DNA from: Candidatus Undinarchaeota archaeon
GTDB taxonomy: Archaea > SpSt-1190 > JASMDC01
Direction: 5' to 3'
Assembly: GCA_964519305.1 (NCBI GenBank)
Contig: CAZFHY010000007.1
Span: 83,427-147,426 of the forward strand
DNA: 64,000 nucleotides
The position numbers and the translations under genes are program-made. A model generated the notes under the pieces. That model ran no database searches and was not told where the DNA came from. It worked only from the letters and a program-made list of their open reading frames with translations. Position 1 is the first letter of the stretch. Every line of letters begins with the position of its first letter. Of this stretch, positions 1 to 64,000 are shown in pieces.

Positions 1-3000
1 CCTCGCCCGACTGAGCTGTGAATGCTGGTGTAGACAGGGATATTGACTGTCGTGATGCGAGTGAGATACCACTCTCCATGGCGAAAGCATCGTTGTAGAC
101 TCCATCATCATCGAGCACACGTAGCGTGATGTCACCGTCGAACACTATCGGCTCAGTGTTGATTATCGTGGCGTGCCCTTGGGCCCATCCCTCGATGAAT
201 AGACGGTTGATCTTCTGATCAATGTCATCGGTGAAGAACATGTCCCTCAACGTAAGTTCAGGTCGGACCACCTCCAAGGATGCATCCTGATACAGGGAAC
301 GGAGGTAGGCTACATTATCATTGCACCTGACCGTCATGTTATCAGCGTTGCACGCGGACACAACCATCCCTTGGGATTGGAAGCGAGCAGAGAGCACGAG
401 CGAACCACCGCTCAGTAGATCGGCACCCATTTCGATAGTCCCGCCGACCATTGAATCCGTGAGCTCGAAGGGCTCTGTCTCAAGCGAGTAGATACCAGGG
501 CCAGACACGGACATGTTCGTGATAGACGTCTTAACGGGGCCGTCCTCGTCAAGTGCAACGACAAGTCCCGTGAGTGGGAATTCGGTCGTCGCCAGCTCTA
601 CTACACCAACGACTGTCTCGCCAGGGTAGATCTGTGTGATCCGCTCACCCGTTGTTGTAGTGAAGTACACATCGAGCACGGTGATGTTCTCCATCGTGAA
701 CACTGCACAGAGCTCACCCTCTCCACGTCCAATGACCCCTGACGCTCCGCTGACCTCGCCCCTCGGGTATAAAGTGGTGTTCTCAAGGTCAGATGCGATG
801 AGGAAAGGTTGCGCTGTGATGGATACGGTGGCGTCAGGTAGTAGCATACCTAGGTCGTGGTTGGCAGTGAGGGATTGGAAGCGTTCATCGCATGGACAAG
901 CACATTGCTGGTCCGTTCCGCACTCATCACAATGGCAGTCTGACAGGATGCGAAGATCGATGGCCAAGGAACCGCTGACCGACAACAGCCCACGGTTGCG
1001 CACGGTGACGCCTGCTCGCACCGTCTCGTCCAGGTAAAGTGCTCTGACTGGTCGTCCGCTCCTGAGGATGGCGGGTCTGATGTCCAGGTCGGGCGCCAGT
1101 GCATGGCACATGCGCTCGCATGTTTCAGTACCGTCCTCCCGCCGACACCGAACACGACATCCCTGGACGGTCGGATCAACAGCGGCCTCGTGGACAGGAG
1201 CATCGCGACATCGTTCCACACACCGGACCTGAAGAGTTGCGTTCGTCGGGAACCGGTCCAAGCATGCCACTTCGCATGTGGGACCAAGGGCCAGACACTC
1301 CGCTGTGATAGCTTCTTCCTCGAAGCCATCGTAGCAGCACATACCGGTCGGTGAGGTCACCGTCTGACATCGGTCGAAGAAAGGTGACGGGATCTGTTCG
1401 GTCAGGGGAAGACACTCCTGGTCGGGATCGAGCGGGGGACGGGTCCAGTCCAGCGCCATGGTCGTGTTGAACAACCGGGAACAGCACCCGAGGGCCTGAA
1501 GCTGTTTGCTGTGGCCTACCGTTGTGCATGGAGCGTGGGTCGTCGTCCATCCGGTCCCGGCCTCGCATACGCATACACCGGCCTGCGCATGGCAATGGGA
1601 GGCGGTAGAACCGTGACATCTCATGCAGACCACGGAGCAGTCCTGATGCGGAGTGTTGTATGCCAGGCAAGCGCCATCACCCACGAATATCTCTTCTGTC
1701 ACCATACCCGCGATAGTGGCCACGACCATCGTTGCAGCGCTATTGTACCGGTCGAGGTTCGGGATGGAAAGGGTGTAGGACAGGTCCTCCACACTGCATG
1801 AGCCGCACCACGAGGGTCCGCCGCCCATTGGCATCCCGGGAGGACCACCGCCACCAGGTATGTCTATCGTAAACGTCTCGATGATGTCCTCCGGTTCCCC
1901 GACGAGCCACGTGAAGAATCCCATGGGGGGTCCGAAGACCGAAGGGAGATAGTCGTAGTATCCGGCATCCGGGTCAAGGAAAATGTTAGCGGGATCGACA
2001 GCGTTCTGTATATAGTCCACGCCCTGTTGCGCCGGTGTCTTATCTCCCTCACGGACGGTTTCGATCACCTTTGTCTTATTCTCATCACCCGGTTCGCAAC
2101 AGTACTGGCAGTCATGGGCCACTCCTGAACCACCACGACCGGTGCATTGCCGGTCGCTACATCCATCCCCCTCGCAATGCATCGCGTTCGCCGCCAGCCA
2201 TGCCTTGCATGATGGCTTGCAGGCACCGGCCAACCACTTGCACCCGGGCGAACGCTGCTCGCACGCTGCCTTGTTGGGATAGTTACACGCTTCTGCATCC
2301 TCATCGTCCTCTGTCACAGGCTCGCGGTCGAAGCATGGTCCGGACGCGTACTGCCGGCAGTGACTCTTCCAGCCGCTCCCGCCTGTAAGCCCGACACCCA
2401 CGGCCCTCGCAGGTCCCTCTCCCCGACCGATGTCCGTGAACACGCTCGGATCTGCAAGGGTGGCGATGACAGCACGCATTTCGGTCTGGAAGCTGGTAAT
2501 GTTGTAGTCGTCTGTGGTGAACGATGCGCCGATCGTGGACTCAAGGCGCTGAAGGTCCTCTTCGATGCGGTCAGGTGTCAATCCGCTCGCCGTAGCCTCG
2601 CGCACCCGTCCGGCCATGTCGTCCATCGTATCGGCGAGCTCGGGTAGGAGGGGGATCACGGTCCCAGAAAGGTAGCCGTTGAGTTCTTCCACCGTCTGTG
2701 CAAGATCGCATACGTTGGCATTCTTACCGAAAGTGCATACATCGTTGATAGCGTGGACCATTCGGGAGCACTCCAACACTTTCACGGGGGCAGGAAGGCT
2801 CTTATCATGGGAATCGCAATCATGTCCCTTGCGTTCGGGGATGTTCTCGCAGAGGACACATGAAGAGCTACTACCACTGCAACGGGCCCTCGCTGCAATT
2901 CCACAGACCTTTGGTTCCACGATACTGGTCGGTGCCAGTTCGAGACCGCTCCCGCAGTGGGGATAATCTGCCGAGATGAACTCGTTCCTTACCTGGATGC

Positions 3001-3367
3001 ATAAGGTACACTGGATCCGTAACGCTTGGGTAAGCAGCTCCAGATCCTCGCTCATAGCACCGTAGAACGCGTCAGCTCGCTCGTAGAACGCTTTGCCCTC
3101 TTCGAGATAGTGCACGATGTTGGTGTATGGGCGCGCCGAACAGTCCATTAGCGCAGCATTCAAGGGAACTGCAGTGTCATTGATGATCACTCCCCCTCTA
3201 ACAGGGAAAGGCATCTGACAGGCACTACCGCTAGTGTAGTCTATCGCCATCGGCGTGGGTGATGGAGTCGGGGTGGCATCTTCACTACAAGTCGGCGATA
3301 TGATAATGAACGCAATTATGACTAGGATCAGGGGATTCTGCCATTTCACATAGGATCTCAGGCCCAC
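1..3367 (-). CDS. Large secreted Cys-rich protein with Ig-like segments (partial, runs off the window start, >1120 aa)
   Basis: Manual translation of the minus frame from GTG 3367 (GGTGA RBS upstream) is open to position 1. N-terminus MGLRSYVKWQNPLILVIIAFIIISPTCSEDATPTPSPTP is a signal peptide plus PT linker, followed by Cys clusters and beta-rich segments. Missing from the ORF track because there is no stop in the window. Confidence 0.85.
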   Translation of the reverse strand, partial: MGLRSYVKWQNPLILVIIAFIIISPTCSEDATPTPSPTPMAIDYTSGSACQMPFPVRGGVIINDTAVPLNAALMDCSARPYTNIVHYLEEGKAFYERADAFYGAMSEDLELLTQALRIQCTLCIQVRNEFISADYPHCGSGLELAPTSIVEPKVCGIAARARCSGSSSSCVLCENIPERKGHDCDSHDKSLPAPVKVLECSRMVHAINDVCTFGKNANVCDLAQTVEELNGYLSGTVIPLLPELADTMDDMAGRVREATASGLTPDRIEEDLQRLESTIGASFTTDDYNITSFQTEMRAVIATLADPSVFTDIGRGEGPARAVGVGLTGGSGWKSHCRQYASGPCFDREPVTEDDEDAEACNYPNKAACEQRSPGCKWLAGACKPSCKAWLAANAMHCEGDGCSDRQCTGRGGSGVAHDCQYCCEPGDENKTKVIETVREGDKTPAQQGVDYIQNAVDPANIFLDPDAGYYDYLPSVFGPPMGFFTWLVGEPEDIIETFTIDIPGGGGPPGMPMGGGPSWCGSCSVEDLSYTLSIPNLDRYNSAATMVVATIAGMVTEEIFVGDGACLAYNTPHQDCSVVCMRCHGSTASHCHAQAGVCVCEAGTGWTTTHAPCTTVGHSKQLQALGCCSRLFNTTMALDWTRPPLDPDQECLPLTEQIPSPFFDRCQTVTSPTGMCCYDGFEEEAITAECLALGPTCEVACLDRFPTNATLQVRCVERCRDAPVHEAAVDPTVQGCRVRCRREDGTETCERMCHALAPDLDIRPAILRSGRPVRALYLDETVRAGVTVRNRGLLSVSGSLAIDLRILSDCHCDECGTDQQCACPCDERFQSLTANHDLGMLLPDATVSITAQPFLIASDLENTTLYPRGEVSGASGVIGRGEGELCAVFTMENITVLDVYFTTTTGERITQIYPGETVVGVVELATTEFPLTGLVVALDEDGPVKTSITNMSVSGPGIYSLETEPFELTDSMVGGTIEMGADLLSGGSLVLSARFQSQGMVVSACNADNMTVRCNDNVAYLRSLYQDASLEVVRPELTLRDMFFTDDIDQKINRLFIEGWAQGHATIINTEPIVFDGDITLRVLDDDGVYNDAFAMESGISLASRQSISLSTPAFTAQSGE

Positions 3368-3507
3368 GTCATCTTCACCGTTCTTGTCCGTTTAGGATAG
3401 TCCCCTCTACCCGGTAGTTGTTTCTGCCCTGTGTCATTAATAAGACTAAGCCTTGAGGACTGATGTGGGCCTCTGAAGGGCCGTCTGCTCGTGGAGAAGC
3501 GACGCAC

Positions 3508-3774
3508 TTATTCTGGCTCTTCCCGCTTCTTCTTCTCCTTGACCTTGAGGCCAGCAGTGAGTAGCTTGGAAAGGGTCTGCATCTTCTGGGTCACATCGCC
3601 AGACTCGACCATGAGCTTGTTCGTGAGGTCTATACCGAACTCAAGGTCCTTGGCCTCACCGCTCTTTAGCTCCTTGGTTGCCAGGGCGATCTGGATGTCG
3701 TGGATCTCGAACCTGATGTTATCGATATCTCCGAGTATCTCGTTGCATAGGCTCGAAGCTTCCTTGAGTTTCAT
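3508..3774 (-). CDS. Small helical/coiled-coil hypothetical protein
   Basis: MKLKEASSLCNEILGDIDNIRFEIHDIQ; TATA-rich divergent promoter at about 3791-3803. Confidence 0.7.
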   Translation of the reverse strand: MKLKEASSLCNEILGDIDNIRFEIHDIQIALATKELKSGEAKDLEFGIDLTNKLMVESGDVTQKMQTLSKLLTAGLKVKEKKKREEPE

Positions 3775-3848
3775 GGCCACGCCCTGCCGGATAATATATA
3801 TAAACCCTTTGACATCCGCATTACGAGGCCGCAGTGGACGAGGACGTA

Positions 3849-4604
3849 ATGTCAGGGCTCCGCCTTCTCGACCGTGCGCTCATACTAACGAATGAGGAGC
3901 GGATCCTCCTTGTCTCGGACCTTCATCTTGGTTTGGACCTTGAGCTACGGAAGAAGGGTGTCACGATCCCTTATCAGACAGACCGTATCAAGAAGAACCT
4001 TCTCTCTATCACACGGTCTGAAACCCCTGATCGGGTCGTGATATTGGGCGATGTACGGCACGCGATACCCGTCGCGACGCGTGGTGAGGTCGTTCATATC
4101 CCTCGTTTCCTTGAAGATATCAGGAAGGAAGTTTCCCTTACTATCGTTCCGGGGAACCACGATGCTGGTATACGCGACCTTGTACCCCCGGATGTAGAAG
4201 TCGTATCGTCACGGGGTATACGACATGGTGAGGTAGGGCTGTTCCACGGTCATACGTGGCCGGGGGCCGAAGCCTTGTCAGCAGAGACGCTGATCTGCGG
4301 GCATGTCCATCCGTGTGTCACCCTCACTGATGAGGGGGGTCATCCATACCGTCTGACGTGCTGGGTCAAGGCCGACCTCGACCGTGAGACTCTTGTCGAG
4401 CGTTACCCTGACGTGGACGTACGGGCGCGACGTCTAATAATTATGCCAGCGTTCAATCCGCTTATCACGGGACAGAGCCTCAACACTGGAAAGCGACCTC
4501 TGGGCCCGATCCTCAGGAACAACATTGCCATCCCTGAGAGCTTATCGTACACTTTATTGGACGGTACACACCTTGGAAGGATAGATGAGGTACCTACAAA
4601 GTGA
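3849..4604 (+). CDS. Metallophosphoesterase (calcineurin-like, archaeal ICC/PdeM-like)
   Basis: Motifs SDLH, GDVRH, GNHD, HGH, GHVHP, MPAF. Confidence 0.9.
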   Translation: MSGLRLLDRALILTNEERILLVSDLHLGLDLELRKKGVTIPYQTDRIKKNLLSITRSETPDRVVILGDVRHAIPVATRGEVVHIPRFLEDIRKEVSLTIVPGNHDAGIRDLVPPDVEVVSSRGIRHGEVGLFHGHTWPGAEALSAETLICGHVHPCVTLTDEGGHPYRLTCWVKADLDRETLVERYPDVDVRARRLIIMPAFNPLITGQSLNTGKRPLGPILRNNIAIPESLSYTLLDGTHLGRIDEVPTK

Positions 4605-4635
4605 CCAGGATAGGTGTCACTGGGGAGAAAAAGGT

Positions 4636-4657
4636 GGGTGTGGCGTGAACCACACCC
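4636..4657. terminator. GC hairpin, putative terminator
   Basis: GGGTGTGG-CGTGAA-CCACACCC about 30 nt after the stop at 4604. Confidence 0.45.
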
Positions 4658-4841
4658 GTTTCCACCCCCAAGGTAAGAAACTGGAAAGGTAAAATTGGTT
4701 TCATGGTTTATAAAGAAATGCCCGGCATCGAACGAAGGAACGTGCTCCATTGGGCGAAATAGAGAAGAATCTTCCGTTATTTGATCGAGTTCTCCGAAAC
4801 GACTGCTCATGATTTAAAAACGTTAGTCCACGGACGAAAAC

Positions 4842-5468
4842 GTGACGGTGGACCATAGCTCAAAGCTCACATGGAAACGGTATTACAGCGAATGGGCGGT
4901 CGATTACGACGGGGATGTGATCACTTATGGTTACAGACCGATGGGTGTTCTCAAGAAGGCTTCCGAATCTGTGACCATCGGCCCCAGGATACTTGACATA
5001 GGTGCAGGGACCTCCTTATGGTTCGTGTCAAGAAGTGAGATAGTCAAGGGAGAGAAGAGCACTGCTGTTGCGCTTGATATCTCACGAGAGATGTTAGAAC
5101 GATCACGGTGGAGAGGTGCTGAGCCTGTACAGGGAGACGCGGAATCATTACCCTTCGCTCAAGGGAGCTTTGATACGGTACTGGCCCTTGAGCTAATCGA
5201 GGCCCTTCCTCGACCGGCGGCCTTTTTTGATGAGGTGAGGCGAGTCCTTCGTCCCGGTGGTTCTCTCGTCCTTACCCTTGAGCTTCCTGGAGCGGATAAC
5301 GTCGGGCTCCCGGGTAAGGAGATCATTGGAGGGGACATCATCAGACACTCTGTCGACGACATCATCGCGATGATCGAGGGCGCCGGTCTCGAGCCCGTCG
5401 TCAATTTCCGGACCCGAGGATTCCACGTCTACGAGATCGTTGTCTTCTGTGCCACTGCGCCCGTCTAG
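4842..5468 (+). CDS. Class I SAM-dependent methyltransferase
   Basis: ILDIGAGT, ALDISREML, GDAESLPF, SFDTV, RVLRPGG. Confidence 0.9.
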   Translation: MTVDHSSKLTWKRYYSEWAVDYDGDVITYGYRPMGVLKKASESVTIGPRILDIGAGTSLWFVSRSEIVKGEKSTAVALDISREMLERSRWRGAEPVQGDAESLPFAQGSFDTVLALELIEALPRPAAFFDEVRRVLRPGGSLVLTLELPGADNVGLPGKEIIGGDIIRHSVDDIIAMIEGAGLEPVVNFRTRGFHVYEIVVFCATAPV

Positions 5469-6551
5469 GTACTTCTTCTTGAGCGCTAACCAATGGACCA
5501 TCCGTTCCTGCCACTCGTCAAGGATCGAAGGCTCCATGAGAAGGATCAGGAAATAACCATAGAAGAGCGAGAACACATGGAGGAGGTGCGCTTCGGGACG
5601 ACGCATGTTGTCCACGGTCTGTCGATATGCTTGTGTTTCGTTCCGTACCTGTGCGAGCTGCCTGTTCGCGTCCTTCACGCGAACGGATAGCTCGTGTTGT
5701 CGTTGATTGAGCTCTGTAAGCGATTCATTGACAAGGAATCGCTCGACACGGATGCCCTCTAACGTCCTGTTGACGTCCATTGTCCGCTCAATGAATTCGT
5801 CATGGGTGATAGTGCCGTTCGCTAGCGAAAGTTCCAGGAAGGTCCTGTTCTTCGTAGCCTCGTCCTCTAGCGTACCGAGACGGATGTCTGTTGTCGTCTT
5901 GATCTCGACCTCGTCCTCTACGGAACTGAGCTCGCTCTGGGTGCTCTCCACCGTAGCGGTCGCTATCCATTCGGCAGTAATGCCATCGGAAAGACGGTCG
6001 TATACACGCTCGGTGATATCGGAACGGAGGACGGGAAGAACGATGAATCCCATGACAAATAGCGCGATCAGAGACTCCCGGGGTCGGGAAACGACCCCTG
6101 CTCCGATACAGCACCAGATAAGACCTGAGGCTCCGACGAGGATCGTCTTGGGTGAGAGCGCTGCAAAGAATATACTGGACCCGATGATAGAAAGGAGGAA
6201 GAACATCGCTGCACGTCGCGGGCGGAGACGGAGCTCGAGTATGGTGCCGAACACAGCAAGGAGCCCGATGTTCATGATAAGATGGCCGGGATAGAGGTGG
6301 ATAAGAGAATATGACAGGTAAGTAAGTGGTCGTGAGATGTGAAGCCCGTAACGGGAAACGGTCTTGAGGGTCGGTGAAACGAGCAGACTACCTCCCGTGA
6401 ACCACAGATAAAGGAATACTATTGTGGCCAAGAATGAAAGGGTGACGACTGGCCAGATAGCGTCTTGAATTGTGGCCTTCTTACGATCGCCGTCGATTAC
6501 CGGTCCCTCCGCTTTTCGTGATTCCGAAGGAATCTTAAGTATTTGCACCAA
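5193..6551 (-). CDS. Rhomboid family intramembrane serine protease with a coiled-coil insertion (both ends uncertain)
   Basis: HLYPGHLIMN, catalytic GASG, AHLLH in the last TM helix; a long heptad segment precedes the His helix. Confidence 0.8.
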   Translation of the reverse strand: MVQILKIPSESRKAEGPVIDGDRKKATIQDAIWPVVTLSFLATIVFLYLWFTGGSLLVSPTLKTVSRYGLHISRPLTYLSYSLIHLYPGHLIMNIGLLAVFGTILELRLRPRRAAMFFLLSIIGSSIFFAALSPKTILVGASGLIWCCIGAGVVSRPRESLIALFVMGFIVLPVLRSDITERVYDRLSDGITAEWIATATVESTQSELSSVEDEVEIKTTTDIRLGTLEDEATKNRTFLELSLANGTITHDEFIERTMDVNRTLEGIRVERFLVNESLTELNQRQHELSVRVKDANRQLAQVRNETQAYRQTVDNMRRPEAHLLHVFSLFYGYFLILLMEPSILDEWQERMVHWLALKKKYLDGRSGTEDNDLVDVESSGPEIDDGLETGALDHRDDVVDRVSDDVPSNDLLTREPDVIRSRKLKGKDERTTGTKDSPHLIKKGRRSRKGLD

Positions 6552-7663
6552 TGGCTGAAGCGATGGACCCTGCGTTCAATGTTACAGCTGTCACGAACAC
6601 TATTACGCTCATCCAGGCTCAGTCGAATATCATACGATACCTTCTCGGAGCCGCTGTGGTGTTCCTTTCTTACATAATCTCACGGTTCGCAGGAAAGGCC
6701 CTACATAAGATTGGTACTAGGCTCGCCGAGCATACGAGCACGCGAGTTGACGATGAGCTCCTTCGTGTGAGCATCAAGCCCGTAAAGGTGTCGATAGTCA
6801 TCATCGGTTTACTTGGAGCCCTCTTCATTTCCGGGTGGGATGCCGAATCCCTCCGACTGATGACCAATCCCCTCGTCGCGATAGCTCTGATGGTGCTCGC
6901 GCGTATAGTCGTCCATACCAGCTGCGTATTCATCGAGGAGTACGGTGCTCACCTCGCCGATATGGCGGATACCACCATTGACAAGCGGTTCATACCGACG
7001 ATCCAGGCCATGCTTTCCATTGTCATATACTCTGTTGCCGGTCTTATGGCTTTCTCATCGCTCGGTGTGGACGTCACTCCCCTCGTCACGCTCGGTGGAG
7101 TCGCCGGTATCGCTGTTGCTGTCGCTTCTCAGGATACCCTTGGTAATGTTGTGGCAGGGATCATCGTCATGTACGACAAGCCTTTCGCTTCCGGGGACCT
7201 AGTTCTGCTCGGAGGTCCCGAGGGTGACGGTGGTACGGTGCTGACGGTGGGTCTCTTCAGCACTAAGGTCAGAACGTGGGATAACAACGTGATCACGTTA
7301 CCCAATTCCGACCTGTACAAGAAAGGTGCCGTCAACTACTCGTACGGTGACGAGCGCGTCCGTGTTCGCATCCCCGTGGGTGTCGCTTATGGCACCGATA
7401 TCGAAAAGGCCCGCGGTATACTGCTCGAAATTGCTAAGGAGGATGAGAGCGTGCTCGATGAACCCGAGCCCAGAGCTCTATTCCTATCATTCGGTGACTT
7501 CGCATATAACTTCGAGCTCAGGGTGTACATCAAGGACCTTATGGACATATTCAACGTGAAGGACCGCATCAATACGAACATCAAGAAGCGGTTCGACGAT
7601 GAGAAGATCGAGATACCGTTCCCGGTCAGGACCTTGCTCATGCCGAAGAATCCTATTGAGTGA
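6551..7663 (+). CDS. mscS: Small-conductance mechanosensitive channel
   Basis: GIAVAVASQDTLGNVVAG, KPFASGD, VGLFSTKVRTWD, VGVAYGTD, IEIPFP; start may be ATG 6563. Confidence 0.93.
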   Translation: MAEAMDPAFNVTAVTNTITLIQAQSNIIRYLLGAAVVFLSYIISRFAGKALHKIGTRLAEHTSTRVDDELLRVSIKPVKVSIVIIGLLGALFISGWDAESLRLMTNPLVAIALMVLARIVVHTSCVFIEEYGAHLADMADTTIDKRFIPTIQAMLSIVIYSVAGLMAFSSLGVDVTPLVTLGGVAGIAVAVASQDTLGNVVAGIIVMYDKPFASGDLVLLGGPEGDGGTVLTVGLFSTKVRTWDNNVITLPNSDLYKKGAVNYSYGDERVRVRIPVGVAYGTDIEKARGILLEIAKEDESVLDEPEPRALFLSFGDFAYNFELRVYIKDLMDIFNVKDRINTNIKKRFDDEKIEIPFPVRTLLMPKNPIE

Positions 7664-7760
7664 TCGTTCAACAGGACTTCAGGAGGACTTCCCGGTCCTA
7701 GTCCGTATCAGGGACCACAACAGGAAACTTTATATACCGGTTTTCCTGCCGAGTGACAAC

Positions 7761-8270
7761 ATGTTCAGGAGCAAGAGGGGAGAAATCACTATCCTGTTCG
7801 CTACGTTGGCCTTCGCTATGATTTACATGGCTACCACACTGGAGTACGGCAATGCGAATCCTGGTTCTGGTTCCAATGTCGTGGACCTGGCACCTGTCAA
7901 GTTCATCGGTGTGACGTATGCTGATCCGGAGGCCGGCTATTTCAGTGGAGGGTCCGGGGAGAAGGTCGTACTCATCTCTCTGCGCAACAGCGGAGGAACC
8001 CATGAAGAACTATCTCTCGTGTTCATTCATTCCCCTCGTACTGAGGTCCTGAGCAACGACCTCGAGAAGGAATCAGAGGATATCAATGGCACCGTGTACG
8101 AGCGGTTCCCCCTTCCTGTGCTGTACGGGTCGGAGAAGGAGGTAGCCTTCACGCCGTTTTCGCTCAACAGAACGAACAACGTGTCCGTGATCATACAGAA
8201 AGAGGAATTAACGGTCAGGCTCGTTGACGTTGAGGATACCGTATACGATGAACGCGCTCTAGAAATCTGA
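7761..8270 (+). CDS. Pilin-like protein with class III signal peptide
   Basis: TTTATATA at about 7729; MFRSKRG/EITILFATLAFAMIYMAT is basic-Gly followed by a hydrophobic helix. Confidence 0.6.
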   Translation: MFRSKRGEITILFATLAFAMIYMATTLEYGNANPGSGSNVVDLAPVKFIGVTYADPEAGYFSGGSGEKVVLISLRNSGGTHEELSLVFIHSPRTEVLSNDLEKESEDINGTVYERFPLPVLYGSEKEVAFTPFSLNRTNNVSVIIQKEELTVRLVDVEDTVYDERALEI

Positions 8271-8346
8271 ACAACGGATAACTGGCCGGAATAGTTCAGA
8301 TATATATGCCTTTGTCGACCTAGGTAGAACGTCGAGGTATATATCG

Positions 8347-9045
8347 TTGGTACAGGACGAGGGCTCGGAATCCGAAAAGAAGAGGATACTCATCGTTTCA
8401 GGTGACATGGGTGAGGTGCTCCAGCTCAAGGAGCTCCTGACTCTTTATTCCCAAGACATGGAACTCGAGACCGCTGAGGATGGTATCTCGGCCTTTCGCA
8501 AGCTTCTAGGCGCCCGTTTCGACCTATTACTCCTCGACTTCTTCCTGCCCGATGCTGATGGTGAGGCAGTGCTCGACAAGGTCAAGGAGCTCCGGCCAGG
8601 TCTGCCGGTCATCATCATGGCCGGAAAGGGTGCGGAACAGTTCGCAGCCCATATGCTACGGCTCGGCGCCTCCGATTATGTGCTCAAGGGTACGAACTTC
8701 CACAGCGATATGCTCCATGTACTCAAGCGGAACCTGGATCGGGTGGAGCAAGAGCAGCGTGTTATCCTCCTTGAGGGGATGCTGTCACAGATGCCGGTGG
8801 GCGCATTGGCCGTTGACGAGAAGGGAATAATCGTTCTGGCCAATACGAAAGCCAAGCAGATTCTTGGTAACGCGACCCTTGAGGGAAACCCTGCCAAGAA
8901 GGTATTGACCGACGGTGATGATATCGCAGCGGCATGTACCAAAGCTCTGAAAGGAGAGGTCGTGCAGCTTGACAGAGGCACGGTCCAACCTATCGAACTC
9001 TATGGGTGCCCGTACTGGGCAGTCCTGTTCCTCAAAGAAGACTGA
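8347..9045 (+). CDS. Receiver (REC) domain plus PAS domain protein
   Basis: ILIVSGD, LLLLDFFLP, LPVIIM, GASDYVLK, then PAS start MPVGALAVDEKGIIVLAN. Confidence 0.85.
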   Translation: MVQDEGSESEKKRILIVSGDMGEVLQLKELLTLYSQDMELETAEDGISAFRKLLGARFDLLLLDFFLPDADGEAVLDKVKELRPGLPVIIMAGKGAEQFAAHMLRLGASDYVLKGTNFHSDMLHVLKRNLDRVEQEQRVILLEGMLSQMPVGALAVDEKGIIVLANTKAKQILGNATLEGNPAKKVLTDGDDIAAACTKALKGEVVQLDRGTVQPIELYGCPYWAVLFLKED

Positions 9046-9063
9046 TCTTGGGAACCCGCCCTG

Positions 9064-9759
9064 TTAGTTCTGCTTGAGCAGCCAGCGCATTATGTTCACC
9101 ATGAGGAACTTGTTGTCCGCCTTGAGCAGGTGCTCGTTCGTGATCATGGAACCATCACCGAGAGCGATAATGCGTCCCTGGCCGGACTCGGACCCAACGA
9201 TGATCGGAGGATAACCCTCCTCTCCCTCATCCCGCTCCATATCCATGTCTGCGTCAGCGAAGTGGTGATCACCGTATGCAAGGATGAAGGCGTTGTCGCC
9301 GTCCGCTCTGAGCGAGCATCCTGCAAGATAGAGGACCTCTGAGACCCCGCTCATGACCGGGTGGTCATTGTCAACTACGATCGGTGTGTAGGCTGTAGGA
9401 TCCTCGGACTCTTCGGTTACATGGTCCGGATTGAATCCGATCCCAAAGGCAGCAGCTAAGGGAGTGATATTATCCTTGTGGTTGAGGATGTTCCCGAGCT
9501 CTGCGACCAAGAGGAGCCCGCCACCGTTGTCCACGAACTGCTTGAGCGAAGCGACCTCTGCCTCTGTGAATGGTTTCTGTGGTACATTGACAACGAAAAC
9601 TCCTGCGTTGGAGATGGCACCGAGACTGGGTGCCGTGCTTACCTCGAAACCATATTGTTTCAAGATGTCCACGAGGAGGGAGAGTCCCTCTTCTTCTGTG
9701 TTCGCGATATGGAAATAGTCTCCATGCGACTCATCAAAAAGGATTGCCTTTCCACCCAT
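9064..9759 (-). CDS. DUF4350/GldG-IFT52 (GIFT)-like class I glutamine-amidotransferase-fold protein
   Basis: ILFDESHG, FVDNGGGLLLV, FGIGFN, GQGRIIALGD, DNKFLMVNIMRWL. Confidence 0.75.
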   Translation of the reverse strand: MGGKAILFDESHGDYFHIANTEEEGLSLLVDILKQYGFEVSTAPSLGAISNAGVFVVNVPQKPFTEAEVASLKQFVDNGGGLLLVAELGNILNHKDNITPLAAAFGIGFNPDHVTEESEDPTAYTPIVVDNDHPVMSGVSEVLYLAGCSLRADGDNAFILAYGDHHFADADMDMERDEGEEGYPPIIVGSESGQGRIIALGDGSMITNEHLLKADNKFLMVNIMRWLLKQN

Positions 9760-9834
9760 GTTGGTCCTTTTCTCAGGCAATGCTTAAATCTTGAACCACG
9801 CGTGCATCCAAACTCATTATCGAGAGGCCCAACA

Positions 9835-10173
9835 TCACTCGTTGAACAGCATCTGCTCGGCTTCCGGAGAGATCGGTTCTTCCTCCTCAGGATCACCGAA
9901 CATACGGGGAGCATCGTCAACACGTTCCTGTACTCCGTAATAGAGCGCAATGAGGTGTGAGCAGAAGCGAGAGTGGTCCTCCATGAACTCAGGGCACGTG
10001 CAAACGAACCTATGGAACGGTCGTGTAAGGTCCTTGATCATACAGAAATGGTCATCTTTGTCATCTGAACAACCACCGAAGACCGTACGGTCATGGATAT
10101 CGTGTATGACTATGAATCCCGATTTGAAGAAACGATGACCTTCGAACACATCATCCATCTCTACCTCTGCCAT
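9835..10173 (-). CDS. SWIM zinc-finger protein
   Basis: CTCPEF...FCSHLIAL (CxC-xn-CxH). Confidence 0.8.
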   Translation of the reverse strand: MAEVEMDDVFEGHRFFKSGFIVIHDIHDRTVFGGCSDDKDDHFCMIKDLTRPFHRFVCTCPEFMEDHSRFCSHLIALYYGVQERVDDAPRMFGDPEEEEPISPEAEQMLFNE

Positions 10174-10230
10174 GTGGAGCCCTTTCCCGTAATGACATTC
10201 ATAAGTATTTGCGTAACGCGAGGAGTGCCA

Positions 10231-11337
10231 CTAGATCTCTTTGACGCCGAAGCTCGTTCCGACAGAGATGGCGACATCGAGGAGATAGTGGTCCTTGGGA
10301 ACGCAACGTTGTTTCCCGATTGTATCGGAAAGTGGTGAGGATGTTATCTCTCCCCCTTTATCAGCGACAAGTCGTCCGAACCTTCTCTGTGAAATGAGGT
10401 CAACGGCCTTCCTTCCGAACAAGGTGCCGAGCACTCGGTCCCGCGATGATGGAGGACCGCCACGTTGAAGGTGACCTAGCACTGTGACGCGTGATTCGAT
10501 CCCGGTCCGTTCCTGTATTCCATCAGCGACCACCTTTCCGATCCCACCTAACCGGATAGGGTCCGCACTGTCCTTGACCACACGCTTGACTACCTGTGTA
10601 CCGCCTGCGGGTTTGGCACCTTCGGATACGACAATGATGGAGAACCGTTTACCGCGACGACTCCGATGGTCCACAACCCTGCAGACCTCTTCAATATCGA
10701 ACGGGATCTCGGGAAGGAGCAGGATGTCGCCACCACCGGCGATACCGGCATGAAGGGCAAGCCATCCAGCGTTCCGGCCCATGACCTCTATGACCATTGC
10801 ACGATGGTGTGACATGGCTGTCGTGTGTATCCGGTCCAGAGCTTCAGTTATGATGCCGACCGCGGTGTCGAAGCCGAACGTGACATCGGTCCCTGCAAGG
10901 TCGTTGTCGATGGTCTTTGGGATACCAACGATGTTCATTCCGCGTTCGGCGAGCCTACCTGCAATGGATTGAGTACCGTCCCCGCCGATAGTGATGATCG
11001 CATCGATACCTAGGTCTCTACAGGTCTCTATCACGCGTTGAGAGACATCCTCCTTGACGAGCTTCCCGTCCTGTTCGCGCGCGAATGCGAAGGGATCGGC
11101 CTTGTTGGATGTCCCGAGAATGGTCCCGCCCAAAGATAGGATCCCTGATACATCGTCGTACGAAAGCGGACGGGTCCTGCCCTCGATGAGACCGAGGAAG
11201 CCGTCCTCGATACCGATGACGTCCCAACCGTGTTCGACGATCGCTGTCTTCGATACGGAACGGATCACGGCATTAAGGCCCGGACAGTCACCGCCCGCGG
11301 TAAGGACACCGATCCTCTCGATCTTTTTATCGACCAT
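10231..11337 (-). CDS. pfkA: 6-phosphofructokinase, PfkA family group III (probably ATP-dependent)
   Basis: TAGGDCPGLN, GGTILGT, GGDGT, PKTIDND, EVMGR, LGHLQRGG; start set at ATG 11337 (MVDKKIERIG). Confidence 0.95.
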   Translation of the reverse strand: MVDKKIERIGVLTAGGDCPGLNAVIRSVSKTAIVEHGWDVIGIEDGFLGLIEGRTRPLSYDDVSGILSLGGTILGTSNKADPFAFAREQDGKLVKEDVSQRVIETCRDLGIDAIITIGGDGTQSIAGRLAERGMNIVGIPKTIDNDLAGTDVTFGFDTAVGIITEALDRIHTTAMSHHRAMVIEVMGRNAGWLALHAGIAGGGDILLLPEIPFDIEEVCRVVDHRSRRGKRFSIIVVSEGAKPAGGTQVVKRVVKDSADPIRLGGIGKVVADGIQERTGIESRVTVLGHLQRGGPPSSRDRVLGTLFGRKAVDLISQRRFGRLVADKGGEITSSPLSDTIGKQRCVPKDHYLLDVAISVGTSFGVKEI

Positions 11338-11392
11338 GATGATACACGATCGAAGGTGCGGGCGAACGCTTATATTCGTGATGGCGGCGTGC

Positions 11393-14300
11393 TCATTGCG
11401 ACTGTCCGTCCCAACCTTGGGCAGTCTCTGTTCCACGTGCCTCACCCGTCATGTACCTATATCCATAGTAGGATGACACTGCAGGCCTATCCGTGTAAGG
11501 ACTGGGTGCGGTGGACGTGGAAGTGACGGGAGCTACCGGCGCGACCGTTCGTGGTGTGAGTTCCCTGAAGACGACCCTGGCACCGAGCACTAGAACGATA
11601 AAGATGGCTAATCCGATGACGGCCAGACCGGGGATGTTCTTCCCGGTGATGAGATCCCACAGGAAGCTCTCCTGAATCGCCCTGAGGAGCTGGTTGCTCG
11701 AGCCGAATTTTATCGTCACGTGCCCTCCGGAAGTGGCGAGTTCGGGGAACGTCTCCGATGTTACCACGATGTCGATATCAGCGGTCCCGGCGCTGGACAG
11801 GAACGTGAGAGGGAGGAGGAACGCATGCTTGCCATTCGGTTTAATGGTCGGTACCTGTACCTCGGTGAAACCAAGACGAGCATTGACTGTATTGATACGC
11901 ACGAAGTAACTATCCGGTACATTGCCCAGGTTAGTGATCTGGACAGGGACGTCTATCACAGGTGTGTCCATCACATCGTAGCTGCCCATGACGTCGATGG
12001 AGACAGAGCACGTGCAATCATCGCTCCCCGCGCAGGATTCGCCGATAGCGGTATCGCACACACCGTTAGCGCAGAAGATGGGTGCACAATCCCTTGAACA
12101 GAAGCTGCATTCATGCGCAGCGCATATCCCGTCCCCGCAACCGGCCTTGCACAGCTCCTCATAGGCATCGCACACCTTACCATCAAGACACCCACAGTCC
12201 TGGCAACAGTTATCCTCGTTCTCCGTGGGTCTATCACATACACTATCTCCGCACCACACGCCAACGCATCCTGTCGAATCGGCGTCGGTCCTGTGTGGAT
12301 CACAGACGTGAAGAGGACCGTCGCATGCGCACCCAGGACCTGTACGGCAATCCTCGATAAGGGTATTGCACCTTTTGACGGTCGGACAGCCGTCCCTGCG
12401 ATTGGGATCACGAGGACAATCTTCGTCAGTGTCCGGTACGCCATCGCCATCGATATCACGTCGGCATGTACCCTGAGAGCATGTGTGGAGCGGGCCATAT
12501 GTGCTCGTGCACTCGGAATTCGCAGTGCAGGGAACGCAAAGGCCGCGTTCGCAGACCTGGCCTTGTTCCTGACATACCTTGATATTGGTGACGACGCAAC
12601 GCTCGCTCACGCATGAGAACTTCAGGACGAGTGATCCGAGGCACGCAGTGGGGCACTCTTCGTCCTTCAGGCACGGGAATCCCTTTCGCTGCGGATCCGG
12701 ATCTATTTGGTCCGGGATGTTGTCATCGTCCATATCGGACACGCATCCGCCTTCGTCCGCATGGTCGCTCCACGGATCGCAAACGCTTCCCTCAGAACAC
12801 CTACAATCGGGACACCAGAGACAGTTCTCACCAGCATCCTTCCTGCACACGCCATCGATACATGTCTGGACACACCGCTCCTCGATACATGTATGCCCAA
12901 GGCCGTAGTCGATGGTGCAGACAACATCCGAGTCACAGCCCGAGCATCCGCTCGTCGTGCATATGGTGCCATCCTTGCAGGTATAATCCACACCCTTCTT
13001 GCAGAGGAAGTCCTCGCATACGAACGGGACGAACACGTTGTCCTCGCACAGGTTCGGACAGTTATCGTTGTTCGTACAGTTGAGTACCCGGCAGGCTCCA
13101 CTGACAGGTTCGCATTGCTTGCCTTGACCATACTGGGCCGCGCATGCCTCGGTCGATGTACAAGCCATGCACCCTTCCTTCTCGCAGACGAGATATGAAT
13201 CAGAACATTCACGGTTACGTCTCTCGCAAGAACCGCCGATGCAGGCGTAACCGATATGCAAGGTCCCATCACATTTGTTGTACCGGGAGCAGTCCCCATC
13301 GTTCAGGCATGGACCGCAGGAGCCTGCACGGCAGAAGAGCATTTCAGTTGAACAATCCCGAGTTCCTGCATCTACGCAGGCACCATCAGTGCAATCCTTG
13401 AGCAGGGCGGTGTTATCGTCACATGATCCCGGGCACTTCAACGTGTCGATGCACACGCCTGTTAGGGAACACGATCCGAGACCACCCTCGGTGCAACATG
13501 TAGCGTTCTCCGGTCCGCATCGCCATGAACCACCGACGCAACGAACGGATTCAGTGCATGGCCCAGTGCCACACTTCGCGTAAGGAGGGATGCCCCCGAG
13601 CTTGTCGCCTAGACTGACGCATTGACCGTCACAGCAATAACCGGTCGAGTCCAAGGTGTCGCAGGGTGCACCTTCGGGTCCGCACGCATCCTTACACAGA
13701 CCGTCAGCACAGAAGTGCAGGTCACAATCTGCTTGGGTGATGCAAGGACGAGCTGCTCTGCAGGTACCTGATGCACAGATCCCTGAGGCGCACTGGCAGT
13801 CGAGAAGGCATGATCCGCTGTCAGGAACACCTCCCGCTACGGCACAGGCCTTCTCCACACAGCAGTCCGAAGCACAGGTCTCCGGATTGAGACAGAACCC
13901 AGCGAGGTCCCGAAGACAGGTCCGCTTGCGGTTATTGCATTTTAGTCCTTGATCACATGCGCAATCATCCGTACAGGAACCATCGAGACCGACGGATCCC
14001 TTGACGGTACACACTTCCTTCGATGCGCACCCTGACGCGCATTCAGCGTGGCCAGTGGCATTCGTGCCCAGCTCCCTCAGGCATGACCCATCAGTGCATT
14101 CGAGCCCGCTGATGCAGTCGTTGTCGATGATGCATTGCTGAGCTAGCGTTTGGTCACCGCGTTCCCTGCAGGTGCTTCCTTTGCAGACACCGGAACTGCA
14201 CTGGTCGGCAGAGTCGCACTCTACTCCGACCTTTTTGAGACATTTACCTCCTGTACATCCCATTGTGAGGCTGCACTGGCAGTCATTTGAGCAGGTCTCG

Positions 14301-16630
14301 TTGAGGGTGACCGTTTCCCTCGGTACGCATGTAGCGGTTGCGCAGCATGAGGTCGCACAGTCGTTATCGAGGGAGCATGAACCGCCGGTCTTTGCTAGAC
14401 AGAGTCCGGACTCATCGGTTATGAACTCCTTGACGCAGGAGTGTCCCGTACCGCATTCGCAGGTCTCCCTGCACGGGTCCCCTGACGTGACCGAATCCTT
14501 GGGTACGCACCTGGCGTTCGCGCAACATCCTGAAGCGCACTCGGTCGTGAACGTGCATGCCCGGCCAAGGCCGCTCCTGCACAGTCCTTCTGCACACGTT
14601 AGCCCACCTTCGCACTGGCATGTTCCACTGCATACGTCACCAAGGGCAACAGCCAGGGATCCAAGGCAAAGACCGTTAGCGCAACAGCCAGACGTACACT
14701 GCTCATCGTCTTGGCATGATGCCCCGTCTTCCCTTTTACAGATCCCGGGGTCCTTGCACGAGAGCGTCGACGCGCACTGGCAATCGGTCTCGCACGGTCC
14801 ATCAAAGACCATTGTCGTACCACAGGCACCTCCACAACAGCGTCCGAGAGCCCCGTCATCAGTTATGCAGATTGCACCCGTGTTATCCGTGCACCATCCG
14901 CACTCGCTCGGTGTACCGCTACCTAGCCTGTCGATACATGTCGTCTGATATCGACAATCATCGGAGTCCGAACAATCGTCGGAGCAGATCCCGTTCGTAC
15001 ACGGGTACGGGCCGCATGACTTTCCGTTCCCGCAAGAACCTCCGGAGCAAGTACCCCTGCTCCCGGGGCCATCGCAGCAGTAGCCGCCCTCGCTCGAACA
15101 GACCAAGTTGCTCCCGCACACGACCTTACCTGAGCACGAGCCTGAACCACACGTGTCGTCTGAGTTGAGAAGATGATCGCCATTGTTGTCGGTCAGAGGG
15201 GTGGACCGGCACTCACCGTCACAACAGTAGCCAGTACCGGTCGAGACGTCGCAGCGTGCACCATCGACCTTGCACGTGTCACAAACATCAAGGGAACCGT
15301 CAGCGTTAACGTCGATGCATGCATATGACGCACTACAGCCTGACGAGGATGTACAACCTTTCTTGCATGCCTTCTTCCCTGCTTCCAATGAGATGCATTT
15401 GAAACCGGACGCGCAGTCACCGTCCGTTATGCAGGACACACTGCATGAACCGGCCATGCAGATGTTCGGGTCGCATGCATGTACCCCACTGTCTGCAGTG
15501 CACTCCCCTGTAGCATCGCATCCATAGAGGTTGTCGCCAGCACCGCAACACGGCTTGCCCTTGGACGCGCATTCCCAAGCCGGGCCTCCAGGGGCATCAG
15601 TGATGCATTCATATGCGGAGATGCACTGCCCGGAGCCACAACCATCCACGCCCGAGTCGAGGACATCGTTGCCGTTCACGTCGACGACTGATCCGGGGAC
15701 TATAGCGCACTCATCACCGCAGCATCGTCCTGTACGGCCTTGCTCATCCTTGCATGTCGCGCCCGGATTGTCCTCGCATGATGAGCACACAAGGTCGGCA
15801 CCATCAACGGTCGTAATGCAGTCAGCGTCGCCGGAAGGGTGACAGTCGCTTGCATCAGAGCATGCTCGTTCTATGACGAGCTCGGGACCGATAGGGCTAG
15901 TGGTGAGCATGTTGACTCCGGTGAAGGGTGCTGAATCGACAGCGACACATTCACCACCCGCCGTTGAGCAAGGAAGGTCTGGTAGCGATGGCCAAGTGTA
16001 GTAATGCGTGGGTTTGAACGCCTCGACGTGGAAAAGGATGGTCAGCCATCCAGACCTGTGTGCGAACGCGACGGCATCCGATACATCACGTTCGATAAGA
16101 CAACTATCTCCAGAACAGTCAGTTCCCGCGTCACCAAGGGAGTAGTCGTTGCACGCTTCACGGACGTTGGGGATATTGCATGATCCGAAGGAGCAGTAAT
16201 AGAGCGTTACCTTACCTTCGGGAGAACAGATGCCATTCTCAGCTTCAGCACAGGCATGGTGGAGCTTGAGGACCGCAGAACTGAACGGAGTCTGACCAGA
16301 TATCTGGAACGCGATAACCGCTCCATTGTTCAACGGCTCAAGAGGATCCTGGCAACAACCGACATCTTCGATCATATCCTCCCTGCATGGCTTGTCATCC
16401 AGCTCACGACAGCATCCGCCAAGGGACTTGCCGGGGATACATCCTGCATGGCGATAGGTCTGGCGGACGGCAACTCGAGCGAAATCGGCATCAATGTCGA
16501 CAGCACCTTCCGTGCTTACCGACCCCGTGCACAACGGACCGATAGTGGCCCCTGAAGAGAGCACAAGAAGGAGGATGAGCGCACAGGAACAGGCCCGTAT
16601 CCTTCCCCTGGGCGCTCCCATCGCTATCAA
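11393..16630 (-). CDS. Giant (1745 aa) Cys-rich membrane-anchored surface protein
   Basis: Signal peptide, dozens of C-x4-5-C-x3-CC repeats, DxDxDG Ca-binding loops, CGDG repeats, Ig-like domain (ITNLGNVPDSY), C-terminal TM and cytoplasmic tail. Confidence 0.9.
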   Translation of the reverse strand: MIAMGAPRGRIRACSCALILLLVLSSGATIGPLCTGSVSTEGAVDIDADFARVAVRQTYRHAGCIPGKSLGGCCRELDDKPCREDMIEDVGCCQDPLEPLNNGAVIAFQISGQTPFSSAVLKLHHACAEAENGICSPEGKVTLYYCSFGSCNIPNVREACNDYSLGDAGTDCSGDSCLIERDVSDAVAFAHRSGWLTILFHVEAFKPTHYYTWPSLPDLPCSTAGGECVAVDSAPFTGVNMLTTSPIGPELVIERACSDASDCHPSGDADCITTVDGADLVCSSCEDNPGATCKDEQGRTGRCCGDECAIVPGSVVDVNGNDVLDSGVDGCGSGQCISAYECITDAPGGPAWECASKGKPCCGAGDNLYGCDATGECTADSGVHACDPNICMAGSCSVSCITDGDCASGFKCISLEAGKKACKKGCTSSSGCSASYACIDVNADGSLDVCDTCKVDGARCDVSTGTGYCCDGECRSTPLTDNNGDHLLNSDDTCGSGSCSGKVVCGSNLVCSSEGGYCCDGPGSRGTCSGGSCGNGKSCGPYPCTNGICSDDCSDSDDCRYQTTCIDRLGSGTPSECGWCTDNTGAICITDDGALGRCCGGACGTTMVFDGPCETDCQCASTLSCKDPGICKREDGASCQDDEQCTSGCCANGLCLGSLAVALGDVCSGTCQCEGGLTCAEGLCRSGLGRACTFTTECASGCCANARCVPKDSVTSGDPCRETCECGTGHSCVKEFITDESGLCLAKTGGSCSLDNDCATSCCATATCVPRETVTLNETCSNDCQCSLTMGCTGGKCLKKVGVECDSADQCSSGVCKGSTCRERGDQTLAQQCIIDNDCISGLECTDGSCLRELGTNATGHAECASGCASKEVCTVKGSVGLDGSCTDDCACDQGLKCNNRKRTCLRDLAGFCLNPETCASDCCVEKACAVAGGVPDSGSCLLDCQCASGICASGTCRAARPCITQADCDLHFCADGLCKDACGPEGAPCDTLDSTGYCCDGQCVSLGDKLGGIPPYAKCGTGPCTESVRCVGGSWRCGPENATCCTEGGLGSCSLTGVCIDTLKCPGSCDDNTALLKDCTDGACVDAGTRDCSTEMLFCRAGSCGPCLNDGDCSRYNKCDGTLHIGYACIGGSCERRNRECSDSYLVCEKEGCMACTSTEACAAQYGQGKQCEPVSGACRVLNCTNNDNCPNLCEDNVFVPFVCEDFLCKKGVDYTCKDGTICTTSGCSGCDSDVVCTIDYGLGHTCIEERCVQTCIDGVCRKDAGENCLWCPDCRCSEGSVCDPWSDHADEGGCVSDMDDDNIPDQIDPDPQRKGFPCLKDEECPTACLGSLVLKFSCVSERCVVTNIKVCQEQGQVCERGLCVPCTANSECTSTYGPLHTCSQGTCRRDIDGDGVPDTDEDCPRDPNRRDGCPTVKRCNTLIEDCRTGPGCACDGPLHVCDPHRTDADSTGCVGVWCGDSVCDRPTENEDNCCQDCGCLDGKVCDAYEELCKAGCGDGICAAHECSFCSRDCAPIFCANGVCDTAIGESCAGSDDCTCSVSIDVMGSYDVMDTPVIDVPVQITNLGNVPDSYFVRINTVNARLGFTEVQVPTIKPNGKHAFLLPLTFLSSAGTADIDIVVTSETFPELATSGGHVTIKFGSSNQLLRAIQESFLWDLITGKNIPGLAVIGLAIFIVLVLGARVVFRELTPRTVAPVAPVTSTSTAPSPYTDRPAVSSYYGYRYMTGEARGTETAQGWDGQSQ

Positions 16631-16739
16631 TCCACACTCTCTTCATCCTTGTTTAAATAACTTGGTAAGACATCACCATTGGGCCAAGCCCGCCCCTGAG
16701 CGGGAAGCTTATTAAAGCTGCTCATGTCCCCAATTAATA

Positions 16740-17213
16740 ATGGTCCCGAGCGTGGACGATGTGTTCCCTGTGACAGAGATGGGGTTCGGTGAGAACATCG
16801 AAGGGGGCCTATGCTATGCTCTTGGCCCATTATCAGCCACGTTCTTCCTCACTAAGGAATGGAACAACTATTTCGTGAGGTTCCATGCGATCCAGTCCAT
16901 CCTTGCGTCGACCGCTCTTACGCTCATCGTGTTCCTCATTCCAATCACCCTGATCATTGCCATCTCATACCAGGCCATGGACGTGGAAGCTGTCAACACC
17001 CTCGATGAGGAAGAGATGATCAAGCTATTAGGTGCGGCCGCCATTGTCATTATCGCCATGAACGTTCTAGTGATCGTTGCTATCGCATTCTTCGTTCTTG
17101 CGATGTACAAGGCTTTCCTGGGGGTACGGTACAAGCTACCGCTGGTGGGCGCTCTCGCCGATAGATGGTCATCCCCTCCACCGGATGGACCAGTATTGAT
17201 CTATGACGGATAA
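16740..17213 (+). CDS. DUF4870 family membrane protein
   Basis: ENIEGGLCY, FVRFHAIQS, YKAFLG-RYKLPLVG. Confidence 0.85.
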   Translation: MVPSVDDVFPVTEMGFGENIEGGLCYALGPLSATFFLTKEWNNYFVRFHAIQSILASTALTLIVFLIPITLIIAISYQAMDVEAVNTLDEEEMIKLLGAAAIVIIAMNVLVIVAIAFFVLAMYKAFLGVRYKLPLVGALADRWSSPPPDGPVLIYDG

Positions 17214-17379
17214 ACCGTTCAAACAGCATTATTCTAAACGGTATCCGGTCCTATCACTGTGTAAGGGCGTCGGTGTCCCGGTCACAAGCATAGTCTAGGG
17301 AGGCCGAGAAGCATGTCCTGGACCTAGCGTAGCTTTTTAAAATACCAACAGACTCACGGTGAATAAGTACAGGTGTTGA

Positions 17380-17871
17380 ATGACCATGCCTAACGGACAA
17401 CAGACCCCAACGGCCCTTGGCGTCACCGAGAACCTCGGAGGTGCTCTTGCCTACTTACTGGGACCTATCACAGGGATCCTCTTCCTGCTCATCGAGAAGA
17501 ACAACAAGTTCGTGCGTTTCCACGCCATGCAGTCGACCATTCTCTGGGTGGCTATGTTCATCCTCCAGAGCATACTGGCGGTAATACCGATCCTCGGATG
17601 GCTCGTGCTCGTACTCTTGATCCCGATACAGATCATCCTGTGGCTCTTCCTGATGTACAAGGGATACTCGCATGAGTGGTACAAGCTCCCCGTTGTCGGG
17701 GACATCGCCGAGCAGCAGATGGGTGCTATCGGTGGAGCTCCCGCTGGTGCTCCGCAGCAGGGCACCCAACAGCCTCAACAGGGCTACCAGCCTCAGCAGG
17801 GCTACCAACAGCCCTTCCAGCAGGGACAGCAGCCGCCCCCGCAGGGACAGGAGCCCTACTACCAGGGCTAG
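17380..17871 (+). CDS. DUF4870 family membrane protein with a Gln/Pro-rich tail
   Basis: ENLGGALAY, FVRFHAMQS, YKLPVVG; QQG repeat tail. Confidence 0.9.
   Translation: MTMPNGQQTPTALGVTENLGGALAYLLGPITGILFLLIEKNNKFVRFHAMQSTILWVAMFILQSILAVIPILGWLVLVLLIPIQIILWLFLMYKGYSHEWYKLPVVGDIAEQQMGAIGGAPAGAPQQGTQQPQQGYQPQQGYQQPFQQGQQPPPQGQEPYYQG
17755..17850 (+). repeat. Coding imperfect tandem repeat (QQG[T/Y/Q]Q[Q]P)
   Basis: Repeated cagcagggc/caacagggctaccagcct units. Confidence 0.8.
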
Positions 17872-17931
17872 GACGACTTAGTCGTGACCGGGACCTCGAG
17901 TGAATGGGGTCCCTTCCTTCCTTCAGAAGGT

Positions 17932-18612
17932 TCAGCTCTCGACCTCGTACTGTAGCCAAACGATGCCCTCCTTGAGCTCTTCGGCCTTCTTCAAACGGAC
18001 CTTGATGGGCCCATCCGGCCCTTCCAAACCTACATCACTGAACAAGGACGTGGATCGTGTACCGCCCACCAGGCACGGATGAACGAGAACGCTCACCTCG
18101 TCAACGAGCTCGGCCCTGAGCATGACACCGTTGAGGGTGCCTCCGCTGTCCATACGGACCGTCCTCACGCCATAACGCTCATTTAACGCCATCAGAGCGG
18201 CGCGCATATCGACATGGTCTGATCCCGCAACGATGGTCCCGATCTGACGCTCTTCCAGATAATCGATGTACTCCTGTGGGGTGGATGTTGAGATGAGTGC
18301 GACGAAATCCCGCCAGATCCCGCTGTTACGCAGATGGTGCCACGTGCGTACGCGTCCACGACTGTCAGGGATTACTAGGAGCGGGCGTTCATCGTCAGGA
18401 TCGACCTTCCATGGCTTGAGATCATCGGGGGTCTCTGCCGGGACCTCCTCGCCGAACAGCTCCGGTCCCTTGATGATGGTGTCGGCACCTGCAAGGGTGG
18501 CGTCCTCATTCCACTGCTGGATTAGCCCGTAGTAGGTCTCCATGTCGGGCATGAAACCGGTGATACGACCATCGACGCTCGAGGCGTTATGGATGATGAC
18601 TCGGGGAAGCAT
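17932..18612 (-). CDS. RibD C-terminal domain / pyrimidine reductase family protein
   Basis: PRVIIHNASSVDGRI, LAGADTI, DSRGR, MDSGGTLN, LVDEV. Confidence 0.88.
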   Translation of the reverse strand: MLPRVIIHNASSVDGRITGFMPDMETYYGLIQQWNEDATLAGADTIIKGPELFGEEVPAETPDDLKPWKVDPDDERPLLVIPDSRGRVRTWHHLRNSGIWRDFVALISTSTPQEYIDYLEERQIGTIVAGSDHVDMRAALMALNERYGVRTVRMDSGGTLNGVMLRAELVDEVSVLVHPCLVGGTRSTSLFSDVGLEGPDGPIKVRLKKAEELKEGIVWLQYEVES

Positions 18613-18673
18613 GAACGTATACAATTCGGAAAGAGATAAATCCGTATTTCAGAGGTGACGTGGTGTACGTTGT

Positions 18674-19819
18674 TCATGGGTCCCGGTCGTCTTCGCTCCC
18701 GGCCTCGCCTTTAACTTCTCGTTCCATCCTCTCATGGTCCTCTTTCGTGATATCTAGAGACTTCCTGAGCGTCTCGAGCATCTTCCTCTCCTTCTTCGTG
18801 ATAATGCCATCATCCCATGCTATCGAAAGCTCAGTGCGATATAGCTCGGCCTTGTCATCGTGATTCTTTAAAGAGGAAAGTCCGACTTTCGGGAGGAGCT
18901 TGTCGGTGAGGTTCTGGCTCACTGACCGGGCCGGGACAGAGAGCATTACGACGAATCCCGCGGAAACCAGGTTGGACAGGTGCATATCAGCGAACACTGT
19001 CGTTGAGACGACATCCTCCATGAGCTCCTGGACGACGAAGAACGCGATGGTGAGGATGCTCGTCATCATACCGTAGAGCACGCTCTTGCGGACGATGATA
19101 TCAATATCGAACAGACGCTCCTTGACTATTCCGTACGCGATGAAACCGAACGAGATAGGCAATGCCATGAGCACGGGATTGATACTGGGGGATGTGTTGA
19201 ACATGAATCGATAGACCAACAGGGCGAACGATGTGATGAACGCAACGAACGAGGCGAGCACGAAGTACGCGGAGCGACGTCTAAGTTCGATGTCATCTCG
19301 CTGCCTGAACATACGAAAGAACGTCGAGAACAGCAGGGTAAGCATGATAGGGACGTAAATGAAGGAGAACAACCTCAGTGGTGAATCGAGACGAGGTGAG
19401 AACGCGCCGAACGAAGCATCTCCGCCCTGGACCACATCTCCTATGACCACATCGGGTGCAAGGACCATGGATATGGCAGCAATGGTGGGAAGGATGTAGA
19501 CAGCAAGGTATCTCCTGTGTTTGAGGACCACCCCCTTCTCCCAGAATGCGAACGAGAAGTGAAGGAACGCAGAGACCGAAAAGACGTCCGCGATTAGGTA
19601 CACACCGAACCACCGTTTCCAAGTGGAGAGTTCCCGGCTGCAGACGAGCATCGCGGCGGATAGGCTGATAAGGGCTGCCAGGAAGAGCGCGAGCACGAAG
19701 AGCCTGACATATCCCTCTTCCCGCTTCTTCTTCAGCAGGAACGCACCCAAGAGAGTGCAGACTATGAAAGGGATGATGTAAATTATCGCCCGGGGATCGA
19801 ACACGTATGCTGTCATCAT
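18674..19819 (-). CDS. Multi-pass membrane protein: HisKA-7TM-like sensor region with a TerB-like C-terminal helix pair and no kinase domain
   Basis: About 9 hydrophobic helices, FLHFSFAF, AYGIVKERLFDID, C-terminal AWDDGIITKKERKML. Confidence 0.75.
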   Translation of the reverse strand: MMTAYVFDPRAIIYIIPFIVCTLLGAFLLKKKREEGYVRLFVLALFLAALISLSAAMLVCSRELSTWKRWFGVYLIADVFSVSAFLHFSFAFWEKGVVLKHRRYLAVYILPTIAAISMVLAPDVVIGDVVQGGDASFGAFSPRLDSPLRLFSFIYVPIMLTLLFSTFFRMFRQRDDIELRRRSAYFVLASFVAFITSFALLVYRFMFNTSPSINPVLMALPISFGFIAYGIVKERLFDIDIIVRKSVLYGMMTSILTIAFFVVQELMEDVVSTTVFADMHLSNLVSAGFVVMLSVPARSVSQNLTDKLLPKVGLSSLKNHDDKAELYRTELSIAWDDGIITKKERKMLETLRKSLDITKEDHERMEREVKGEAGSEDDRDP

Positions 19820-19851
19820 CGGTCACGTACTCATACTGGAAAGACGGGTTA

Positions 19852-20832
19852 TTACCTGTACCGTTCTACTGCGGACAATAGAACCGCCTGGATGAGCTGC
19901 TGATAGTCCTTACCTAGCGTACTCCAAGCATCGTAGTACGAACCGCTCTGGTGAATGGCGGCCATGGAGTTGAGCTCGAGTATCCATGGATTGCCGTCAT
20001 CATCAATTCTGAAGTCAACGCGAGCACAATCCCTGCACCCGAGCGCCTTAAAGGCAGCGACGGTGAGGTCCCGTACTTTCCCGGTCAGCTCGTCGGACAT
20101 ACGTGCTGGGCACACGTGGCTTGCGACACGGTCACGCTTGGTCTCGAACGAGAGGATGCGTGACGTCCCTTTCATGTTACCGAAGTCGATCTCGAGCACA
20201 GGGAGCGCCTTGGGAGGATCGTTACCGAGTACACCACAGTTGACCTCCATGCCGGAGATGAACCGCTCTACAAGGGCAGGTTGCTGGAACTCATCGATGA
20301 TAGCAGCAACAGCCTTCCGTAGGCTCGTCTCGTCCTCGACGACCTGTATCCCGAAGCTCGTGGACTCCATCTTGGGCTTTACGATGAGCGGGAAGATGAG
20401 CCCCTCCGTCAACGTATCATCAGGTGTATTGAAGAGCTGGAACGCGGGGGTAGGTAATCCGGCGCTCCTGAGAACTACCTTTGCCAGGTACTTGTCGAGC
20501 GCGATAGTGTGCGCTCTGGGTCCGGAGCAGACATATGGGATACCGGCCAGTTCGAGTATCGATGGTATGTGGGTGTACCTGCATTCGCCCTGGACGCCAT
20601 AGGCGAGGTTGAACACCATGAGGTCAGCAGGATCATCAAGGGAGGAAAGGAGGTTCTCCAGACGAGGGATCAGGTCCACGTCACCTTCGAGCACCGTTAC
20701 GTCGTGCCCGCCGGCGCTCAAGGCATTCTTGACCGCTTCGATATCCTCCTCTTTGTAGTACTCCTTGTTCTGCATTCCCAGCTGGCGAAGCCGTCGTGCC
20801 TCGGGCGTATTTCGGACGATTGCGATGTGCAT
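19852..20832 (-). CDS. ATP-grasp ligase, D-Ala-D-Ala ligase-like
   Basis: LELAGIPY, ALDKYLAK, FPLIVKP-ESTSFGI, LVERFISG-E, ARVDFRID, ILELNS; GAGGTGA RBS before ATG 20832. Confidence 0.9.
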   Translation of the reverse strand: MHIAIVRNTPEARRLRQLGMQNKEYYKEEDIEAVKNALSAGGHDVTVLEGDVDLIPRLENLLSSLDDPADLMVFNLAYGVQGECRYTHIPSILELAGIPYVCSGPRAHTIALDKYLAKVVLRSAGLPTPAFQLFNTPDDTLTEGLIFPLIVKPKMESTSFGIQVVEDETSLRKAVAAIIDEFQQPALVERFISGMEVNCGVLGNDPPKALPVLEIDFGNMKGTSRILSFETKRDRVASHVCPARMSDELTGKVRDLTVAAFKALGCRDCARVDFRIDDDGNPWILELNSMAAIHQSGSYYDAWSTLGKDYQQLIQAVLLSAVERYR

Positions 20833-20848
20833 AGGGTTCACCTCAAGG

Positions 20849-22048
20849 TCAGTTCGTTCTTTCGTACGAAACATATGTAGCGAGCAATGTCGCGGTGAGC
20901 ATGGAGCGCTGTATGAGCGAAGGCAAGTATAGACGTTCCTGCGGCGTGTGGTCGTCGAAGCCGATGGGGCCAAGACCGTCCAGCGTGGGAACACCGGATG
21001 ATCCGAACCAGCTCGAGTCCGCGGTGCCGGTACGACGTTCTTTCTGAACGTTCTGTTTTAGAGCTGCGGCCACGGACTGGATCCTATCGAGGAGGTAGCC
21101 CGTCCCTTCGTTCTCTGGCCAGGCTGGACGGAAGCTCGTGACCTTGAGCGAATTCTGGGCGCCGCTCACGGTCGGGATCGCACTGATCTGCTCCATGTCC
21201 TCCTTGATAGCTCTCTCGGATGCGGGATCCCAGAACCAGATGTCCACCAGGGCGGTCGCAGAGGATGGGACCGTGTTCCTGGCCTCACCTCCCCATGCTC
21301 GTCCCACGTTAAAGGCAGTTCCTGGATACTTCTTGTTAAGACCTTCAACCGCGATGATCTTGTGGGAGAGCTCTTCCAGAGCACTGGTCTTGAACGATTG
21401 GAGCAATCCTGCGTGAAAAGGTACTCCTTGTACATCCAGCTGGTAAGCGAGCTTGGCACGTCGCGAGACGACGACCTCTCCGTTAGGGCCTCCGCACTCG
21501 AAGTAGAGGGCAAACTCAGTGTTCCGGGCCAAGGGTTTGAAGAGAGGACGTGATGTGGTCGCTGCACGTTCCTCGTCACTGTTCAGCACGACTGTGATGG
21601 CCAGCCCGTCCATGAGTCCCGCGGCCTTGAGAGATTCTAAGGCTGCGAGCATGACGACGATCCCACCTTTCATATCGCTCGTACCGGGGCCGATCGCATA
21701 CTCTCCATTTATCGTGAAGGCGGGAAGGCGAGTGTAGTCCGTGTAGGTTGTGTCGGTGTGCCCTCCGAGAACGATCTGCTTACCGGCCATCCCGTTCGTA
21801 GCTACGAGATGGTCACCGAAACCACGGGCAGAATGACGTCTTACGGTCATCCCAAGGGCCTGAAGTCGCTGCTCGATGATCTCGTTTACCTTCTGAACAC
21901 CTTCGACCATCTCGGACCCGCATGGTATATCGACGAGTCTCTTGAGCGTCTCGATATGACGTTGTTGGTCATTCTCGAGCGTTGTGACGAGCTTTCCTAC
22001 TACCGATTGCGGAACGGTGATGATATCCTGTTCGGTCATGGACTTCAC
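20849..22048 (-). CDS. M20 family metallopeptidase (glutamate carboxypeptidase-like)
   Basis: GHTDT, GTSDMKGG, NSDEE, FECG, HAG, GTADS, DGLGP, HTPQE. Confidence 0.9.
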   Translation of the reverse strand: MKSMTEQDIITVPQSVVGKLVTTLENDQQRHIETLKRLVDIPCGSEMVEGVQKVNEIIEQRLQALGMTVRRHSARGFGDHLVATNGMAGKQIVLGGHTDTTYTDYTRLPAFTINGEYAIGPGTSDMKGGIVVMLAALESLKAAGLMDGLAITVVLNSDEERAATTSRPLFKPLARNTEFALYFECGGPNGEVVVSRRAKLAYQLDVQGVPFHAGLLQSFKTSALEELSHKIIAVEGLNKKYPGTAFNVGRAWGGEARNTVPSSATALVDIWFWDPASERAIKEDMEQISAIPTVSGAQNSLKVTSFRPAWPENEGTGYLLDRIQSVAAALKQNVQKERRTGTADSSWFGSSGVPTLDGLGPIGFDDHTPQERLYLPSLIQRSMLTATLLATYVSYERTN

Positions 22049-23364
22049 TCACGAATGTAATCCGGGTCACGCTTCTCATCATCGTAGTCCATAACAAGAC
22101 CTTGCCACGAGCGGAACCTTGCCTTGCCGTTGGCGTTGATGTTCAACAGGTAGTTGGGCATTACGGGTGTCTTGCCCCTGCCCATGGGCAGCGTGCAGAT
22201 GTAGGTGGGCACAGCGAGACCTGATGTGTAGTTACGCAGGTACTCCATGATGTTGTACCCGTCCTGAATGCTCGGCCTGAAATGCCGGATGCCCTCGAGC
22301 ATCTTGCAGTTGAAGATGTAGTACGGTCTGACTTTGACCGTCAGGAGCTCCTGGCACAACTTCTTCATTACATGGCGGTCGGTGTTGATGCCCCGCAGGA
22401 GAACGCTCTGGTTCCCGAGCAGGATACCAGCACGAGTGAGCTTATCGCACGCCTCGGCGACCTCGTTGGTGATCTCTTTTGGATGGTTGTACTGTGTGTT
22501 GAGGTAGAGCGGATCGTGCGTGGAGAGCATCTCGCACAGGTCGTCGGTGACCCGCATGGGGAGCACACAAGGCATCCGGCTCCCTAGACGCTTGATCTCA
22601 ACGTGAGGGATGGCATCCAGTTCACCGAGGATCCAATCGAGCCTATCGTTCGTGAGAGCGAACGCGTCACCACCGGTGATGAGAACGTCCCTTATCTCTT
22701 CGTGCTCCTTGACGTAATCCAGGGCCATTGAGATGTCCTTCTTCGAATAGAGAAGGTTCTCGTGGCTTATGTGTCGACGCCTGAGACAGTGGCGACAGAA
22801 CATCGCACAGGCGTTAGTGACGTTGATGATGAGCCGGTCAGGATAGAGTCGGGTTGTGAGCGGGGCCGGTGAGTTGTACAGGACGGTCTCGGGGTCCTTC
22901 TCGACGGTCGTATCCAGTACCTCATTCACTATCGGAACGCTCTGCATCCGTACGGGACACTTACGGTCCTTCCTATCCATGAGACTGGCGTAGTATGGTG
23001 AGACGCCCCAGCGGTACATCTCTTCTACATCTTTGATATGGCCCTGTTCCTCCGTGGTGAGCTCGATGATACGGGCGAGCTGGTCCACGCTCCTTATGGT
23101 GTTGCGCAGATGCCATCGCCAGTCCTTCCAGTCATCGTTCGTCCCACCGAGCACATCGAGGATGAGCTTCTTGTTCTTCTCGTACTCGGCCGCGAGCTTT
23201 CTGCCGGTCGGGATCGAGTCCTTGACCGCCAGATAGTCGGCAATGGACTCCTTGTACGACTCACATCGTTCGAGGGCATACTTACGCTTCTCGGGAGTGA
23301 TGTGGAGCATGGTCTTCTCAACGGGTACGAAAGTCGAATCGGAGGTATCGTCCTTTTTCACCAT
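22045..23364 (-). CDS. eam: KamA family radical SAM aminomutase, glutamate 2,3-aminomutase (Eam)-like
   Basis: CAMFCRHC, YPDRLIINVTN, RDVLITGGD, NQSVLL, PLP-Lys in GRGKTP; Eam-type N-terminal extension (ALERC..YK..I.DYL); no C-terminal Zn cysteines. Confidence 0.85.
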   Translation of the reverse strand: MVKKDDTSDSTFVPVEKTMLHITPEKRKYALERCESYKESIADYLAVKDSIPTGRKLAAEYEKNKKLILDVLGGTNDDWKDWRWHLRNTIRSVDQLARIIELTTEEQGHIKDVEEMYRWGVSPYYASLMDRKDRKCPVRMQSVPIVNEVLDTTVEKDPETVLYNSPAPLTTRLYPDRLIINVTNACAMFCRHCLRRRHISHENLLYSKKDISMALDYVKEHEEIRDVLITGGDAFALTNDRLDWILGELDAIPHVEIKRLGSRMPCVLPMRVTDDLCEMLSTHDPLYLNTQYNHPKEITNEVAEACDKLTRAGILLGNQSVLLRGINTDRHVMKKLCQELLTVKVRPYYIFNCKMLEGIRHFRPSIQDGYNIMEYLRNYTSGLAVPTYICTLPMGRGKTPVMPNYLLNINANGKARFRSWQGLVMDYDDEKRDPDYIRE

Positions 23365-23465
23365 CAGCGTTACACCGTGCCGTTGGCCTGTGACTCAGGC
23401 CTGATGGGGACCTTGAGACATAGCGTGGTATAAAAGGTTGTCGTTGGTGCCCTGAGCACGGTGGC

Positions 23466-24251
23466 TCAGAAGTAGCGTTCTAGGTGCTCTCGGGACGTCA
23501 CGGCGTCCTCGATGCCGTAACCGTCACGCATCTCGAGGTTAACGGCCCTGAGATGGGGGAGCGCCGCCACTTGGCGATAGACATCATCGGGAAGGGCGCC
23601 GGAGACCGGTTGATGGAGGTCCGTCGTTCCATCGTTGTCGTGCATGTGCACGTGGATGGTGTATTCTCCCAGAGCCTCGATGAACTGCTCGAAGGGAATG
23701 TTGTGGATTTGGGACGCGACGTAGGCATGTCCCACGTCCAGGCAGACGTATGGTTCGTACCCTTCGTCACGGAGGTCCTCGATCAGGCCACGCACTTCCC
23801 ATGGGGCCGTGTACGAGGTGCCCTCACCATGGATCAACGGGACCTCGTTCTCGATAGCGATATCGATACCGCATTCTTGGGCTGTGTCGAGTATCTCCCG
23901 GGCGCATGACAGGAAGTTCTCCCTCCTCTCGATGTAATCGACACCCTCTGGAGGCCTCCCCTCGACATGGAGCACAGCCACCTCGGCGTTCCCGGCGTAG
24001 GCGTGGAGCCACGACTTAATCGCATCAGTGCTCATCCCACGAGTGAAGGGATCAGGGTCCGTCAGATGGATGCCACGGAAGGGAAGATGGATCGAGTAGA
24101 CCTCCCGATCGATGCCGTCAGGGAGGTGGTAGGGGATGACCTCGACATCGAATCCTTCGGTGTAGAGCGATTCGAGACCTGAGTCGAGGTCGAAGTCGAT
24201 AGTGGATGAGGCGGCGTATCGAACACCAGATCGTTCATAGCCAGCTTCCAC
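23466..24251 (-). CDS. Sugar phosphate isomerase/AP endonuclease 2 TIM-barrel protein
   Basis: SIHLP, IAIEN, CLDVGHA, HVHMHDNDG.DLH, NLE. Confidence 0.85.
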   Translation of the reverse strand: MEAGYERSGVRYAASSTIDFDLDSGLESLYTEGFDVEVIPYHLPDGIDREVYSIHLPFRGIHLTDPDPFTRGMSTDAIKSWLHAYAGNAEVAVLHVEGRPPEGVDYIERRENFLSCAREILDTAQECGIDIAIENEVPLIHGEGTSYTAPWEVRGLIEDLRDEGYEPYVCLDVGHAYVASQIHNIPFEQFIEALGEYTIHVHMHDNDGTTDLHQPVSGALPDDVYRQVAALPHLRAVNLEMRDGYGIEDAVTSREHLERYF

Positions 24252-24353
24252 GGCATCTGCGGGCTTTGCATCTCCTATTTATACCTTATCCGGGTAAGGA
24301 AATATGGGTCCTTCAGTTTCGAAGGTAGAGGCCCATGCACCGTACGTGGATGA

Positions 24354-25778
24354 ATGCCCATGACGCTCGACGTTGCCGTCATCAATCCTCCGCCACCCAC
24401 ACAGAACTGCATCTCCAAAGAGGGCAGGTGCGCGGGGAGGGGATTCCTGCCCCTCATCCATCTTACTCCGTTATCGCTCCTCTATCCGGCAGCGGTCATC
24501 GAGGCCCAGGGGCATAATGTCAGCGTGCATGACGGCGTAGCCTCCGGACCGTTACCGATCGATGCTATCGATGCGGACCTCGTTCTCGTGAACATATCGC
24601 CCGCATCGTACACCATGGACATGGAGTTCGTCAAAACGGTGAAGGAACAGAGGAAGGATACTCTTGTCGCGGCCCTGGGCACGCTCGCCACATCAAGGCC
24701 GGACCGTATTCTGGCCGATGGTGCAGACATGGTGCTCCGCGGAGAGATCGAGTCGACCGTCGCCGAGGTCACACGACGGCTCGTGAGCGGACGAAAGCTG
24801 GTTGGAGTGCCCGGCCTGTCCATCCGTTCCGGTGGTAGGATAGTGCACGGCGGTGATGCGGTGCGTCCGGACCTTGATGCCCTCCCCTACCCTGCACGAC
24901 ATCTCATCGAACGGGACAACTACCGGTTCCTCTTCACGGGTGACATAACCACTTCGATTCTCACTGGACGAGGTTGTCCGCACCGATGCACGTTCTGTGC
25001 CTCGAGCATCATCAACGGTACTCGGACGCGTGACAGGGACCCAAGGTCGATCGTCGAGGAGATCAGGTACGTGCATGAACACGATGGTACGAACCACTTC
25101 ATCCTGTATTCCGATACGTTCAATGCCTCACGAAGGTTCGTCCTCGATCTGTGCGATGAACTCCTACGCGAGGACATGGACATCGAATGGGCCTGCAACA
25201 GCAGAGCTGATGGTCTTGATGACGAAGTACTGGAGCGAATGTCACGTGCGGGTTGCAGGCATGTAACGATCGGGGCCGAGTCAGGGTCCGATGAGATACT
25301 GAAGCGTGCGTGCAAGGGAGAGACCACGGCCATGGTCCATGATGCCGTAGAAGCGTGCTCACGTGCCGGTATCGATGCGTTGGTGTACTTCATATTAGGT
25401 CTTCCCGGAGAGACACGTCAAACAGTACAGGAGACCCTGGACTTCGCAGCATCTCTGAGTACGGACTACGTCATGTTCTCAACGGCGACACCGTACATCG
25501 GGACACCATTCGCGAAAGAGGTCGGCTTCGACAACGACGACCTCGATCTACAGCGTGACGAGGTCAATGCGATCGTGGACTCGGACGCCATCGGGATAAC
25601 TCCCCAAGAGATCCAGGAAGCGGTCAAGGAGTCTTACATCAGGTTCTATATGAGACCGAACACCGTAGCGAACCATGCATCACGCATAGTCCGAAGCCCG
25701 AAGATGCTCGGTACGACCGTCACAACAGCTGCGGGTATGGCGCGGTACATACTTGGTATGGACGTGTCCGATGAGTGA
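24354..25778 (+). CDS. B12-binding-domain radical SAM protein (HpnJ/BchE-like)
   Basis: RGEIE, LDALPYPARHL, GRGCPHRCTFC, GAESG, FILGLPGET. Confidence 0.9.
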   Translation: MPMTLDVAVINPPPPTQNCISKEGRCAGRGFLPLIHLTPLSLLYPAAVIEAQGHNVSVHDGVASGPLPIDAIDADLVLVNISPASYTMDMEFVKTVKEQRKDTLVAALGTLATSRPDRILADGADMVLRGEIESTVAEVTRRLVSGRKLVGVPGLSIRSGGRIVHGGDAVRPDLDALPYPARHLIERDNYRFLFTGDITTSILTGRGCPHRCTFCASSIINGTRTRDRDPRSIVEEIRYVHEHDGTNHFILYSDTFNASRRFVLDLCDELLREDMDIEWACNSRADGLDDEVLERMSRAGCRHVTIGAESGSDEILKRACKGETTAMVHDAVEACSRAGIDALVYFILGLPGETRQTVQETLDFAASLSTDYVMFSTATPYIGTPFAKEVGFDNDDLDLQRDEVNAIVDSDAIGITPQEIQEAVKESYIRFYMRPNTVANHASRIVRSPKMLGTTVTTAAGMARYILGMDVSDE

Positions 25779-25796
25779 CACTGTTGTGGGTAAGCG

Positions 25797-26918
25797 TCAT
25801 CGTCGTCGTCTGATCGACCGTGATACGGTCACATCGTGCCCATCAAGCTCGAACTCGTCCTCGGCACCATGGTCCCTGTTGGCGCGCCAGTAGGTGGAGA
25901 GGTCCTGTATGAAATCGGTCGGCTGCCGCAGTGGATCCTCTTCATACTTGGTGGCCATATCAGCGACCTTGACGAAGGGCTTGTACTTATTGGCATGGTG
26001 ACCGGACCCGAACTGGATGTCAAGTCCCTTGTCCGAGAGCGTTGGCTTGAAGAAGTTACAGGCGTACACGTCCGCCCCGGACTCGGGCATGAGCTCCTCG
26101 ATGGCCTTTAGAGCGGTCCTTTCGACATGGGGATCGAAATCGATGTTGGAGACGATGAGGTCGTACTGTACCATCTCGCCTTGTGCTTTCTTTTCTGCAA
26201 AGGCGTCGTGATCACCGAGGGCATAGGGCTTGAGGTCGTCACCACGATCGAACTTGACCGCAGCAATGCGCACGTACCAGTCCTTACCTATACGCTCCTT
26301 GTAGGCGTCATCTATGCAGATGAACGAATCGTGGTCGCCAAGGTGATGTCTGAGGCCCCCGGAGCTCTCTGCTTTCTCTCGCACCTTCTGGACAGTATAG
26401 GGTTTGTCGATCGGTTTGGCTATGTGTTCGGTCTGTTCGACCTCGTCCCATTTGACGGAGCGTCCGACGACACGGTAGCCGTCACCATTGCGCTCCATAT
26501 CCTCACCGGTCGGGTACAAGGCTATGGGGTCGTTGCTAAGGCCGAGCTTGCCAATGCGTCGCATGTCCTTCTTCAGGTCACGGTCCTTGGGAGCATGAGC
26601 GTAGATCCTGATCACTCCGAGCTCGCCCTCTGAATCCGTGTACACACAGTCGACATTGCCCCAGGTCGAAGTGGACATGCGTTTGAGGTCCACGCCGAAG
26701 GCCATTGAATCTACGTCCTTTCCGACTATCGAGGATGCATCGTCGACGAGCTCGTCTATGAGACCGTCCTTGCTCTCGGCATAGGTCGAAGCAGAGACCG
26801 CGGACGTTATGAGGTGTGGCTTATCGGAGTACGGGACGAGCTTACGCTCGAGGTAGTCCTCACCCTCGGGCTCGAGCTCATCGAGTCCTCCGTACAGCAT
26901 GATGATGTGACGGGCCAC
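25797..26918 (-). CDS. Hypothetical protein, possibly a degenerate ApgM/alkaline-phosphatase-superfamily derivative
   Basis: 373 aa ORF with a TTTAATA promoter; weak motif-order resemblance to iPGM. Confidence 0.7.
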   Translation of the reverse strand: MARHIIMLYGGLDELEPEGEDYLERKLVPYSDKPHLITSAVSASTYAESKDGLIDELVDDASSIVGKDVDSMAFGVDLKRMSTSTWGNVDCVYTDSEGELGVIRIYAHAPKDRDLKKDMRRIGKLGLSNDPIALYPTGEDMERNGDGYRVVGRSVKWDEVEQTEHIAKPIDKPYTVQKVREKAESSGGLRHHLGDHDSFICIDDAYKERIGKDWYVRIAAVKFDRGDDLKPYALGDHDAFAEKKAQGEMVQYDLIVSNIDFDPHVERTALKAIEELMPESGADVYACNFFKPTLSDKGLDIQFGSGHHANKYKPFVKVADMATKYEEDPLRQPTDFIQDLSTYWRANRDHGAEDEFELDGHDVTVSRSIRRRR

Positions 26919-27063
26919 TTTACCTGTATTTAAACGTTCCCACGGGCGAGTGGTGGCACGCTCGCGTCCATCGACCTTTCACATTCTGCTCGATTAGAAT
27001 AATGGGATAATCAGAGCTAAGGAGCATGAAGGTGAGAAGGAGGGAAGACCCTCCTCCTCTGTA

Positions 27064-27181
27064 TCCCGCCGCCCGGATTTGAACTGGGGACATCCTGGTT
27101 GCTGTACGAACACCGGCTACCAGCAAGCACCCGTGGTGCTCGCCTACAGCCAGGCGCTCTGCCAGACTGAGCTACGGCGGG
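27064..27181 (-). tRNA. tRNA-Tyr(GTA) with a 44-nt intron at 37/38 (intron 27100..27143)
   Basis: Acceptor CCCGCCG/CGGCGGG plus A73 (C1:G72 archaeal identity), anticodon arm CCTGG-CTGTAG|A-CCAGG, TTCAAAT loop; CTGT/ACAG BHB central helix; one A-C mismatch in the T stem; TATA-like TTTTTTAAA upstream. Confidence 0.95.
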
Positions 27182-27220
27182 ACTGACTAGTAGTGCGAGG
27201 ACGTATAGGTTTAAAAAAGC

Positions 27221-28801
27221 TTACTCCTCGGCAGCGCCTTCCCACGATACGGGATTGGACTCTATCTCGAGCTTTCTCCCATCAGGTCGGTTGTGGAGGA
27301 TCCGTGCTGGCGGTAGGTCTACAGTACCGATGACCTCGATAACGCTGGTCATCGAATAGGAGAACACGCGCTCCTCCTTTGGCTCCAGTCTTTCGACGGT
27401 CCATATGACTTCGGTCCACTGTTCACCCCTTTGGATGGTGGTCGGTTTCAAAGTTGGGAATGACTTAGAGACCTTTGCCATGAGCGGTACGCGATCGACC
27501 ACGTTCACGTTCTCAATAGCACGCTCAGAGAAGTTGCGCAAGTGGATGGTGATGGACGCGATGGCCTTACGACCCCTCTTATCCTTCTTGATGGATATCT
27601 CTTTCTCGAGCGTGAGCGCTCTGCTTGTCTGGAGCACGAATATTGCCGCCAGTACGATAGCTACGGTCACTGCGAGGAATGGGATGTATGATACTTCTGC
27701 CCGTACCTCGGCTTCCTCCAGGGGATCGAGAGAAACCTCCCACACGTACAGGTAAGCATTACGCTCTGCGACCTTGCGTGTAGGACGGGGTTCTGCGATG
27801 GTGAATATGTCAAGGTACCACGGGATGCGCTCTTGTACAGTATATACCGTGGGTGTATTCCCCTTGTTGCGTAACCTGTAGGTCGTCTTCTTACGCATCA
27901 TCTCCTTCTCGATGACGGGGAATACATCGACACCGCTCTTGCTACCGACAGTGAAACCAAGTGTCTCGGGACCGATGGTGAGCCCTCCGGCCATGACCGA
28001 AACCGTGATGGAGTAATCACCCGGGGCTATGTCCGGTTCAAGGGTCACCGAGTGCGAGGCGCTCAGTGTACCCCCGTCCTTGTGAACTGTCACAGGCGTC
28101 CTTCTGATGATGGGGGGGATAATATCGCCATTGATGTCAACGATCTGCACGTCCACATCAAGGCTACCCACTTCGATGTTAACTGCGTTCTCCACGATGA
28201 TGCCGATATCAATGCCATCTTCGGGATAGAATGGACCAGGATCACGGAGAGAGATGCTAAGCGAAGGATTGAACACAGGCACAGGTGTCGGAACAGGAGT
28301 GGGTGTGGGCGTGACAACGACGACCGTCACTTCCACACGTTCGATGATCTCAGGAGTAGGTTCTGGAAGTGGCGGTGGGAGGACCTGGACATAGAACTCG
28401 TCCTCGGAACGGGATTCGGCAATAAGGTTGCGGCTCGAATTGTAATGACGAGCTATCATTGAAACGGAGAAGACGTATGTATATGTCCGCGTCCCGTTAG
28501 GGGGGAGGATTCTAAGGATGTTCTTTCCCCTGCGACCGCTCGATGCCAATCTGAACGAGTGATCTATACTTGGACGGATCCATGTGGGGTATGCACCTTT
28601 CGGCGTGAGTACGATCTCCATAGAACCATTGTAACGGTTCTCGACCACGACCTCAAAGGTCGCCTCTTCGCCTGGTATAACGGCGCCCTTGATGGCCTTC
28701 ACGGACAATCTCACTGTGTCGACCTTTTCGACCGATGCGCAGAATGTTGAGAGCACCAGCACTAGAACGAACAGGAGGCGTGCCCGATGCATCGGTCGCA
28801 A
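27221..28801 (-). CDS. Secreted Ig-like-domain membrane protein (COG1470-like)
   Basis: Signal peptide, PGEEATFEVVVEN, PT linker, TM helix, cytoplasmic beta domain. Confidence 0.85.
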   Translation of the reverse strand: MRPMHRARLLFVLVLVLSTFCASVEKVDTVRLSVKAIKGAVIPGEEATFEVVVENRYNGSMEIVLTPKGAYPTWIRPSIDHSFRLASSGRRGKNILRILPPNGTRTYTYVFSVSMIARHYNSSRNLIAESRSEDEFYVQVLPPPLPEPTPEIIERVEVTVVVVTPTPTPVPTPVPVFNPSLSISLRDPGPFYPEDGIDIGIIVENAVNIEVGSLDVDVQIVDINGDIIPPIIRRTPVTVHKDGGTLSASHSVTLEPDIAPGDYSITVSVMAGGLTIGPETLGFTVGSKSGVDVFPVIEKEMMRKKTTYRLRNKGNTPTVYTVQERIPWYLDIFTIAEPRPTRKVAERNAYLYVWEVSLDPLEEAEVRAEVSYIPFLAVTVAIVLAAIFVLQTSRALTLEKEISIKKDKRGRKAIASITIHLRNFSERAIENVNVVDRVPLMAKVSKSFPTLKPTTIQRGEQWTEVIWTVERLEPKEERVFSYSMTSVIEVIGTVDLPPARILHNRPDGRKLEIESNPVSWEGAAEE

Positions 28802-28850
28802 ATGGGTACCGAAGCTTTAAATGCTTACCCGGGACCCCGGTCTCTCGGTT

Positions 28851-29786
28851 CTACCCTGTCAGGGAGTAGGACACTTCGACGTCCCTGTCCTGATAGAGCC
28901 ACACTTCTTCAAGAGAGACCGTAATGGCCTTCTGCGTGCCGCGGAGGTTGCTTAGAGAGCTCTCCTTCAGTGGAAGGATTATCCTGACCTGGAACTCGTC
29001 ATTGTCGAACGAGACGTTCTCTAGCGTCACCTTGTTGTCCAGGACCTTGCACATCTTGGTGGATGTAGCGTCCTCGTACTCGCACGTGCTCTTGGTAAGG
29101 TCGAAGTCGTCGGCACGGGGCACGTTCACGATCATCCGGGGGATCTTGTCCTCAAGCACACCGCTGTTATCGGTGATGCCCTTCTTGACCGTGATCTCGA
29201 TCGACACCTCGGCATCCTTGTCGAGGGGGACCTCCTTAGGATCGACCTCGATTACGATGGGTACGATCTCGGAAGTAGTGGTCGTAGAACCGCTCTCTTT
29301 TGTGTCTGCAGAATCGGCTATCTTGAAGGTATTTGCGGCCTTCACAGAAGTCTTGTACTTGACACGTACCTTAAGCTTCTCGGGATTCATGGCGGGAACG
29401 AACTCGGTCTTGGCCTTGACCGCGACGTTCCACTTCTCATCGTCCTCGTCACCGTTCTTCATGTTAAGGGCGATGGTCTTCCACATGTTACCCTTATCGA
29501 TCTCCATGTTCACGGGGTCCGTGAGTACAAGGGCCTTAACATCCTCGATGGCGTCAAGAAGTCCGTTCTTGACAGCGATCTTCAGCTTGATCCGGTCACC
29601 GGGCTCGGGATTGGAGGGCACGACCGAGGACGTCACCTCTACATCTCCGGCAAAGTTGGTGGTCTTACTTGTACCCGTTCCGGATCCTGTGGTCGTACCA
29701 CCGCCAGCACCCTGCTGACAGCCTGCCATGAAGACAAGACCGCAGAGCACGACCGTGATGATGCAAACGTCCTTTATTGATGCCAT
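28851..29786 (-). CDS. Lipoprotein, paralog of 29798..30754
   Basis: Lipobox FMAGC, G/T linker; shared VKNGLLD.IEDVKA and NPE..KVR. Confidence 0.85.
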   Translation of the reverse strand: MASIKDVCIITVVLCGLVFMAGCQQGAGGGTTTGSGTGTSKTTNFAGDVEVTSSVVPSNPEPGDRIKLKIAVKNGLLDAIEDVKALVLTDPVNMEIDKGNMWKTIALNMKNGDEDDEKWNVAVKAKTEFVPAMNPEKLKVRVKYKTSVKAANTFKIADSADTKESGSTTTTSEIVPIVIEVDPKEVPLDKDAEVSIEITVKKGITDNSGVLEDKIPRMIVNVPRADDFDLTKSTCEYEDATSTKMCKVLDNKVTLENVSFDNDEFQVRIILPLKESSLSNLRGTQKAITVSLEEVWLYQDRDVEVSYSLTG

Positions 29787-29797
29787 CCTAAGTCACC

Positions 29798-30754
29798 TCA
29801 TTCTGTGAGATCGTAGGCTAAAGATATCGTTGAATCCTTGTAGAGCTTAATCCTATTGATGCCTACCCGGACCAACCGCTCAGTACCACGCATCTCGTTC
29901 AACGATGATTCCTTCATAGGGAGCACGATGTGCACGCTCAGTTCTTCGGAGTGGAACTCTACGTCCTCGAGGGTGATCGAACCACCGGACATCACGCATG
30001 TCTTGGTCTCGGCATTATCCTCGTACGTGCACGAAGGTTTGTCGAAGTCGTCAGCATCGGGGATCTCGATCACGATCTGTTCGATGCTGTCAAGGAGGAC
30101 ACCGCTGCTCTCGTCAGCTCCCTTGAGCACCTTGATGTCGATGACGACCTCCTCATCCTTGTCGAGGGGGACGACGCTCGGGTCGACCTCGATGGTAACA
30201 GGTACGATGGATGATGTAGAAGTGGCCTTCTCACGTGTACCGCCATCTGGCGTGTCAGCGATACCGAACTTCGTGGCGGCATGCACAGATGTCGAGTAGG
30301 TAGTTCGGACCTTGACCTCTTCGGGATTGTTATCGGGTACGAACTCGCCGAGGTCCTTGACCGTCATGCTCCACTTGACGTCACCGTCTTCACCGTTCTT
30401 CAACGTCGTGTCCACGGTCTTGAGCATTTGTCTGTCGGTGATATCGACGTTAGCGGGATTAGATTGGATCTTGGCCTTGACGTCCTCGATATTATCGAGA
30501 AGACCGTTCTTCACTGTGAGGGTCATTCTTACGCGTTCCTTTGGCTTCGGGCTCTCCTTGTCGAGCTCGATGGAAACACTGACCGCATCGCCAATGGAAA
30601 TAGGATCTCCAGGCTTCACGGTCGATGAACCGCCGGAACTGCCACCGGAGCTGCCCGAACCAGGTACGTTCGGCTCACTGTCAACTTTTTCGCAACCGGC
30701 GAAAAACACCAGTGCGCATATGACGAATAATACAGTAATCCTATCAGTTCTCAT
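29798..30754 (-). CDS. Lipoprotein, paralog of 28851..29786
   Basis: Lipobox FFAGC, G/S linker; colinear with its neighbour. Confidence 0.85.
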   Translation of the reverse strand: MRTDRITVLFVICALVFFAGCEKVDSEPNVPGSGSSGGSSGGSSTVKPGDPISIGDAVSVSIELDKESPKPKERVRMTLTVKNGLLDNIEDVKAKIQSNPANVDITDRQMLKTVDTTLKNGEDGDVKWSMTVKDLGEFVPDNNPEEVKVRTTYSTSVHAATKFGIADTPDGGTREKATSTSSIVPVTIEVDPSVVPLDKDEEVVIDIKVLKGADESSGVLLDSIEQIVIEIPDADDFDKPSCTYEDNAETKTCVMSGGSITLEDVEFHSEELSVHIVLPMKESSLNEMRGTERLVRVGINRIKLYKDSTISLAYDLTE

Positions 30755-32040
30755 GTCATTCTCACCTCAAGTGTCCCAAGATACACCGTCCCATTTGAGA
30801 CTAGTTGAATATTGTTGTGTCCGGATATTAAATAAGTTGGGTTTATTGGTAGGTCTACCTTACCCTGTTCGGCTTCCCCCTTAATAATCGACCTGCTACC
30901 CTCACGGTTCATAATATACACAGTCAACCAGCTACGTTTCTTCACCTGGGTCACGTCGAGCGACATGGATAGTTCTCGCAGGTCACGCTTCAACCCGTAT
31001 ATCTCCTGACTCGTTATGTTGAACTCGTAGGATGCCTCGGGTGCTACCTTTGGCGAGTAGAATACGATAAGCTCGATGTCATTAAGATGATAGCTCCCTC
31101 CATCTCCGGATGAGAACTTGATGGAGTTCATCGTATGGAGGATGTGACGTGGCAATGAGAAATCGATCGTATACGGTGGCGCGGACTTTTCGCGGACCCT
31201 GCCTGTGAAAACGACGTAATCGTTGATGGCTATGCTCAGTTCGCCGGTCGTGTCCGCCTGGTCGACGCTGAAAACGAGACGACCTTTGACCCATCCCTTG
31301 ATCTCGCGTCGTGAGAGCGCGAACTGCTTTTTATCTATGACAACCTGTCCTGTCCTGCTGGCAAGTGTCAGTCCTGAGATTATATATGTGGTCGGGGACC
31401 ACACCCGCCATCCGCTCCCGGAGGCATCGACGTCGATCCGGTTCTCACCGTTCTTTAGCAGATGTGCGAATTGAAGGGGGTCGATACCATACTCACCAGG
31501 ATCGGTGATCTGTGACCAGATGACCTTGTCGTTGAGCCGTATAACGAGCCGACCGTTCCGGTTCGTGGATAGGACCGTGAAGTTGAGCTTGCTGCCGATG
31601 AGCTGGTCGAAATTCTCGCGTGATAGTGTGAAATGCGCTTTATGTACGCTCTCTGTCATTACGCCGCGGGAGACCTCGAGCGGCCCGATCATGGTAAGAA
31701 GGGACACTGCTCCGCCCTTGTTCTTTATGTACGCCTCATAGTGGTGTGAGGGTGGTGTCGCCTCAAGGTCCACAGAGACCGAGCGAACGGTGTACTCGGA
31801 ACCAATGGGGCCGACGGTCGTCCGGATTATAAGACCAGTAGAAGGATCACGCTCGATGTCGTCCTCCGGGTCCTCCCCGTCCGGGAGTTCACGTGCAACG
31901 GGTGTTGGTACTGGCGATGCCAGGGCTACAGTATCATCCGGTACCATGGTACCGAACCGCAGGAAGACAAGGAGAATGGACAGCACGAGGATAAGGAGTC
32001 CTGCGTTCATCAGGTCCCTTCGTATCCCATCGAGCGCCAT
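30751..32040 (-). CDS. N-terminally anchored beta-rich extracellular protein
   Basis: Single N-terminal TM, repeated L.I.LND..I / GEN.I jelly-roll-like units; ATGA overlap with the next gene. Confidence 0.8.
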   Translation of the reverse strand: MALDGIRRDLMNAGLLILVLSILLVFLRFGTMVPDDTVALASPVPTPVARELPDGEDPEDDIERDPSTGLIIRTTVGPIGSEYTVRSVSVDLEATPPSHHYEAYIKNKGGAVSLLTMIGPLEVSRGVMTESVHKAHFTLSRENFDQLIGSKLNFTVLSTNRNGRLVIRLNDKVIWSQITDPGEYGIDPLQFAHLLKNGENRIDVDASGSGWRVWSPTTYIISGLTLASRTGQVVIDKKQFALSRREIKGWVKGRLVFSVDQADTTGELSIAINDYVVFTGRVREKSAPPYTIDFSLPRHILHTMNSIKFSSGDGGSYHLNDIELIVFYSPKVAPEASYEFNITSQEIYGLKRDLRELSMSLDVTQVKKRSWLTVYIMNREGSRSIIKGEAEQGKVDLPINPTYLISGHNNIQLVSNGTVYLGTLEVRMT

Positions 32041-32123
32041 TATCCGGTACCGTTAATAAAAGAGTGTGATGTTCCTTTTTATAGGTGCAGTGTCTGTAAT
32101 GTCAAGGATGGAGGTGAAAGAAG

Positions 32124-33203
32124 GTGAAGGTCCTCAAGCGTGATCTAAGACATGACATGCTCAAGCTCCTTGTCGAGAACATAGACGACCTCTGGCATCT
32201 CCATCACGTAATAGAGCCCCATGACGTGCTCTCCGGTCGTACCTTCAGGCGCGTGCAGTCGCGTGGTCCTGAGGAGGGCAGAGGGGAGAAACGTCCGATG
32301 TTCCTCAAGATCGCCGTCGAGCGCATCGAGTACCACGAGTTCGCCAACATCCTCCGTGTAACAGGGCCGATAACCGAAGGCCCACCGGACGCGTCCCTTG
32401 GATCGTACCACACGTTCGGCCTCGCGGAGGGCGCCGTGTTCACTCTCTTCAAACCCGGCCGATGGGGCAAGTACCACCTTGAGCGCATCCAGACCTCTAC
32501 AAAGCTCCGCAAGAAGGTGCTAGTGGTCATAGTAGAGCCCGGTGAGGCGACCCTCGCACTGGTCCATGCCTACGGAGTGCGGATGCTGGGGACGGTGGCG
32601 ACGAACCTCCCGTCCAAGCGGAACGATCCCGAAGGATACACGACGAAGGAACGTGACTTCTATGGTGAAGTCGTGAAGGGCATGGCCGAAGCGATCGACT
32701 CGCATGAACCTAGCGGCACGATCATCGCAGGGCCAGGATGGGCGAAGGACAAGCTCGCGGCCGTGTTCCGAAAGGAACGGCCCGATGACAGGGCACATGT
32801 AGAGGGCATCGGCTCGGCCGGAGAAACGGGCGTGAACGAGGTCATCAAACGTGGTACTGTCGGCAAGCTCTATTCCGACAGCAGGGTCGCCCTGGAGATG
32901 GAACTTATCGAGCGTCTCATGTCCAGCATCTCAAAGGAGGACGATCTCGCTACGTACGGTAAGGATGATGTGCGATACGCGGTCGAATGCGGTGCCGTCA
33001 GCCACCTTCTAGTGACGGACGAGGTGTTCAGGAAGGCCAACGCGAGCGGTAAGGGTGACGCTCTCGACGGGCTCATGGAGGACGCGGCAAAGAAACGCGG
33101 GGATGTCGTGATAGTCAGTTCTGAGCACGAGGGTGGACGACGTCTCGACGGGCTCGGGGGGATCGCGGCACTACTCAGGTACCCGCTCTCTCGTGAAGAA
33201 TGA
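32124..33203 (+). CDS. pelA: Pelota / Dom34 mRNA surveillance protein
   Basis: ENIDDLWHL, LRVTG, GSYHT, IAGPG, AVECGAV..LLVTD, HEGGRRLDGLGGIAALLRY. Confidence 0.97.
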   Translation: MKVLKRDLRHDMLKLLVENIDDLWHLHHVIEPHDVLSGRTFRRVQSRGPEEGRGEKRPMFLKIAVERIEYHEFANILRVTGPITEGPPDASLGSYHTFGLAEGAVFTLFKPGRWGKYHLERIQTSTKLRKKVLVVIVEPGEATLALVHAYGVRMLGTVATNLPSKRNDPEGYTTKERDFYGEVVKGMAEAIDSHEPSGTIIAGPGWAKDKLAAVFRKERPDDRAHVEGIGSAGETGVNEVIKRGTVGKLYSDSRVALEMELIERLMSSISKEDDLATYGKDDVRYAVECGAVSHLLVTDEVFRKANASGKGDALDGLMEDAAKKRGDVVIVSSEHEGGRRLDGLGGIAALLRYPLSREE

Positions 33204-33250
33204 GATGGATGTGGCCCGTCACACTAACCCCCTTGCTTCATAGATTGCCG

Positions 33251-33330
33251 GTCGGCGTGCTCCACAGGATAACCCTCGCGGCGGGCCATGTACGGTGCCC
33301 GGGTGGTCTCCTGCTCATCGACACGACGAC
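33251..33330 (-). ncRNA. Candidate structured small RNA
   Basis: TTTAAG TATA at about 33352-33357; closing stem GTCGtCGTG/CACGcCGAC, inner CAGGA/TCCTG, GA/GA kink-turn-like loop, apical CGGGC/GCCCG. Confidence 0.35.
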
Positions 33331-33428
33331 ACGTCGCTCTTGCAGAAGGACCTTAAAGGCACCACTTAACCATAGTGCTGTGGTCGATAAATAGGTTTCG
33401 TTGTTGATCGATGAAAATAGCTCTTGGA

Positions 33429-34496
33429 TCACACGAGTATGTTCGTGAGACCTGCCTCGCGTGCCAGGGCGACCGCCTTGTCGAACTCCTTCTTCGAGAG
33501 CCGGCGCTGTAGCCCGGGATAACGCTCCGGATGTTTGCTCACGAGGTTGTCCGGGTGGTACTGGTCCATGACGTTCACGCGCGTGTCCGTACCGAGCTCA
33601 TCGGCGACCCATGTCATAGCTGGTCGAGTGCAGCAGTCAAGGTGCCCTGGGAGCACGAGATGTCGGATGATGAGCTCACCATGCCGTGATGCGAGACGAT
33701 GGTTGCGGGTCACGACCGTGAAGTACCGCTCTACCTCTGAGAAGCGAGAACCGCAGTCGTCGTTCCCGTACTTCAGGTCCGTGAGCCAGACGTCCACGAG
33801 CCCGTCTAGGAGGTCCATTGCCTCGACGGTCAGGTACATGTTCGAGTTCCAGACGAGGGGCACGTTCTCGTCCATGCCGGTCAGCGCCTTGAGCACCGCG
33901 GGTAGCTGCGGTATCGGATCACCGCCCACTACGTTGAGGTTGCGGACGTTGCGGTCGATGAGCGCCCTGAACGCCTCACGCAGGCGTTCCGTTCCAGCGG
34001 GCTCTCCGACCGAGGGATTACGCGAGATGTCATGGTTCTGACAGAACACGCACCTGAGATTGCATCCGGAGAAGAACACGGTACCCGATGGGACGAGCTC
34101 CGGTTCCTCCCCCATGTGGATGAACGACGACGAAATGAAAGGTGTGATCCCGGCCCCGCAGACCCCACTGTCCACGTTACGGTCCACTGAGCACCGTCGC
34201 TCACACAGTCCGCATGACGAATAGTGCTCGTCCGCCATCTGCGCCTTAAGGTCCAGTAGGGAGAACGGAGCCGTTGGTAGTACGATATCCTCCGCAACGA
34301 CCCGGTCCAGCTCCTTGATGCCCCGGGCGTGCTCCTTGGCTGGATCGGCCTCGGGATCGATCTCGACCGTTCTTGCCAGCAACCATCGAGCGCGGGCCCG
34401 ACCCTCCGCGACATCGATGTAACGGCCCAGCACCTTCCTCACACCGGGATCGTCGAAAGCGGCAGCAGCGTCCGGTCGGAGGAACTGCCAGAGCAT
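33429..34496 (-). CDS. pflX: Radical SAM protein, PflX family
   Basis: CGLCERRC.V.R, HMGEE, FSGCNLRCVFCQN, GGDP, WNSNMY, RHLVLPGH..CC, NVMDQYHP. Confidence 0.92.
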   Translation of the reverse strand: MLWQFLRPDAAAAFDDPGVRKVLGRYIDVAEGRARARWLLARTVEIDPEADPAKEHARGIKELDRVVAEDIVLPTAPFSLLDLKAQMADEHYSSCGLCERRCSVDRNVDSGVCGAGITPFISSSFIHMGEEPELVPSGTVFFSGCNLRCVFCQNHDISRNPSVGEPAGTERLREAFRALIDRNVRNLNVVGGDPIPQLPAVLKALTGMDENVPLVWNSNMYLTVEAMDLLDGLVDVWLTDLKYGNDDCGSRFSEVERYFTVVTRNHRLASRHGELIIRHLVLPGHLDCCTRPAMTWVADELGTDTRVNVMDQYHPDNLVSKHPERYPGLQRRLSKKEFDKAVALAREAGLTNILV

Positions 34497-34548
34497 GGAT
34501 ACGGGATGTGAGGTAACCTTTATGAGTGGAGATGGTGCCCCTTGAGCC

Positions 34549-35139
34549 GTGAGCGACGGGGATGCGGAGTGGGTCGGTCATCCTGACGTCTATAGCCCCC
34601 GTGAGGATTCGGAGCTTCTCGCCGAGGCCGTATCGAACCATTCCAAGGTTGGACGTGCCTGCGAGGTGGGGCCGGGGTCCGGATACGTCACTGTTGCTTT
34701 ATCACGGATCGCGGACCTTGTCGTAGCGATCGATATCAGCATGGACGCAGCACGATTGACCAGGGAGAACCTCGTCCGCTCAGGTTCAGATAACTTCGAA
34801 GTGGTGTGCGGTGACCTGCTTACTGCTGTGGGTATTCGGTTCGACCTTATCTGTTTCAACCCACCCTACCTCCCGGAAGATCCCGGTGAGGACCCGCTCT
34901 CACGTTCATGGGCAGGCGGTCCCACAGGACGTGAGGTCCTTACACGTTTTATAGAGGGGCTGGCCGACCGGCTCGCTGAGGGCGGTGAGGCGTTCGTGGT
35001 CGTATCCTCGCTAATGGGACCGGACGAGCTCGGCGCGATCGTCCGGGATACCGGGCTGGAGCACGAAATAGTCTCGAATCAACGCCTCGACTTCGAGGAG
35101 CTCGCGATATGGCGCTTGCAGCGGCCGAGGATAAATTGA
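34549..35139 (+). CDS. mtq2: HemK2/MTQ2 family glutamine methyltransferase
   Basis: VYSPREDSELL, EVGPGSG, FNPPY, WAGGPTG, SSL. Confidence 0.93.
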   Translation: MSDGDAEWVGHPDVYSPREDSELLAEAVSNHSKVGRACEVGPGSGYVTVALSRIADLVVAIDISMDAARLTRENLVRSGSDNFEVVCGDLLTAVGIRFDLICFNPPYLPEDPGEDPLSRSWAGGPTGREVLTRFIEGLADRLAEGGEAFVVVSSLMGPDELGAIVRDTGLEHEIVSNQRLDFEELAIWRLQRPRIN

Positions 35140-35166
35140 TAAAGGTTCGTTGGGACCTTACAGCCA

Positions 35167-36549
35167 ATGCCGGGCAACCAGTATGACGCGGTCGTCGTTG
35201 GCTGTGGTACGGGCGGTGCCGCTTTTGCCATCAGGGCCCGGAAGCTCGGACTATCGGTATGTGTCGTTGATACCAAACCACGCGCCCGGATAGGCGAGAA
35301 GGTATGCGGTGATGCGGTACCGAGATATCACTTCGACCGGCTCGAGGAGGAAGCGGGCATCACACCTCCACGCGGCGATGAACTAGGCCAGGTCATTACC
35401 GGCATGAAGCTGATCGGCCCATCCCGGACCCGCATGGTCAGGGTCCACGAGGACGGGTACACGGTCAACAGACACGAGTTCGGCCAAAGGCTCGTGAACG
35501 ACGTGGTCGACGCTGGAGCTAACCTACTTGACAAGCACCTCGTGCTCGGTCCGATCATAGAGAATGATCGTATAGTAGGGCTCAGGACGAAGGACAAGAT
35601 AACACGCATGGAGCGTAACATCTACTCTTCGGTCGTCGTGGACGCTTCAGGTGTCGGCGCCACTCTCAGGAAATCGGTCGATTTCCCCGGCCGTGAACGT
35701 GGCATACATCCCAGGGACCTCGGTATCTGCTACAGGGAAGTGCTCAAGCTAAAGGAGCCCATCGATGATCCTGATATCCTTGAGGTCATTTTCGACCGTA
35801 ACGTCGCCCAGGGCGGGTACATCTGGGTGTTTCCCAAGTCGGACACAGTGGTGAACGTAGGTGTCGGCCTCACCATGTCACTGGGAGCGAGCCCACTGGC
35901 TGCGTACCGTAGGTTCATCAAACGGGACAGGATATTCAATGATGCCGATGTGATCGCAAAGGGGGGCGGTATAGTGCCCATGCGCAAGCCCGTCAGTTCA
36001 TTCGTGGGGGACAGATTGCTCCTCGTCGGGGACTCGGCGTGCCAGGTCAATCCGCTCCATGGCGGTGGGCTAGGGTACTCAATGATCGGTGGGTGCATGG
36101 CGGCCAACACCGCCGCCGAAGCGCTCGCCCGGGACGATGTCTCGTACAATGGTCTCTGGAGCTACAACCACGAGTACCAGACAACGATAGGTATGCGTCA
36201 CGCGGCGCTCGATGTGTTCCGCATCATGCTCAATTCGCTCTCCAACCGTGATCTTGACTTCGGATGCTCGGGGAGCCTCTTCACCGAGAACGACTTCTTT
36301 GCCATCGATAAGAACGGCAAGTTGGAGCTCTCTACCGCACAGAAGCTCATCCGCGGGCTTCGAGGGCTACACCATCCGACCCTCATGCGCTCTCTCATGT
36401 TCGCCGTCAAGCGTATGAAGGCGCTAAAAGAGCTCTACATGGCCTATCCGACAACACCGGAAGGGCTCGATTCGTGGACCTCACGCGTTGATGAGGAGTA
36501 CGAACCGGTCTGGAAACGATTCAGTAAGTCGTTCGAGAAGACCGACTGA
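35167..36549 (+). CDS. Geranylgeranyl reductase family flavoprotein (DGGGPL reductase-like)
   Basis: VVGCGTGG, KVCGD, DASG, GGYIWVFPK, NVGVG, VGDSA..VNPLHGGG. Confidence 0.92.
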   Translation: MPGNQYDAVVVGCGTGGAAFAIRARKLGLSVCVVDTKPRARIGEKVCGDAVPRYHFDRLEEEAGITPPRGDELGQVITGMKLIGPSRTRMVRVHEDGYTVNRHEFGQRLVNDVVDAGANLLDKHLVLGPIIENDRIVGLRTKDKITRMERNIYSSVVVDASGVGATLRKSVDFPGRERGIHPRDLGICYREVLKLKEPIDDPDILEVIFDRNVAQGGYIWVFPKSDTVVNVGVGLTMSLGASPLAAYRRFIKRDRIFNDADVIAKGGGIVPMRKPVSSFVGDRLLLVGDSACQVNPLHGGGLGYSMIGGCMAANTAAEALARDDVSYNGLWSYNHEYQTTIGMRHAALDVFRIMLNSLSNRDLDFGCSGSLFTENDFFAIDKNGKLELSTAQKLIRGLRGLHHPTLMRSLMFAVKRMKALKELYMAYPTTPEGLDSWTSRVDEEYEPVWKRFSKSFEKTD

Positions 36550-36596
36550 TCCCGTCCCTGCGATAGCTTTATTAAGGAAATCGCTCTCCGTGTGGC

Positions 36597-36675
<79 letters not shown>

Positions 36676-36720
36676 TTCCCTATCCAATCTGTAGATAGCA
36701 GAATATCCAGAGTGTTCGGC

Positions 36721-37131
36721 TTATCTCAGCAGCCCCAGCCGTATGAGCAGGCGCGCCTCTTCACCTGTGATGCTGCCGTCACCTTTGGCGAGGTCCCACA
36801 CGTGACGATGGATGTCTCCCGACATGTCATTGGTATCACTGAAGAGCTGATGATCCACCGCTTGTTCGGCCATGTACTCGATTATTTCGGACTCGTACTC
36901 GGCGAGATGGCCGTCGATATAAGCCAGGCTCGCGGTTGTCTTGGCACAGCCCTCGAGCACGTGATCGTACGCTTCGACGAGGCATATCCCGACAGCTGTG
37001 CCCAATCCGGCGGCAAGGGCCACTTGGGGCAGGAGGCCCGGTTCGCGGTAGGCGTCCAGGTCATCGGTGACGGTGTAACCCGTGGACGCGGCCGACCCAC
37101 CGTAGCCGATGGTCTCGAGGTCTTCGATCAT
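36721..37131 (-). CDS. Hypothetical family A, copy A1 (single TM, TerB-like motifs)
   Basis: 136 aa, gapless paralog of 38019..38429; GAGG RBS. Confidence 0.85.
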   Translation of the reverse strand: MIEDLETIGYGGSAASTGYTVTDDLDAYREPGLLPQVALAAGLGTAVGICLVEAYDHVLEGCAKTTASLAYIDGHLAEYESEIIEYMAEQAVDHQLFSDTNDMSGDIHRHVWDLAKGDGSITGEEARLLIRLGLLR

Positions 37132-37153
37132 GGATATCAGCGCCTCAGTTCGC

Positions 37154-37882
37154 TCACATGACGAGGTTCTGTTCGAGCCTGTCTAGTCGATAGGTCTTGC
37201 GCTCGTGCTCCATCTCGAGTCCTTTTAGATTGTGGTCGCGCAGGGGCCCGCCGATTAGCGGGATCCTCGTGGTCCAGCTCTGCTCGATAGCCTTTGTCTG
37301 CTCGGCCTTGTGCTCCTCCTGGACCCTCCGCACCTCGTCGTAGGTCGCAGAGTGCCAGAGGCCGAGGACCATCGAAGTGTTGCCCTTGGGATCCTGGTAC
37401 CCGCTGAGGTGGTCGAGGAGCGCATAGGTGACCTCGGCCCTCCCCATCTCGTTCACGGCATCGGCCACGGGGGAAATGGATTCGAGCTCGTCGAGCACGT
37501 CGGGGAAGAACATCGGTTCTGCCGAATACTTGAGCACGTCAAAGGAATGTTCTCTTTGAAAGGTGAACGTCTCAATATGATTCTCATCCCACTCGTTGCG
37601 GACGTACGCAAGGTCCCTCGTCTTGATCTTGGGGCCCAAGCCCACGCGTTTACCTTCGTAGGTTGGATTGATCCCGATCTCGTGACAATCATACCACAGG
37701 TCGATCGCGGTCATCAGGACATCGGTCCGGGTGGGCCCTTCACCAGTGAAGTGCCGTACCATCATACCAGAATATATCTTGGAATGTTCCTGTATGAACG
37801 CATAGTGCTTCTCGAGGCCGTTCTCCAGAGCGGCCTGCTCTCCGATCGCATCTAGGACCGTTTCGACGTTCGTCTCGTACAT
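37154..37882 (-). CDS. Hypothetical family B, copy B1
   Basis: AIGEQAALENGLEK, HSF, LLDHLSGY.DP.GNT, IPLIG; AGGTGA RBS. Confidence 0.88.
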   Translation of the reverse strand: MYETNVETVLDAIGEQAALENGLEKHYAFIQEHSKIYSGMMVRHFTGEGPTRTDVLMTAIDLWYDCHEIGINPTYEGKRVGLGPKIKTRDLAYVRNEWDENHIETFTFQREHSFDVLKYSAEPMFFPDVLDELESISPVADAVNEMGRAEVTYALLDHLSGYQDPKGNTSMVLGLWHSATYDEVRRVQEEHKAEQTKAIEQSWTTRIPLIGGPLRDHNLKGLEMEHERKTYRLDRLEQNLVM

Positions 37883-38018
37883 CGTTCGCTCACCTTATCA
37901 GGGCAAGGCTAGGTTTCGGTTTACCTAATATACATCCCCTTTGGTATGCCTAAATATTCCGATGAATATGGAAATCGTGGATGTCATAGTCCAATAAGAC
38001 CGATATTGGGGGAACTGA

Positions 38019-38429
38019 CTACCGTAACCGCGCAAGCTTTCCGAGCAGGCTCGACTCGGTCCCTGTGATGACACCGTCCCGCCTCGCCAGCTTCGCGACG
38101 TGTGCGTAGATGTCCGATTCGGTCTCCGCGGCATCGCCGAACCACTGGTTCTCCACGGCCTTCTCCGCTACTTCCGCGATCGATTCCGCCTCGCTGGGTG
38201 AGAGATGGTTGTTGATGTATGAGAAGTTGGCGGTCATCTTGGCGTGCTGTTCCAGTTTCACATCGTGGGTGGCGACGTAGGCGGCACCTATTGCGGCGCC
38301 GATTCCCAGGAAGAGACCGTACTTGGAAAGGAATCCAGGCTCGTTGTTCGCGTTGAGGTCCTCAGCTGTCGAGTACTGGAGGGCGGCGTCGGCAGAGTCA
38401 TAGCCCGCAGTTTCAAGATCATCATACAT
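38019..38429 (-). CDS. Hypothetical family A, copy A2
   Basis: 136 aa paralog of A1; AGGTGA RBS. Confidence 0.85.
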   Translation of the reverse strand: MYDDLETAGYDSADAALQYSTAEDLNANNEPGFLSKYGLFLGIGAAIGAAYVATHDVKLEQHAKMTANFSYINNHLSPSEAESIAEVAEKAVENQWFGDAAETESDIYAHVAKLARRDGVITGTESSLLGKLARLR

Positions 38430-38500
38430 TAGTCGTCACCTAACGGAGCTTGGGCCGCACTGTTCCGTTCTAAAAGGTACCCTTGGGGAAGAAGTGTGGC

Positions 38501-39133
38501 CTAGGACAGCACACCTTGTGCCCATTGGCCGAACTCCTGTCCGAACCTGAAGGCATCGCCTGACCGTGCTTTTACATCGGCCCCGCTCATCCAGAGCTCA
38601 TGAGGGAAAGGGGCCCATCCCCACTGTCGTGCATCGTTCGAGATTATCTGGTACTCCCAGGTGAGCTCGAACTTGTAGGTGCCGAAGGCACCGATCGGAC
38701 GACCATGACGCGACTCCCATCGAAGGCATCCGAGGAACTGGGCCGTCGGCTCGGAAAGACCCTCGATGGCGCTCGTGGACCCGATGAGTACCGCGTCGGC
38801 GAGGAGCACGTCAGGGATGGAGGCCTTTTCCGCGATGACGAGATGTGGTTCGCACCCCGATTCCTTTACACCGGCGGCGATGTGATGGGCTAGCTCCTCG
38901 GTCTTGCGCTTGGGCCTGTCGTACACGATGAGCACACGTTTCGGCCAGGGATCCTTACGTTCGAGGACGACCGCATGTACGGGACAAGCACGGACGCACG
39001 CTTCACATTCGGTGCATGCGTCAGGGTTCGCGACCAGGGCCTGTGCGCCCGCGACATAGAAGACAGATCCGGGGCAGACATCGGCGCATGCGCCGCTCCC
39101 CCGACAACGGTTCTTGTCTATCCACGGAGGCAT
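38501..39133 (-). CDS. Ferredoxin-flavodoxin-like fusion protein
   Basis: CRGSGAC...CP and CTECEAC...CP, then VLIVY..KTEELA..IA.G, ADAVLIGS, GAFGTY. Confidence 0.82.
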   Translation of the reverse strand: MPPWIDKNRCRGSGACADVCPGSVFYVAGAQALVANPDACTECEACVRACPVHAVVLERKDPWPKRVLIVYDRPKRKTEELAHHIAAGVKESGCEPHLVIAEKASIPDVLLADAVLIGSTSAIEGLSEPTAQFLGCLRWESRHGRPIGAFGTYKFELTWEYQIISNDARQWGWAPFPHELWMSGADVKARSGDAFRFGQEFGQWAQGVLS

Positions 39134-39187
39134 ACTGTTAGAGGTATGATGGATGAGCAATAAAAACATGACGCCATCGCGGCGTCC

Positions 39188-39228
39188 AAAAGGAAAGGAT
39201 GTGGGGGACCGGTTCGACGGCCCCCCAC
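39188..39228 (-). terminator. Hairpin plus pyrimidine tract after B2
   Basis: GTGGGGGGCCG-TCGAAC-CGGTCCCCCAC then ATCCTTTCCTTTT on the minus strand. Confidence 0.6.
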
Positions 39229-39245
39229 GTTCTGTTCGCGGGTGC

Positions 39246-40025
39246 TCAGGCTAGGAGCGCTTCCTCAAGACCGTCGATGATCTCGGCCTTGTGCTCGCGC
39301 ATCATCTCGAGCTTGCCCGTCCGGTAGGTGCTTACCATCTTACCGACACCCGGGACCTTGTTCACCCAGCTGTCCTTGATGGCGGCCTTGCGCTCAGTGA
39401 CCTCTTCGTCGAGCTTCCCGCGAAGCTCAGCGTAGGTCCCTTCTTCGGAAAGACCGAACACCTCGGCGGTGTTTCCCTCGGGATTGTCGTAGCCGGAGAG
39501 GCTCTCGAGCAGCTCATAGGTCACCTGGCCCTTCCCTGCAGAGTACAACGCTCCGGTCACAGCGGATGTATCCTTGAGAGCGTCCACGGTAGAAGTGAGC
39601 TTCTCGGGGAGTGCCCCGTACTCGTTCACCTTGAAGGAATGCTCCTTGGTGATGTGGTCGTTATGCCACATGAAACCGCTCTCGCACTCCCGGGAGGTCT
39701 CCTTGCTCTTAACGAACTCCCAGTGCACGGTGCGGTATCCGGGGAACATGTCACCTTCTACCTTTGCGTGGATACCCTTCTCGGAGCAGGTACGTTCGAG
39801 CTTGCATATCTCGCCCTCGACGTCCCACTTGGAGTATCCTTCTTGATTGACCTCGGCCCGATGAGTGCCTGCTCGCATGACATCATAGGACTCGGTAAAG
39901 GAATAGTCCTTTTCAAGACCAGCCTCGATGGCAGTCTGCTCACCGATGGAGCCAAGGACCCCGTAGGCCTCCTGGCTCACATCGAATTGGTACGGCATGT
40001 TGACGCGTTCTAATCCGCCTAGCAT
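39246..40025 (-). CDS. Hypothetical family B, copy B2 (259 aa)
   Basis: Start re-set to ATG 40025 (AGGTGA RBS, TTTATATA upstream); family B motifs. Confidence 0.9.
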   Translation of the reverse strand: MLGGLERVNMPYQFDVSQEAYGVLGSIGEQTAIEAGLEKDYSFTESYDVMRAGTHRAEVNQEGYSKWDVEGEICKLERTCSEKGIHAKVEGDMFPGYRTVHWEFVKSKETSRECESGFMWHNDHITKEHSFKVNEYGALPEKLTSTVDALKDTSAVTGALYSAGKGQVTYELLESLSGYDNPEGNTAEVFGLSEEGTYAELRGKLDEEVTERKAAIKDSWVNKVPGVGKMVSTYRTGKLEMMREHKAEIIDGLEEALLA

Positions 40026-40151
40026 GTCTGTTGTCACCTGAGAGGGACACTGGGGCGTCCCGTATATAAACGTTCGTTTGGGTCGTGCCTTTGACCCGTA
40101 ATAGCACGATTGTACTGGATCAATACGATATCGATCCACGGTCTATATAGT

Positions 40152-40183
40152 AGAAAGAAAATGGTCCCGCCGAATTGGCGGGA
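40152..40183 (-). terminator. Hairpin plus T-tract after B3
   Basis: TCCCGCC-AATTC-GGCGGGA then CCATTTTCTTTCT. Confidence 0.6.
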
Positions 40184-40201
40184 TTTCCTGTAAGTGCTGT
40201 A

Positions 40202-40981
40202 CTACTCGACCAGGGATTCTTCGAGCTGGTCGATGATGGCGGACTTGCGCTCCATCTCTTGGGAGACCTTCTCGTGACGCTTGGCGGTAATGTGGTCTCC
40301 GACCACAGGGAGCTTGCCCGCGAGGCTGTTGTTTATCTTCTGGTGCTCGCTGTCGGTCACGAGCTGGAGCACCTCGCGCATCCCTGCGTAGGTCTCACGG
40401 TCACCGAGCTTGAGTATCTCGGCCGTATTGCCGGACTTATCGCTGTAACCGTCGAGGTGATCGATGAGATCGTAGGCGATGACGTCGATCGGCATGTACT
40501 TCACTGACGCCTTGACAGCAGAAGTGTCCTCGAGCTTGTCCAGGTTCTCCGCGAAACGCTCGGGGAGCGCACCGTACTCGTTGACCGTGAACGAATGCTG
40601 GTCCACATATCGGAAGTGGCCCCAGAAGAGACCACGTTCACCGTCCTTGGACACGCTCTCGGTCTTCACCACGCCCCACCGGGGGATGGTGTAGCGGGTG
40701 GTCATACCGGTTTCGAACGTTGCATGGATACCGAGCTCGTCTGCCTTGGCCTCGAGCCCCTTGACCTCCTTGTACACTTCGCCGCGGGTCGAACCCCACA
40801 CGGTGTCGTACTTGTATAGTCCACCGCCGAAGGCCTCGTCGATCGTCTCGGTGAACGAATGGCTCTTCTCGAGCCCGGCTTCCTTTGCGACCTGCTCACC
40901 GATGGCGCCGAGCATGCCGTAGGTACCGTAGTTCACTTCTGCCTCGTAGGGCATGGATGTCCGATCGACGACGCCTAGCAT
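40202..40981 (-). CDS. Hypothetical family B, copy B3 (259 aa)
   Basis: GGAGG RBS inside the end of B4; family B motifs. Confidence 0.9.
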   Translation of the reverse strand: MLGVVDRTSMPYEAEVNYGTYGMLGAIGEQVAKEAGLEKSHSFTETIDEAFGGGLYKYDTVWGSTRGEVYKEVKGLEAKADELGIHATFETGMTTRYTIPRWGVVKTESVSKDGERGLFWGHFRYVDQHSFTVNEYGALPERFAENLDKLEDTSAVKASVKYMPIDVIAYDLIDHLDGYSDKSGNTAEILKLGDRETYAGMREVLQLVTDSEHQKINNSLAGKLPVVGDHITAKRHEKVSQEMERKSAIIDQLEESLVE

Positions 40982-40985
40982 GTGT

Positions 40986-41774
40986 TCAGGCCTCCTTTAG
41001 TAGCGATCCCTCGAGCTGGTCGATGATGTCCGCCTTTCGCTCCCTAAGGGCCTCGACCTTGGCGAGCTGGCGGTCCTTGATGTACTTGCCCACGAGCGGG
41101 ATCTTACCGAAGAACCCGTCATCTATCTTTTCCTTGCGGCCCTGTACCTCGGAATCGAGGAGGGTGCGGTAGGAGTCGAACGTACTTCCATCGTTGAGAC
41201 CGAACACTTCAGCGGTGTTCCCCTCGGGATCGGCGTACCCTGCGATGCTGTCGAGCAGTTCGTAGGCGACCTTCTCGCGTCCGGCAGTGTCCAGTGCATC
41301 CTTGACGGATGATACGTCCTGCAAGCGGTCGATGGTCTCGGTCAGCCTCCGCTCCGGGATCGCGCCATACTCCTCCACCTCGAAGGAGTACTGGTCCACG
41401 CAGCGCGTGTTGCTCCAGTGGAACCCGCTCTGCTCGTCCCGGGAGATGGGCGTGGTCTTGACTACCTCCCAATCCACCCTGCGATATTGTACGTTGATCT
41501 CGCCCTTGAGCTTGGCATGGATGCCCAGACTGGCGGCCTTTCCCTCAAGTTCCTCGAGCGCGTGGTACGCGTCCGACGGGGTGTCGCCATCGATATGGAC
41601 AGTGACATGCCTGATCCCCGCGTTGATCTCATCGTACGTCTCTGTGCACGAGAATCCCTTCTCCAAGCCGGCCTCGCTAGCGGTCTGCTCGCCGATGGCC
41701 CCGAGCACATCATAGGTCGCTGAGCTCACGTCAAGTGAGTATGGCATCGTGATCCGTTCGTAGTTCTCGATCAT
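40986..41774 (-). CDS. Hypothetical family B, copy B4 (262 aa)
   Basis: Start re-set to ATG 41774 (MIENYERITMPY), which aligns with the B2/B3 starts; TTATAAAA upstream. Confidence 0.9.
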   Translation of the reverse strand: MIENYERITMPYSLDVSSATYDVLGAIGEQTASEAGLEKGFSCTETYDEINAGIRHVTVHIDGDTPSDAYHALEELEGKAASLGIHAKLKGEINVQYRRVDWEVVKTTPISRDEQSGFHWSNTRCVDQYSFEVEEYGAIPERRLTETIDRLQDVSSVKDALDTAGREKVAYELLDSIAGYADPEGNTAEVFGLNDGSTFDSYRTLLDSEVQGRKEKIDDGFFGKIPLVGKYIKDRQLAKVEALRERKADIIDQLEGSLLKEA

Positions 41775-41934
41775 TTGTGATCCACCCTGAGGGGATGGCG
41801 GCCCCGGCCCTCCTTTTATAACCACCCTTGGGCTCACACCGTGATAAATCGAATCACGTCTTGTTGTCTCACGGGCCGTCACCTTGGGCAGGTTTATATA
41901 CGCCTGAACCGTGTTGTACCCCGAGCGTGGTGAC

Positions 41935-42897
41935 ATGGAGCGGTACGATCTGACCGAACATCCGTTGACCATCGTGAACGAAGCGGGCGGAACACTGTCC
42001 GTGTATGTGGGCGAGCGTTCCTTCAATAGCTACCTCGATGATGTAGCCGATAAGGGTGCTTACGGGGAAACGCTCGTGTTCAATCCTCCTGATTCTACAA
42101 TGACCGTCACATCGGAGACCGAGAGCTATCTGCTCGACGGTGCCGGTACAGTGGTCGTCGCAAAGGACGCATCTCCGCGGTTCCTGTACTCCGTACCCGA
42201 GACCGGCTCCATGGGCCCCCTGGCCATGACCACGACTGCGCCCGAGTGGTGGGAGAGCTACGAAGGTGAGCCTATGAACACAACGGGCTACAGGGGCGAC
42301 GAATGGGTCGGTGTCTACGACCTGTCCGAGCGCAGGAACACCGACACTGGTGGCTCTACCGAGTGGACCAACGACGCGGTCTCTGCCCGACCTGAGGAAG
42401 CGGACGGTGTGTTCGGGTTCTCCTACATGACATCCGGCAGGGTGAACGACGGCGGTCCGAACGACATGGTCCCAATCTACGAGAACAGACCTGTTGAGAG
42501 CATACACCGGCACCCCAAGGTCCATCAGTACGTGCAGGGTTCGGACATCACGGGCATCCACGAGCTATATGTGGTTGTAGAGGGGAAGGTCGGTATAGGT
42601 GTGTTCCACCCGGAAGAAGGTACGATGGACTACCATCTCCTCGAGGCCGGAGAGGCATTGGTGGTCGATCCGGACGAGACGCACGCGATACTGGCCACAT
42701 CTAAGGAGTTCGCGTACGCTTGCGCCCAGACACCGAGCACCTACCATTACCCCTTCGAGTACACGAAGCACGACTTCTCACCCGTATCCGAGATGGAGCA
42801 GAGGCTCGGCTACGATGTCAACGAACGCCTGAAAGGGTTCACCGAGCCAGGTGTCTACACACTGGACGTGGACGCCCGAGCACTTGGTATTGACTAG
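41935..42897 (+). CDS. Cupin domain protein with an acidic N-terminal region
   Basis: HRH...ELYVVVEG...LEAGEALVVDPDETHAI; TTTATATA and GGTGA upstream of ATG 41935. Confidence 0.8.
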   Translation: MERYDLTEHPLTIVNEAGGTLSVYVGERSFNSYLDDVADKGAYGETLVFNPPDSTMTVTSETESYLLDGAGTVVVAKDASPRFLYSVPETGSMGPLAMTTTAPEWWESYEGEPMNTTGYRGDEWVGVYDLSERRNTDTGGSTEWTNDAVSARPEEADGVFGFSYMTSGRVNDGGPNDMVPIYENRPVESIHRHPKVHQYVQGSDITGIHELYVVVEGKVGIGVFHPEEGTMDYHLLEAGEALVVDPDETHAILATSKEFAYACAQTPSTYHYPFEYTKHDFSPVSEMEQRLGYDVNERLKGFTEPGVYTLDVDARALGID

Positions 42898-42901
42898 TAC
42901 A

Positions 42902-43309
42902 TCACGAGGAAAGCTCTTCGATCAGTCCATTTACCCTTCGTACGATATCGTCCCGTATCGCACGTACCTCTTCGAGAGGGCGTCCCTTCGGGTCGGGCAG
43001 CTCCCAGTCCTCGGTAGGGATCCCTGTCCTGGGACATGCCCCGTCCATACATCCCATGGTGATGGCACGGACCGCCCCGTCGATCATCTCTTTAGTGAGC
43101 ATCTTCGGGCGCTCTTTCGATAGATCGATGTCCATTTCCATCATGACCTCCACGGTCTCTGGATGGACATGGTCCGCCGGCTCGGTCCCGGCGCTCACGC
43201 CGATGTAGCCTTCAGGTGCATCGCGGTCGAAGAACGCGGCGGCCATCTGAGACCTGCCGGCATTGTGCACACAGATGAAGAGGACTTTACGAGCGGGATT
43301 GTCTTCCAT
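42902..43309 (-). CDS. arsC: Arsenate reductase / LMW protein-tyrosine phosphatase family
   Basis: CVHNAGRSQM, SAGT, ITMGC..ACP, W.LPDP. Confidence 0.92.
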   Translation of the reverse strand: MEDNPARKVLFICVHNAGRSQMAAAFFDRDAPEGYIGVSAGTEPADHVHPETVEVMMEMDIDLSKERPKMLTKEMIDGAVRAITMGCMDGACPRTGIPTEDWELPDPKGRPLEEVRAIRDDIVRRVNGLIEELSS

Positions 43310-43349
43310 CGACAGAGGATTCGCGATATCAGGTTAAAGAGGTTACGTC

Positions 43350-44621
43350 CTAGACCCGGTCGGGCCGGTCCTGGAGAAGATCTACCATGTCGTAGACGAC
43401 GCAATCCCAGGCGAGCGGTTTCGCGCCCCCGCCTTTGCCGTTCTCCGGATTGTAGTGCTCCCACCAGTCGTTCTCTTTCACAAGGTCGACGGTCTTATGT
43501 GCGACCTCCTTTGCGAGGTCCGTCCTTCCCTGGTTCTCAAGGCCTTTCATGACGAACCAGTTGACGTTCAGCCAGACATTCCCACGCCAGTAAGTGTCTG
43601 GATCGTAACTATCGTTGTCCATAGAGGTCGTGGATATGCCGTACTGTGCCCAGAACTCTTTGGTGTTCGTTAGATGCTCGTCTATCATCTTTGAGTAGTC
43701 GAACTTCCTATCAAGGAGCATCGGGTAGAACATCGCGGCCGACTTAACAGGCGAGAGTGTTCCATCTGAAAGAATGTCGCAGAACTTGTCACCATCGTAC
43801 ATCGTGTTGAAGATGGCGTCCGTTGTCTTTGCTGACTGCTTCTCGAGCCATGTAGCATCCCTTCCGATCTCTTTGCTCAGGCTAGCGAGGATCTTCACGT
43901 TCTTTGCGTAGAGCACGTTGAAGTCAACGGGCTTAACTTCGAAGCTACCGTTTGCCAGTATCTTCTTCTCGTTCCATCCCTGCTCCTGGCACTCCTTGAA
44001 GATGCGCATCTTGTGCTCTCCTATCTCTTCACGAGTACCTTCGGTCACACCGTAGGTCGAGTCCCACCTTTGTGAGTTGTCCCAGCCGCTCTCCCAGGAA
44101 TGATAGATCGATAGAAGCTCGTCACCGTCCGGGTCCCTGACGTCCTTGAGGTGCTTGTAGTAGTTCTCCAACTGGGGGAGGACCTCTTTAAGGAACTCCT
44201 TGTCACCCGTGCGAGCGTAGATGCGTTCTACGGCCATAGCGATGATGGGGGGTTGGACCATGTCGGAATGATAGGGTGAGGACCAGTACTCGTCCACGAG
44301 GTCCTTGAAGCCTTCGGGTACCTCCTGTCCATCACCATTGAAGTAGTTCATGTGAGGGATGAACCCGTCAGCACGCTGGTTCGCCAGCATGGACCGGACC
44401 TCTTCCTTGGCTACACCGGGCTCTCTTTCAGCAAGCACATAAGCATGGAAGCAGGAGTCCCAGAACCATTGCCGACCGACATAGCCCTCGTGGTTCACAC
44501 TGGGGGTCGTGAACGTGTGGCCATCGACGGTGACACGCTGCTCTGTGAGCAACCTGTATGCTGATTCCTTGACTTGCTCAAGGTCCCCATCAGTAGGGCA
44601 AGTGGTGTAATCCAACTGCAT
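43350..44621 (-). CDS. GH63/MGH1-like glycoside hydrolase (mannosyl-/glucosylglycerate hydrolase or trehalase-like)
   Basis: QWFWDSCFHA, QPP, HSWESGWDNS, YWRGNVW, EHYNP.G.G.G...W; start set at ATG 44621. Confidence 0.88.
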   Translation of the reverse strand: MQLDYTTCPTDGDLEQVKESAYRLLTEQRVTVDGHTFTTPSVNHEGYVGRQWFWDSCFHAYVLAEREPGVAKEEVRSMLANQRADGFIPHMNYFNGDGQEVPEGFKDLVDEYWSSPYHSDMVQPPIIAMAVERIYARTGDKEFLKEVLPQLENYYKHLKDVRDPDGDELLSIYHSWESGWDNSQRWDSTYGVTEGTREEIGEHKMRIFKECQEQGWNEKKILANGSFEVKPVDFNVLYAKNVKILASLSKEIGRDATWLEKQSAKTTDAIFNTMYDGDKFCDILSDGTLSPVKSAAMFYPMLLDRKFDYSKMIDEHLTNTKEFWAQYGISTTSMDNDSYDPDTYWRGNVWLNVNWFVMKGLENQGRTDLAKEVAHKTVDLVKENDWWEHYNPENGKGGGAKPLAWDCVVYDMVDLLQDRPDRV

Positions 44622-44741
44622 AACCGACTGTCCCCAGTTATCCCTCTGTGAGGGATGCCAAAATACGCGGATCAGGCTGCTTATATAGTTTTCTCCAACT
44701 TTCGATGGACGAGGGTCCTCTCTTGACATAAGGGCTTCAAT

Positions 44742-44763
44742 GTTACTACTGTATAATAGTAAC
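44742..44763. promoter_or_regulatory. Palindromic operator, copy 1
   Basis: GTTACTACTGTATAATAGTAAC (extends to ATGTTACTA-N8-TAGTAACAT) directly before ATATATAAA. Confidence 0.7.
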
Positions 44764-44817
44764 ATATATAAAGCTGGAGAACAATAATACTATCAGTCGT
44801 TCTCGCCTGGTGTTCTC

Positions 44818-45852
44818 ATGGAGAGTTATGTTGCCGACATTGCATATGAGGCTGTTGACAAGGGTGTCTTCGCCTCCCGGCCTACCTCCTACAAGCCTTT
44901 TTCTGAGGGCCTGAGCGGCGCGAACGTTGGAATGGTCGAGTTCGAGGACGGCACAAGGGCCGTGTATAAGGGTGGCCCCTGGGATGAGATCGCCGGAGAG
45001 ATAGCTAATTACGGTGTATGGGAAAAGTACAACCCTGCGGCAGTGCCAAAGGTCTTCTATTCAAAGAAGGAAGGCGATGACCGCTGCTCATTTCTAATGG
45101 AGTACATCGATTCACCTAATCTGCACGAGCTATACACGGAACCTGCTCTACAAAAACAGGACCCAGGAGCGGGCAGGGTCGGCACACAGAAAGCCCTGGA
45201 TGAGATCATCAAGTGCTACCAGACATCCAAGAAGCAGGCATGCCCTACAAATGATTACCTTGACAAGATTTCGAGAAAAGTAAAGCAGAGTGCAGAAAAG
45301 CATGACGAGATCGCAGACCTTCTCAAGTACGACACCATAACTATCAACGGTAACGAGTATACCAACCCACTCAAGATGGTCGAGGAGTTACAGCAGCACA
45401 GCGGAAGATACAAGGCATCGTTCTCAACCCTGACTCATGGCGACCTCCATGCTCGCAACATCCACTACGATAAGGAAACAGGACGCTCCTACCTCATCGA
45501 TCCAGAAAAGTCCGAGTTCGGTGACTATGCAGCTGACATAGGACGACTGATGGCGACCACAACATGCAACTACACTGGTATCGAGAAGGCTGAATCGAAA
45601 GAGGGCAATATCAGTTACGAGAGCTTCCTCGGGGACTACTTCAAGGACATCCTATCGGACATCGAGACCAGAGCGGCTACATTCGCGGACCGGAACGGTG
45701 ACAAAGGCTTCCATGACCGGCTTGAGCTCAGTCGGGCTTCCTCCAAGTTCGTCCTACCTGCATTCAGCGACGACAAAGAGTTCTCCCTAGTGAGCTTCGG
45801 TGAAGGTGTTAAGCTCCTGGACGAAGTATATAGGAACGCACAAAACAAGTAG
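44818..45852 (+). CDS. Aminoglycoside phosphotransferase (APH)/protein-kinase-like fold protein
   Basis: GLSGANV, VYK, LMEYI, THGDLHARN, LIDPE, D.AADIGRL. Confidence 0.85.
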   Translation: MESYVADIAYEAVDKGVFASRPTSYKPFSEGLSGANVGMVEFEDGTRAVYKGGPWDEIAGEIANYGVWEKYNPAAVPKVFYSKKEGDDRCSFLMEYIDSPNLHELYTEPALQKQDPGAGRVGTQKALDEIIKCYQTSKKQACPTNDYLDKISRKVKQSAEKHDEIADLLKYDTITINGNEYTNPLKMVEELQQHSGRYKASFSTLTHGDLHARNIHYDKETGRSYLIDPEKSEFGDYAADIGRLMATTTCNYTGIEKAESKEGNISYESFLGDYFKDILSDIETRAATFADRNGDKGFHDRLELSRASSKFVLPAFSDDKEFSLVSFGEGVKLLDEVYRNAQNK

Positions 45853-45879
45853 TTCTACGTTTTTCAAACGTAGTTCGTA

Positions 45880-47049
45880 TCAAGACTGATCTTCTGCACT
45901 CTCTTCTTGATTCTTTTCCAGAAGTGATTTCATCTTGATGATGGACTCCTTTATTTCCTCGTTCTCAGGATCTAGAGAAAGAGCCCTGTCATATCTTTCC
46001 AGAGCACTTTTCAGATCCCCCTTGGCAACGAATGTAAGTCCGGAGGCAAATAGTGTCTCTGAATCGTCAGGTCTTAGATCCAAAGAGAGCTCGAATGCCT
46101 TGAGCGCATCATCCAATGACTCAAGCTCGAGCAGTGCATTACCAAGTGATTTCCATGTATCTGGATCACGCCCATAGATATCTAGAGATCTCTTGTATGC
46201 TTTAACTGCAGCTTCAAGATAACCTGCATCGTGATTGACCCGTCCTAGATTGTAAGCAATTGTTGGATTCTCCGGGTCCAGCTCAGCTGCATGCTGTATC
46301 GCATCAATTGCAGCATCGTACTTATTGAGCTGATATTTACATGAACCTAATGCTGCCCATGCTTCTGTGAAGTCGTCTTTTCGTTTAAGAGCTCTAGAAT
46401 ATGCATTTATCGCACCTTCAATTCTTCCTCTTTCCTCTAGTGCCCTTCCAAGTTCATACCAGATGTCCTCTCTGTCCGGATCTATCTTAAGTGCTTTCTC
46501 GAAACACTTCGTAGCTTCCTCCAATCTGTCTAGTTCCAGATTGATGATGCCGAGCATACTCCATGTGTCGGCATCTTTGCCCCCCAATCTGATACAATCA
46601 TTGAACTCTTTTTTGGCGCCCTCCAGATCGTCGAGTTCGTAAAGTGCACGCCCCAAATTGTAATGGCTTGTAGGGTTGTCCGGTTCTTGGATTAGCGCCA
46701 TACGGAAAGCTTTTGCCGATTGCTCCATTTTCCCGGCTTCATAATAGGTGAGGCCGAGGAACCTCCACGTCTTTGCGAGCTCTGGTGAATAGTTGATGAG
46801 CTTCGTATATGCCGCAATGGCTTCGTCGAACCTGCCTTCTTCTCGATGTATTGTGCCAAGTCTCGCCCAGGCCTCGGATATGTCTGGTTTTATCTTGACT
46901 GCTTGTCGGAATGCTTTGACGGCTTCTTCTGTATTTCCTTCGGATAAATTTGCGAGCCCTAGCGTGAACCATCCATCTGCATCCTCTTTCCACGCTGTAA
47001 GCCTAAGTCCTCCGGATAGCATGCCTCGCTTCCGGTCGTCTTTGCCCAC
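45880..47049 (-). CDS. Tetratricopeptide repeat protein (about 10 TPRs)
   Basis: 34-aa periodic W..LG....G...EA..A...A...P; visibly AT-richer than its flanks. Confidence 0.93.
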   Translation of the reverse strand: MGKDDRKRGMLSGGLRLTAWKEDADGWFTLGLANLSEGNTEEAVKAFRQAVKIKPDISEAWARLGTIHREEGRFDEAIAAYTKLINYSPELAKTWRFLGLTYYEAGKMEQSAKAFRMALIQEPDNPTSHYNLGRALYELDDLEGAKKEFNDCIRLGGKDADTWSMLGIINLELDRLEEATKCFEKALKIDPDREDIWYELGRALEERGRIEGAINAYSRALKRKDDFTEAWAALGSCKYQLNKYDAAIDAIQHAAELDPENPTIAYNLGRVNHDAGYLEAAVKAYKRSLDIYGRDPDTWKSLGNALLELESLDDALKAFELSLDLRPDDSETLFASGLTFVAKGDLKSALERYDRALSLDPENEEIKESIIKMKSLLEKNQEESAEDQS

Positions 47050-47116
47050 GGTATTGGTGGGTCAGATGAGGCTTATAAACGTTCTGAGTAGGCACAATCG
47101 AAATGTATATAAAGGA

Positions 47117-47138
47117 GTAACTACTATATAGTAGTAAC
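47117..47138. promoter_or_regulatory. Palindromic operator, copy 2
   Basis: GTAACTACTATATAGTAGTAAC between GTATATAAA (about 47105) and ATG 47140. Confidence 0.7.
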
Positions 47139-47139
47139 A

Positions 47140-48048
47140 ATGGGCCTGTTCGATTACTTTCGTACTGATCGCACCCCCTTTGAAGATGTACAGCGATCGG
47201 TCAAGGAAGGCGTCGACGGGCAGTCGTTATCGGACGAAGCAGTACTTGAAATCCTCAATGCTGCCTCGAGGTACGTAAAGGACGCCAAGCGTGGCGAAGA
47301 TGCAAAGAACGAGGTCTCATTATACCTGACCGGTGAACACGCAACGAAGCAGCTCCAGTATACGGGAGAGAACGGCATCGATTACATGAACGGTTGGCTC
47401 AGTTCATCGGTCGAGGACATCATCCGGTCAGCAGATGAATCAATGTCATATGATGGTCGTGCAAAGGACGTTAAAGGACCGCTTACCCCTAACAGGCCCA
47501 CAAGGGGTGGCTGGTCAAACGGTGCGGACTTTGACAAAGCTTTCCTGAAATATCAGACCTCCCGGATGGAGGACCTAGGCAAGCAGCATCAACAATCGTA
47601 TTCCAATACGAACGTGTACCACGGATGCGGCCTTACGCCCGATGAGGTCTTCAAGAACGGTATCCCCGCAAAGGGTGGGGACCACTACGAAATACAGGAC
47701 CACCAGTACGACAGTAAGGATAAGAACGGTGGTTCGGCCCTCCGTGGCGGGTGCCTGGACGCGAGAAATCCCGCTAAATTCGCAGGTGAGGATAATTTCG
47801 TCTACCTAATAGCGCCTGTCGGCGGGGCTATCGATCTGAACACCGCCCTGGGTGAGCGGCGGTTCGATGCATCTCAGGGTAAGATGGTCGGGAGCATTAT
47901 GTACGGTGAGACCGAGTACGCGTTCGGATCAATGCAACCAGCTTACGCGATCAAGGGCGCATTCAAGGTGGGACCTTATTTCGAAGCACCTGACGCGCAC
48001 AGGCTCGGGGAGTTCATCCCGAACCCGAACTATGCTATAGAACGGTAA
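47140..48048 (+). CDS. Scabin/pierisin/pertussis-S1-like ADP-ribosyltransferase domain protein
   Basis: VYHG...PDEVFKNG, FVYLIAP.GGAIDLNTALG, GETEYAF, IKGA, FIPNPNY. Confidence 0.75.
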   Translation: MGLFDYFRTDRTPFEDVQRSVKEGVDGQSLSDEAVLEILNAASRYVKDAKRGEDAKNEVSLYLTGEHATKQLQYTGENGIDYMNGWLSSSVEDIIRSADESMSYDGRAKDVKGPLTPNRPTRGGWSNGADFDKAFLKYQTSRMEDLGKQHQQSYSNTNVYHGCGLTPDEVFKNGIPAKGGDHYEIQDHQYDSKDKNGGSALRGGCLDARNPAKFAGEDNFVYLIAPVGGAIDLNTALGERRFDASQGKMVGSIMYGETEYAFGSMQPAYAIKGAFKVGPYFEAPDAHRLGEFIPNPNYAIER

Positions 48049-48153
48049 GTCGTTTTTCTTCTGGAAACCGGGAAAGATCGATTATCACTGGGCCGACGTT
48101 TCTTCCGTTGTACCTGACATGGGACGCTCCTCTATCCCTTAGCAGCAGGGAAC

Positions 48154-48193
48154 GAAAAGAAAGGGGTCCCTCGCCCCGGGGAAGGGCGAGGGA
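48154..48193 (-). terminator. Hairpin plus T-tract between convergent genes
   Basis: 10-bp stem TCCCTCGCCC/GGGCGAGGGA followed by CCCCTTTCTTTT on the minus strand. Confidence 0.6.
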
Positions 48194-48222
48194 AAGGGGG
48201 ACAGGGGAAGTCGAAAAAAGCA

Positions 48223-48516
48223 TCACATGCAATGTTTCTTCAACAGATCGTGGGAAAGTCCGACGTAGGTGTGCTCTCCCAGCTTCCTGATATCCACATG
48301 ATCGTGGTTCTTCAGCTTGAGAAGCTGGTCTTGCGTCACCTCCGTACCGAACTTCGATCTGTGGGCCGCCGAGAGTTTATCCAGAGTGATGAACTTGTAC
48401 ATCTCGTTCCGGGTCTTGGTGTAGACCCTAGCCCTAGAGAACGTTGAGTAAACCGCCCTCAGTCGCTTGATGAGGACCATTTCGTTTGGCATCTCCTTCA
48501 CGACCATTATCATCAC
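48223..48516 (-). CDS. Small basic hypothetical protein (possibly winged-helix-like)
   Basis: AGGTGA RBS and TATATATA upstream, terminator downstream; start may be one of several Met. Confidence 0.7.
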   Translation of the reverse strand: MMIMVVKEMPNEMVLIKRLRAVYSTFSRARVYTKTRNEMYKFITLDKLSAAHRSKFGTEVTQDQLLKLKNHDHVDIRKLGEHTYVGLSHDLLKKHCM

Positions 48517-48551
48517 CTGATGGAGCTGCGCCCGGGATGGGGTATATATAG

Positions 48552-48573
48552 TTTACCTTTCACCCGTAGTAAC
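48552..48573 (-). promoter_or_regulatory. Operator, copy 3 (degenerate)
   Basis: Minus strand GTTACTAC-GGGTGA-AAGGTAAA then CTATATATA; same geometry as copy 1. Confidence 0.5.
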
Positions 48574-48696
48574 ACAAAAAACGCAACAATATTCACTAAA
48601 AAGGGTAATAAATAAACCTGTAGAGGGCGAGATATTTCATTTACTCATAAAAAATGTAGAATATTAAACCCCGGAGGTAGCGAGAATAAACCTTTT

Positions 48697-49944
48697 CTAG
48701 GAGCGACGAGCTACTATGAACGAGTTCCTGCCCTTATCGACCTCTTCGAGATGCACGACCTCAGCCGGGAATTCATGTTCGATAATGGTTGCGAGTTCCT
48801 CTGCTGACCTGCAATGGAAAGCGAACACCCGATGATAGAAATCGTGGACCACAGCTTCCTTGATATTCTCTTTCTTTGATATGGCAGAGGGCACCTTCTT
48901 GGCAAGGAGGGAGTAATTGATAATCTTTGAATCGGTATCGACTGCATACTCGACACCATGGTGCTTTGAGAAGGAAACCCACTCATCAAAGCAACCCTGG
49001 CTGGAAGAGCAGATAATTAGGTGACCTCCGGGGCGGAGGACACGAAAGGCCTGCGTAAGGAAAGATCGGAGACCGTCGTCGGAGAAGTAAGGGACGAGCC
49101 GCTCCGACAAGACGATATCGAATGAGGCATCCTCAAAGTGCATCCTGCGAGCGTCGTCACGAAGGAGCTTGACCTTCTCGGTCTTTTTGTACCGTTTCTG
49201 GGCGGCCACGAGGAAAGCGTGGTAGATATCGATGACGTGGACATTCTCTGCAAAGAGCTGGGAACGATTGATCCATGTGGTGGTCGATGCTCCGGTCACC
49301 AGGATGTCGCGACAAGATGATACGAATGAGAATGCGAGCTGGGTCACTTCCTCGGATGGCCGGTAGTAGTCCGGAAGGTCCGACCAAACGGTCGCTATGT
49401 TATCCCAACCGGGTACGTTCGTCCTTTCCTTAGTAATCGATGAAACGTCACCAGCGTCTATCTTGAGAACGTCAGCAAGAATCCGGTCGACAGCAAGAGG
49501 GTATTCACCTTTGATGGGCTCGAACGCAGTGACCGTGGAGAATGACCGGAGATAGGGCTCGAGAGGGCCGAACACGTTCTGAGTGACGTTCTTCCCATAG
49601 GTCTTAGCGTCCTTGTCGCAAACGAGCATGATGATGTCGTACTCGCCAGATACCTTGTAGGCCGAATGGATGTAGGGGTTCTTCTTGATGGCCTCATGGA
49701 TCTTCTTCTCGTTCTTCTTGTATTCCTTTGTGATGGCCATGACGAAGGCGAAGAAGTTGTAACCACATCGTTCGGCGTCAACGTCCACAGTGAACTTCTT
49801 TATCTGGCCCTTGGACCGCATACGATGGATACGTTTCCAGACGGCCTGTCTTCCGATGCCGAGCTCCGATGCCATGGAGTCGAGCTTAGTCTTCCCATCG
49901 TCTTCGAGACGCTTGAGTATGCGGGCATCGGCCTCGTCGAACAT
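48697..49944 (-). CDS. Lrp/AsnC regulator fused to a class I SAM methyltransferase-like domain
   Basis: FDEADARILKRLEDDG..LG...VWKRI, VSGEYD; then DDARRMHFEDASFDIV, RVLRPGG. Confidence 0.88.
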   Translation of the reverse strand: MFDEADARILKRLEDDGKTKLDSMASELGIGRQAVWKRIHRMRSKGQIKKFTVDVDAERCGYNFFAFVMAITKEYKKNEKKIHEAIKKNPYIHSAYKVSGEYDIIMLVCDKDAKTYGKNVTQNVFGPLEPYLRSFSTVTAFEPIKGEYPLAVDRILADVLKIDAGDVSSITKERTNVPGWDNIATVWSDLPDYYRPSEEVTQLAFSFVSSCRDILVTGASTTTWINRSQLFAENVHVIDIYHAFLVAAQKRYKKTEKVKLLRDDARRMHFEDASFDIVLSERLVPYFSDDGLRSFLTQAFRVLRPGGHLIICSSSQGCFDEWVSFSKHHGVEYAVDTDSKIINYSLLAKKVPSAISKKENIKEAVVHDFYHRVFAFHCRSAEELATIIEHEFPAEVVHLEEVDKGRNSFIVARRS

Positions 49945-50085
49945 CGAGCTGGATGGTTTACACTGTAATTTATATTTCTAGTGGAGGGGCCGAAACAAGC
50001 TGAATCGGGTAGAAATATACACCAAATATTCGTAATTATCAATCCAAGGCAAAGGTTTTTCAAGCCGTTCCTATGTCCTCACGAT

Positions 50086-51576
50086 ATGGCTGACGACCGA
50101 CAGTTCACATTAAAGCTCGGAGAAGACTCACTTGCGCTCACGTTCGACGACGTTCTCCTTCTTCCCGGACGCTCAAAGGTCGAACCGTCAGCCGTGGGGA
50201 CCGTGACCCGTATTACGGAGCGTGTGACCTGTACGATACCTATCATATCAGCGGCGATGGATACCGTGACGGAAGCGAACATGGCCATCGCGATGGCACA
50301 GGCAGGAGGTCTGGGCGTGATCCACAAGAACATGCCTGTAAAGATCCAGGCCGAGATGGTCCAGCGTGCAAAAAGGCATGAATCGTTCATCATCAGGGAT
50401 GTGTTCACCATACCCCCGGATCTCTCGGCAGGGGAGGCCAAGCGGATAATGGACGAACGCGGTATAACGGGCATACCCGTTGTCGACGACGATGATCGCC
50501 TGATCGGGATCCTGACGCTCCGCGATCTAAGGTTCATTGATGAACCCTCATTATCGGTGTCCGAGCTCATGAGCAAGGCGGTCGTCACTGTCGATGATGA
50601 GATATCTATGGAAGGGGCTCGAAAGCTCCTGCAGGAGCACCGCATCGAGAAGCTGCCCATCATCGACGAAGAAAGACGGGTGACGGGGCTTATCACCGTC
50701 AAGGACCTTGAGAAACGGACGGAACATGCTCATGCGACCCGTGATGAGGATGGACACCTTGTCGTCGGCGCAGCGGTCGGTCCGTTCGACAAGGCACGCG
50801 CAAAGGCCCTGGACCGGGCAGGTGCGGATATAATCTTCATCGACTGTGCACATGCACACAACATGAACGTCGTCTCGTCCTTCAAGAAGATCAAGAAAGA
50901 GCTGGGATGCGAGGTCGTCATCGGCAATATCGCCACGGCCGAGGCAGCAGAGGACCTGATCGCCGCAGGGGCAAGAACGCTAAAGGTCGGTATCGGTGCA
51001 GGATCGATATGTACGACGCGGGTTGTCGCGGGCATCGGTGTCCCACAACTCCAGGCTATCGCGGCCGTCGCTGATGTGGCGGCGGAGAACGATGCGTTCG
51101 TCATAGCCGACGGCGGGATACGCTATTCAGGAGACATCGCAAAAGCACTTGCTGCCGGTGCTGACACCGTCATGCTCGGGAACATGCTAGCAGGGACCAA
51201 GGAATCCCCTGGTGACGAGGTCATCATCGGAGGGCGACGTTTCAAGAGGTACAGGGGGATGGGCTCTCTCGGGGCCATGAAGGTCTCAGCTGACCGATAC
51301 TTCCAGGACTCTTCAGTTAGCTCGAAGCTCGTACCCGAAGGTGTCGAAGGGGCTGTTCCGTTCAGAGGTCCCGTCAGTGATGTCATTTTCCAGCAGATGG
51401 GCGGTGTCAAGTCCGCGATGGGTTACGTAGGTGCTGCGACCATCGAGGAGATGAAGGCGGTCTCACGGTTCATCCGTATATCGCCCCATGGTAAGACAGA
51501 GAGCCACCCTCACGACATCCTGATCACAAACGAGGCGCCCAACTACTTCACGACCGATTCGGTCAGGCACGCGTGA
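50086..51576 (+). CDS. guaB: IMP dehydrogenase with CBS domains
   Basis: LTFDDVLLLP, SAAMDTVT, KVGIGAGSICTTR, IADGGI, YRGMGS, VPEGVEG. Confidence 0.98.
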   Translation: MADDRQFTLKLGEDSLALTFDDVLLLPGRSKVEPSAVGTVTRITERVTCTIPIISAAMDTVTEANMAIAMAQAGGLGVIHKNMPVKIQAEMVQRAKRHESFIIRDVFTIPPDLSAGEAKRIMDERGITGIPVVDDDDRLIGILTLRDLRFIDEPSLSVSELMSKAVVTVDDEISMEGARKLLQEHRIEKLPIIDEERRVTGLITVKDLEKRTEHAHATRDEDGHLVVGAAVGPFDKARAKALDRAGADIIFIDCAHAHNMNVVSSFKKIKKELGCEVVIGNIATAEAAEDLIAAGARTLKVGIGAGSICTTRVVAGIGVPQLQAIAAVADVAAENDAFVIADGGIRYSGDIAKALAAGADTVMLGNMLAGTKESPGDEVIIGGRRFKRYRGMGSLGAMKVSADRYFQDSSVSSKLVPEGVEGAVPFRGPVSDVIFQQMGGVKSAMGYVGAATIEEMKAVSRFIRISPHGKTESHPHDILITNEAPNYFTTDSVRHA

Positions 51577-51579
51577 GCC

Positions 51580-52206
51580 TTATCGGCACTCCGTGCATGG
51601 GACGTGGGACTGTGGTGGTGGTCCGTCCGGTAGTCCCTCAAGTGCAAGCTTGCGACACCTATCCTCTGATGCGAACGCCGACTTGAGCGTGATCAGATCA
51701 CATATGTCCGGATTGCGTACCAGAGCGGCCACTCGCATGAGACAGTAGTCACGCGAGTTGTACTCGTTCGATATTGGGACAAGAAGGCATAATGCATGGT
51801 CACCTGTCGCGAGTGCGAGGTTCAGATTGCACCTGTCGCGGGAGCTTGGTCCATGTTCTCGCACGATCTTAGTGCACACACGTGCGTCCCGTTTGAGCTC
51901 TGCGACCTTCACCAGACATGCATCATGGGACCATGCCCCCTCGACACGACGCATCCGCGTACAAGGGACCGTGCTGTTCTGGAATGAGGCGAGCTCGTAA
52001 AGACAGTTGTCGCGGGAGCCGGGTCCGTACGTAAGGTTCGATCTCTCGCATTCAGATAGACCGAGGGACAAGGGATCGTCAGGGATGGGCGGGGGCTCTG
52101 ATGATGTCTCGACAATACCGACGTCCGCGTCCGGTGCTTGATCGGTACAGCCGGTGAACAAGATGAGCATGACCAGGAGGACCGATGTGACCGGTCGTGG
52201 CTTCAT
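51580..52206 (-). CDS. Lipoprotein with about 29-aa two-Cys repeats
   Basis: Lipobox FTGC; repeats S(R/H/E)DxC...A......C..(I/M/V). Confidence 0.85.
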   Translation of the reverse strand: MKPRPVTSVLLVMLILFTGCTDQAPDADVGIVETSSEPPPIPDDPLSLGLSECERSNLTYGPGSRDNCLYELASFQNSTVPCTRMRRVEGAWSHDACLVKVAELKRDARVCTKIVREHGPSSRDRCNLNLALATGDHALCLLVPISNEYNSRDYCLMRVAALVRNPDICDLITLKSAFASEDRCRKLALEGLPDGPPPQSHVPCTECR

Positions 52207-52271
52207 CGTGACATGCTCCTGGAAACATATTTAATAAATGCTACCGAGCCGCCCGTCCAAGAGGTCATTAT

Positions 52272-53189
52272 ATGGTGAACAGCGAAACGGCCATACAGAA
52301 CCTGACTGAGAGCATCGCTGAACCAGTCGACCTGCTTACGAAGCTCCGCATGGAGCTCATCCACACCTACTATGGACCGTTCGTTCTCTCAGGAATCGTG
52401 CTAGCGCTGACCCTCATCGTCATCCGGTATGCGGGTAAGTTCCTGCGCTACCTCAGAACACGCCTGGATATGGACAATGTCATCATCGAGAGCTTTCTCT
52501 CGGATTACATCACCCGCGATGATTTCGACAAGGTCTACCGCTCCATTATCCAGCTGACCGAGCTGTCGATATTCTTCATAGGTTTCTCTGCTGTGATGGG
52601 TATTTTCCAGCTGACGTTCATCGGGGAGCTCTTCGACAAGCTCAATGTCTACCTTCTTCGGATAGTCCTGACCGTCACCATAATCATCTTCGGGATATTC
52701 ATGGGCGAGGTCTTACCGAACATCCTCCCGATATGGCTCATCATCCTTCCGATGCAGGCGATCGAGCGCCAATATAGGATAAAGCTCGATCTCATGAAGG
52801 TGACAGGATACCTCATACGAGGCATCGTCTATTTCCTGAGCATGCTCCTGATCGGTGCAATCCTGGGCGTGTCCGGCGATGCAATCGCGCTGGTGGTCTT
52901 TCTTGTCATCGCCTTCGGTATGGTGCTGTTCGTGTTCCTCATCAAGGACCAGCTCCCCAACGCATTTGCTGGGGTCTACCTCACGGCGACCGATTCGATA
53001 AACATCGGCGACACGATCGTACTCGACGACAATGTGAAAGGCGTCATCAAGAGCATATCACTGCTACATACAACGCTCGAGGGGAAGAAGGGCACATTGT
53101 ACATAATCCCGAACCGCTCTCTTACCAGCACGATAATCGCGGTCACTAAACGTTGTGACAGCGAAAAAGCAACGTGCAAAGAAGAGTGA
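52272..53189 (+). CDS. MscS family protein (short, archaeal type)
   Basis: Multiple TMs, KDQLPNAFAG, INIGDTI, GVIKSISLLHT, IPN. Confidence 0.85.
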   Translation: MVNSETAIQNLTESIAEPVDLLTKLRMELIHTYYGPFVLSGIVLALTLIVIRYAGKFLRYLRTRLDMDNVIIESFLSDYITRDDFDKVYRSIIQLTELSIFFIGFSAVMGIFQLTFIGELFDKLNVYLLRIVLTVTIIIFGIFMGEVLPNILPIWLIILPMQAIERQYRIKLDLMKVTGYLIRGIVYFLSMLLIGAILGVSGDAIALVVFLVIAFGMVLFVFLIKDQLPNAFAGVYLTATDSINIGDTIVLDDNVKGVIKSISLLHTTLEGKKGTLYIIPNRSLTSTIIAVTKRCDSEKATCKEE

Positions 53190-53196
53190 AGGGCGA

Positions 53197-54666
53197 TCAC
53201 TGGCCGAGCATTCGACGTCGAACCGTGTGATATATCCATGCCTCGGGCATCATTCCAAACGCGTCGTTCCGAAGCCTCCAGCGTGCGAAAGGACGATAGA
53301 GGGCTGCAAGTGACCTGAGCACCGGATCATCGATGAGGTTGGCGGTGTCGGCCAGGAAATTGGAGGCCACGTACGCTCGCTCGATCTCGAGCCTCTCACG
53401 GTGAGAGAGCCAGGTCATCCGTGCGATGATAGACATGACATCAGTTAGATACGAGCCCCATTCCTCGAGGGACTGTGGTTCGGGGAAGCCGGTGCTGCGA
53501 GCGAGTTTATGCATCTGCGTCCCAGGATAGACCGAAACAGGATTGAAACACGAAGTCGTTGCTCCAGGATTCTCATCGAGGATTCGTAATGCCAGTTCAA
53601 TCGTGCGTTGCCTATCAGCAGATGTTTCACCGATGAAACCGAGCATGAAGTTGAATGATGCTCCAAGCTCACGTCCGCGCAATCTCCTGTTGCACTCGAG
53701 CACTTGGTCGACAGTGATGTTCTTACCGATGAGGTCTAGCACGTGCTGGGAACCGGACTCCACACCGAAGAGCATCCCTCTTACCCCTGTGTTCTCCAAT
53801 AGGTCCAGATCATCATCCGTGAGTCCGTTCACAGCGTCGACCCGCACACCCGCAACGAGGTACTCCACGTCGTGACCCGAAGCGTCGAGACCCTTGAAGA
53901 TGTCGAGGAACCGTTTGAGGTCGGCCGCCATGTTCATGTCCACGAACTCCACGGCCTTCACACTGGGATAACGTTGCAGGAGGTCGGTAACATGGGATAC
54001 CGTTAGCTCAGCGCTCATTGACCGGGATCGCCCACAGAACATCGGACGATTGTAACAGAACACACATCCGTTGGGACAACCGCGCGAGCTCTCGAAGATC
54101 ACGGAGCCCCTTCCCCTGAATTGAGGGAGATAGTCATCCATCTCTATCAGATGATACGGCACGGGAAGCAGGTCGTTCATGTCCACTAGTCCGCGGTCCG
54201 GATTATGACGAATGGCTCCCTCATGACCCAGAGATACGCCGGGGACATCGATCTTCCCACCACCCTCAAGCGCATCGACGAGGGCCGGCAGGGTGGCCTC
54301 GCCCTCACCACGGATGACCATGTCCACGAGCGGATGCGCGAGCGTGATATCTGGAAGAGCGGTCGCATGCGGCCCGCCCCATATGACCGGGACCTCGCCT
54401 TCGTCCTTCACCACTTGTGAGGCTTCTAGCGCGAAAAGCAGCTGTCGACCGGTTATGGCCGTGAATCCGACCATTAATGGGTTCTTGGCGAGCTCCTGCC
54501 GCAGCCGTCCCTCCCAATCCTGATGCACACGCTGATCGATGATCACGATTTCACGGTCCTCGTGGAGATTCCGGCATGACGCTAGCAGGCCCAGCGGTAT
54601 CGCTGGACGCTCTTTCAGCGCTTCCATGAACTCAACTTTAGGCTGGACGAGCACTACGTCAGCCAT
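53197..54666 (-). CDS. B12-binding-domain radical SAM protein
   Basis: PLGLL, WGGPHAT, RGEGE, SRGCPNGCVFC, FGVESG, FMLGFIGET. Confidence 0.92.
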   Translation of the reverse strand: MADVVLVQPKVEFMEALKERPAIPLGLLASCRNLHEDREIVIIDQRVHQDWEGRLRQELAKNPLMVGFTAITGRQLLFALEASQVVKDEGEVPVIWGGPHATALPDITLAHPLVDMVIRGEGEATLPALVDALEGGGKIDVPGVSLGHEGAIRHNPDRGLVDMNDLLPVPYHLIEMDDYLPQFRGRGSVIFESSRGCPNGCVFCYNRPMFCGRSRSMSAELTVSHVTDLLQRYPSVKAVEFVDMNMAADLKRFLDIFKGLDASGHDVEYLVAGVRVDAVNGLTDDDLDLLENTGVRGMLFGVESGSQHVLDLIGKNITVDQVLECNRRLRGRELGASFNFMLGFIGETSADRQRTIELALRILDENPGATTSCFNPVSVYPGTQMHKLARSTGFPEPQSLEEWGSYLTDVMSIIARMTWLSHRERLEIERAYVASNFLADTANLIDDPVLRSLAALYRPFARWRLRNDAFGMMPEAWIYHTVRRRMLGQ

Positions 54667-54723
54667 GGTTGATGCTCACCTCGGTCAGGGCCGTCCGCAC
54701 ATTATCGTCCATCCAGGCAACCT

Positions 54724-55437
54724 TTATAGCTGCTCGCCTTCCGTACCGCAGCCGCTTTCGGCCGGATGGCCGATAGAGATAATATAGACAGGTTCATGTG
54801 GTGGTCCGATACCCAGGGCCTTTGCTATCCCTTTCTCTTCGAACGCTCCGATGGGAACAGCACCAAGCCCCAGTGCAACGGATGCCAGGAGGATGTTCTG
54901 TGATGCGTGGCCGACCTCTATGTAGATATACCGCATGCCACGTTCTCCATATCGGGAGGTCGTCTTCTCGTGGTCGGAGCATAATATGATATTTACGGCC
55001 GCGTCACGGACCCAGGGTTGATTGAGGGCCGAGGCCGAGAGTTCCCATCTAACGTCGCGCCGGGATAACTCCTCGAGATCCCCCGACTCCGGTCTGTAGC
55101 GGAGAACACTCTTAGGCGTAGCAGCGAAAACATCGAGCGGGAAGGTAGCTCCAGCGGAGGGAGATGCACGATAGCCTGTGACAGGACACGTGATTCCCTG
55201 CGCCGCCCAGCAGAGCGTCCGTACGTCATCCATTGAGACGTCCCCATCTGTGTACTTTCGAATGCTACGTCGCGCCTTTATCGTGGAAAACAGGTCGATG
55301 TCACTTTTAGGCACACCACGCTCATCCTTAACGAAGGACTTTGGTGGTTTGACCAGAGCAACAGTTGCAGCAAGGAGCACACCGCAGGAAAATCCGATGA
55401 GATCCCGTCGACCCATGATAGGTCGTACCGTTCCCAT
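54724..55437 (-). CDS. SagB/ThcOx family nitroreductase-fold protein
   Basis: RRSIRKY, WAAQG, PSAGATFPL, EVGHASQN, GLGAVPIGAF. Confidence 0.92.
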   Translation of the reverse strand: MGTVRPIMGRRDLIGFSCGVLLAATVALVKPPKSFVKDERGVPKSDIDLFSTIKARRSIRKYTDGDVSMDDVRTLCWAAQGITCPVTGYRASPSAGATFPLDVFAATPKSVLRYRPESGDLEELSRRDVRWELSASALNQPWVRDAAVNIILCSDHEKTTSRYGERGMRYIYIEVGHASQNILLASVALGLGAVPIGAFEEKGIAKALGIGPPHEPVYIISIGHPAESGCGTEGEQL

Positions 55438-55510
55438 GGTATTGGAATGATTCCCAATCCTTAAATCTCAATCTTCCGGAGTTCAGGATAACGACACTAT
55501 ACTATTCCTA

Positions 55511-55798
55511 TTAGCCTTTGTCCATCTTTACCCGGAGCTTCCCGCCCGGACTGAGAACAAGCCTGAATCCCCTGTCGAAATCTTCGTCCGCTTCCCGGTT
55601 AATGAAACCCTGTTTCTTTAACTGGGCGATGACCTTTGCGATCTCTGAGACGCTGATCTTGATCTTGGCGTTCTTGACAAGTCGAGAACGCATCTCATAG
55701 ACGATGCTAGACTCGTGTACCGATTTCCCTTCCTCTATGCTAGTGAAAATGAAATTAAGGATTTCATCTTCGGCTCTCCTTCGGATTTCTTGCTTCAT
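55511..55798 (-). CDS. Small winged-helix-like protein
   Basis: SVSEIAKVIAQLKKQGFI...LVLSPGG. Confidence 0.7.
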   Translation of the reverse strand: MKQEIRRRAEDEILNFIFTSIEEGKSVHESSIVYEMRSRLVKNAKIKISVSEIAKVIAQLKKQGFINREADEDFDRGFRLVLSPGGKLRVKMDKG

Positions 55799-55898
55799 TG
55801 ACTACCGGTCCGGATTTATATCCCGATGCATAAGTAGTTGCGCGTGGAGCATGCGCTATACTACCACGATTGAAGTTACGCATGGCCAAACGGTGCTA

Positions 55899-56882
55899 TC
55901 ATTCCGCTGAGAGCGCAAGCAGGAGCTCGCCGTTCGCCTTTGTGTTCCTCAGGATGGTCTTGATCGAGAAAAGGGCATCCTCGATCGGCTGCTGTAGCTC
56001 GGGTTCGAAGTAGTCCACTTTGGTATCGAACTCCTCGACCTCCTCATGGAGGGCATCGATATCCCGGATGGCATCGAGGATGAGCTCTTCCTTCTCCTTG
56101 TACATCGCGCGCATGATGTTCACATAATCCTCCGAGGCACGCTTGAGGTAGCACGCGATCGTCTGTGCATGTTCGGTCGAAAGTACGGTCCCGCCCAGGA
56201 ATACGTTGATCAGGCTCTCGAGCTCCTCAAGGATCTCTTTGAGGTTCTTGACCACTAGAGTGTATACGACCGCTTGTCCAAGTGTGATCTTGAGGCTAAT
56301 TGCGACGTCGGTGTACTTGGATGCAAGGATGAGCTTCTTGAGTAGAAGGAGGTAGAGCTTATCCGACTCATAGAAACCCGATAGTGCCCTGAACTCATCA
56401 GGGTTCGCGCTAGTAAGACCGGTGTTCAGACCGTCGAAGTAGTTGCGCGTCATGTTGTCGAGACGGGTGAGCAGCTTGGTCATTGGGACGGGTTGGCTCC
56501 CTATCATGTCCCGGATGACGATGCGCTTTGTACTGGTCTCGATGATCTCGGTCCCGGAGAACCTTCGGATGATATTCTTGGTGGCCTCGACTGTCTCCAA
56601 GGACATCGGGGTCGAAGAGAAGAGGACGATCTCGTCGGCGCCCGACAGGTACCGGGCGACGATGAGTTTCTCAAGGTCGATGATCTGGTAACGAGTGATA
56701 TCGATGACAGTCTCCTTGATCTGCTTCTGACCCACCGTAGCAGGTTTGACCAAGAGGGCGCCTGAGGGTGTCTCTTCAACAGAGACCGAAGATCCTTTTA
56801 GCAGGTTCGCCTTCTTCGTCCATGCTCGAGGTAGAGTGACGACGAGGCTTGATTTGCCGACCTGCATAACCTTGCGCTCCAT
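55899..56882 (-). CDS. phoU: AbrB/PhoU-family phosphate uptake regulator
   Basis: MERKVMQVGKSSLVVTLPRAW, YLSGADEI, GTEIIE. Confidence 0.88.
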   Translation of the reverse strand: MERKVMQVGKSSLVVTLPRAWTKKANLLKGSSVSVEETPSGALLVKPATVGQKQIKETVIDITRYQIIDLEKLIVARYLSGADEIVLFSSTPMSLETVEATKNIIRRFSGTEIIETSTKRIVIRDMIGSQPVPMTKLLTRLDNMTRNYFDGLNTGLTSANPDEFRALSGFYESDKLYLLLLKKLILASKYTDVAISLKITLGQAVVYTLVVKNLKEILEELESLINVFLGGTVLSTEHAQTIACYLKRASEDYVNIMRAMYKEKEELILDAIRDIDALHEEVEEFDTKVDYFEPELQQPIEDALFSIKTILRNTKANGELLLALSAE

Positions 56883-56988
56883 ACCTGAAAATAATTATTT
56901 TATCTCTTAAATAAGTATAGGTAGTTCACCGCCCAATAGGTTCTTATCAGTCTAGGTTATTCTTTCATAAAGCATTATCGATATCATA

Positions 56989-57639
56989 TTGTCAGTGGTT
57001 GGAACGCCGACTGGCCAGGCAGGTGGCAGGGCTGGATACGATCCCGCCTATTTCCAGAGTGTAGGTACCGATCAGGTCGCTCGTCGTAAGAGAGTGAGCG
57101 CAATCAATGGGCTGCTGACCGTTGTGATACTTGCAGTATCGGCCGTGCTCATCGTGTTCGCTGTGTTGGCCTATGTGGAACCCACGATCAGCCCCAGCAT
57201 CGAGAAGCATATCAAGACCACTCCGGACCAACCCGTGAACGTTGTACTTCTCACTGGATTCGATCCTTGCACCAGTGAGAACATTGAAGTGGATATCGTG
57301 AAGCGACAAGCGGGGAACGATATCACAGCTATACAGAAAGGGGGCGTGTACTGCATCATACACATATCGATACCCGCAGAACGTGTGCCCGAGGTCTCAA
57401 GCTCATGGTCCGTCCATTATGTAAGGACCATGGATGAACTGAAAGGAAGGAGCGGCGGAATGGGTATGTGGGGTGGAAGCTTCGTGCAATATCGCGACGA
57501 TATCCTAAAGGCAGGAGCAATATTGCTCTTTGTGCTCCTCATCCTTTGGTACATGCTAGAGACTATTATGGACAGGTTCCCCATCCTGCACGGTGTGGTC
57601 TATGGAAAGGGGAATGAACGGTACCCACGCCAAGGATAA
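56989..57639 (+). CDS. Two-TM membrane protein, hypothetical
   Basis: Two hydrophobic helices flanking a small domain. Confidence 0.7.
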   Translation: MSVVGTPTGQAGGRAGYDPAYFQSVGTDQVARRKRVSAINGLLTVVILAVSAVLIVFAVLAYVEPTISPSIEKHIKTTPDQPVNVVLLTGFDPCTSENIEVDIVKRQAGNDITAIQKGGVYCIIHISIPAERVPEVSSSWSVHYVRTMDELKGRSGGMGMWGGSFVQYRDDILKAGAILLFVLLILWYMLETIMDRFPILHGVVYGKGNERYPRQG

Positions 57640-57680
57640 GGGAACGATTACTAGCGATCGATCATAGATTATCGAACAGC

Positions 57681-58016
57681 TCAACCGAGTTTGTCTTCAA
57701 GAGAATTCAATCTTCCATCAAGCTCTATCAACCCACGTTCGAGCCTTTCCTCGAGCTCTTTAACATCCCCTGTATCAATGGGAGGGATATCTGTGGGTGT
57801 CGGTGTAGGTACGGGCGTGACACCACCATCAGTGTCGAGCATATATCCGATAGCGATGATCAATGCAATGAGCCCAAAGAGCATCATTATGTTCCGGCTG
57901 TCCTCGCTCATCGGCTTTGGGGGAGGTACATCATCCTTGTGGATGACATCGCGGAGCTCTTTCACCTCGAGCTCCTCTGGATCGATCTCAAGGATAGCCA
58001 TCATACCCACCTCCAT
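57681..58016 (-). CDS. Small membrane protein with PT linker and coiled coil
   Basis: TM helix, PVPTPTPT, acidic heptads; overlaps the end of the upstream giant gene. Confidence 0.75.
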   Translation of the reverse strand: MEVGMMAILEIDPEELEVKELRDVIHKDDVPPPKPMSEDSRNIMMLFGLIALIIAIGYMLDTDGGVTPVPTPTPTDIPPIDTGDVKELEERLERGLIELDGRLNSLEDKLG

Positions 58017-61000
58017 GCAGACAAAGACCGGGCGACCGACGCGCGGGCCATCCGTAGGACTCCCCGAAGTGCGTCCGCCTCACCACTCGCACGTTCGATA
58101 GGACCGTTCGGAAGTTCCCTTGCTCCGTTCACGAGGTCCTTGGCGACACCTGCAAGAAGGGGACGGACCGTGCTTGCTTTCTTTGCGCGAACGGTATCAC
58201 CCATCCCTTCGTAGTAGTTCTCGAGCTTCCCTGCCAGAGCTTCGAGCTCACGAGCAAAGCGTGCCAGCTCAATGAGCTCTTGGGCGAGTTCACGGGACTC
58301 GTCCTGTTCGAGCGAGGTCCGCGGTACGCATCTCCCAACGGTGCGCGAGCACCACATGCCCGGTGAGCAAGGGCAATCGACACAGCAGGACATCGATGTC
58401 TCACCAAGATCACATTGACCGTCTCCGCAAGAGACGTCCTCAGGAGACAGGAGCGTGGCACCGTGGCAATACGAGAGTGGCAGCGGGAAGGTACCGAAGA
58501 CCGAGAGCATCGATTGGGCCTCAATATCGGGTACAATCGTGAGCAGAGAGCACGTGTTCGCTGCGACCTCACCCCGCTGCAGGATGTCCAGGCAGAAGGA
58601 TGTGAAGATAAGGTCCCTGTGTAGCTCGGTTTCATCGAGCCCCTCGACCAGAGCGCGTCTGCATTCTACACGCGCCTTATCGTGCTCACCTTGAGCGACC
58701 AACAGGCCGGCCCTGAACCTGTGGGCGTTCACCGTGTCCTGGTTGGCGAGTGAACGTTCCGCCTTCGCAAGTAGTTCGTCAGCCTTGTCGTTCGACCCGA
58801 GTATGCGATGGCACAGGGACATCCCACCATACGAGAAGAAGATAGTATCACTGGATGTGTCAGCGATCTGACTAAGGAGCGAGTTAGCGCTCTTGCACGC
58901 TTCCTTGGCACCATTTCGGTCACCTATCGAGTCGAGCGTACGGGCTGCTATGAACGTCAGGATAGGTATCTGTTGAGGGTAATCGGTGCCCTTCATTTCA
59001 TTAAGTACGATATCTACGGCCTGCTGTTGCAGGGATGTAGATTGGAGCCGTTCGCCCGCCTGTAGCCACTTCCGGGACAATGCAAGGAGCCCGAAAACAT
59101 AATCCTCTGAAGCACAAGATGAACGAGACCTGAGACAGGTCACCTTGAGAGAGACGCGGTCCGAGCCGTCATATTCACATTCAGATATGACACGTGTCGA
59201 CCGCCCGGGACCAAGTGTGAGCTCGGGCAGACCGCACTGTTTCAGGTTCCCCGAATTCAGACGATAAAGTGCGGATTTCGATGTGAATGTGTTAGGGCCA
59301 GGGTTCTCTATTGTGAATATGAGCTTGTTACGGTCGTCAGAGCCTATCCTGGTTATCACAGGACTGCATTGCTCGGTCTGTACTTCATCTGCGCAAGAGA
59401 GGATGAGTTGTGATTCGAGGATGCGTGCTATCGCCCTCGAAGTTTCACGGGATCCTTCGATATCGCCCGCCAGGCGTTGTATCGTTGCGAGCGAATCGAG
59501 GACCAGCGGGTCCACTGCCGCACATAGGAGATCGTCAGTGGGACAGACCTTTCCGATGATGTCATCAAGGATGGATTGTACCTCTTCAAGGGTCGCTGCG
59601 GCGTTCGAATAGTCCCCGGAAAGACGCTCGAACACGGCCACAAGGGAGAGGAGGGCAGCGTTGCCATGCTGTCTGGCATCATCCTTGCTCAATGGTGAGC
59701 GTCTAAGGAGTTGAGCGAACTCCTTGTACAAAGCGGACCGCTGGCTCATGTCAAGGTCGTCGAGCTCCAGACATGTCGCGGCCCTTACTGCATCGTGGAT
59801 ACCCTCTTCGCTCTTCTGCCGGGCGAGCCAATATCTGGCGGCCTCCATGTACCTCTCCGCACATCGTCCGAACTCGTCCGCGTATGCTGCTTCAAGTGCC
59901 TCACGCTCTATTGACTGGGCGCTCTCCACCTTTTCTTTAACAGAGAAGGCGATATTGCTATCTACATGCGAACCGCTATCGAGGGTAGCAACGACATGTA
60001 GCTCGTACTCACCGGGCCCCGGGGGCGTGAAGCTCGCTATAAAGTGGTCAGCACGGTTCCTGAAGTACACCTTTCCCCCGAGAGGACGCTGACGAGCGGG
60101 TGTCTGTTCTACACCTAGCGGTCCGTCGTCGACCTCCACCTCGACCATTATCGTGCCAACGACCACTGCATCCTGCACGGGACGTTCGTTCTCATCGATG
60201 AATACACGTGCTTCTACACGCTCACCGGGCGTGATGATGTACCTGTCGAGCTCGACGTGGACTTCGACAGCACTGCTATCCGCCACGGTGAAAGACACGT
60301 CGTCCTTTTTTACTGCAGCATCAGGGACCTCGAGAGTGCCTTCTACCCGGTACAGCCCTTTCGGACCGTCGCGATCGATGGTGAGGGCCCCGCGCCATGT
60401 GAACTTGCATGTTTGTGGGCATGAGCATTGCTCACCTGTCGGACACTGGCAGGGACTATCCTGACATGTCTTCCTTACCTGTCGCATAGGAACGTCCTTG
60501 AACGTACCATCGGGAAGAGTCACTCTTACAGAGAGAGTTCCCTCTGAACGTGTAACGACATCGACCGTGACATCGTCACCGACATCGGCCGTGATCCTGT
60601 CAACGGATATCTCAAGTGGTGAGGCTTCCGTACATAGAGGTAGCCATGCGGTCTCGCCACCATATGAACCCGAGAAACCGACGAGCACACCGTCACCCTC
60701 TTTCAGCGACACTTTGACTGCGGGGTTCGGCCCGGTTATCCTGTAATCCATGTCGACGGCGTCCTCGTCATCGCAAACACCCAATCTGAACCTGACCGTC
60801 GTATCGTCCACGGTAACGAGCTCGTCGTTCGTGCAGGGACAGCCGTACATGCACCCGTCGTCAAGGTCCCCCTCCATCCCACGAGGTACAGGCTCATCTA
60901 TTGCTGCATCCCTGAGCTGCAAGTAACCATGTGCCGACGTTGGGGTCCCACCACCCATCCGGAGCGTCATGGTGCCATGTCCCCGGACCAGTACGAGCTT

Positions 61001-63079
61001 CGATGTCGCGCTGCCGGGATCATCATCAGCGCATTCTGATGGATCAGAGCCGGTCGAGCCGTGATCCAGCTCGAGGTATCCCTCAATGCCTTGAGAGAGC
61101 TCCTGTACGCGTACTGTGTACGTACCGGTCCCTTCGGTGAACGCAGCATCGGTGCTGAACCCCCATCCATGTTCCCGACAGCTGGCAACGGCACCTGTGG
61201 TCCCTATGATCCATTCGTCACCGCTAGGTCGTTCGACGATGAGGCGGTAGTTACAGCTGTTACCCGTGCCTTCAGTACGTATGCGCAGGCTCACGGTCTC
61301 CCCTAGTCCATAACTGGTGCGTGGAGAGGTGACTCTGAGGCTCGGCGAAACGGTGGACCGGGACACCCTGACCTCTCTCTCTGGTGATGTAGCATTGTCC
61401 CCCTCTCGCGAACAAGCGACCCAGACCTTGTACACTCCTGCCTCGCCGGTCTCGAGCGATATCCGGTAGGTCCCGTCCTCCTTGTCCAGGTCCATCTCGA
61501 AATGACCGTCGAATGGTTCACCAACGGGGTCGGGAGTCACCTCCCGTAACCAGCATATGCACGTCCCATCGAGCATTTGACCTGATCCGGTCGCATACCG
61601 TGCCGCTACCTCGATGTCCTCCCCAACCGCGATATTAGGCCCTCGAGGGAGGTCGATGGTAACGGAAGCTTCACAGTCAGCAGGACACGAAAACTCGCCT
61701 TCACCGTGCTCGCACAACCCGTTCCCGCATTCAGAGCCAACACAGTCCTCAGGACAGATCTCACCATCCTCGCCAGGCTCGCAACTGTCGTTGCCGCACA
61801 AGCTCAGATGGAGCTCGCCTCCAAGATAGTGTACGAGCACCACGTTGCAGGCCGCCTGATGCGGTATGACGAAGATGGTCTCTTCCACCTCCGTGTCGGG
61901 TGGTCGTATCTCGAACTTGATCTTGTGGTCCGTCTGTCCATGTGTCGTGATTATATGCTCTTTGGCAGGCGACTGCATACCGGTACCTTTCTGGAAGCGT
62001 CCAGTGCATTCGGACTGGACCGTGAAGCTCACACCGACCTCCACGTCTGAGATGACACGGTACGAGGCGTGGGGCCAGACCGGGATATCTCCAAGGTCCC
62101 CTTCGTCACCATCGACCGTTACCGTGGTCGGATCACATCCTTCCTCAGGTTCAGCTGACACCTGCAGACTACCTTCACCCTTGTCAACGCGGAAGACGCC
62201 GCGCTCGAAGCAGAAGTCCGGATGACTGAACGAGATGAGCATCTTACCCGTGGTGTCGGGAAGCGGGATGAGGAACTTGCCCAGGACATCGGATGTCCAC
62301 TTCCTGTCGTCCCCCGGGAAGAAGATCGACATGCCGCGGACTGGATCGCCTGTAGCGGCGTTCACGAACCGTCCGACAAGGCGAATCCCCTCGTGCGGTT
62401 CCTCCTCTATCTCAAGAAGGGGGGCCGCTATGTCCGGGATACCATCAACGTCGACGTCCTCGAGGGGGATAGGTGTCTTGCCATGAGAGATAAGCTTGGT
62501 GAGTTGACCCGTGCTCCATTCGTTCACGATATCTGAGATACAAGAACCGGGGAAGCCATCGATGGCCGGGACATAATGGAATATGCGATCGGCAAGATAA
62601 TCCCCTGTCGCGTTGATGATGTAGGCGTCCTCCCCTTTATAGTAGTCCACCTTCTCGGTACCCTCCACACTAAATGCGCTGGTGGTCGTATAGAGCGCTC
62701 CGTCGTCACCGGTCCTTGTGACCGTATGGTTCCATACACGCCCCTCGTGGATCGGGAACTGGAGGAAGTGGAGGTCCCAGTCCTCGAGCTCACCATCCTC
62801 CTCGATCGCCTTCACCGCAAGGTCGAAAACACCTACATGATAGATGATGGTCCTGATCATGTCAGGATCGTTTGGATCGTCCCACACCTTGCACGGGACC
62901 GTATAGCTCCGTCCAAAACTGGTGATGTCCTCAACGTAACAGAGCGTGACACTGCCATCCGTGTCCTGAGAGAGCCAGTAGGTCCCAATGACCCACTGGG
63001 GCGCGCTGTTGGCGATGGCAGTGGCTGATGGTACGAGCAGTACCAACAGTATGATATAGAGGACAGAGCGTGCCTTCAT
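58001..63079 (-). CDS. Giant (about 1690 aa) secreted mosaic protein: Ig/carboxypeptidase-regulatory-like, CGN/CGD Cys repeats, TPR/SNAP-like helical region
   Basis: Signal peptide MKARSVLYIILLVLLVPSATA after a GGAGG RBS; LVGRFVNAATGDPV; CGNDSCEPGE...CPEDC; Ala/Leu helical repeats. Confidence 0.88.
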   Translation of the reverse strand: MKARSVLYIILLVLLVPSATAIANSAPQWVIGTYWLSQDTDGSVTLCYVEDITSFGRSYTVPCKVWDDPNDPDMIRTIIYHVGVFDLAVKAIEEDGELEDWDLHFLQFPIHEGRVWNHTVTRTGDDGALYTTTSAFSVEGTEKVDYYKGEDAYIINATGDYLADRIFHYVPAIDGFPGSCISDIVNEWSTGQLTKLISHGKTPIPLEDVDVDGIPDIAAPLLEIEEEPHEGIRLVGRFVNAATGDPVRGMSIFFPGDDRKWTSDVLGKFLIPLPDTTGKMLISFSHPDFCFERGVFRVDKGEGSLQVSAEPEEGCDPTTVTVDGDEGDLGDIPVWPHASYRVISDVEVGVSFTVQSECTGRFQKGTGMQSPAKEHIITTHGQTDHKIKFEIRPPDTEVEETIFVIPHQAACNVVLVHYLGGELHLSLCGNDSCEPGEDGEICPEDCVGSECGNGLCEHGEGEFSCPADCEASVTIDLPRGPNIAVGEDIEVAARYATGSGQMLDGTCICWLREVTPDPVGEPFDGHFEMDLDKEDGTYRISLETGEAGVYKVWVACSREGDNATSPEREVRVSRSTVSPSLRVTSPRTSYGLGETVSLRIRTEGTGNSCNYRLIVERPSGDEWIIGTTGAVASCREHGWGFSTDAAFTEGTGTYTVRVQELSQGIEGYLELDHGSTGSDPSECADDDPGSATSKLVLVRGHGTMTLRMGGGTPTSAHGYLQLRDAAIDEPVPRGMEGDLDDGCMYGCPCTNDELVTVDDTTVRFRLGVCDDEDAVDMDYRITGPNPAVKVSLKEGDGVLVGFSGSYGGETAWLPLCTEASPLEISVDRITADVGDDVTVDVVTRSEGTLSVRVTLPDGTFKDVPMRQVRKTCQDSPCQCPTGEQCSCPQTCKFTWRGALTIDRDGPKGLYRVEGTLEVPDAAVKKDDVSFTVADSSAVEVHVELDRYIITPGERVEARVFIDENERPVQDAVVVGTIMVEVEVDDGPLGVEQTPARQRPLGGKVYFRNRADHFIASFTPPGPGEYELHVVATLDSGSHVDSNIAFSVKEKVESAQSIEREALEAAYADEFGRCAERYMEAARYWLARQKSEEGIHDAVRAATCLELDDLDMSQRSALYKEFAQLLRRSPLSKDDARQHGNAALLSLVAVFERLSGDYSNAAATLEEVQSILDDIIGKVCPTDDLLCAAVDPLVLDSLATIQRLAGDIEGSRETSRAIARILESQLILSCADEVQTEQCSPVITRIGSDDRNKLIFTIENPGPNTFTSKSALYRLNSGNLKQCGLPELTLGPGRSTRVISECEYDGSDRVSLKVTCLRSRSSCASEDYVFGLLALSRKWLQAGERLQSTSLQQQAVDIVLNEMKGTDYPQQIPILTFIAARTLDSIGDRNGAKEACKSANSLLSQIADTSSDTIFFSYGGMSLCHRILGSNDKADELLAKAERSLANQDTVNAHRFRAGLLVAQGEHDKARVECRRALVEGLDETELHRDLIFTSFCLDILQRGEVAANTCSLLTIVPDIEAQSMLSVFGTFPLPLSYCHGATLLSPEDVSCGDGQCDLGETSMSCCVDCPCSPGMWCSRTVGRCVPRTSLEQDESRELAQELIELARFARELEALAGKLENYYEGMGDTVRAKKASTVRPLLAGVAKDLVNGARELPNGPIERASGEADALRGVLRMARASVARSLSAWRWV

Positions 63080-63137
63080 TAGCCCTCCCACTACGGAAGA
63101 AGGGCGCGGGGTGTTTTATAGTTTGCGCCGATGAAAC

Positions 63138-64000
63138 CTAGTCACGCTTCCTCCCTAGATAGGCCCCTGCCAGCGCGAGAAGTGCCAGCGACTCCACTAC
63201 ACCCACCCCAGGAGCGGTAACCAGATCGGAACCACCCGTGGAGCCCGATAGGACGACGAGGTTGACGGTGAGCGGCTCTGCGCGGACTTCCTGCGGAACA
63301 GCTGCGGCCGCCTCGATGACGAGGCTCGTGGTCCCGACCTTACCAGCTATGAGAGGTATCTGGATAACTCGCTGCTCTCCCTTTGCCAGCTTGTAAGTGC
63401 ACGTCTTGACACCCACGTTCTCCCCACAATCGAGGGTGATATGGGTGGTCGCAGAGCCGGAGACGCTGAGCGTCACCGCTATCTCGCCCTCGTAGGGGTT
63501 CTGGATGTACACAGGGTAGAGGTGCATTGCACCCACGGTGAGCGCGAGCGACCTTGGTTGAGCCTCCGGATCGAAGAACGGCAGGTCGTCGACGCACATG
63601 GCCCTCAGCGGTGACCAGAACCATCCTGACCGGCAGCAACGGCCGACAGCGGTTATGCAGTTACCTGAGACGCACTCCCAGTTGTACCGGCAGGCCCCCA
63701 TGCGGTACCCGCCCACCTTCAAGTTCACCTTGAAGGGTATCTTCTGGACCACGTCGCGGCATTCTGCACCGCTCTCCAGGTCGGGATCGCCCTTGCACAC
63801 GGTCGATGTGATCTGGACCGTGAAGTCTGTGGGACCCGATACCGGCAGGACCACGTACTTCGATGATCGTGGCTGGAGGGTGAGATTGTAGTACTCGCCA
63901 TCCTTAATGACCAAGGGCTTGCCTGCCGCGTTGATGACCTGTATCGACACGGGCATCTTGAAGTCCGTGGGGTTCTTGATGAACACCGGCACATCGATGA
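63138..64000 (-). CDS. Cys-containing surface protein (partial) with a PGF-CTERM-like sorting signal
   Basis: Ig-like segments, CRYNWECVSGNC...CC; C-terminus TAPGVG + TM + RKRD; ORF open at the window end. Confidence 0.8.
   Translation of the reverse strand, partial: IDVPVFIKNPTDFKMPVSIQVINAAGKPLVIKDGEYYNLTLQPRSSKYVVLPVSGPTDFTVQITSTVCKGDPDLESGAECRDVVQKIPFKVNLKVGGYRMGACRYNWECVSGNCITAVGRCCRSGWFWSPLRAMCVDDLPFFDPEAQPRSLALTVGAMHLYPVYIQNPYEGEIAVTLSVSGSATTHITLDCGENVGVKTCTYKLAKGEQRVIQIPLIAGKVGTTSLVIEAAAAVPQEVRAEPLTVNLVVLSGSTGGSDLVTAPGVGVVESLALLALAGAYLGRKRD

Follow-up and report, generated by a model that had tools for sequence, protein, structure and literature searches.

What does a microbe make with a KamA-family aminomutase, an M20 metallopeptidase and an ATP-grasp ligase encoded side by side? 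The question is raised by a stretch of 64,000 nucleotides, called here the window, from contig CAZFHY010000007.1 of a Candidatus Undinarchaeota archaeon, in which three co-oriented and tightly packed ORFs on the minus strand follow one another in that order. A first-pass annotation made from the letters alone had read them as a candidate beta-amino-acid peptide pathway and knew of no product for such a trio. Neither a described product nor a description of the aminomutase-ligase-M20 trio was found in the literature.

Layout of the operon

The first cistron (22045..23364, minus strand) encodes, from an ATG start, a 439-aa Eam-like radical SAM/PLP 2,3-aminomutase belonging to a group called here clade A. 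It is followed by the gene of a CPG2-like M20 metallo-amidohydrolase (20849..22048, minus strand, 399 aa), whose GTG start at 22048 overlaps the aminomutase stop codon TGA (22047-22045) by 4 nt in the sequence GTGA; an alternative in-frame ATG start lies at 22039. The third gene (19852..20832, minus strand) encodes a 326-aa Ddl-fold ATP-grasp carboxylate-amine ligase of an uncharacterised subfamily. Its ORF is listed as 19852-20994, and the ATG at 20832, located 16 nt after the M20 stop and preceded by a GAGGTGA ribosome-binding site 5 nt upstream, was taken as the start. The tight coupling of the three genes noted in the first-pass annotation is indeed seen in the sequence.

A possible fourth cistron, co-oriented on the minus strand (18674..19819), encodes a 7TM membrane protein with a HisKA_7TM N-terminal region and without a kinase domain, and starts 32 nt downstream of the ligase stop. 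It probably stands outside the conserved module because it is kept only in a locus of the same genus (L002, 83% identity) and is missing from the other 19 clade-A loci. On the other side, the intergenic region 23365..23465 (minus strand) is presumed, from a reading of its letters, to hold an archaeal promoter and the leader of the operon, with a TTTTATA box-like element at about 23428-23434 and a GGTG 9 nt ahead of the aminomutase ATG. Scanning this upstream region for sigma-70 promoters and terminators gave matches at chance level only, and an Rfam scan found no element in it. The tightly packed operon includes no transporter gene and no carrier or additional tailoring gene.

An aminomutase clade with an altered pocket

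To our knowledge, only a handful of specificities are known in the KamA family (lysine, arginine, glutamate). The aminomutase of the window combines the Pfam domains LAM_C and Radical_SAM, carries the CX3CX2C motif (CAMFCRHC) and passes the KamA subfamily model TIGR00238 (313.8 bits, cut-off 199.2). Its phmmer alignment against 2A5H, a lysine 2,3-aminomutase (E 7e-103), free of gaps in the specificity blocks, places Lys354 at Asp293, Thr391 at Asp330 and Lys398 at the PLP lysine 337. This alignment confirms the assignment of Lys and Thr to the two specificity positions, which had been proposed from the motifs YIFNCK and YICTLP. Two identities were rejected: lysine 2,3-aminomutase/AblA, given Lys/Thr instead of Asp/Asp and a TIGR03820 score of 430 against a cut-off of 525, and EpmB, with a score of 203 against 369.

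The top NCBIfam family is TIGR04368, glutamate 2,3-aminomutase (Eam), with a score of 577.5 bits that stays under the 650-bit equivalog cut-off. Elsewhere, the L007 gene scores 593.5 and five more clade-A genes 572-601, against 693, 702 and 706 for classical Eam. Clade A is recognised by the motif FNCK...T: by sequence context, the Thr is found in 20/20 clade-A loci, whereas 60/60 classical Eam loci have Asn at this position. The Lys at the Asp293-equivalent position is common to both groups (20/20 by context motif and 60/60 by per-position read-out, respectively), a per-position "R" in L018 being taken as an alignment artefact as it contradicts the FNCK context of that same locus. Seven further positions are specific to clade A when compared with classical Eam (H85, N164, L173, L194, N352, C353 and I359), and these changes go mostly to less polar residues.

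Clade A is monophyletic with a support of 100 both in FastTree (21/100 rows) and in an IQ-TREE quick search (10/42 rows). In both trees, it is nested in the Lys-bearing Eam superclade (support 99 and 95-97) and separate from the Asp/Asp lysine-aminomutase anchors. The phylogeny that the first-pass annotation had called for thus groups the enzyme with Eam rather than with lysine or arginine aminomutases, or, by score, EpmB, and on sequence grounds clade A is a distinct clade within the Eam radiation.

The Eam of Clostridioides difficile was reportedly the subject of work by Ruzicka and Frey in 2007. Eam shares with the clade-A enzyme the fold, the cofactor motifs, the Lys and the superclade, but it has a conserved Asn where clade A has Thr, together with the seven other changes and the score under the Eam cut-off. 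According to the SFLD account (PMC3965090), this Asn is conserved throughout the Eam family and tied to glutamate binding. Glutamate, which the first reading had favoured alongside a related acidic amino acid, is a likely rather than a certain substrate: the Asn is replaced, seven further positions are changed and, in 6/20 clade-A loci, a second KamA paralogue of ~600 aa with a Lys/Asn pair comes right after the M20 gene and could be the real glutamate mutase there.

The ligase, the hydrolase and their linkage

The ligase belongs to Pfam Dala_Dala_lig_C. Its AF2 model (pLDDT 95) resembles DdlA and DdlB with TM 0.78-0.83, and Foldseek lists nothing but Ddl or D-Ala-D-Lac ligases among its top 50 ranks (TM 0.70-0.83), so that the whole three-domain ATP-grasp fold of Ddl is predicted. 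Residues for ATP/Mg binding and the acyl phosphate are retained as well (K152, E189, E196, R271, D273, E286 and N288). The enzyme differs from Ddl in failing both Ddl models (NF002378, 164.1 vs 243; TIGR01205, 156.6 vs 245.65) and in its N-terminus. Indeed, the match to Ddl of the PDB is restricted to ligase residues 72-325, PDB Ddl alignments begin at residue 52-79, and the N-terminal 70 residues give no sequence alignment to Ddl; the first-substrate motif of Ddl, which we take to be the Gly-rich/Glu motif, was not found in this part. The family also has its own invariant R85 and R275, which correspond to a gap and to Leu, respectively, in Ddl/VanA alignments. A housekeeping Ddl role was rejected given the scores under the cut-offs, the archaeal host (aRF1 and geranylgeranyl reductase are encoded within the window) and a separate Ddl-like gene in trio-bearing bacteria. 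Each of the five trio-bearing bacterial genomes searched has a second, weaker Ddl-like match, and the one scanned, in L091, passes the 243-bit Ddl cut-off with 342 bits. The suspicion that this is not a standard Ddl hence holds.

The M20 enzyme (Peptidase_M20 + M20_dimer, the latter with E 4.9e-11) has carboxypeptidase G2 (1cg2, E 4e-41) as its top solved relative. It retains the five metal ligands, the catalytic Glu and the RPA Arg (H97, D125, E159/E160, E184 and H367 are among these residues), all invariant in 14 orthologues, and shares the dimerisation domain of CPG2, in line with the earlier description as a CPG2-like peptidase. It differs by failing the glutamate carboxypeptidase model NF004788 (212.6 bits vs 349) and by its cytoplasmic operon context with an aminomutase. 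As judged from their residues, the catalytic motifs appear intact in the aminomutase, the ligase and the M20 enzyme alike.

The trio recurs across many unrelated microbes, labelled as several phyla, so that the neighbourhood analysis suggested in the first-pass annotation finds it conserved; none of the three outcomes which that annotation had named as refuting its reading has come up. An ATP-grasp ligase adjoins the aminomutase in 20/20 clade-A loci from other genomes, Ddl-like in 16 of them and of another ATP-grasp type in 4, where an unrelated ATP-grasp_3-type ligase replaces it (L004, L005, L006 and L038). An M20 gene is present in 17/20 and is of the ArgE/DapE type instead of the CPG2 type in L038. 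As ligase and M20 types vary between loci, the functions are kept though the gene families are swapped. The M20 gene is dispensable since L012 lacks it and L005 retains just a 151-aa remnant of it. By contrast, the 60 classical Eam loci examined, 39 of them with 3 kb or more on either side of the gene, gave no tblastn match (E <= 1e-5) to the ligase or M20 enzyme of the window. The arrangement is not due to chance, since other genomes link these three functions too. A very improbable reading, that of an ordinary glutamate 2,3-aminomutase with a peptidase and a ligase as unrelated neighbours, can cite Eam as the top NCBIfam match but conflicts with this linkage across several phyla, 20/20 for the ligase and 17/20 for M20 against 0/60, and with the translational coupling of the genes.

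Members of the ligase family are also found fused to an M20-like domain, as proteins of ~716 aa (612 matches, 109 of the 120 listed being of at least 700 aa), with aminomutase adjacency checked in one fused case, L003. In 60/60 fused domains examined, the metal ligands are lost and the carboxylate-binding Arg is kept; the loss of the metal ligands argues for a binding role rather than hydrolysis. A parallel cassette is found in one trio-bearing genome (L093), where a separate lysine-type KamA gene accompanies two Ddl-like ligases and a GNAT, which supports the idea that, as a rule, Ddl-like ligases take up what aminomutases make.

A proposed pathway and its alternatives

The reading we favour, with somewhat better than even confidence, is that the aminomutase yields beta-glutamate or an acidic beta-amino acid close to it, that the ligase builds a small amide or dipeptide from this compound and that the M20 enzyme hydrolyses the product. 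By homology, the clade-A aminomutase would use SAM, [4Fe-4S] and PLP to shift the amino group from the alpha carbon to C3 in an acidic amino acid. This would most likely be L-glutamate, giving beta-glutamate, with a close analogue possible because the pocket is remodelled. Gene linkage and fold suggest that the ligase would then activate a carboxylate by turning it into an acyl phosphate and couple it with an amine, forming a dipeptide-like compound containing the beta-amino acid. Finally, the binuclear-metal M20 enzyme may cut this amide, so that the product is turned over or recycled; the bond is probably of the N-acyl-(beta-)glutamate type. Which of the ligase and hydrolase steps comes first, and in which direction each runs, is a guess.

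In an alternative that appears unlikely, the ATP-grasp enzyme acts first and makes a side-chain-linked dipeptide (e.g., a gamma-glutamyl or beta-aspartyl amino acid), the aminomutase works on this dipeptide with Lys354 holding the distal carboxylate, and M20 releases the product. LysX/LysK offer a precedent for such attach-modify-release logic. The pocket changes (N->T, H->N, T->I, Q->L and R->L), which bring in smaller or less polar side chains while the Lys is kept, would fit a bulkier acidic substrate, and the substitute ATP-grasp enzymes of L004 and L038 resemble BesA, a gamma-glutamyl dipeptide ligase, but weakly so (E 1e-7 to 9e-11, far below the cut-off). The weakness of this match speaks against the route, as do the lack of a carrier or extra tailoring gene in the operon and a net reaction in which ATP would be spent merely to yield a free beta-amino acid.

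Two other readings are each quite improbable. According to the first one, beta-glutamate or its peptides are imported from the environment, M20 sets the amino acid free and the aminomutase, a reversible enzyme, turns beta-glutamate into L-glutamate. Such salvage would suit the presence of the DNA of the window in marine and seawater metagenomes, no RNA run being among the matches listed, and GltP-like and TRAP transporter genes adjoin some cassettes. PMC8269262 describes beta-glutamate as rising with depth in ocean particles and reaching 730 mM in Nitrosopumilus maritimus. However, the ATP-consuming ligase, the most constant partner (20/20 loci), would have no role in it, and the operon of the window has no transporter of its own. 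According to the second one, the ligase works like RimK or tubulin-tyrosine-ligase-type enzymes and places the beta-amino acid on an envelope component or the C-terminus of a protein, and the carboxypeptidase-like M20 enzyme trims it. The ligase has weak TTL (E 8.7e-6) and RimK (E 1e-3) Pfam matches, CPG2-type enzymes take off C-terminal glutamate, and the fused dead-M20 domain with its Arg could be a recognition module; yet the fold and top sequence matches point to Ddl, a small-molecule ligase, and no candidate target gene is conserved beside clade-A cassettes.

The proposed synthesis and hydrolysis of a beta-amino-acid amide has partial counterparts in known systems. The NAGGN system (Ngg ligase, AsnO and a peptidase) makes an osmolyte-type dipeptide with an ATP-grasp-containing ligase and a peptidase gene in the cluster, but without an aminomutase or a beta-amino acid and with a ligase and a peptidase of other families than those of the window. 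Carnosinase is an M20 metallopeptidase. By analogy of logic only, the window trio would recall the carnosine pair, in which an ATP-grasp enzyme ligates a beta-amino acid and an M20 enzyme hydrolyses the dipeptide. This pair, carnosine synthase (ATP-grasp ATPGD1) and carnosinase, is named in the abstract of PMC3407494; its enzymes are animal proteins, not gene neighbours, with a different ATP-grasp subfamily and beta-alanine coming from other routes. The AblA/AblB pathway, which makes the methanogen osmolyte N-epsilon-acetyl-beta-lysine as cited in PMC9337991, likewise turns the product of a KamA-family aminomutase into an amide by a neighbouring enzyme. It relies on an Asp/Asp pocket and a GNAT acetyltransferase, whereas here the pocket is Lys/Thr, the partner is an ATP-grasp ligase and a hydrolase is added; a Pfam scan found no GNAT in the operon of the window. 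As for Eam, a ligase beside the gene always marks clade A and was seen at none of the 60 classical loci.

The leading guess for the role of the product is a compatible solute or a nitrogen/charge store in marine anaerobes. The genes near clade-A cassettes, including a GltP-like Na/dicarboxylate symporter in 4 loci, a universal stress protein in 3 and a TRAP permease in 2, are consistent with a glutamate or stress context, as is the abundance of beta-glutamate in the subsurface ocean (PMC8269262). There is no more than a hint of an osmolyte role: PMC9337991 places eam among osmoprotectant genes under Na+ riboswitches, and no Rfam riboswitch, osmotic or other, was found upstream of the operon of the window or at the clade-A loci scanned, 16 out of 20.

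The archaeal-osmolyte framing of the first-pass annotation fares less well. Of 17 genomes of the phylum, the 2 that carry the cassette both belong to this genus, and its nearest relatives are titled as bacterial MAGs, so that it has the look of an acquired gene set and not of an archaeal trait. The locus of the nearest relative, 95% identical, is labelled Candidatus Undinarchaeales, and the genome measures about 3.6 Mb, whereas the other genera of the GTDB phylum have 0.6-1.2 Mb. For 13 of the closest metagenomic homologues of the ligase, the longest contigs are equal in size to those of close aminomutase homologues (e.g., 112108 and 387104), which is circumstantial evidence for the linkage of the two genes.

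What the cassette produces and then recycles is probably a small compound that contains a beta-amino acid and is not yet described. A broader and more tentative proposal, to which we give rather less than an even chance, combines a new substrate class (clade A) with an obligatory ATP-grasp ligase and M20 into a widespread, horizontally spread and undescribed beta-amino-acid dipeptide pathway, a microbial counterpart of carnosine in anaerobes of several phyla, the dead peptidase domain of the ~716-aa fusions serving substrate recognition. With its changed pocket and fixed partners, this sequence-defined subfamily is a target for the discovery of a new radical SAM reaction or small metabolite. 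The dead-peptidase fusion would be a pseudoenzyme recruited by a ligase, and the cassette would mark a gene gain in an archaeon. As beta-glutamate is a major and poorly understood solute of the dark ocean, a pathway ligating or recycling it would matter for the flow of carbon and nitrogen in the sea.

Operon layout and identity of the aminomutase

The cassette occupies 19852-23364 on the minus strand and opens with a KamA-family aminomutase gene (22045-23364, 439 aa), followed by genes for an M20 peptidase (20849-22048, 399 aa) and an ATP-grasp protein (19852-20832, 326 aa). The GTG start of the M20 gene shares four bases (GTGA) with the TGA stop of the aminomutase gene, an in-frame ATG at 22039 being an alternative start, and the ATP-grasp start lies 16 nt past the M20 stop and 5 nt past a GAGGTGA sequence. 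The product of a fourth co-oriented gene, 32 nt after the ligase gene (18674-19819, minus strand), is a 7TM membrane protein that has a HisKA_7TM region but lacks a kinase domain. The window is archaeal, as it carries aRF1 and geranylgeranyl reductase genes, and a TTTTATA element about 100 nt 5' of the aminomutase gene, the first of the operon, is the presumed archaeal promoter. A sigma-70/terminator scan of the window, ill-suited to an archaeal host, gave counts at chance level.

The aminomutase carries the Pfam domains Radical_SAM and LAM_C. Its best NCBIfam model is that of glutamate 2,3-aminomutase (Eam; TIGR04368), with 577.5 bits, below the 650-bit cut-off; the lysine aminomutase, arginine aminomutase and EpmB models score lower and their cut-offs are likewise missed. 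In an alignment to structure 2A5H of lysine 2,3-aminomutase (E 7e-103), Lys354 pairs with Asp293, Thr391 with Asp330 and Lys398 with the PLP lysine. Since this alignment is gap-free around both specificity positions, the Lys and Thr that the first-pass annotation had placed there are correctly assigned. The Eam-type Lys is present, but the Asn that SFLD describes as conserved across Eam and linked to glutamate binding (PMC3965090) is absent, so that the enzyme differs from Eam in one defining residue.

Several other features of the window were recorded. Two B12-binding radical SAM proteins are encoded at 24354-25778 (plus strand) and 53197-54666 (minus strand). The first, HpnJ-like with 219 bits against a 578-bit cut-off, is encoded on the opposite strand, two genes upstream of the cassette, and is kept with it in the same genus only. 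Genes for solute handling, non-adjacent to the cassette, lie within the same 64 kb, namely two for MscS-type mechanosensitive channels (6551-7663 and 52272-53189, both plus strand) and one for a mannosylglycerate-hydrolase-like glycosidase (43350-44765, minus strand). No Pfam match at E <= 1e-6 was obtained for two giant ORFs (11393-16630, 1745 aa; 58001-63091, 1696 aa; both minus strand). A 118-nt Rfam tRNA match of 50.1 bits at 27064-27181 (minus strand), which ARAGORN does not report in default mode, is probably an intron-containing archaeal tRNA.

A distinct clade of Eam-type aminomutases and its distribution

Relatives were sought in one genome per prokaryotic species, and the best 80 loci of 225 matches were analysed. 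Read in all 80, the two specificity positions split them cleanly: 20 loci (L001-L018, L038 and L080; 56-95% identical), here called clade A, carry FNCK...T, whereas FH[AC]K...N is found in the 60 classical loci, which are 46-55% identical and whose record titles name Bacillota, Thermotogota and others. With TIGR04368, classical members score 706, 702 and 693 bits, above the Eam cut-off, whereas clade-A members fall below it (577.5 and 593.5 bits, with five more at 572-601). Comparison of 21 clade-A with 20 classical rows showed eight positions with a consistent difference (H85/Q, N164/T, L173/R, L194/Q, N352/H, C353/A, I359/T and T391/N). The clade-A changes are mostly towards smaller or less polar residues, and several of them flank the cluster motif and both specificity motifs.

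The first-pass annotation had also proposed a KamA phylogeny, and its placement of the enzyme near Eam is borne out. A FastTree analysis was run on 100 rows, which were the window, the whole of clade A (20 loci), one classical locus in three (20 of 60), a further five paralogues and 54 of 150 library representatives. An NCBIfam scan of 80 of these 150 supplied the anchor labels. Clade A forms a single branch (support 100) within a Lys-bearing superclade (support 99), these values not being bootstraps, and the lysine- and arginine-aminomutase anchors, with Asp/Asp or other residues, are placed elsewhere. A quick IQ-TREE search under a mixture model with 42 of the same rows gave, again as non-bootstrap values, 100 for clade A and 95-97 for the Eam superclade.

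The genome of the window (3.63 Mb, 42 contigs) holds a single KamA-family gene above the family cut-off. Within its GTDB phylum the aminomutase was found in two of 17 genomes, both of the same genus. The locus that is 95% identical, L002, bears the title Candidatus Undinarchaeales archaeon, and for the next relative (70%) the title gives Planctomycetota. The cassette has a patchy distribution, which probably reflects horizontal transfer. As to genome size, the same-genus genome has about 3.8 Mb and the other 15 of the phylum 0.6-1.2 Mb; 3.63 Mb would be unusually large for that group.

Ligase and peptidase partners

Neighbouring genes were surveyed by tblastn of the window proteins against the 80 loci, by Pfam and NCBIfam scans of the neighbours and by follow-up blasts. 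The neighbourhood conservation that the first-pass annotation had called for was found: an ATP-grasp gene adjoins the aminomutase in all 20 clade-A loci and an M20 gene occurs in 17, whereas none of the 60 classical loci, 39 of them with flanks of 3 kb or more on both sides, contains a match (E <= 1e-5) to the window ligase or M20 protein. The ATP-grasp protein is of the D-alanine--D-alanine ligase (Ddl)-like type in 16 of the 20, usually encoded upstream in bacteria and downstream in the window, L002 and L001; L004, L005, L006 and L038 instead have an unrelated ATP-grasp_3-type protein of 453-507 aa. The M20 enzyme of L038 is of the ArgE/DapE type. As for loci without a full M20 gene, L005 retains a 151-aa remnant, L012 has none and the contig of L001 ends too early. 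Other recurrent neighbours are a GltP-like symporter (four loci), a universal stress protein (three) and a fused TRAP permease (two). Six loci also carry a KamA paralogue of about 600 aa, N-terminally extended, in which the specificity positions are Lys/Asn. It follows the cassette (L007:3953-5767, L012:7432-9255, L014:8616-10412, L038:3920-5722 and equivalents in L016 and L017), its extension of about 190 aa has no Pfam match, and it forms its own long branch in the trees.

The window ligase scores 164 and 157 bits on two general Ddl models with cut-offs of 243 and 246, and Ddl sequences from the PDB align to it only from about residue 52-79 onward. Its AlphaFold model (80 homologues, pLDDT 95) nevertheless has a complete Ddl fold, with TM-scores of 0.78-0.83 to DdlA/DdlB at 21-28% identity. 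Across 100 homologues there is no variation in the ATP/Mg and acyl-phosphate residues, nor in Arg85, which lies in a QGxxRYTH loop, or Arg275. The two arginines face a gap and a Leu, respectively, in Ddl/VanA alignments; as extra arginines near the substrate sites, they would suit an acidic substrate. Arg233 was considered as a specificity residue replacing the Ddl omega-loop Tyr and was dropped, as Lys232 alone is conserved in the family.

Each of five cassette-bearing bacterial genomes has exactly one orthologue of the ligase, beside the aminomutase, together with weaker Ddl-like matches. Two of the latter were scanned: L091 is above the Ddl cut-offs (342 and 314 bits) and L090 is below (150 bits). 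L090 is part of a second, parallel cassette that the bacterium of L009, itself a carrier of the trio, has elsewhere in its genome (L093:5542-9492, minus strand). There, a lysine-type KamA gene (YLYQCD / YVIDAP, Asp/Asp) precedes a tandem pair of Ddl-like ATP-grasp genes and a GNAT gene. In the phylum of the L003 genome, only that genome among 151 sampled gave a strong ligase match. Six others are 35-39% identical; near the two of these inspected, L094 and L095, both distant paralogues rather than orthologues, no aminomutase was found. A search of the ESM Atlas yielded nothing beyond generic 'D-alanine--D-alanine ligase family' clusters. For 13 of the closest metagenomic ligase homologues, the longest contig is as long as that of close aminomutase homologues, circumstantially suggesting more co-located pairs.

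The best solved relative of the M20 protein is carboxypeptidase G2 (CPG2; E 4e-41). With His97, Asp125, Glu159/Glu160, Glu184, His367 and the arginine of an RPA motif present and invariant in 14 orthologues, it is predicted to be active as a binuclear-metal amidohydrolase. In L003, the ligase is itself fused to an M20-like domain (L003:2648-4798, minus strand, 716 aa; wider set, proteins P0391-P0510) and an independent M20 gene is nonetheless present after the aminomutase; adjacency of an aminomutase to a fused ligase was examined in this locus only. The architecture is widespread: a search with the C-terminal part of the fusion found 612 proteins, of at least 700 aa in 109 of the 120 matches listed, and an M20-like extension begins in 10 of 16 longer-than-usual ligase homologues. 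Two further fused proteins have longest contigs (43001 and 9297) equal to those of aminomutase homologues, the 43001 cluster being identical to the L003 fusion itself. All 60 aligned fused domains keep the Arg, the general-base Glu and the first His/Asp. In place of the bridging Asp they have I/T/V, in place of the two Glu ligands G and R, and in place of the second His Y. Because these four metal ligands are lost in every one of the domains, the ligase family has repeatedly recruited a peptidase domain with a dead metal site, which would most simply serve as a binding module.

Proposed pathway and alternatives

The best supported scheme, which on balance we consider probable, has three steps, inferred wherever they go beyond domain identity and gene linkage. 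The aminomutase would produce beta-glutamate or a near analogue, the ATP-grasp enzyme would couple this beta-amino acid to a partner and the M20 enzyme would hydrolyse the ligase product. Several points speak against it. The Eam Asn is missing and the pocket is remodelled, a second KamA enzyme with Lys/Asn is present in six loci, and the M20 gene is dispensable. Regulation offers no clue either: Rfam scans of the window and of 16 of the 20 clade-A loci (L002, L015, L016 and L017 were left out) revealed no riboswitch, tRNAs being the sole matches. Among sequencing runs, eight DNA data sets from 2 studies were listed, each a possible source of the window's DNA, and none of RNA.

A scaffolded route, with the ligase acting ahead of the aminomutase, is unlikely. 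Salvage of marine beta-glutamate (PMC8269262) is quite improbable, and tagging of a macromolecule is just as hard to credit.

No description of an aminomutase, ATP-grasp and M20 cassette or of a beta-glutamate ligase was found in the literature, most subscription journals being outside the coverage and absence thus unproven. By curated scores, the cassette proteins fall outside the Eam, Ddl and CPG2 equivalog families. By analogy, the three-step cassette would work like carnosine synthase with carnosinase, and it may resemble AblA/AblB, in which a KamA enzyme likewise feeds an amide-forming step. Across clade A, the conserved roles of the partners matter more than the gene families that fill them.
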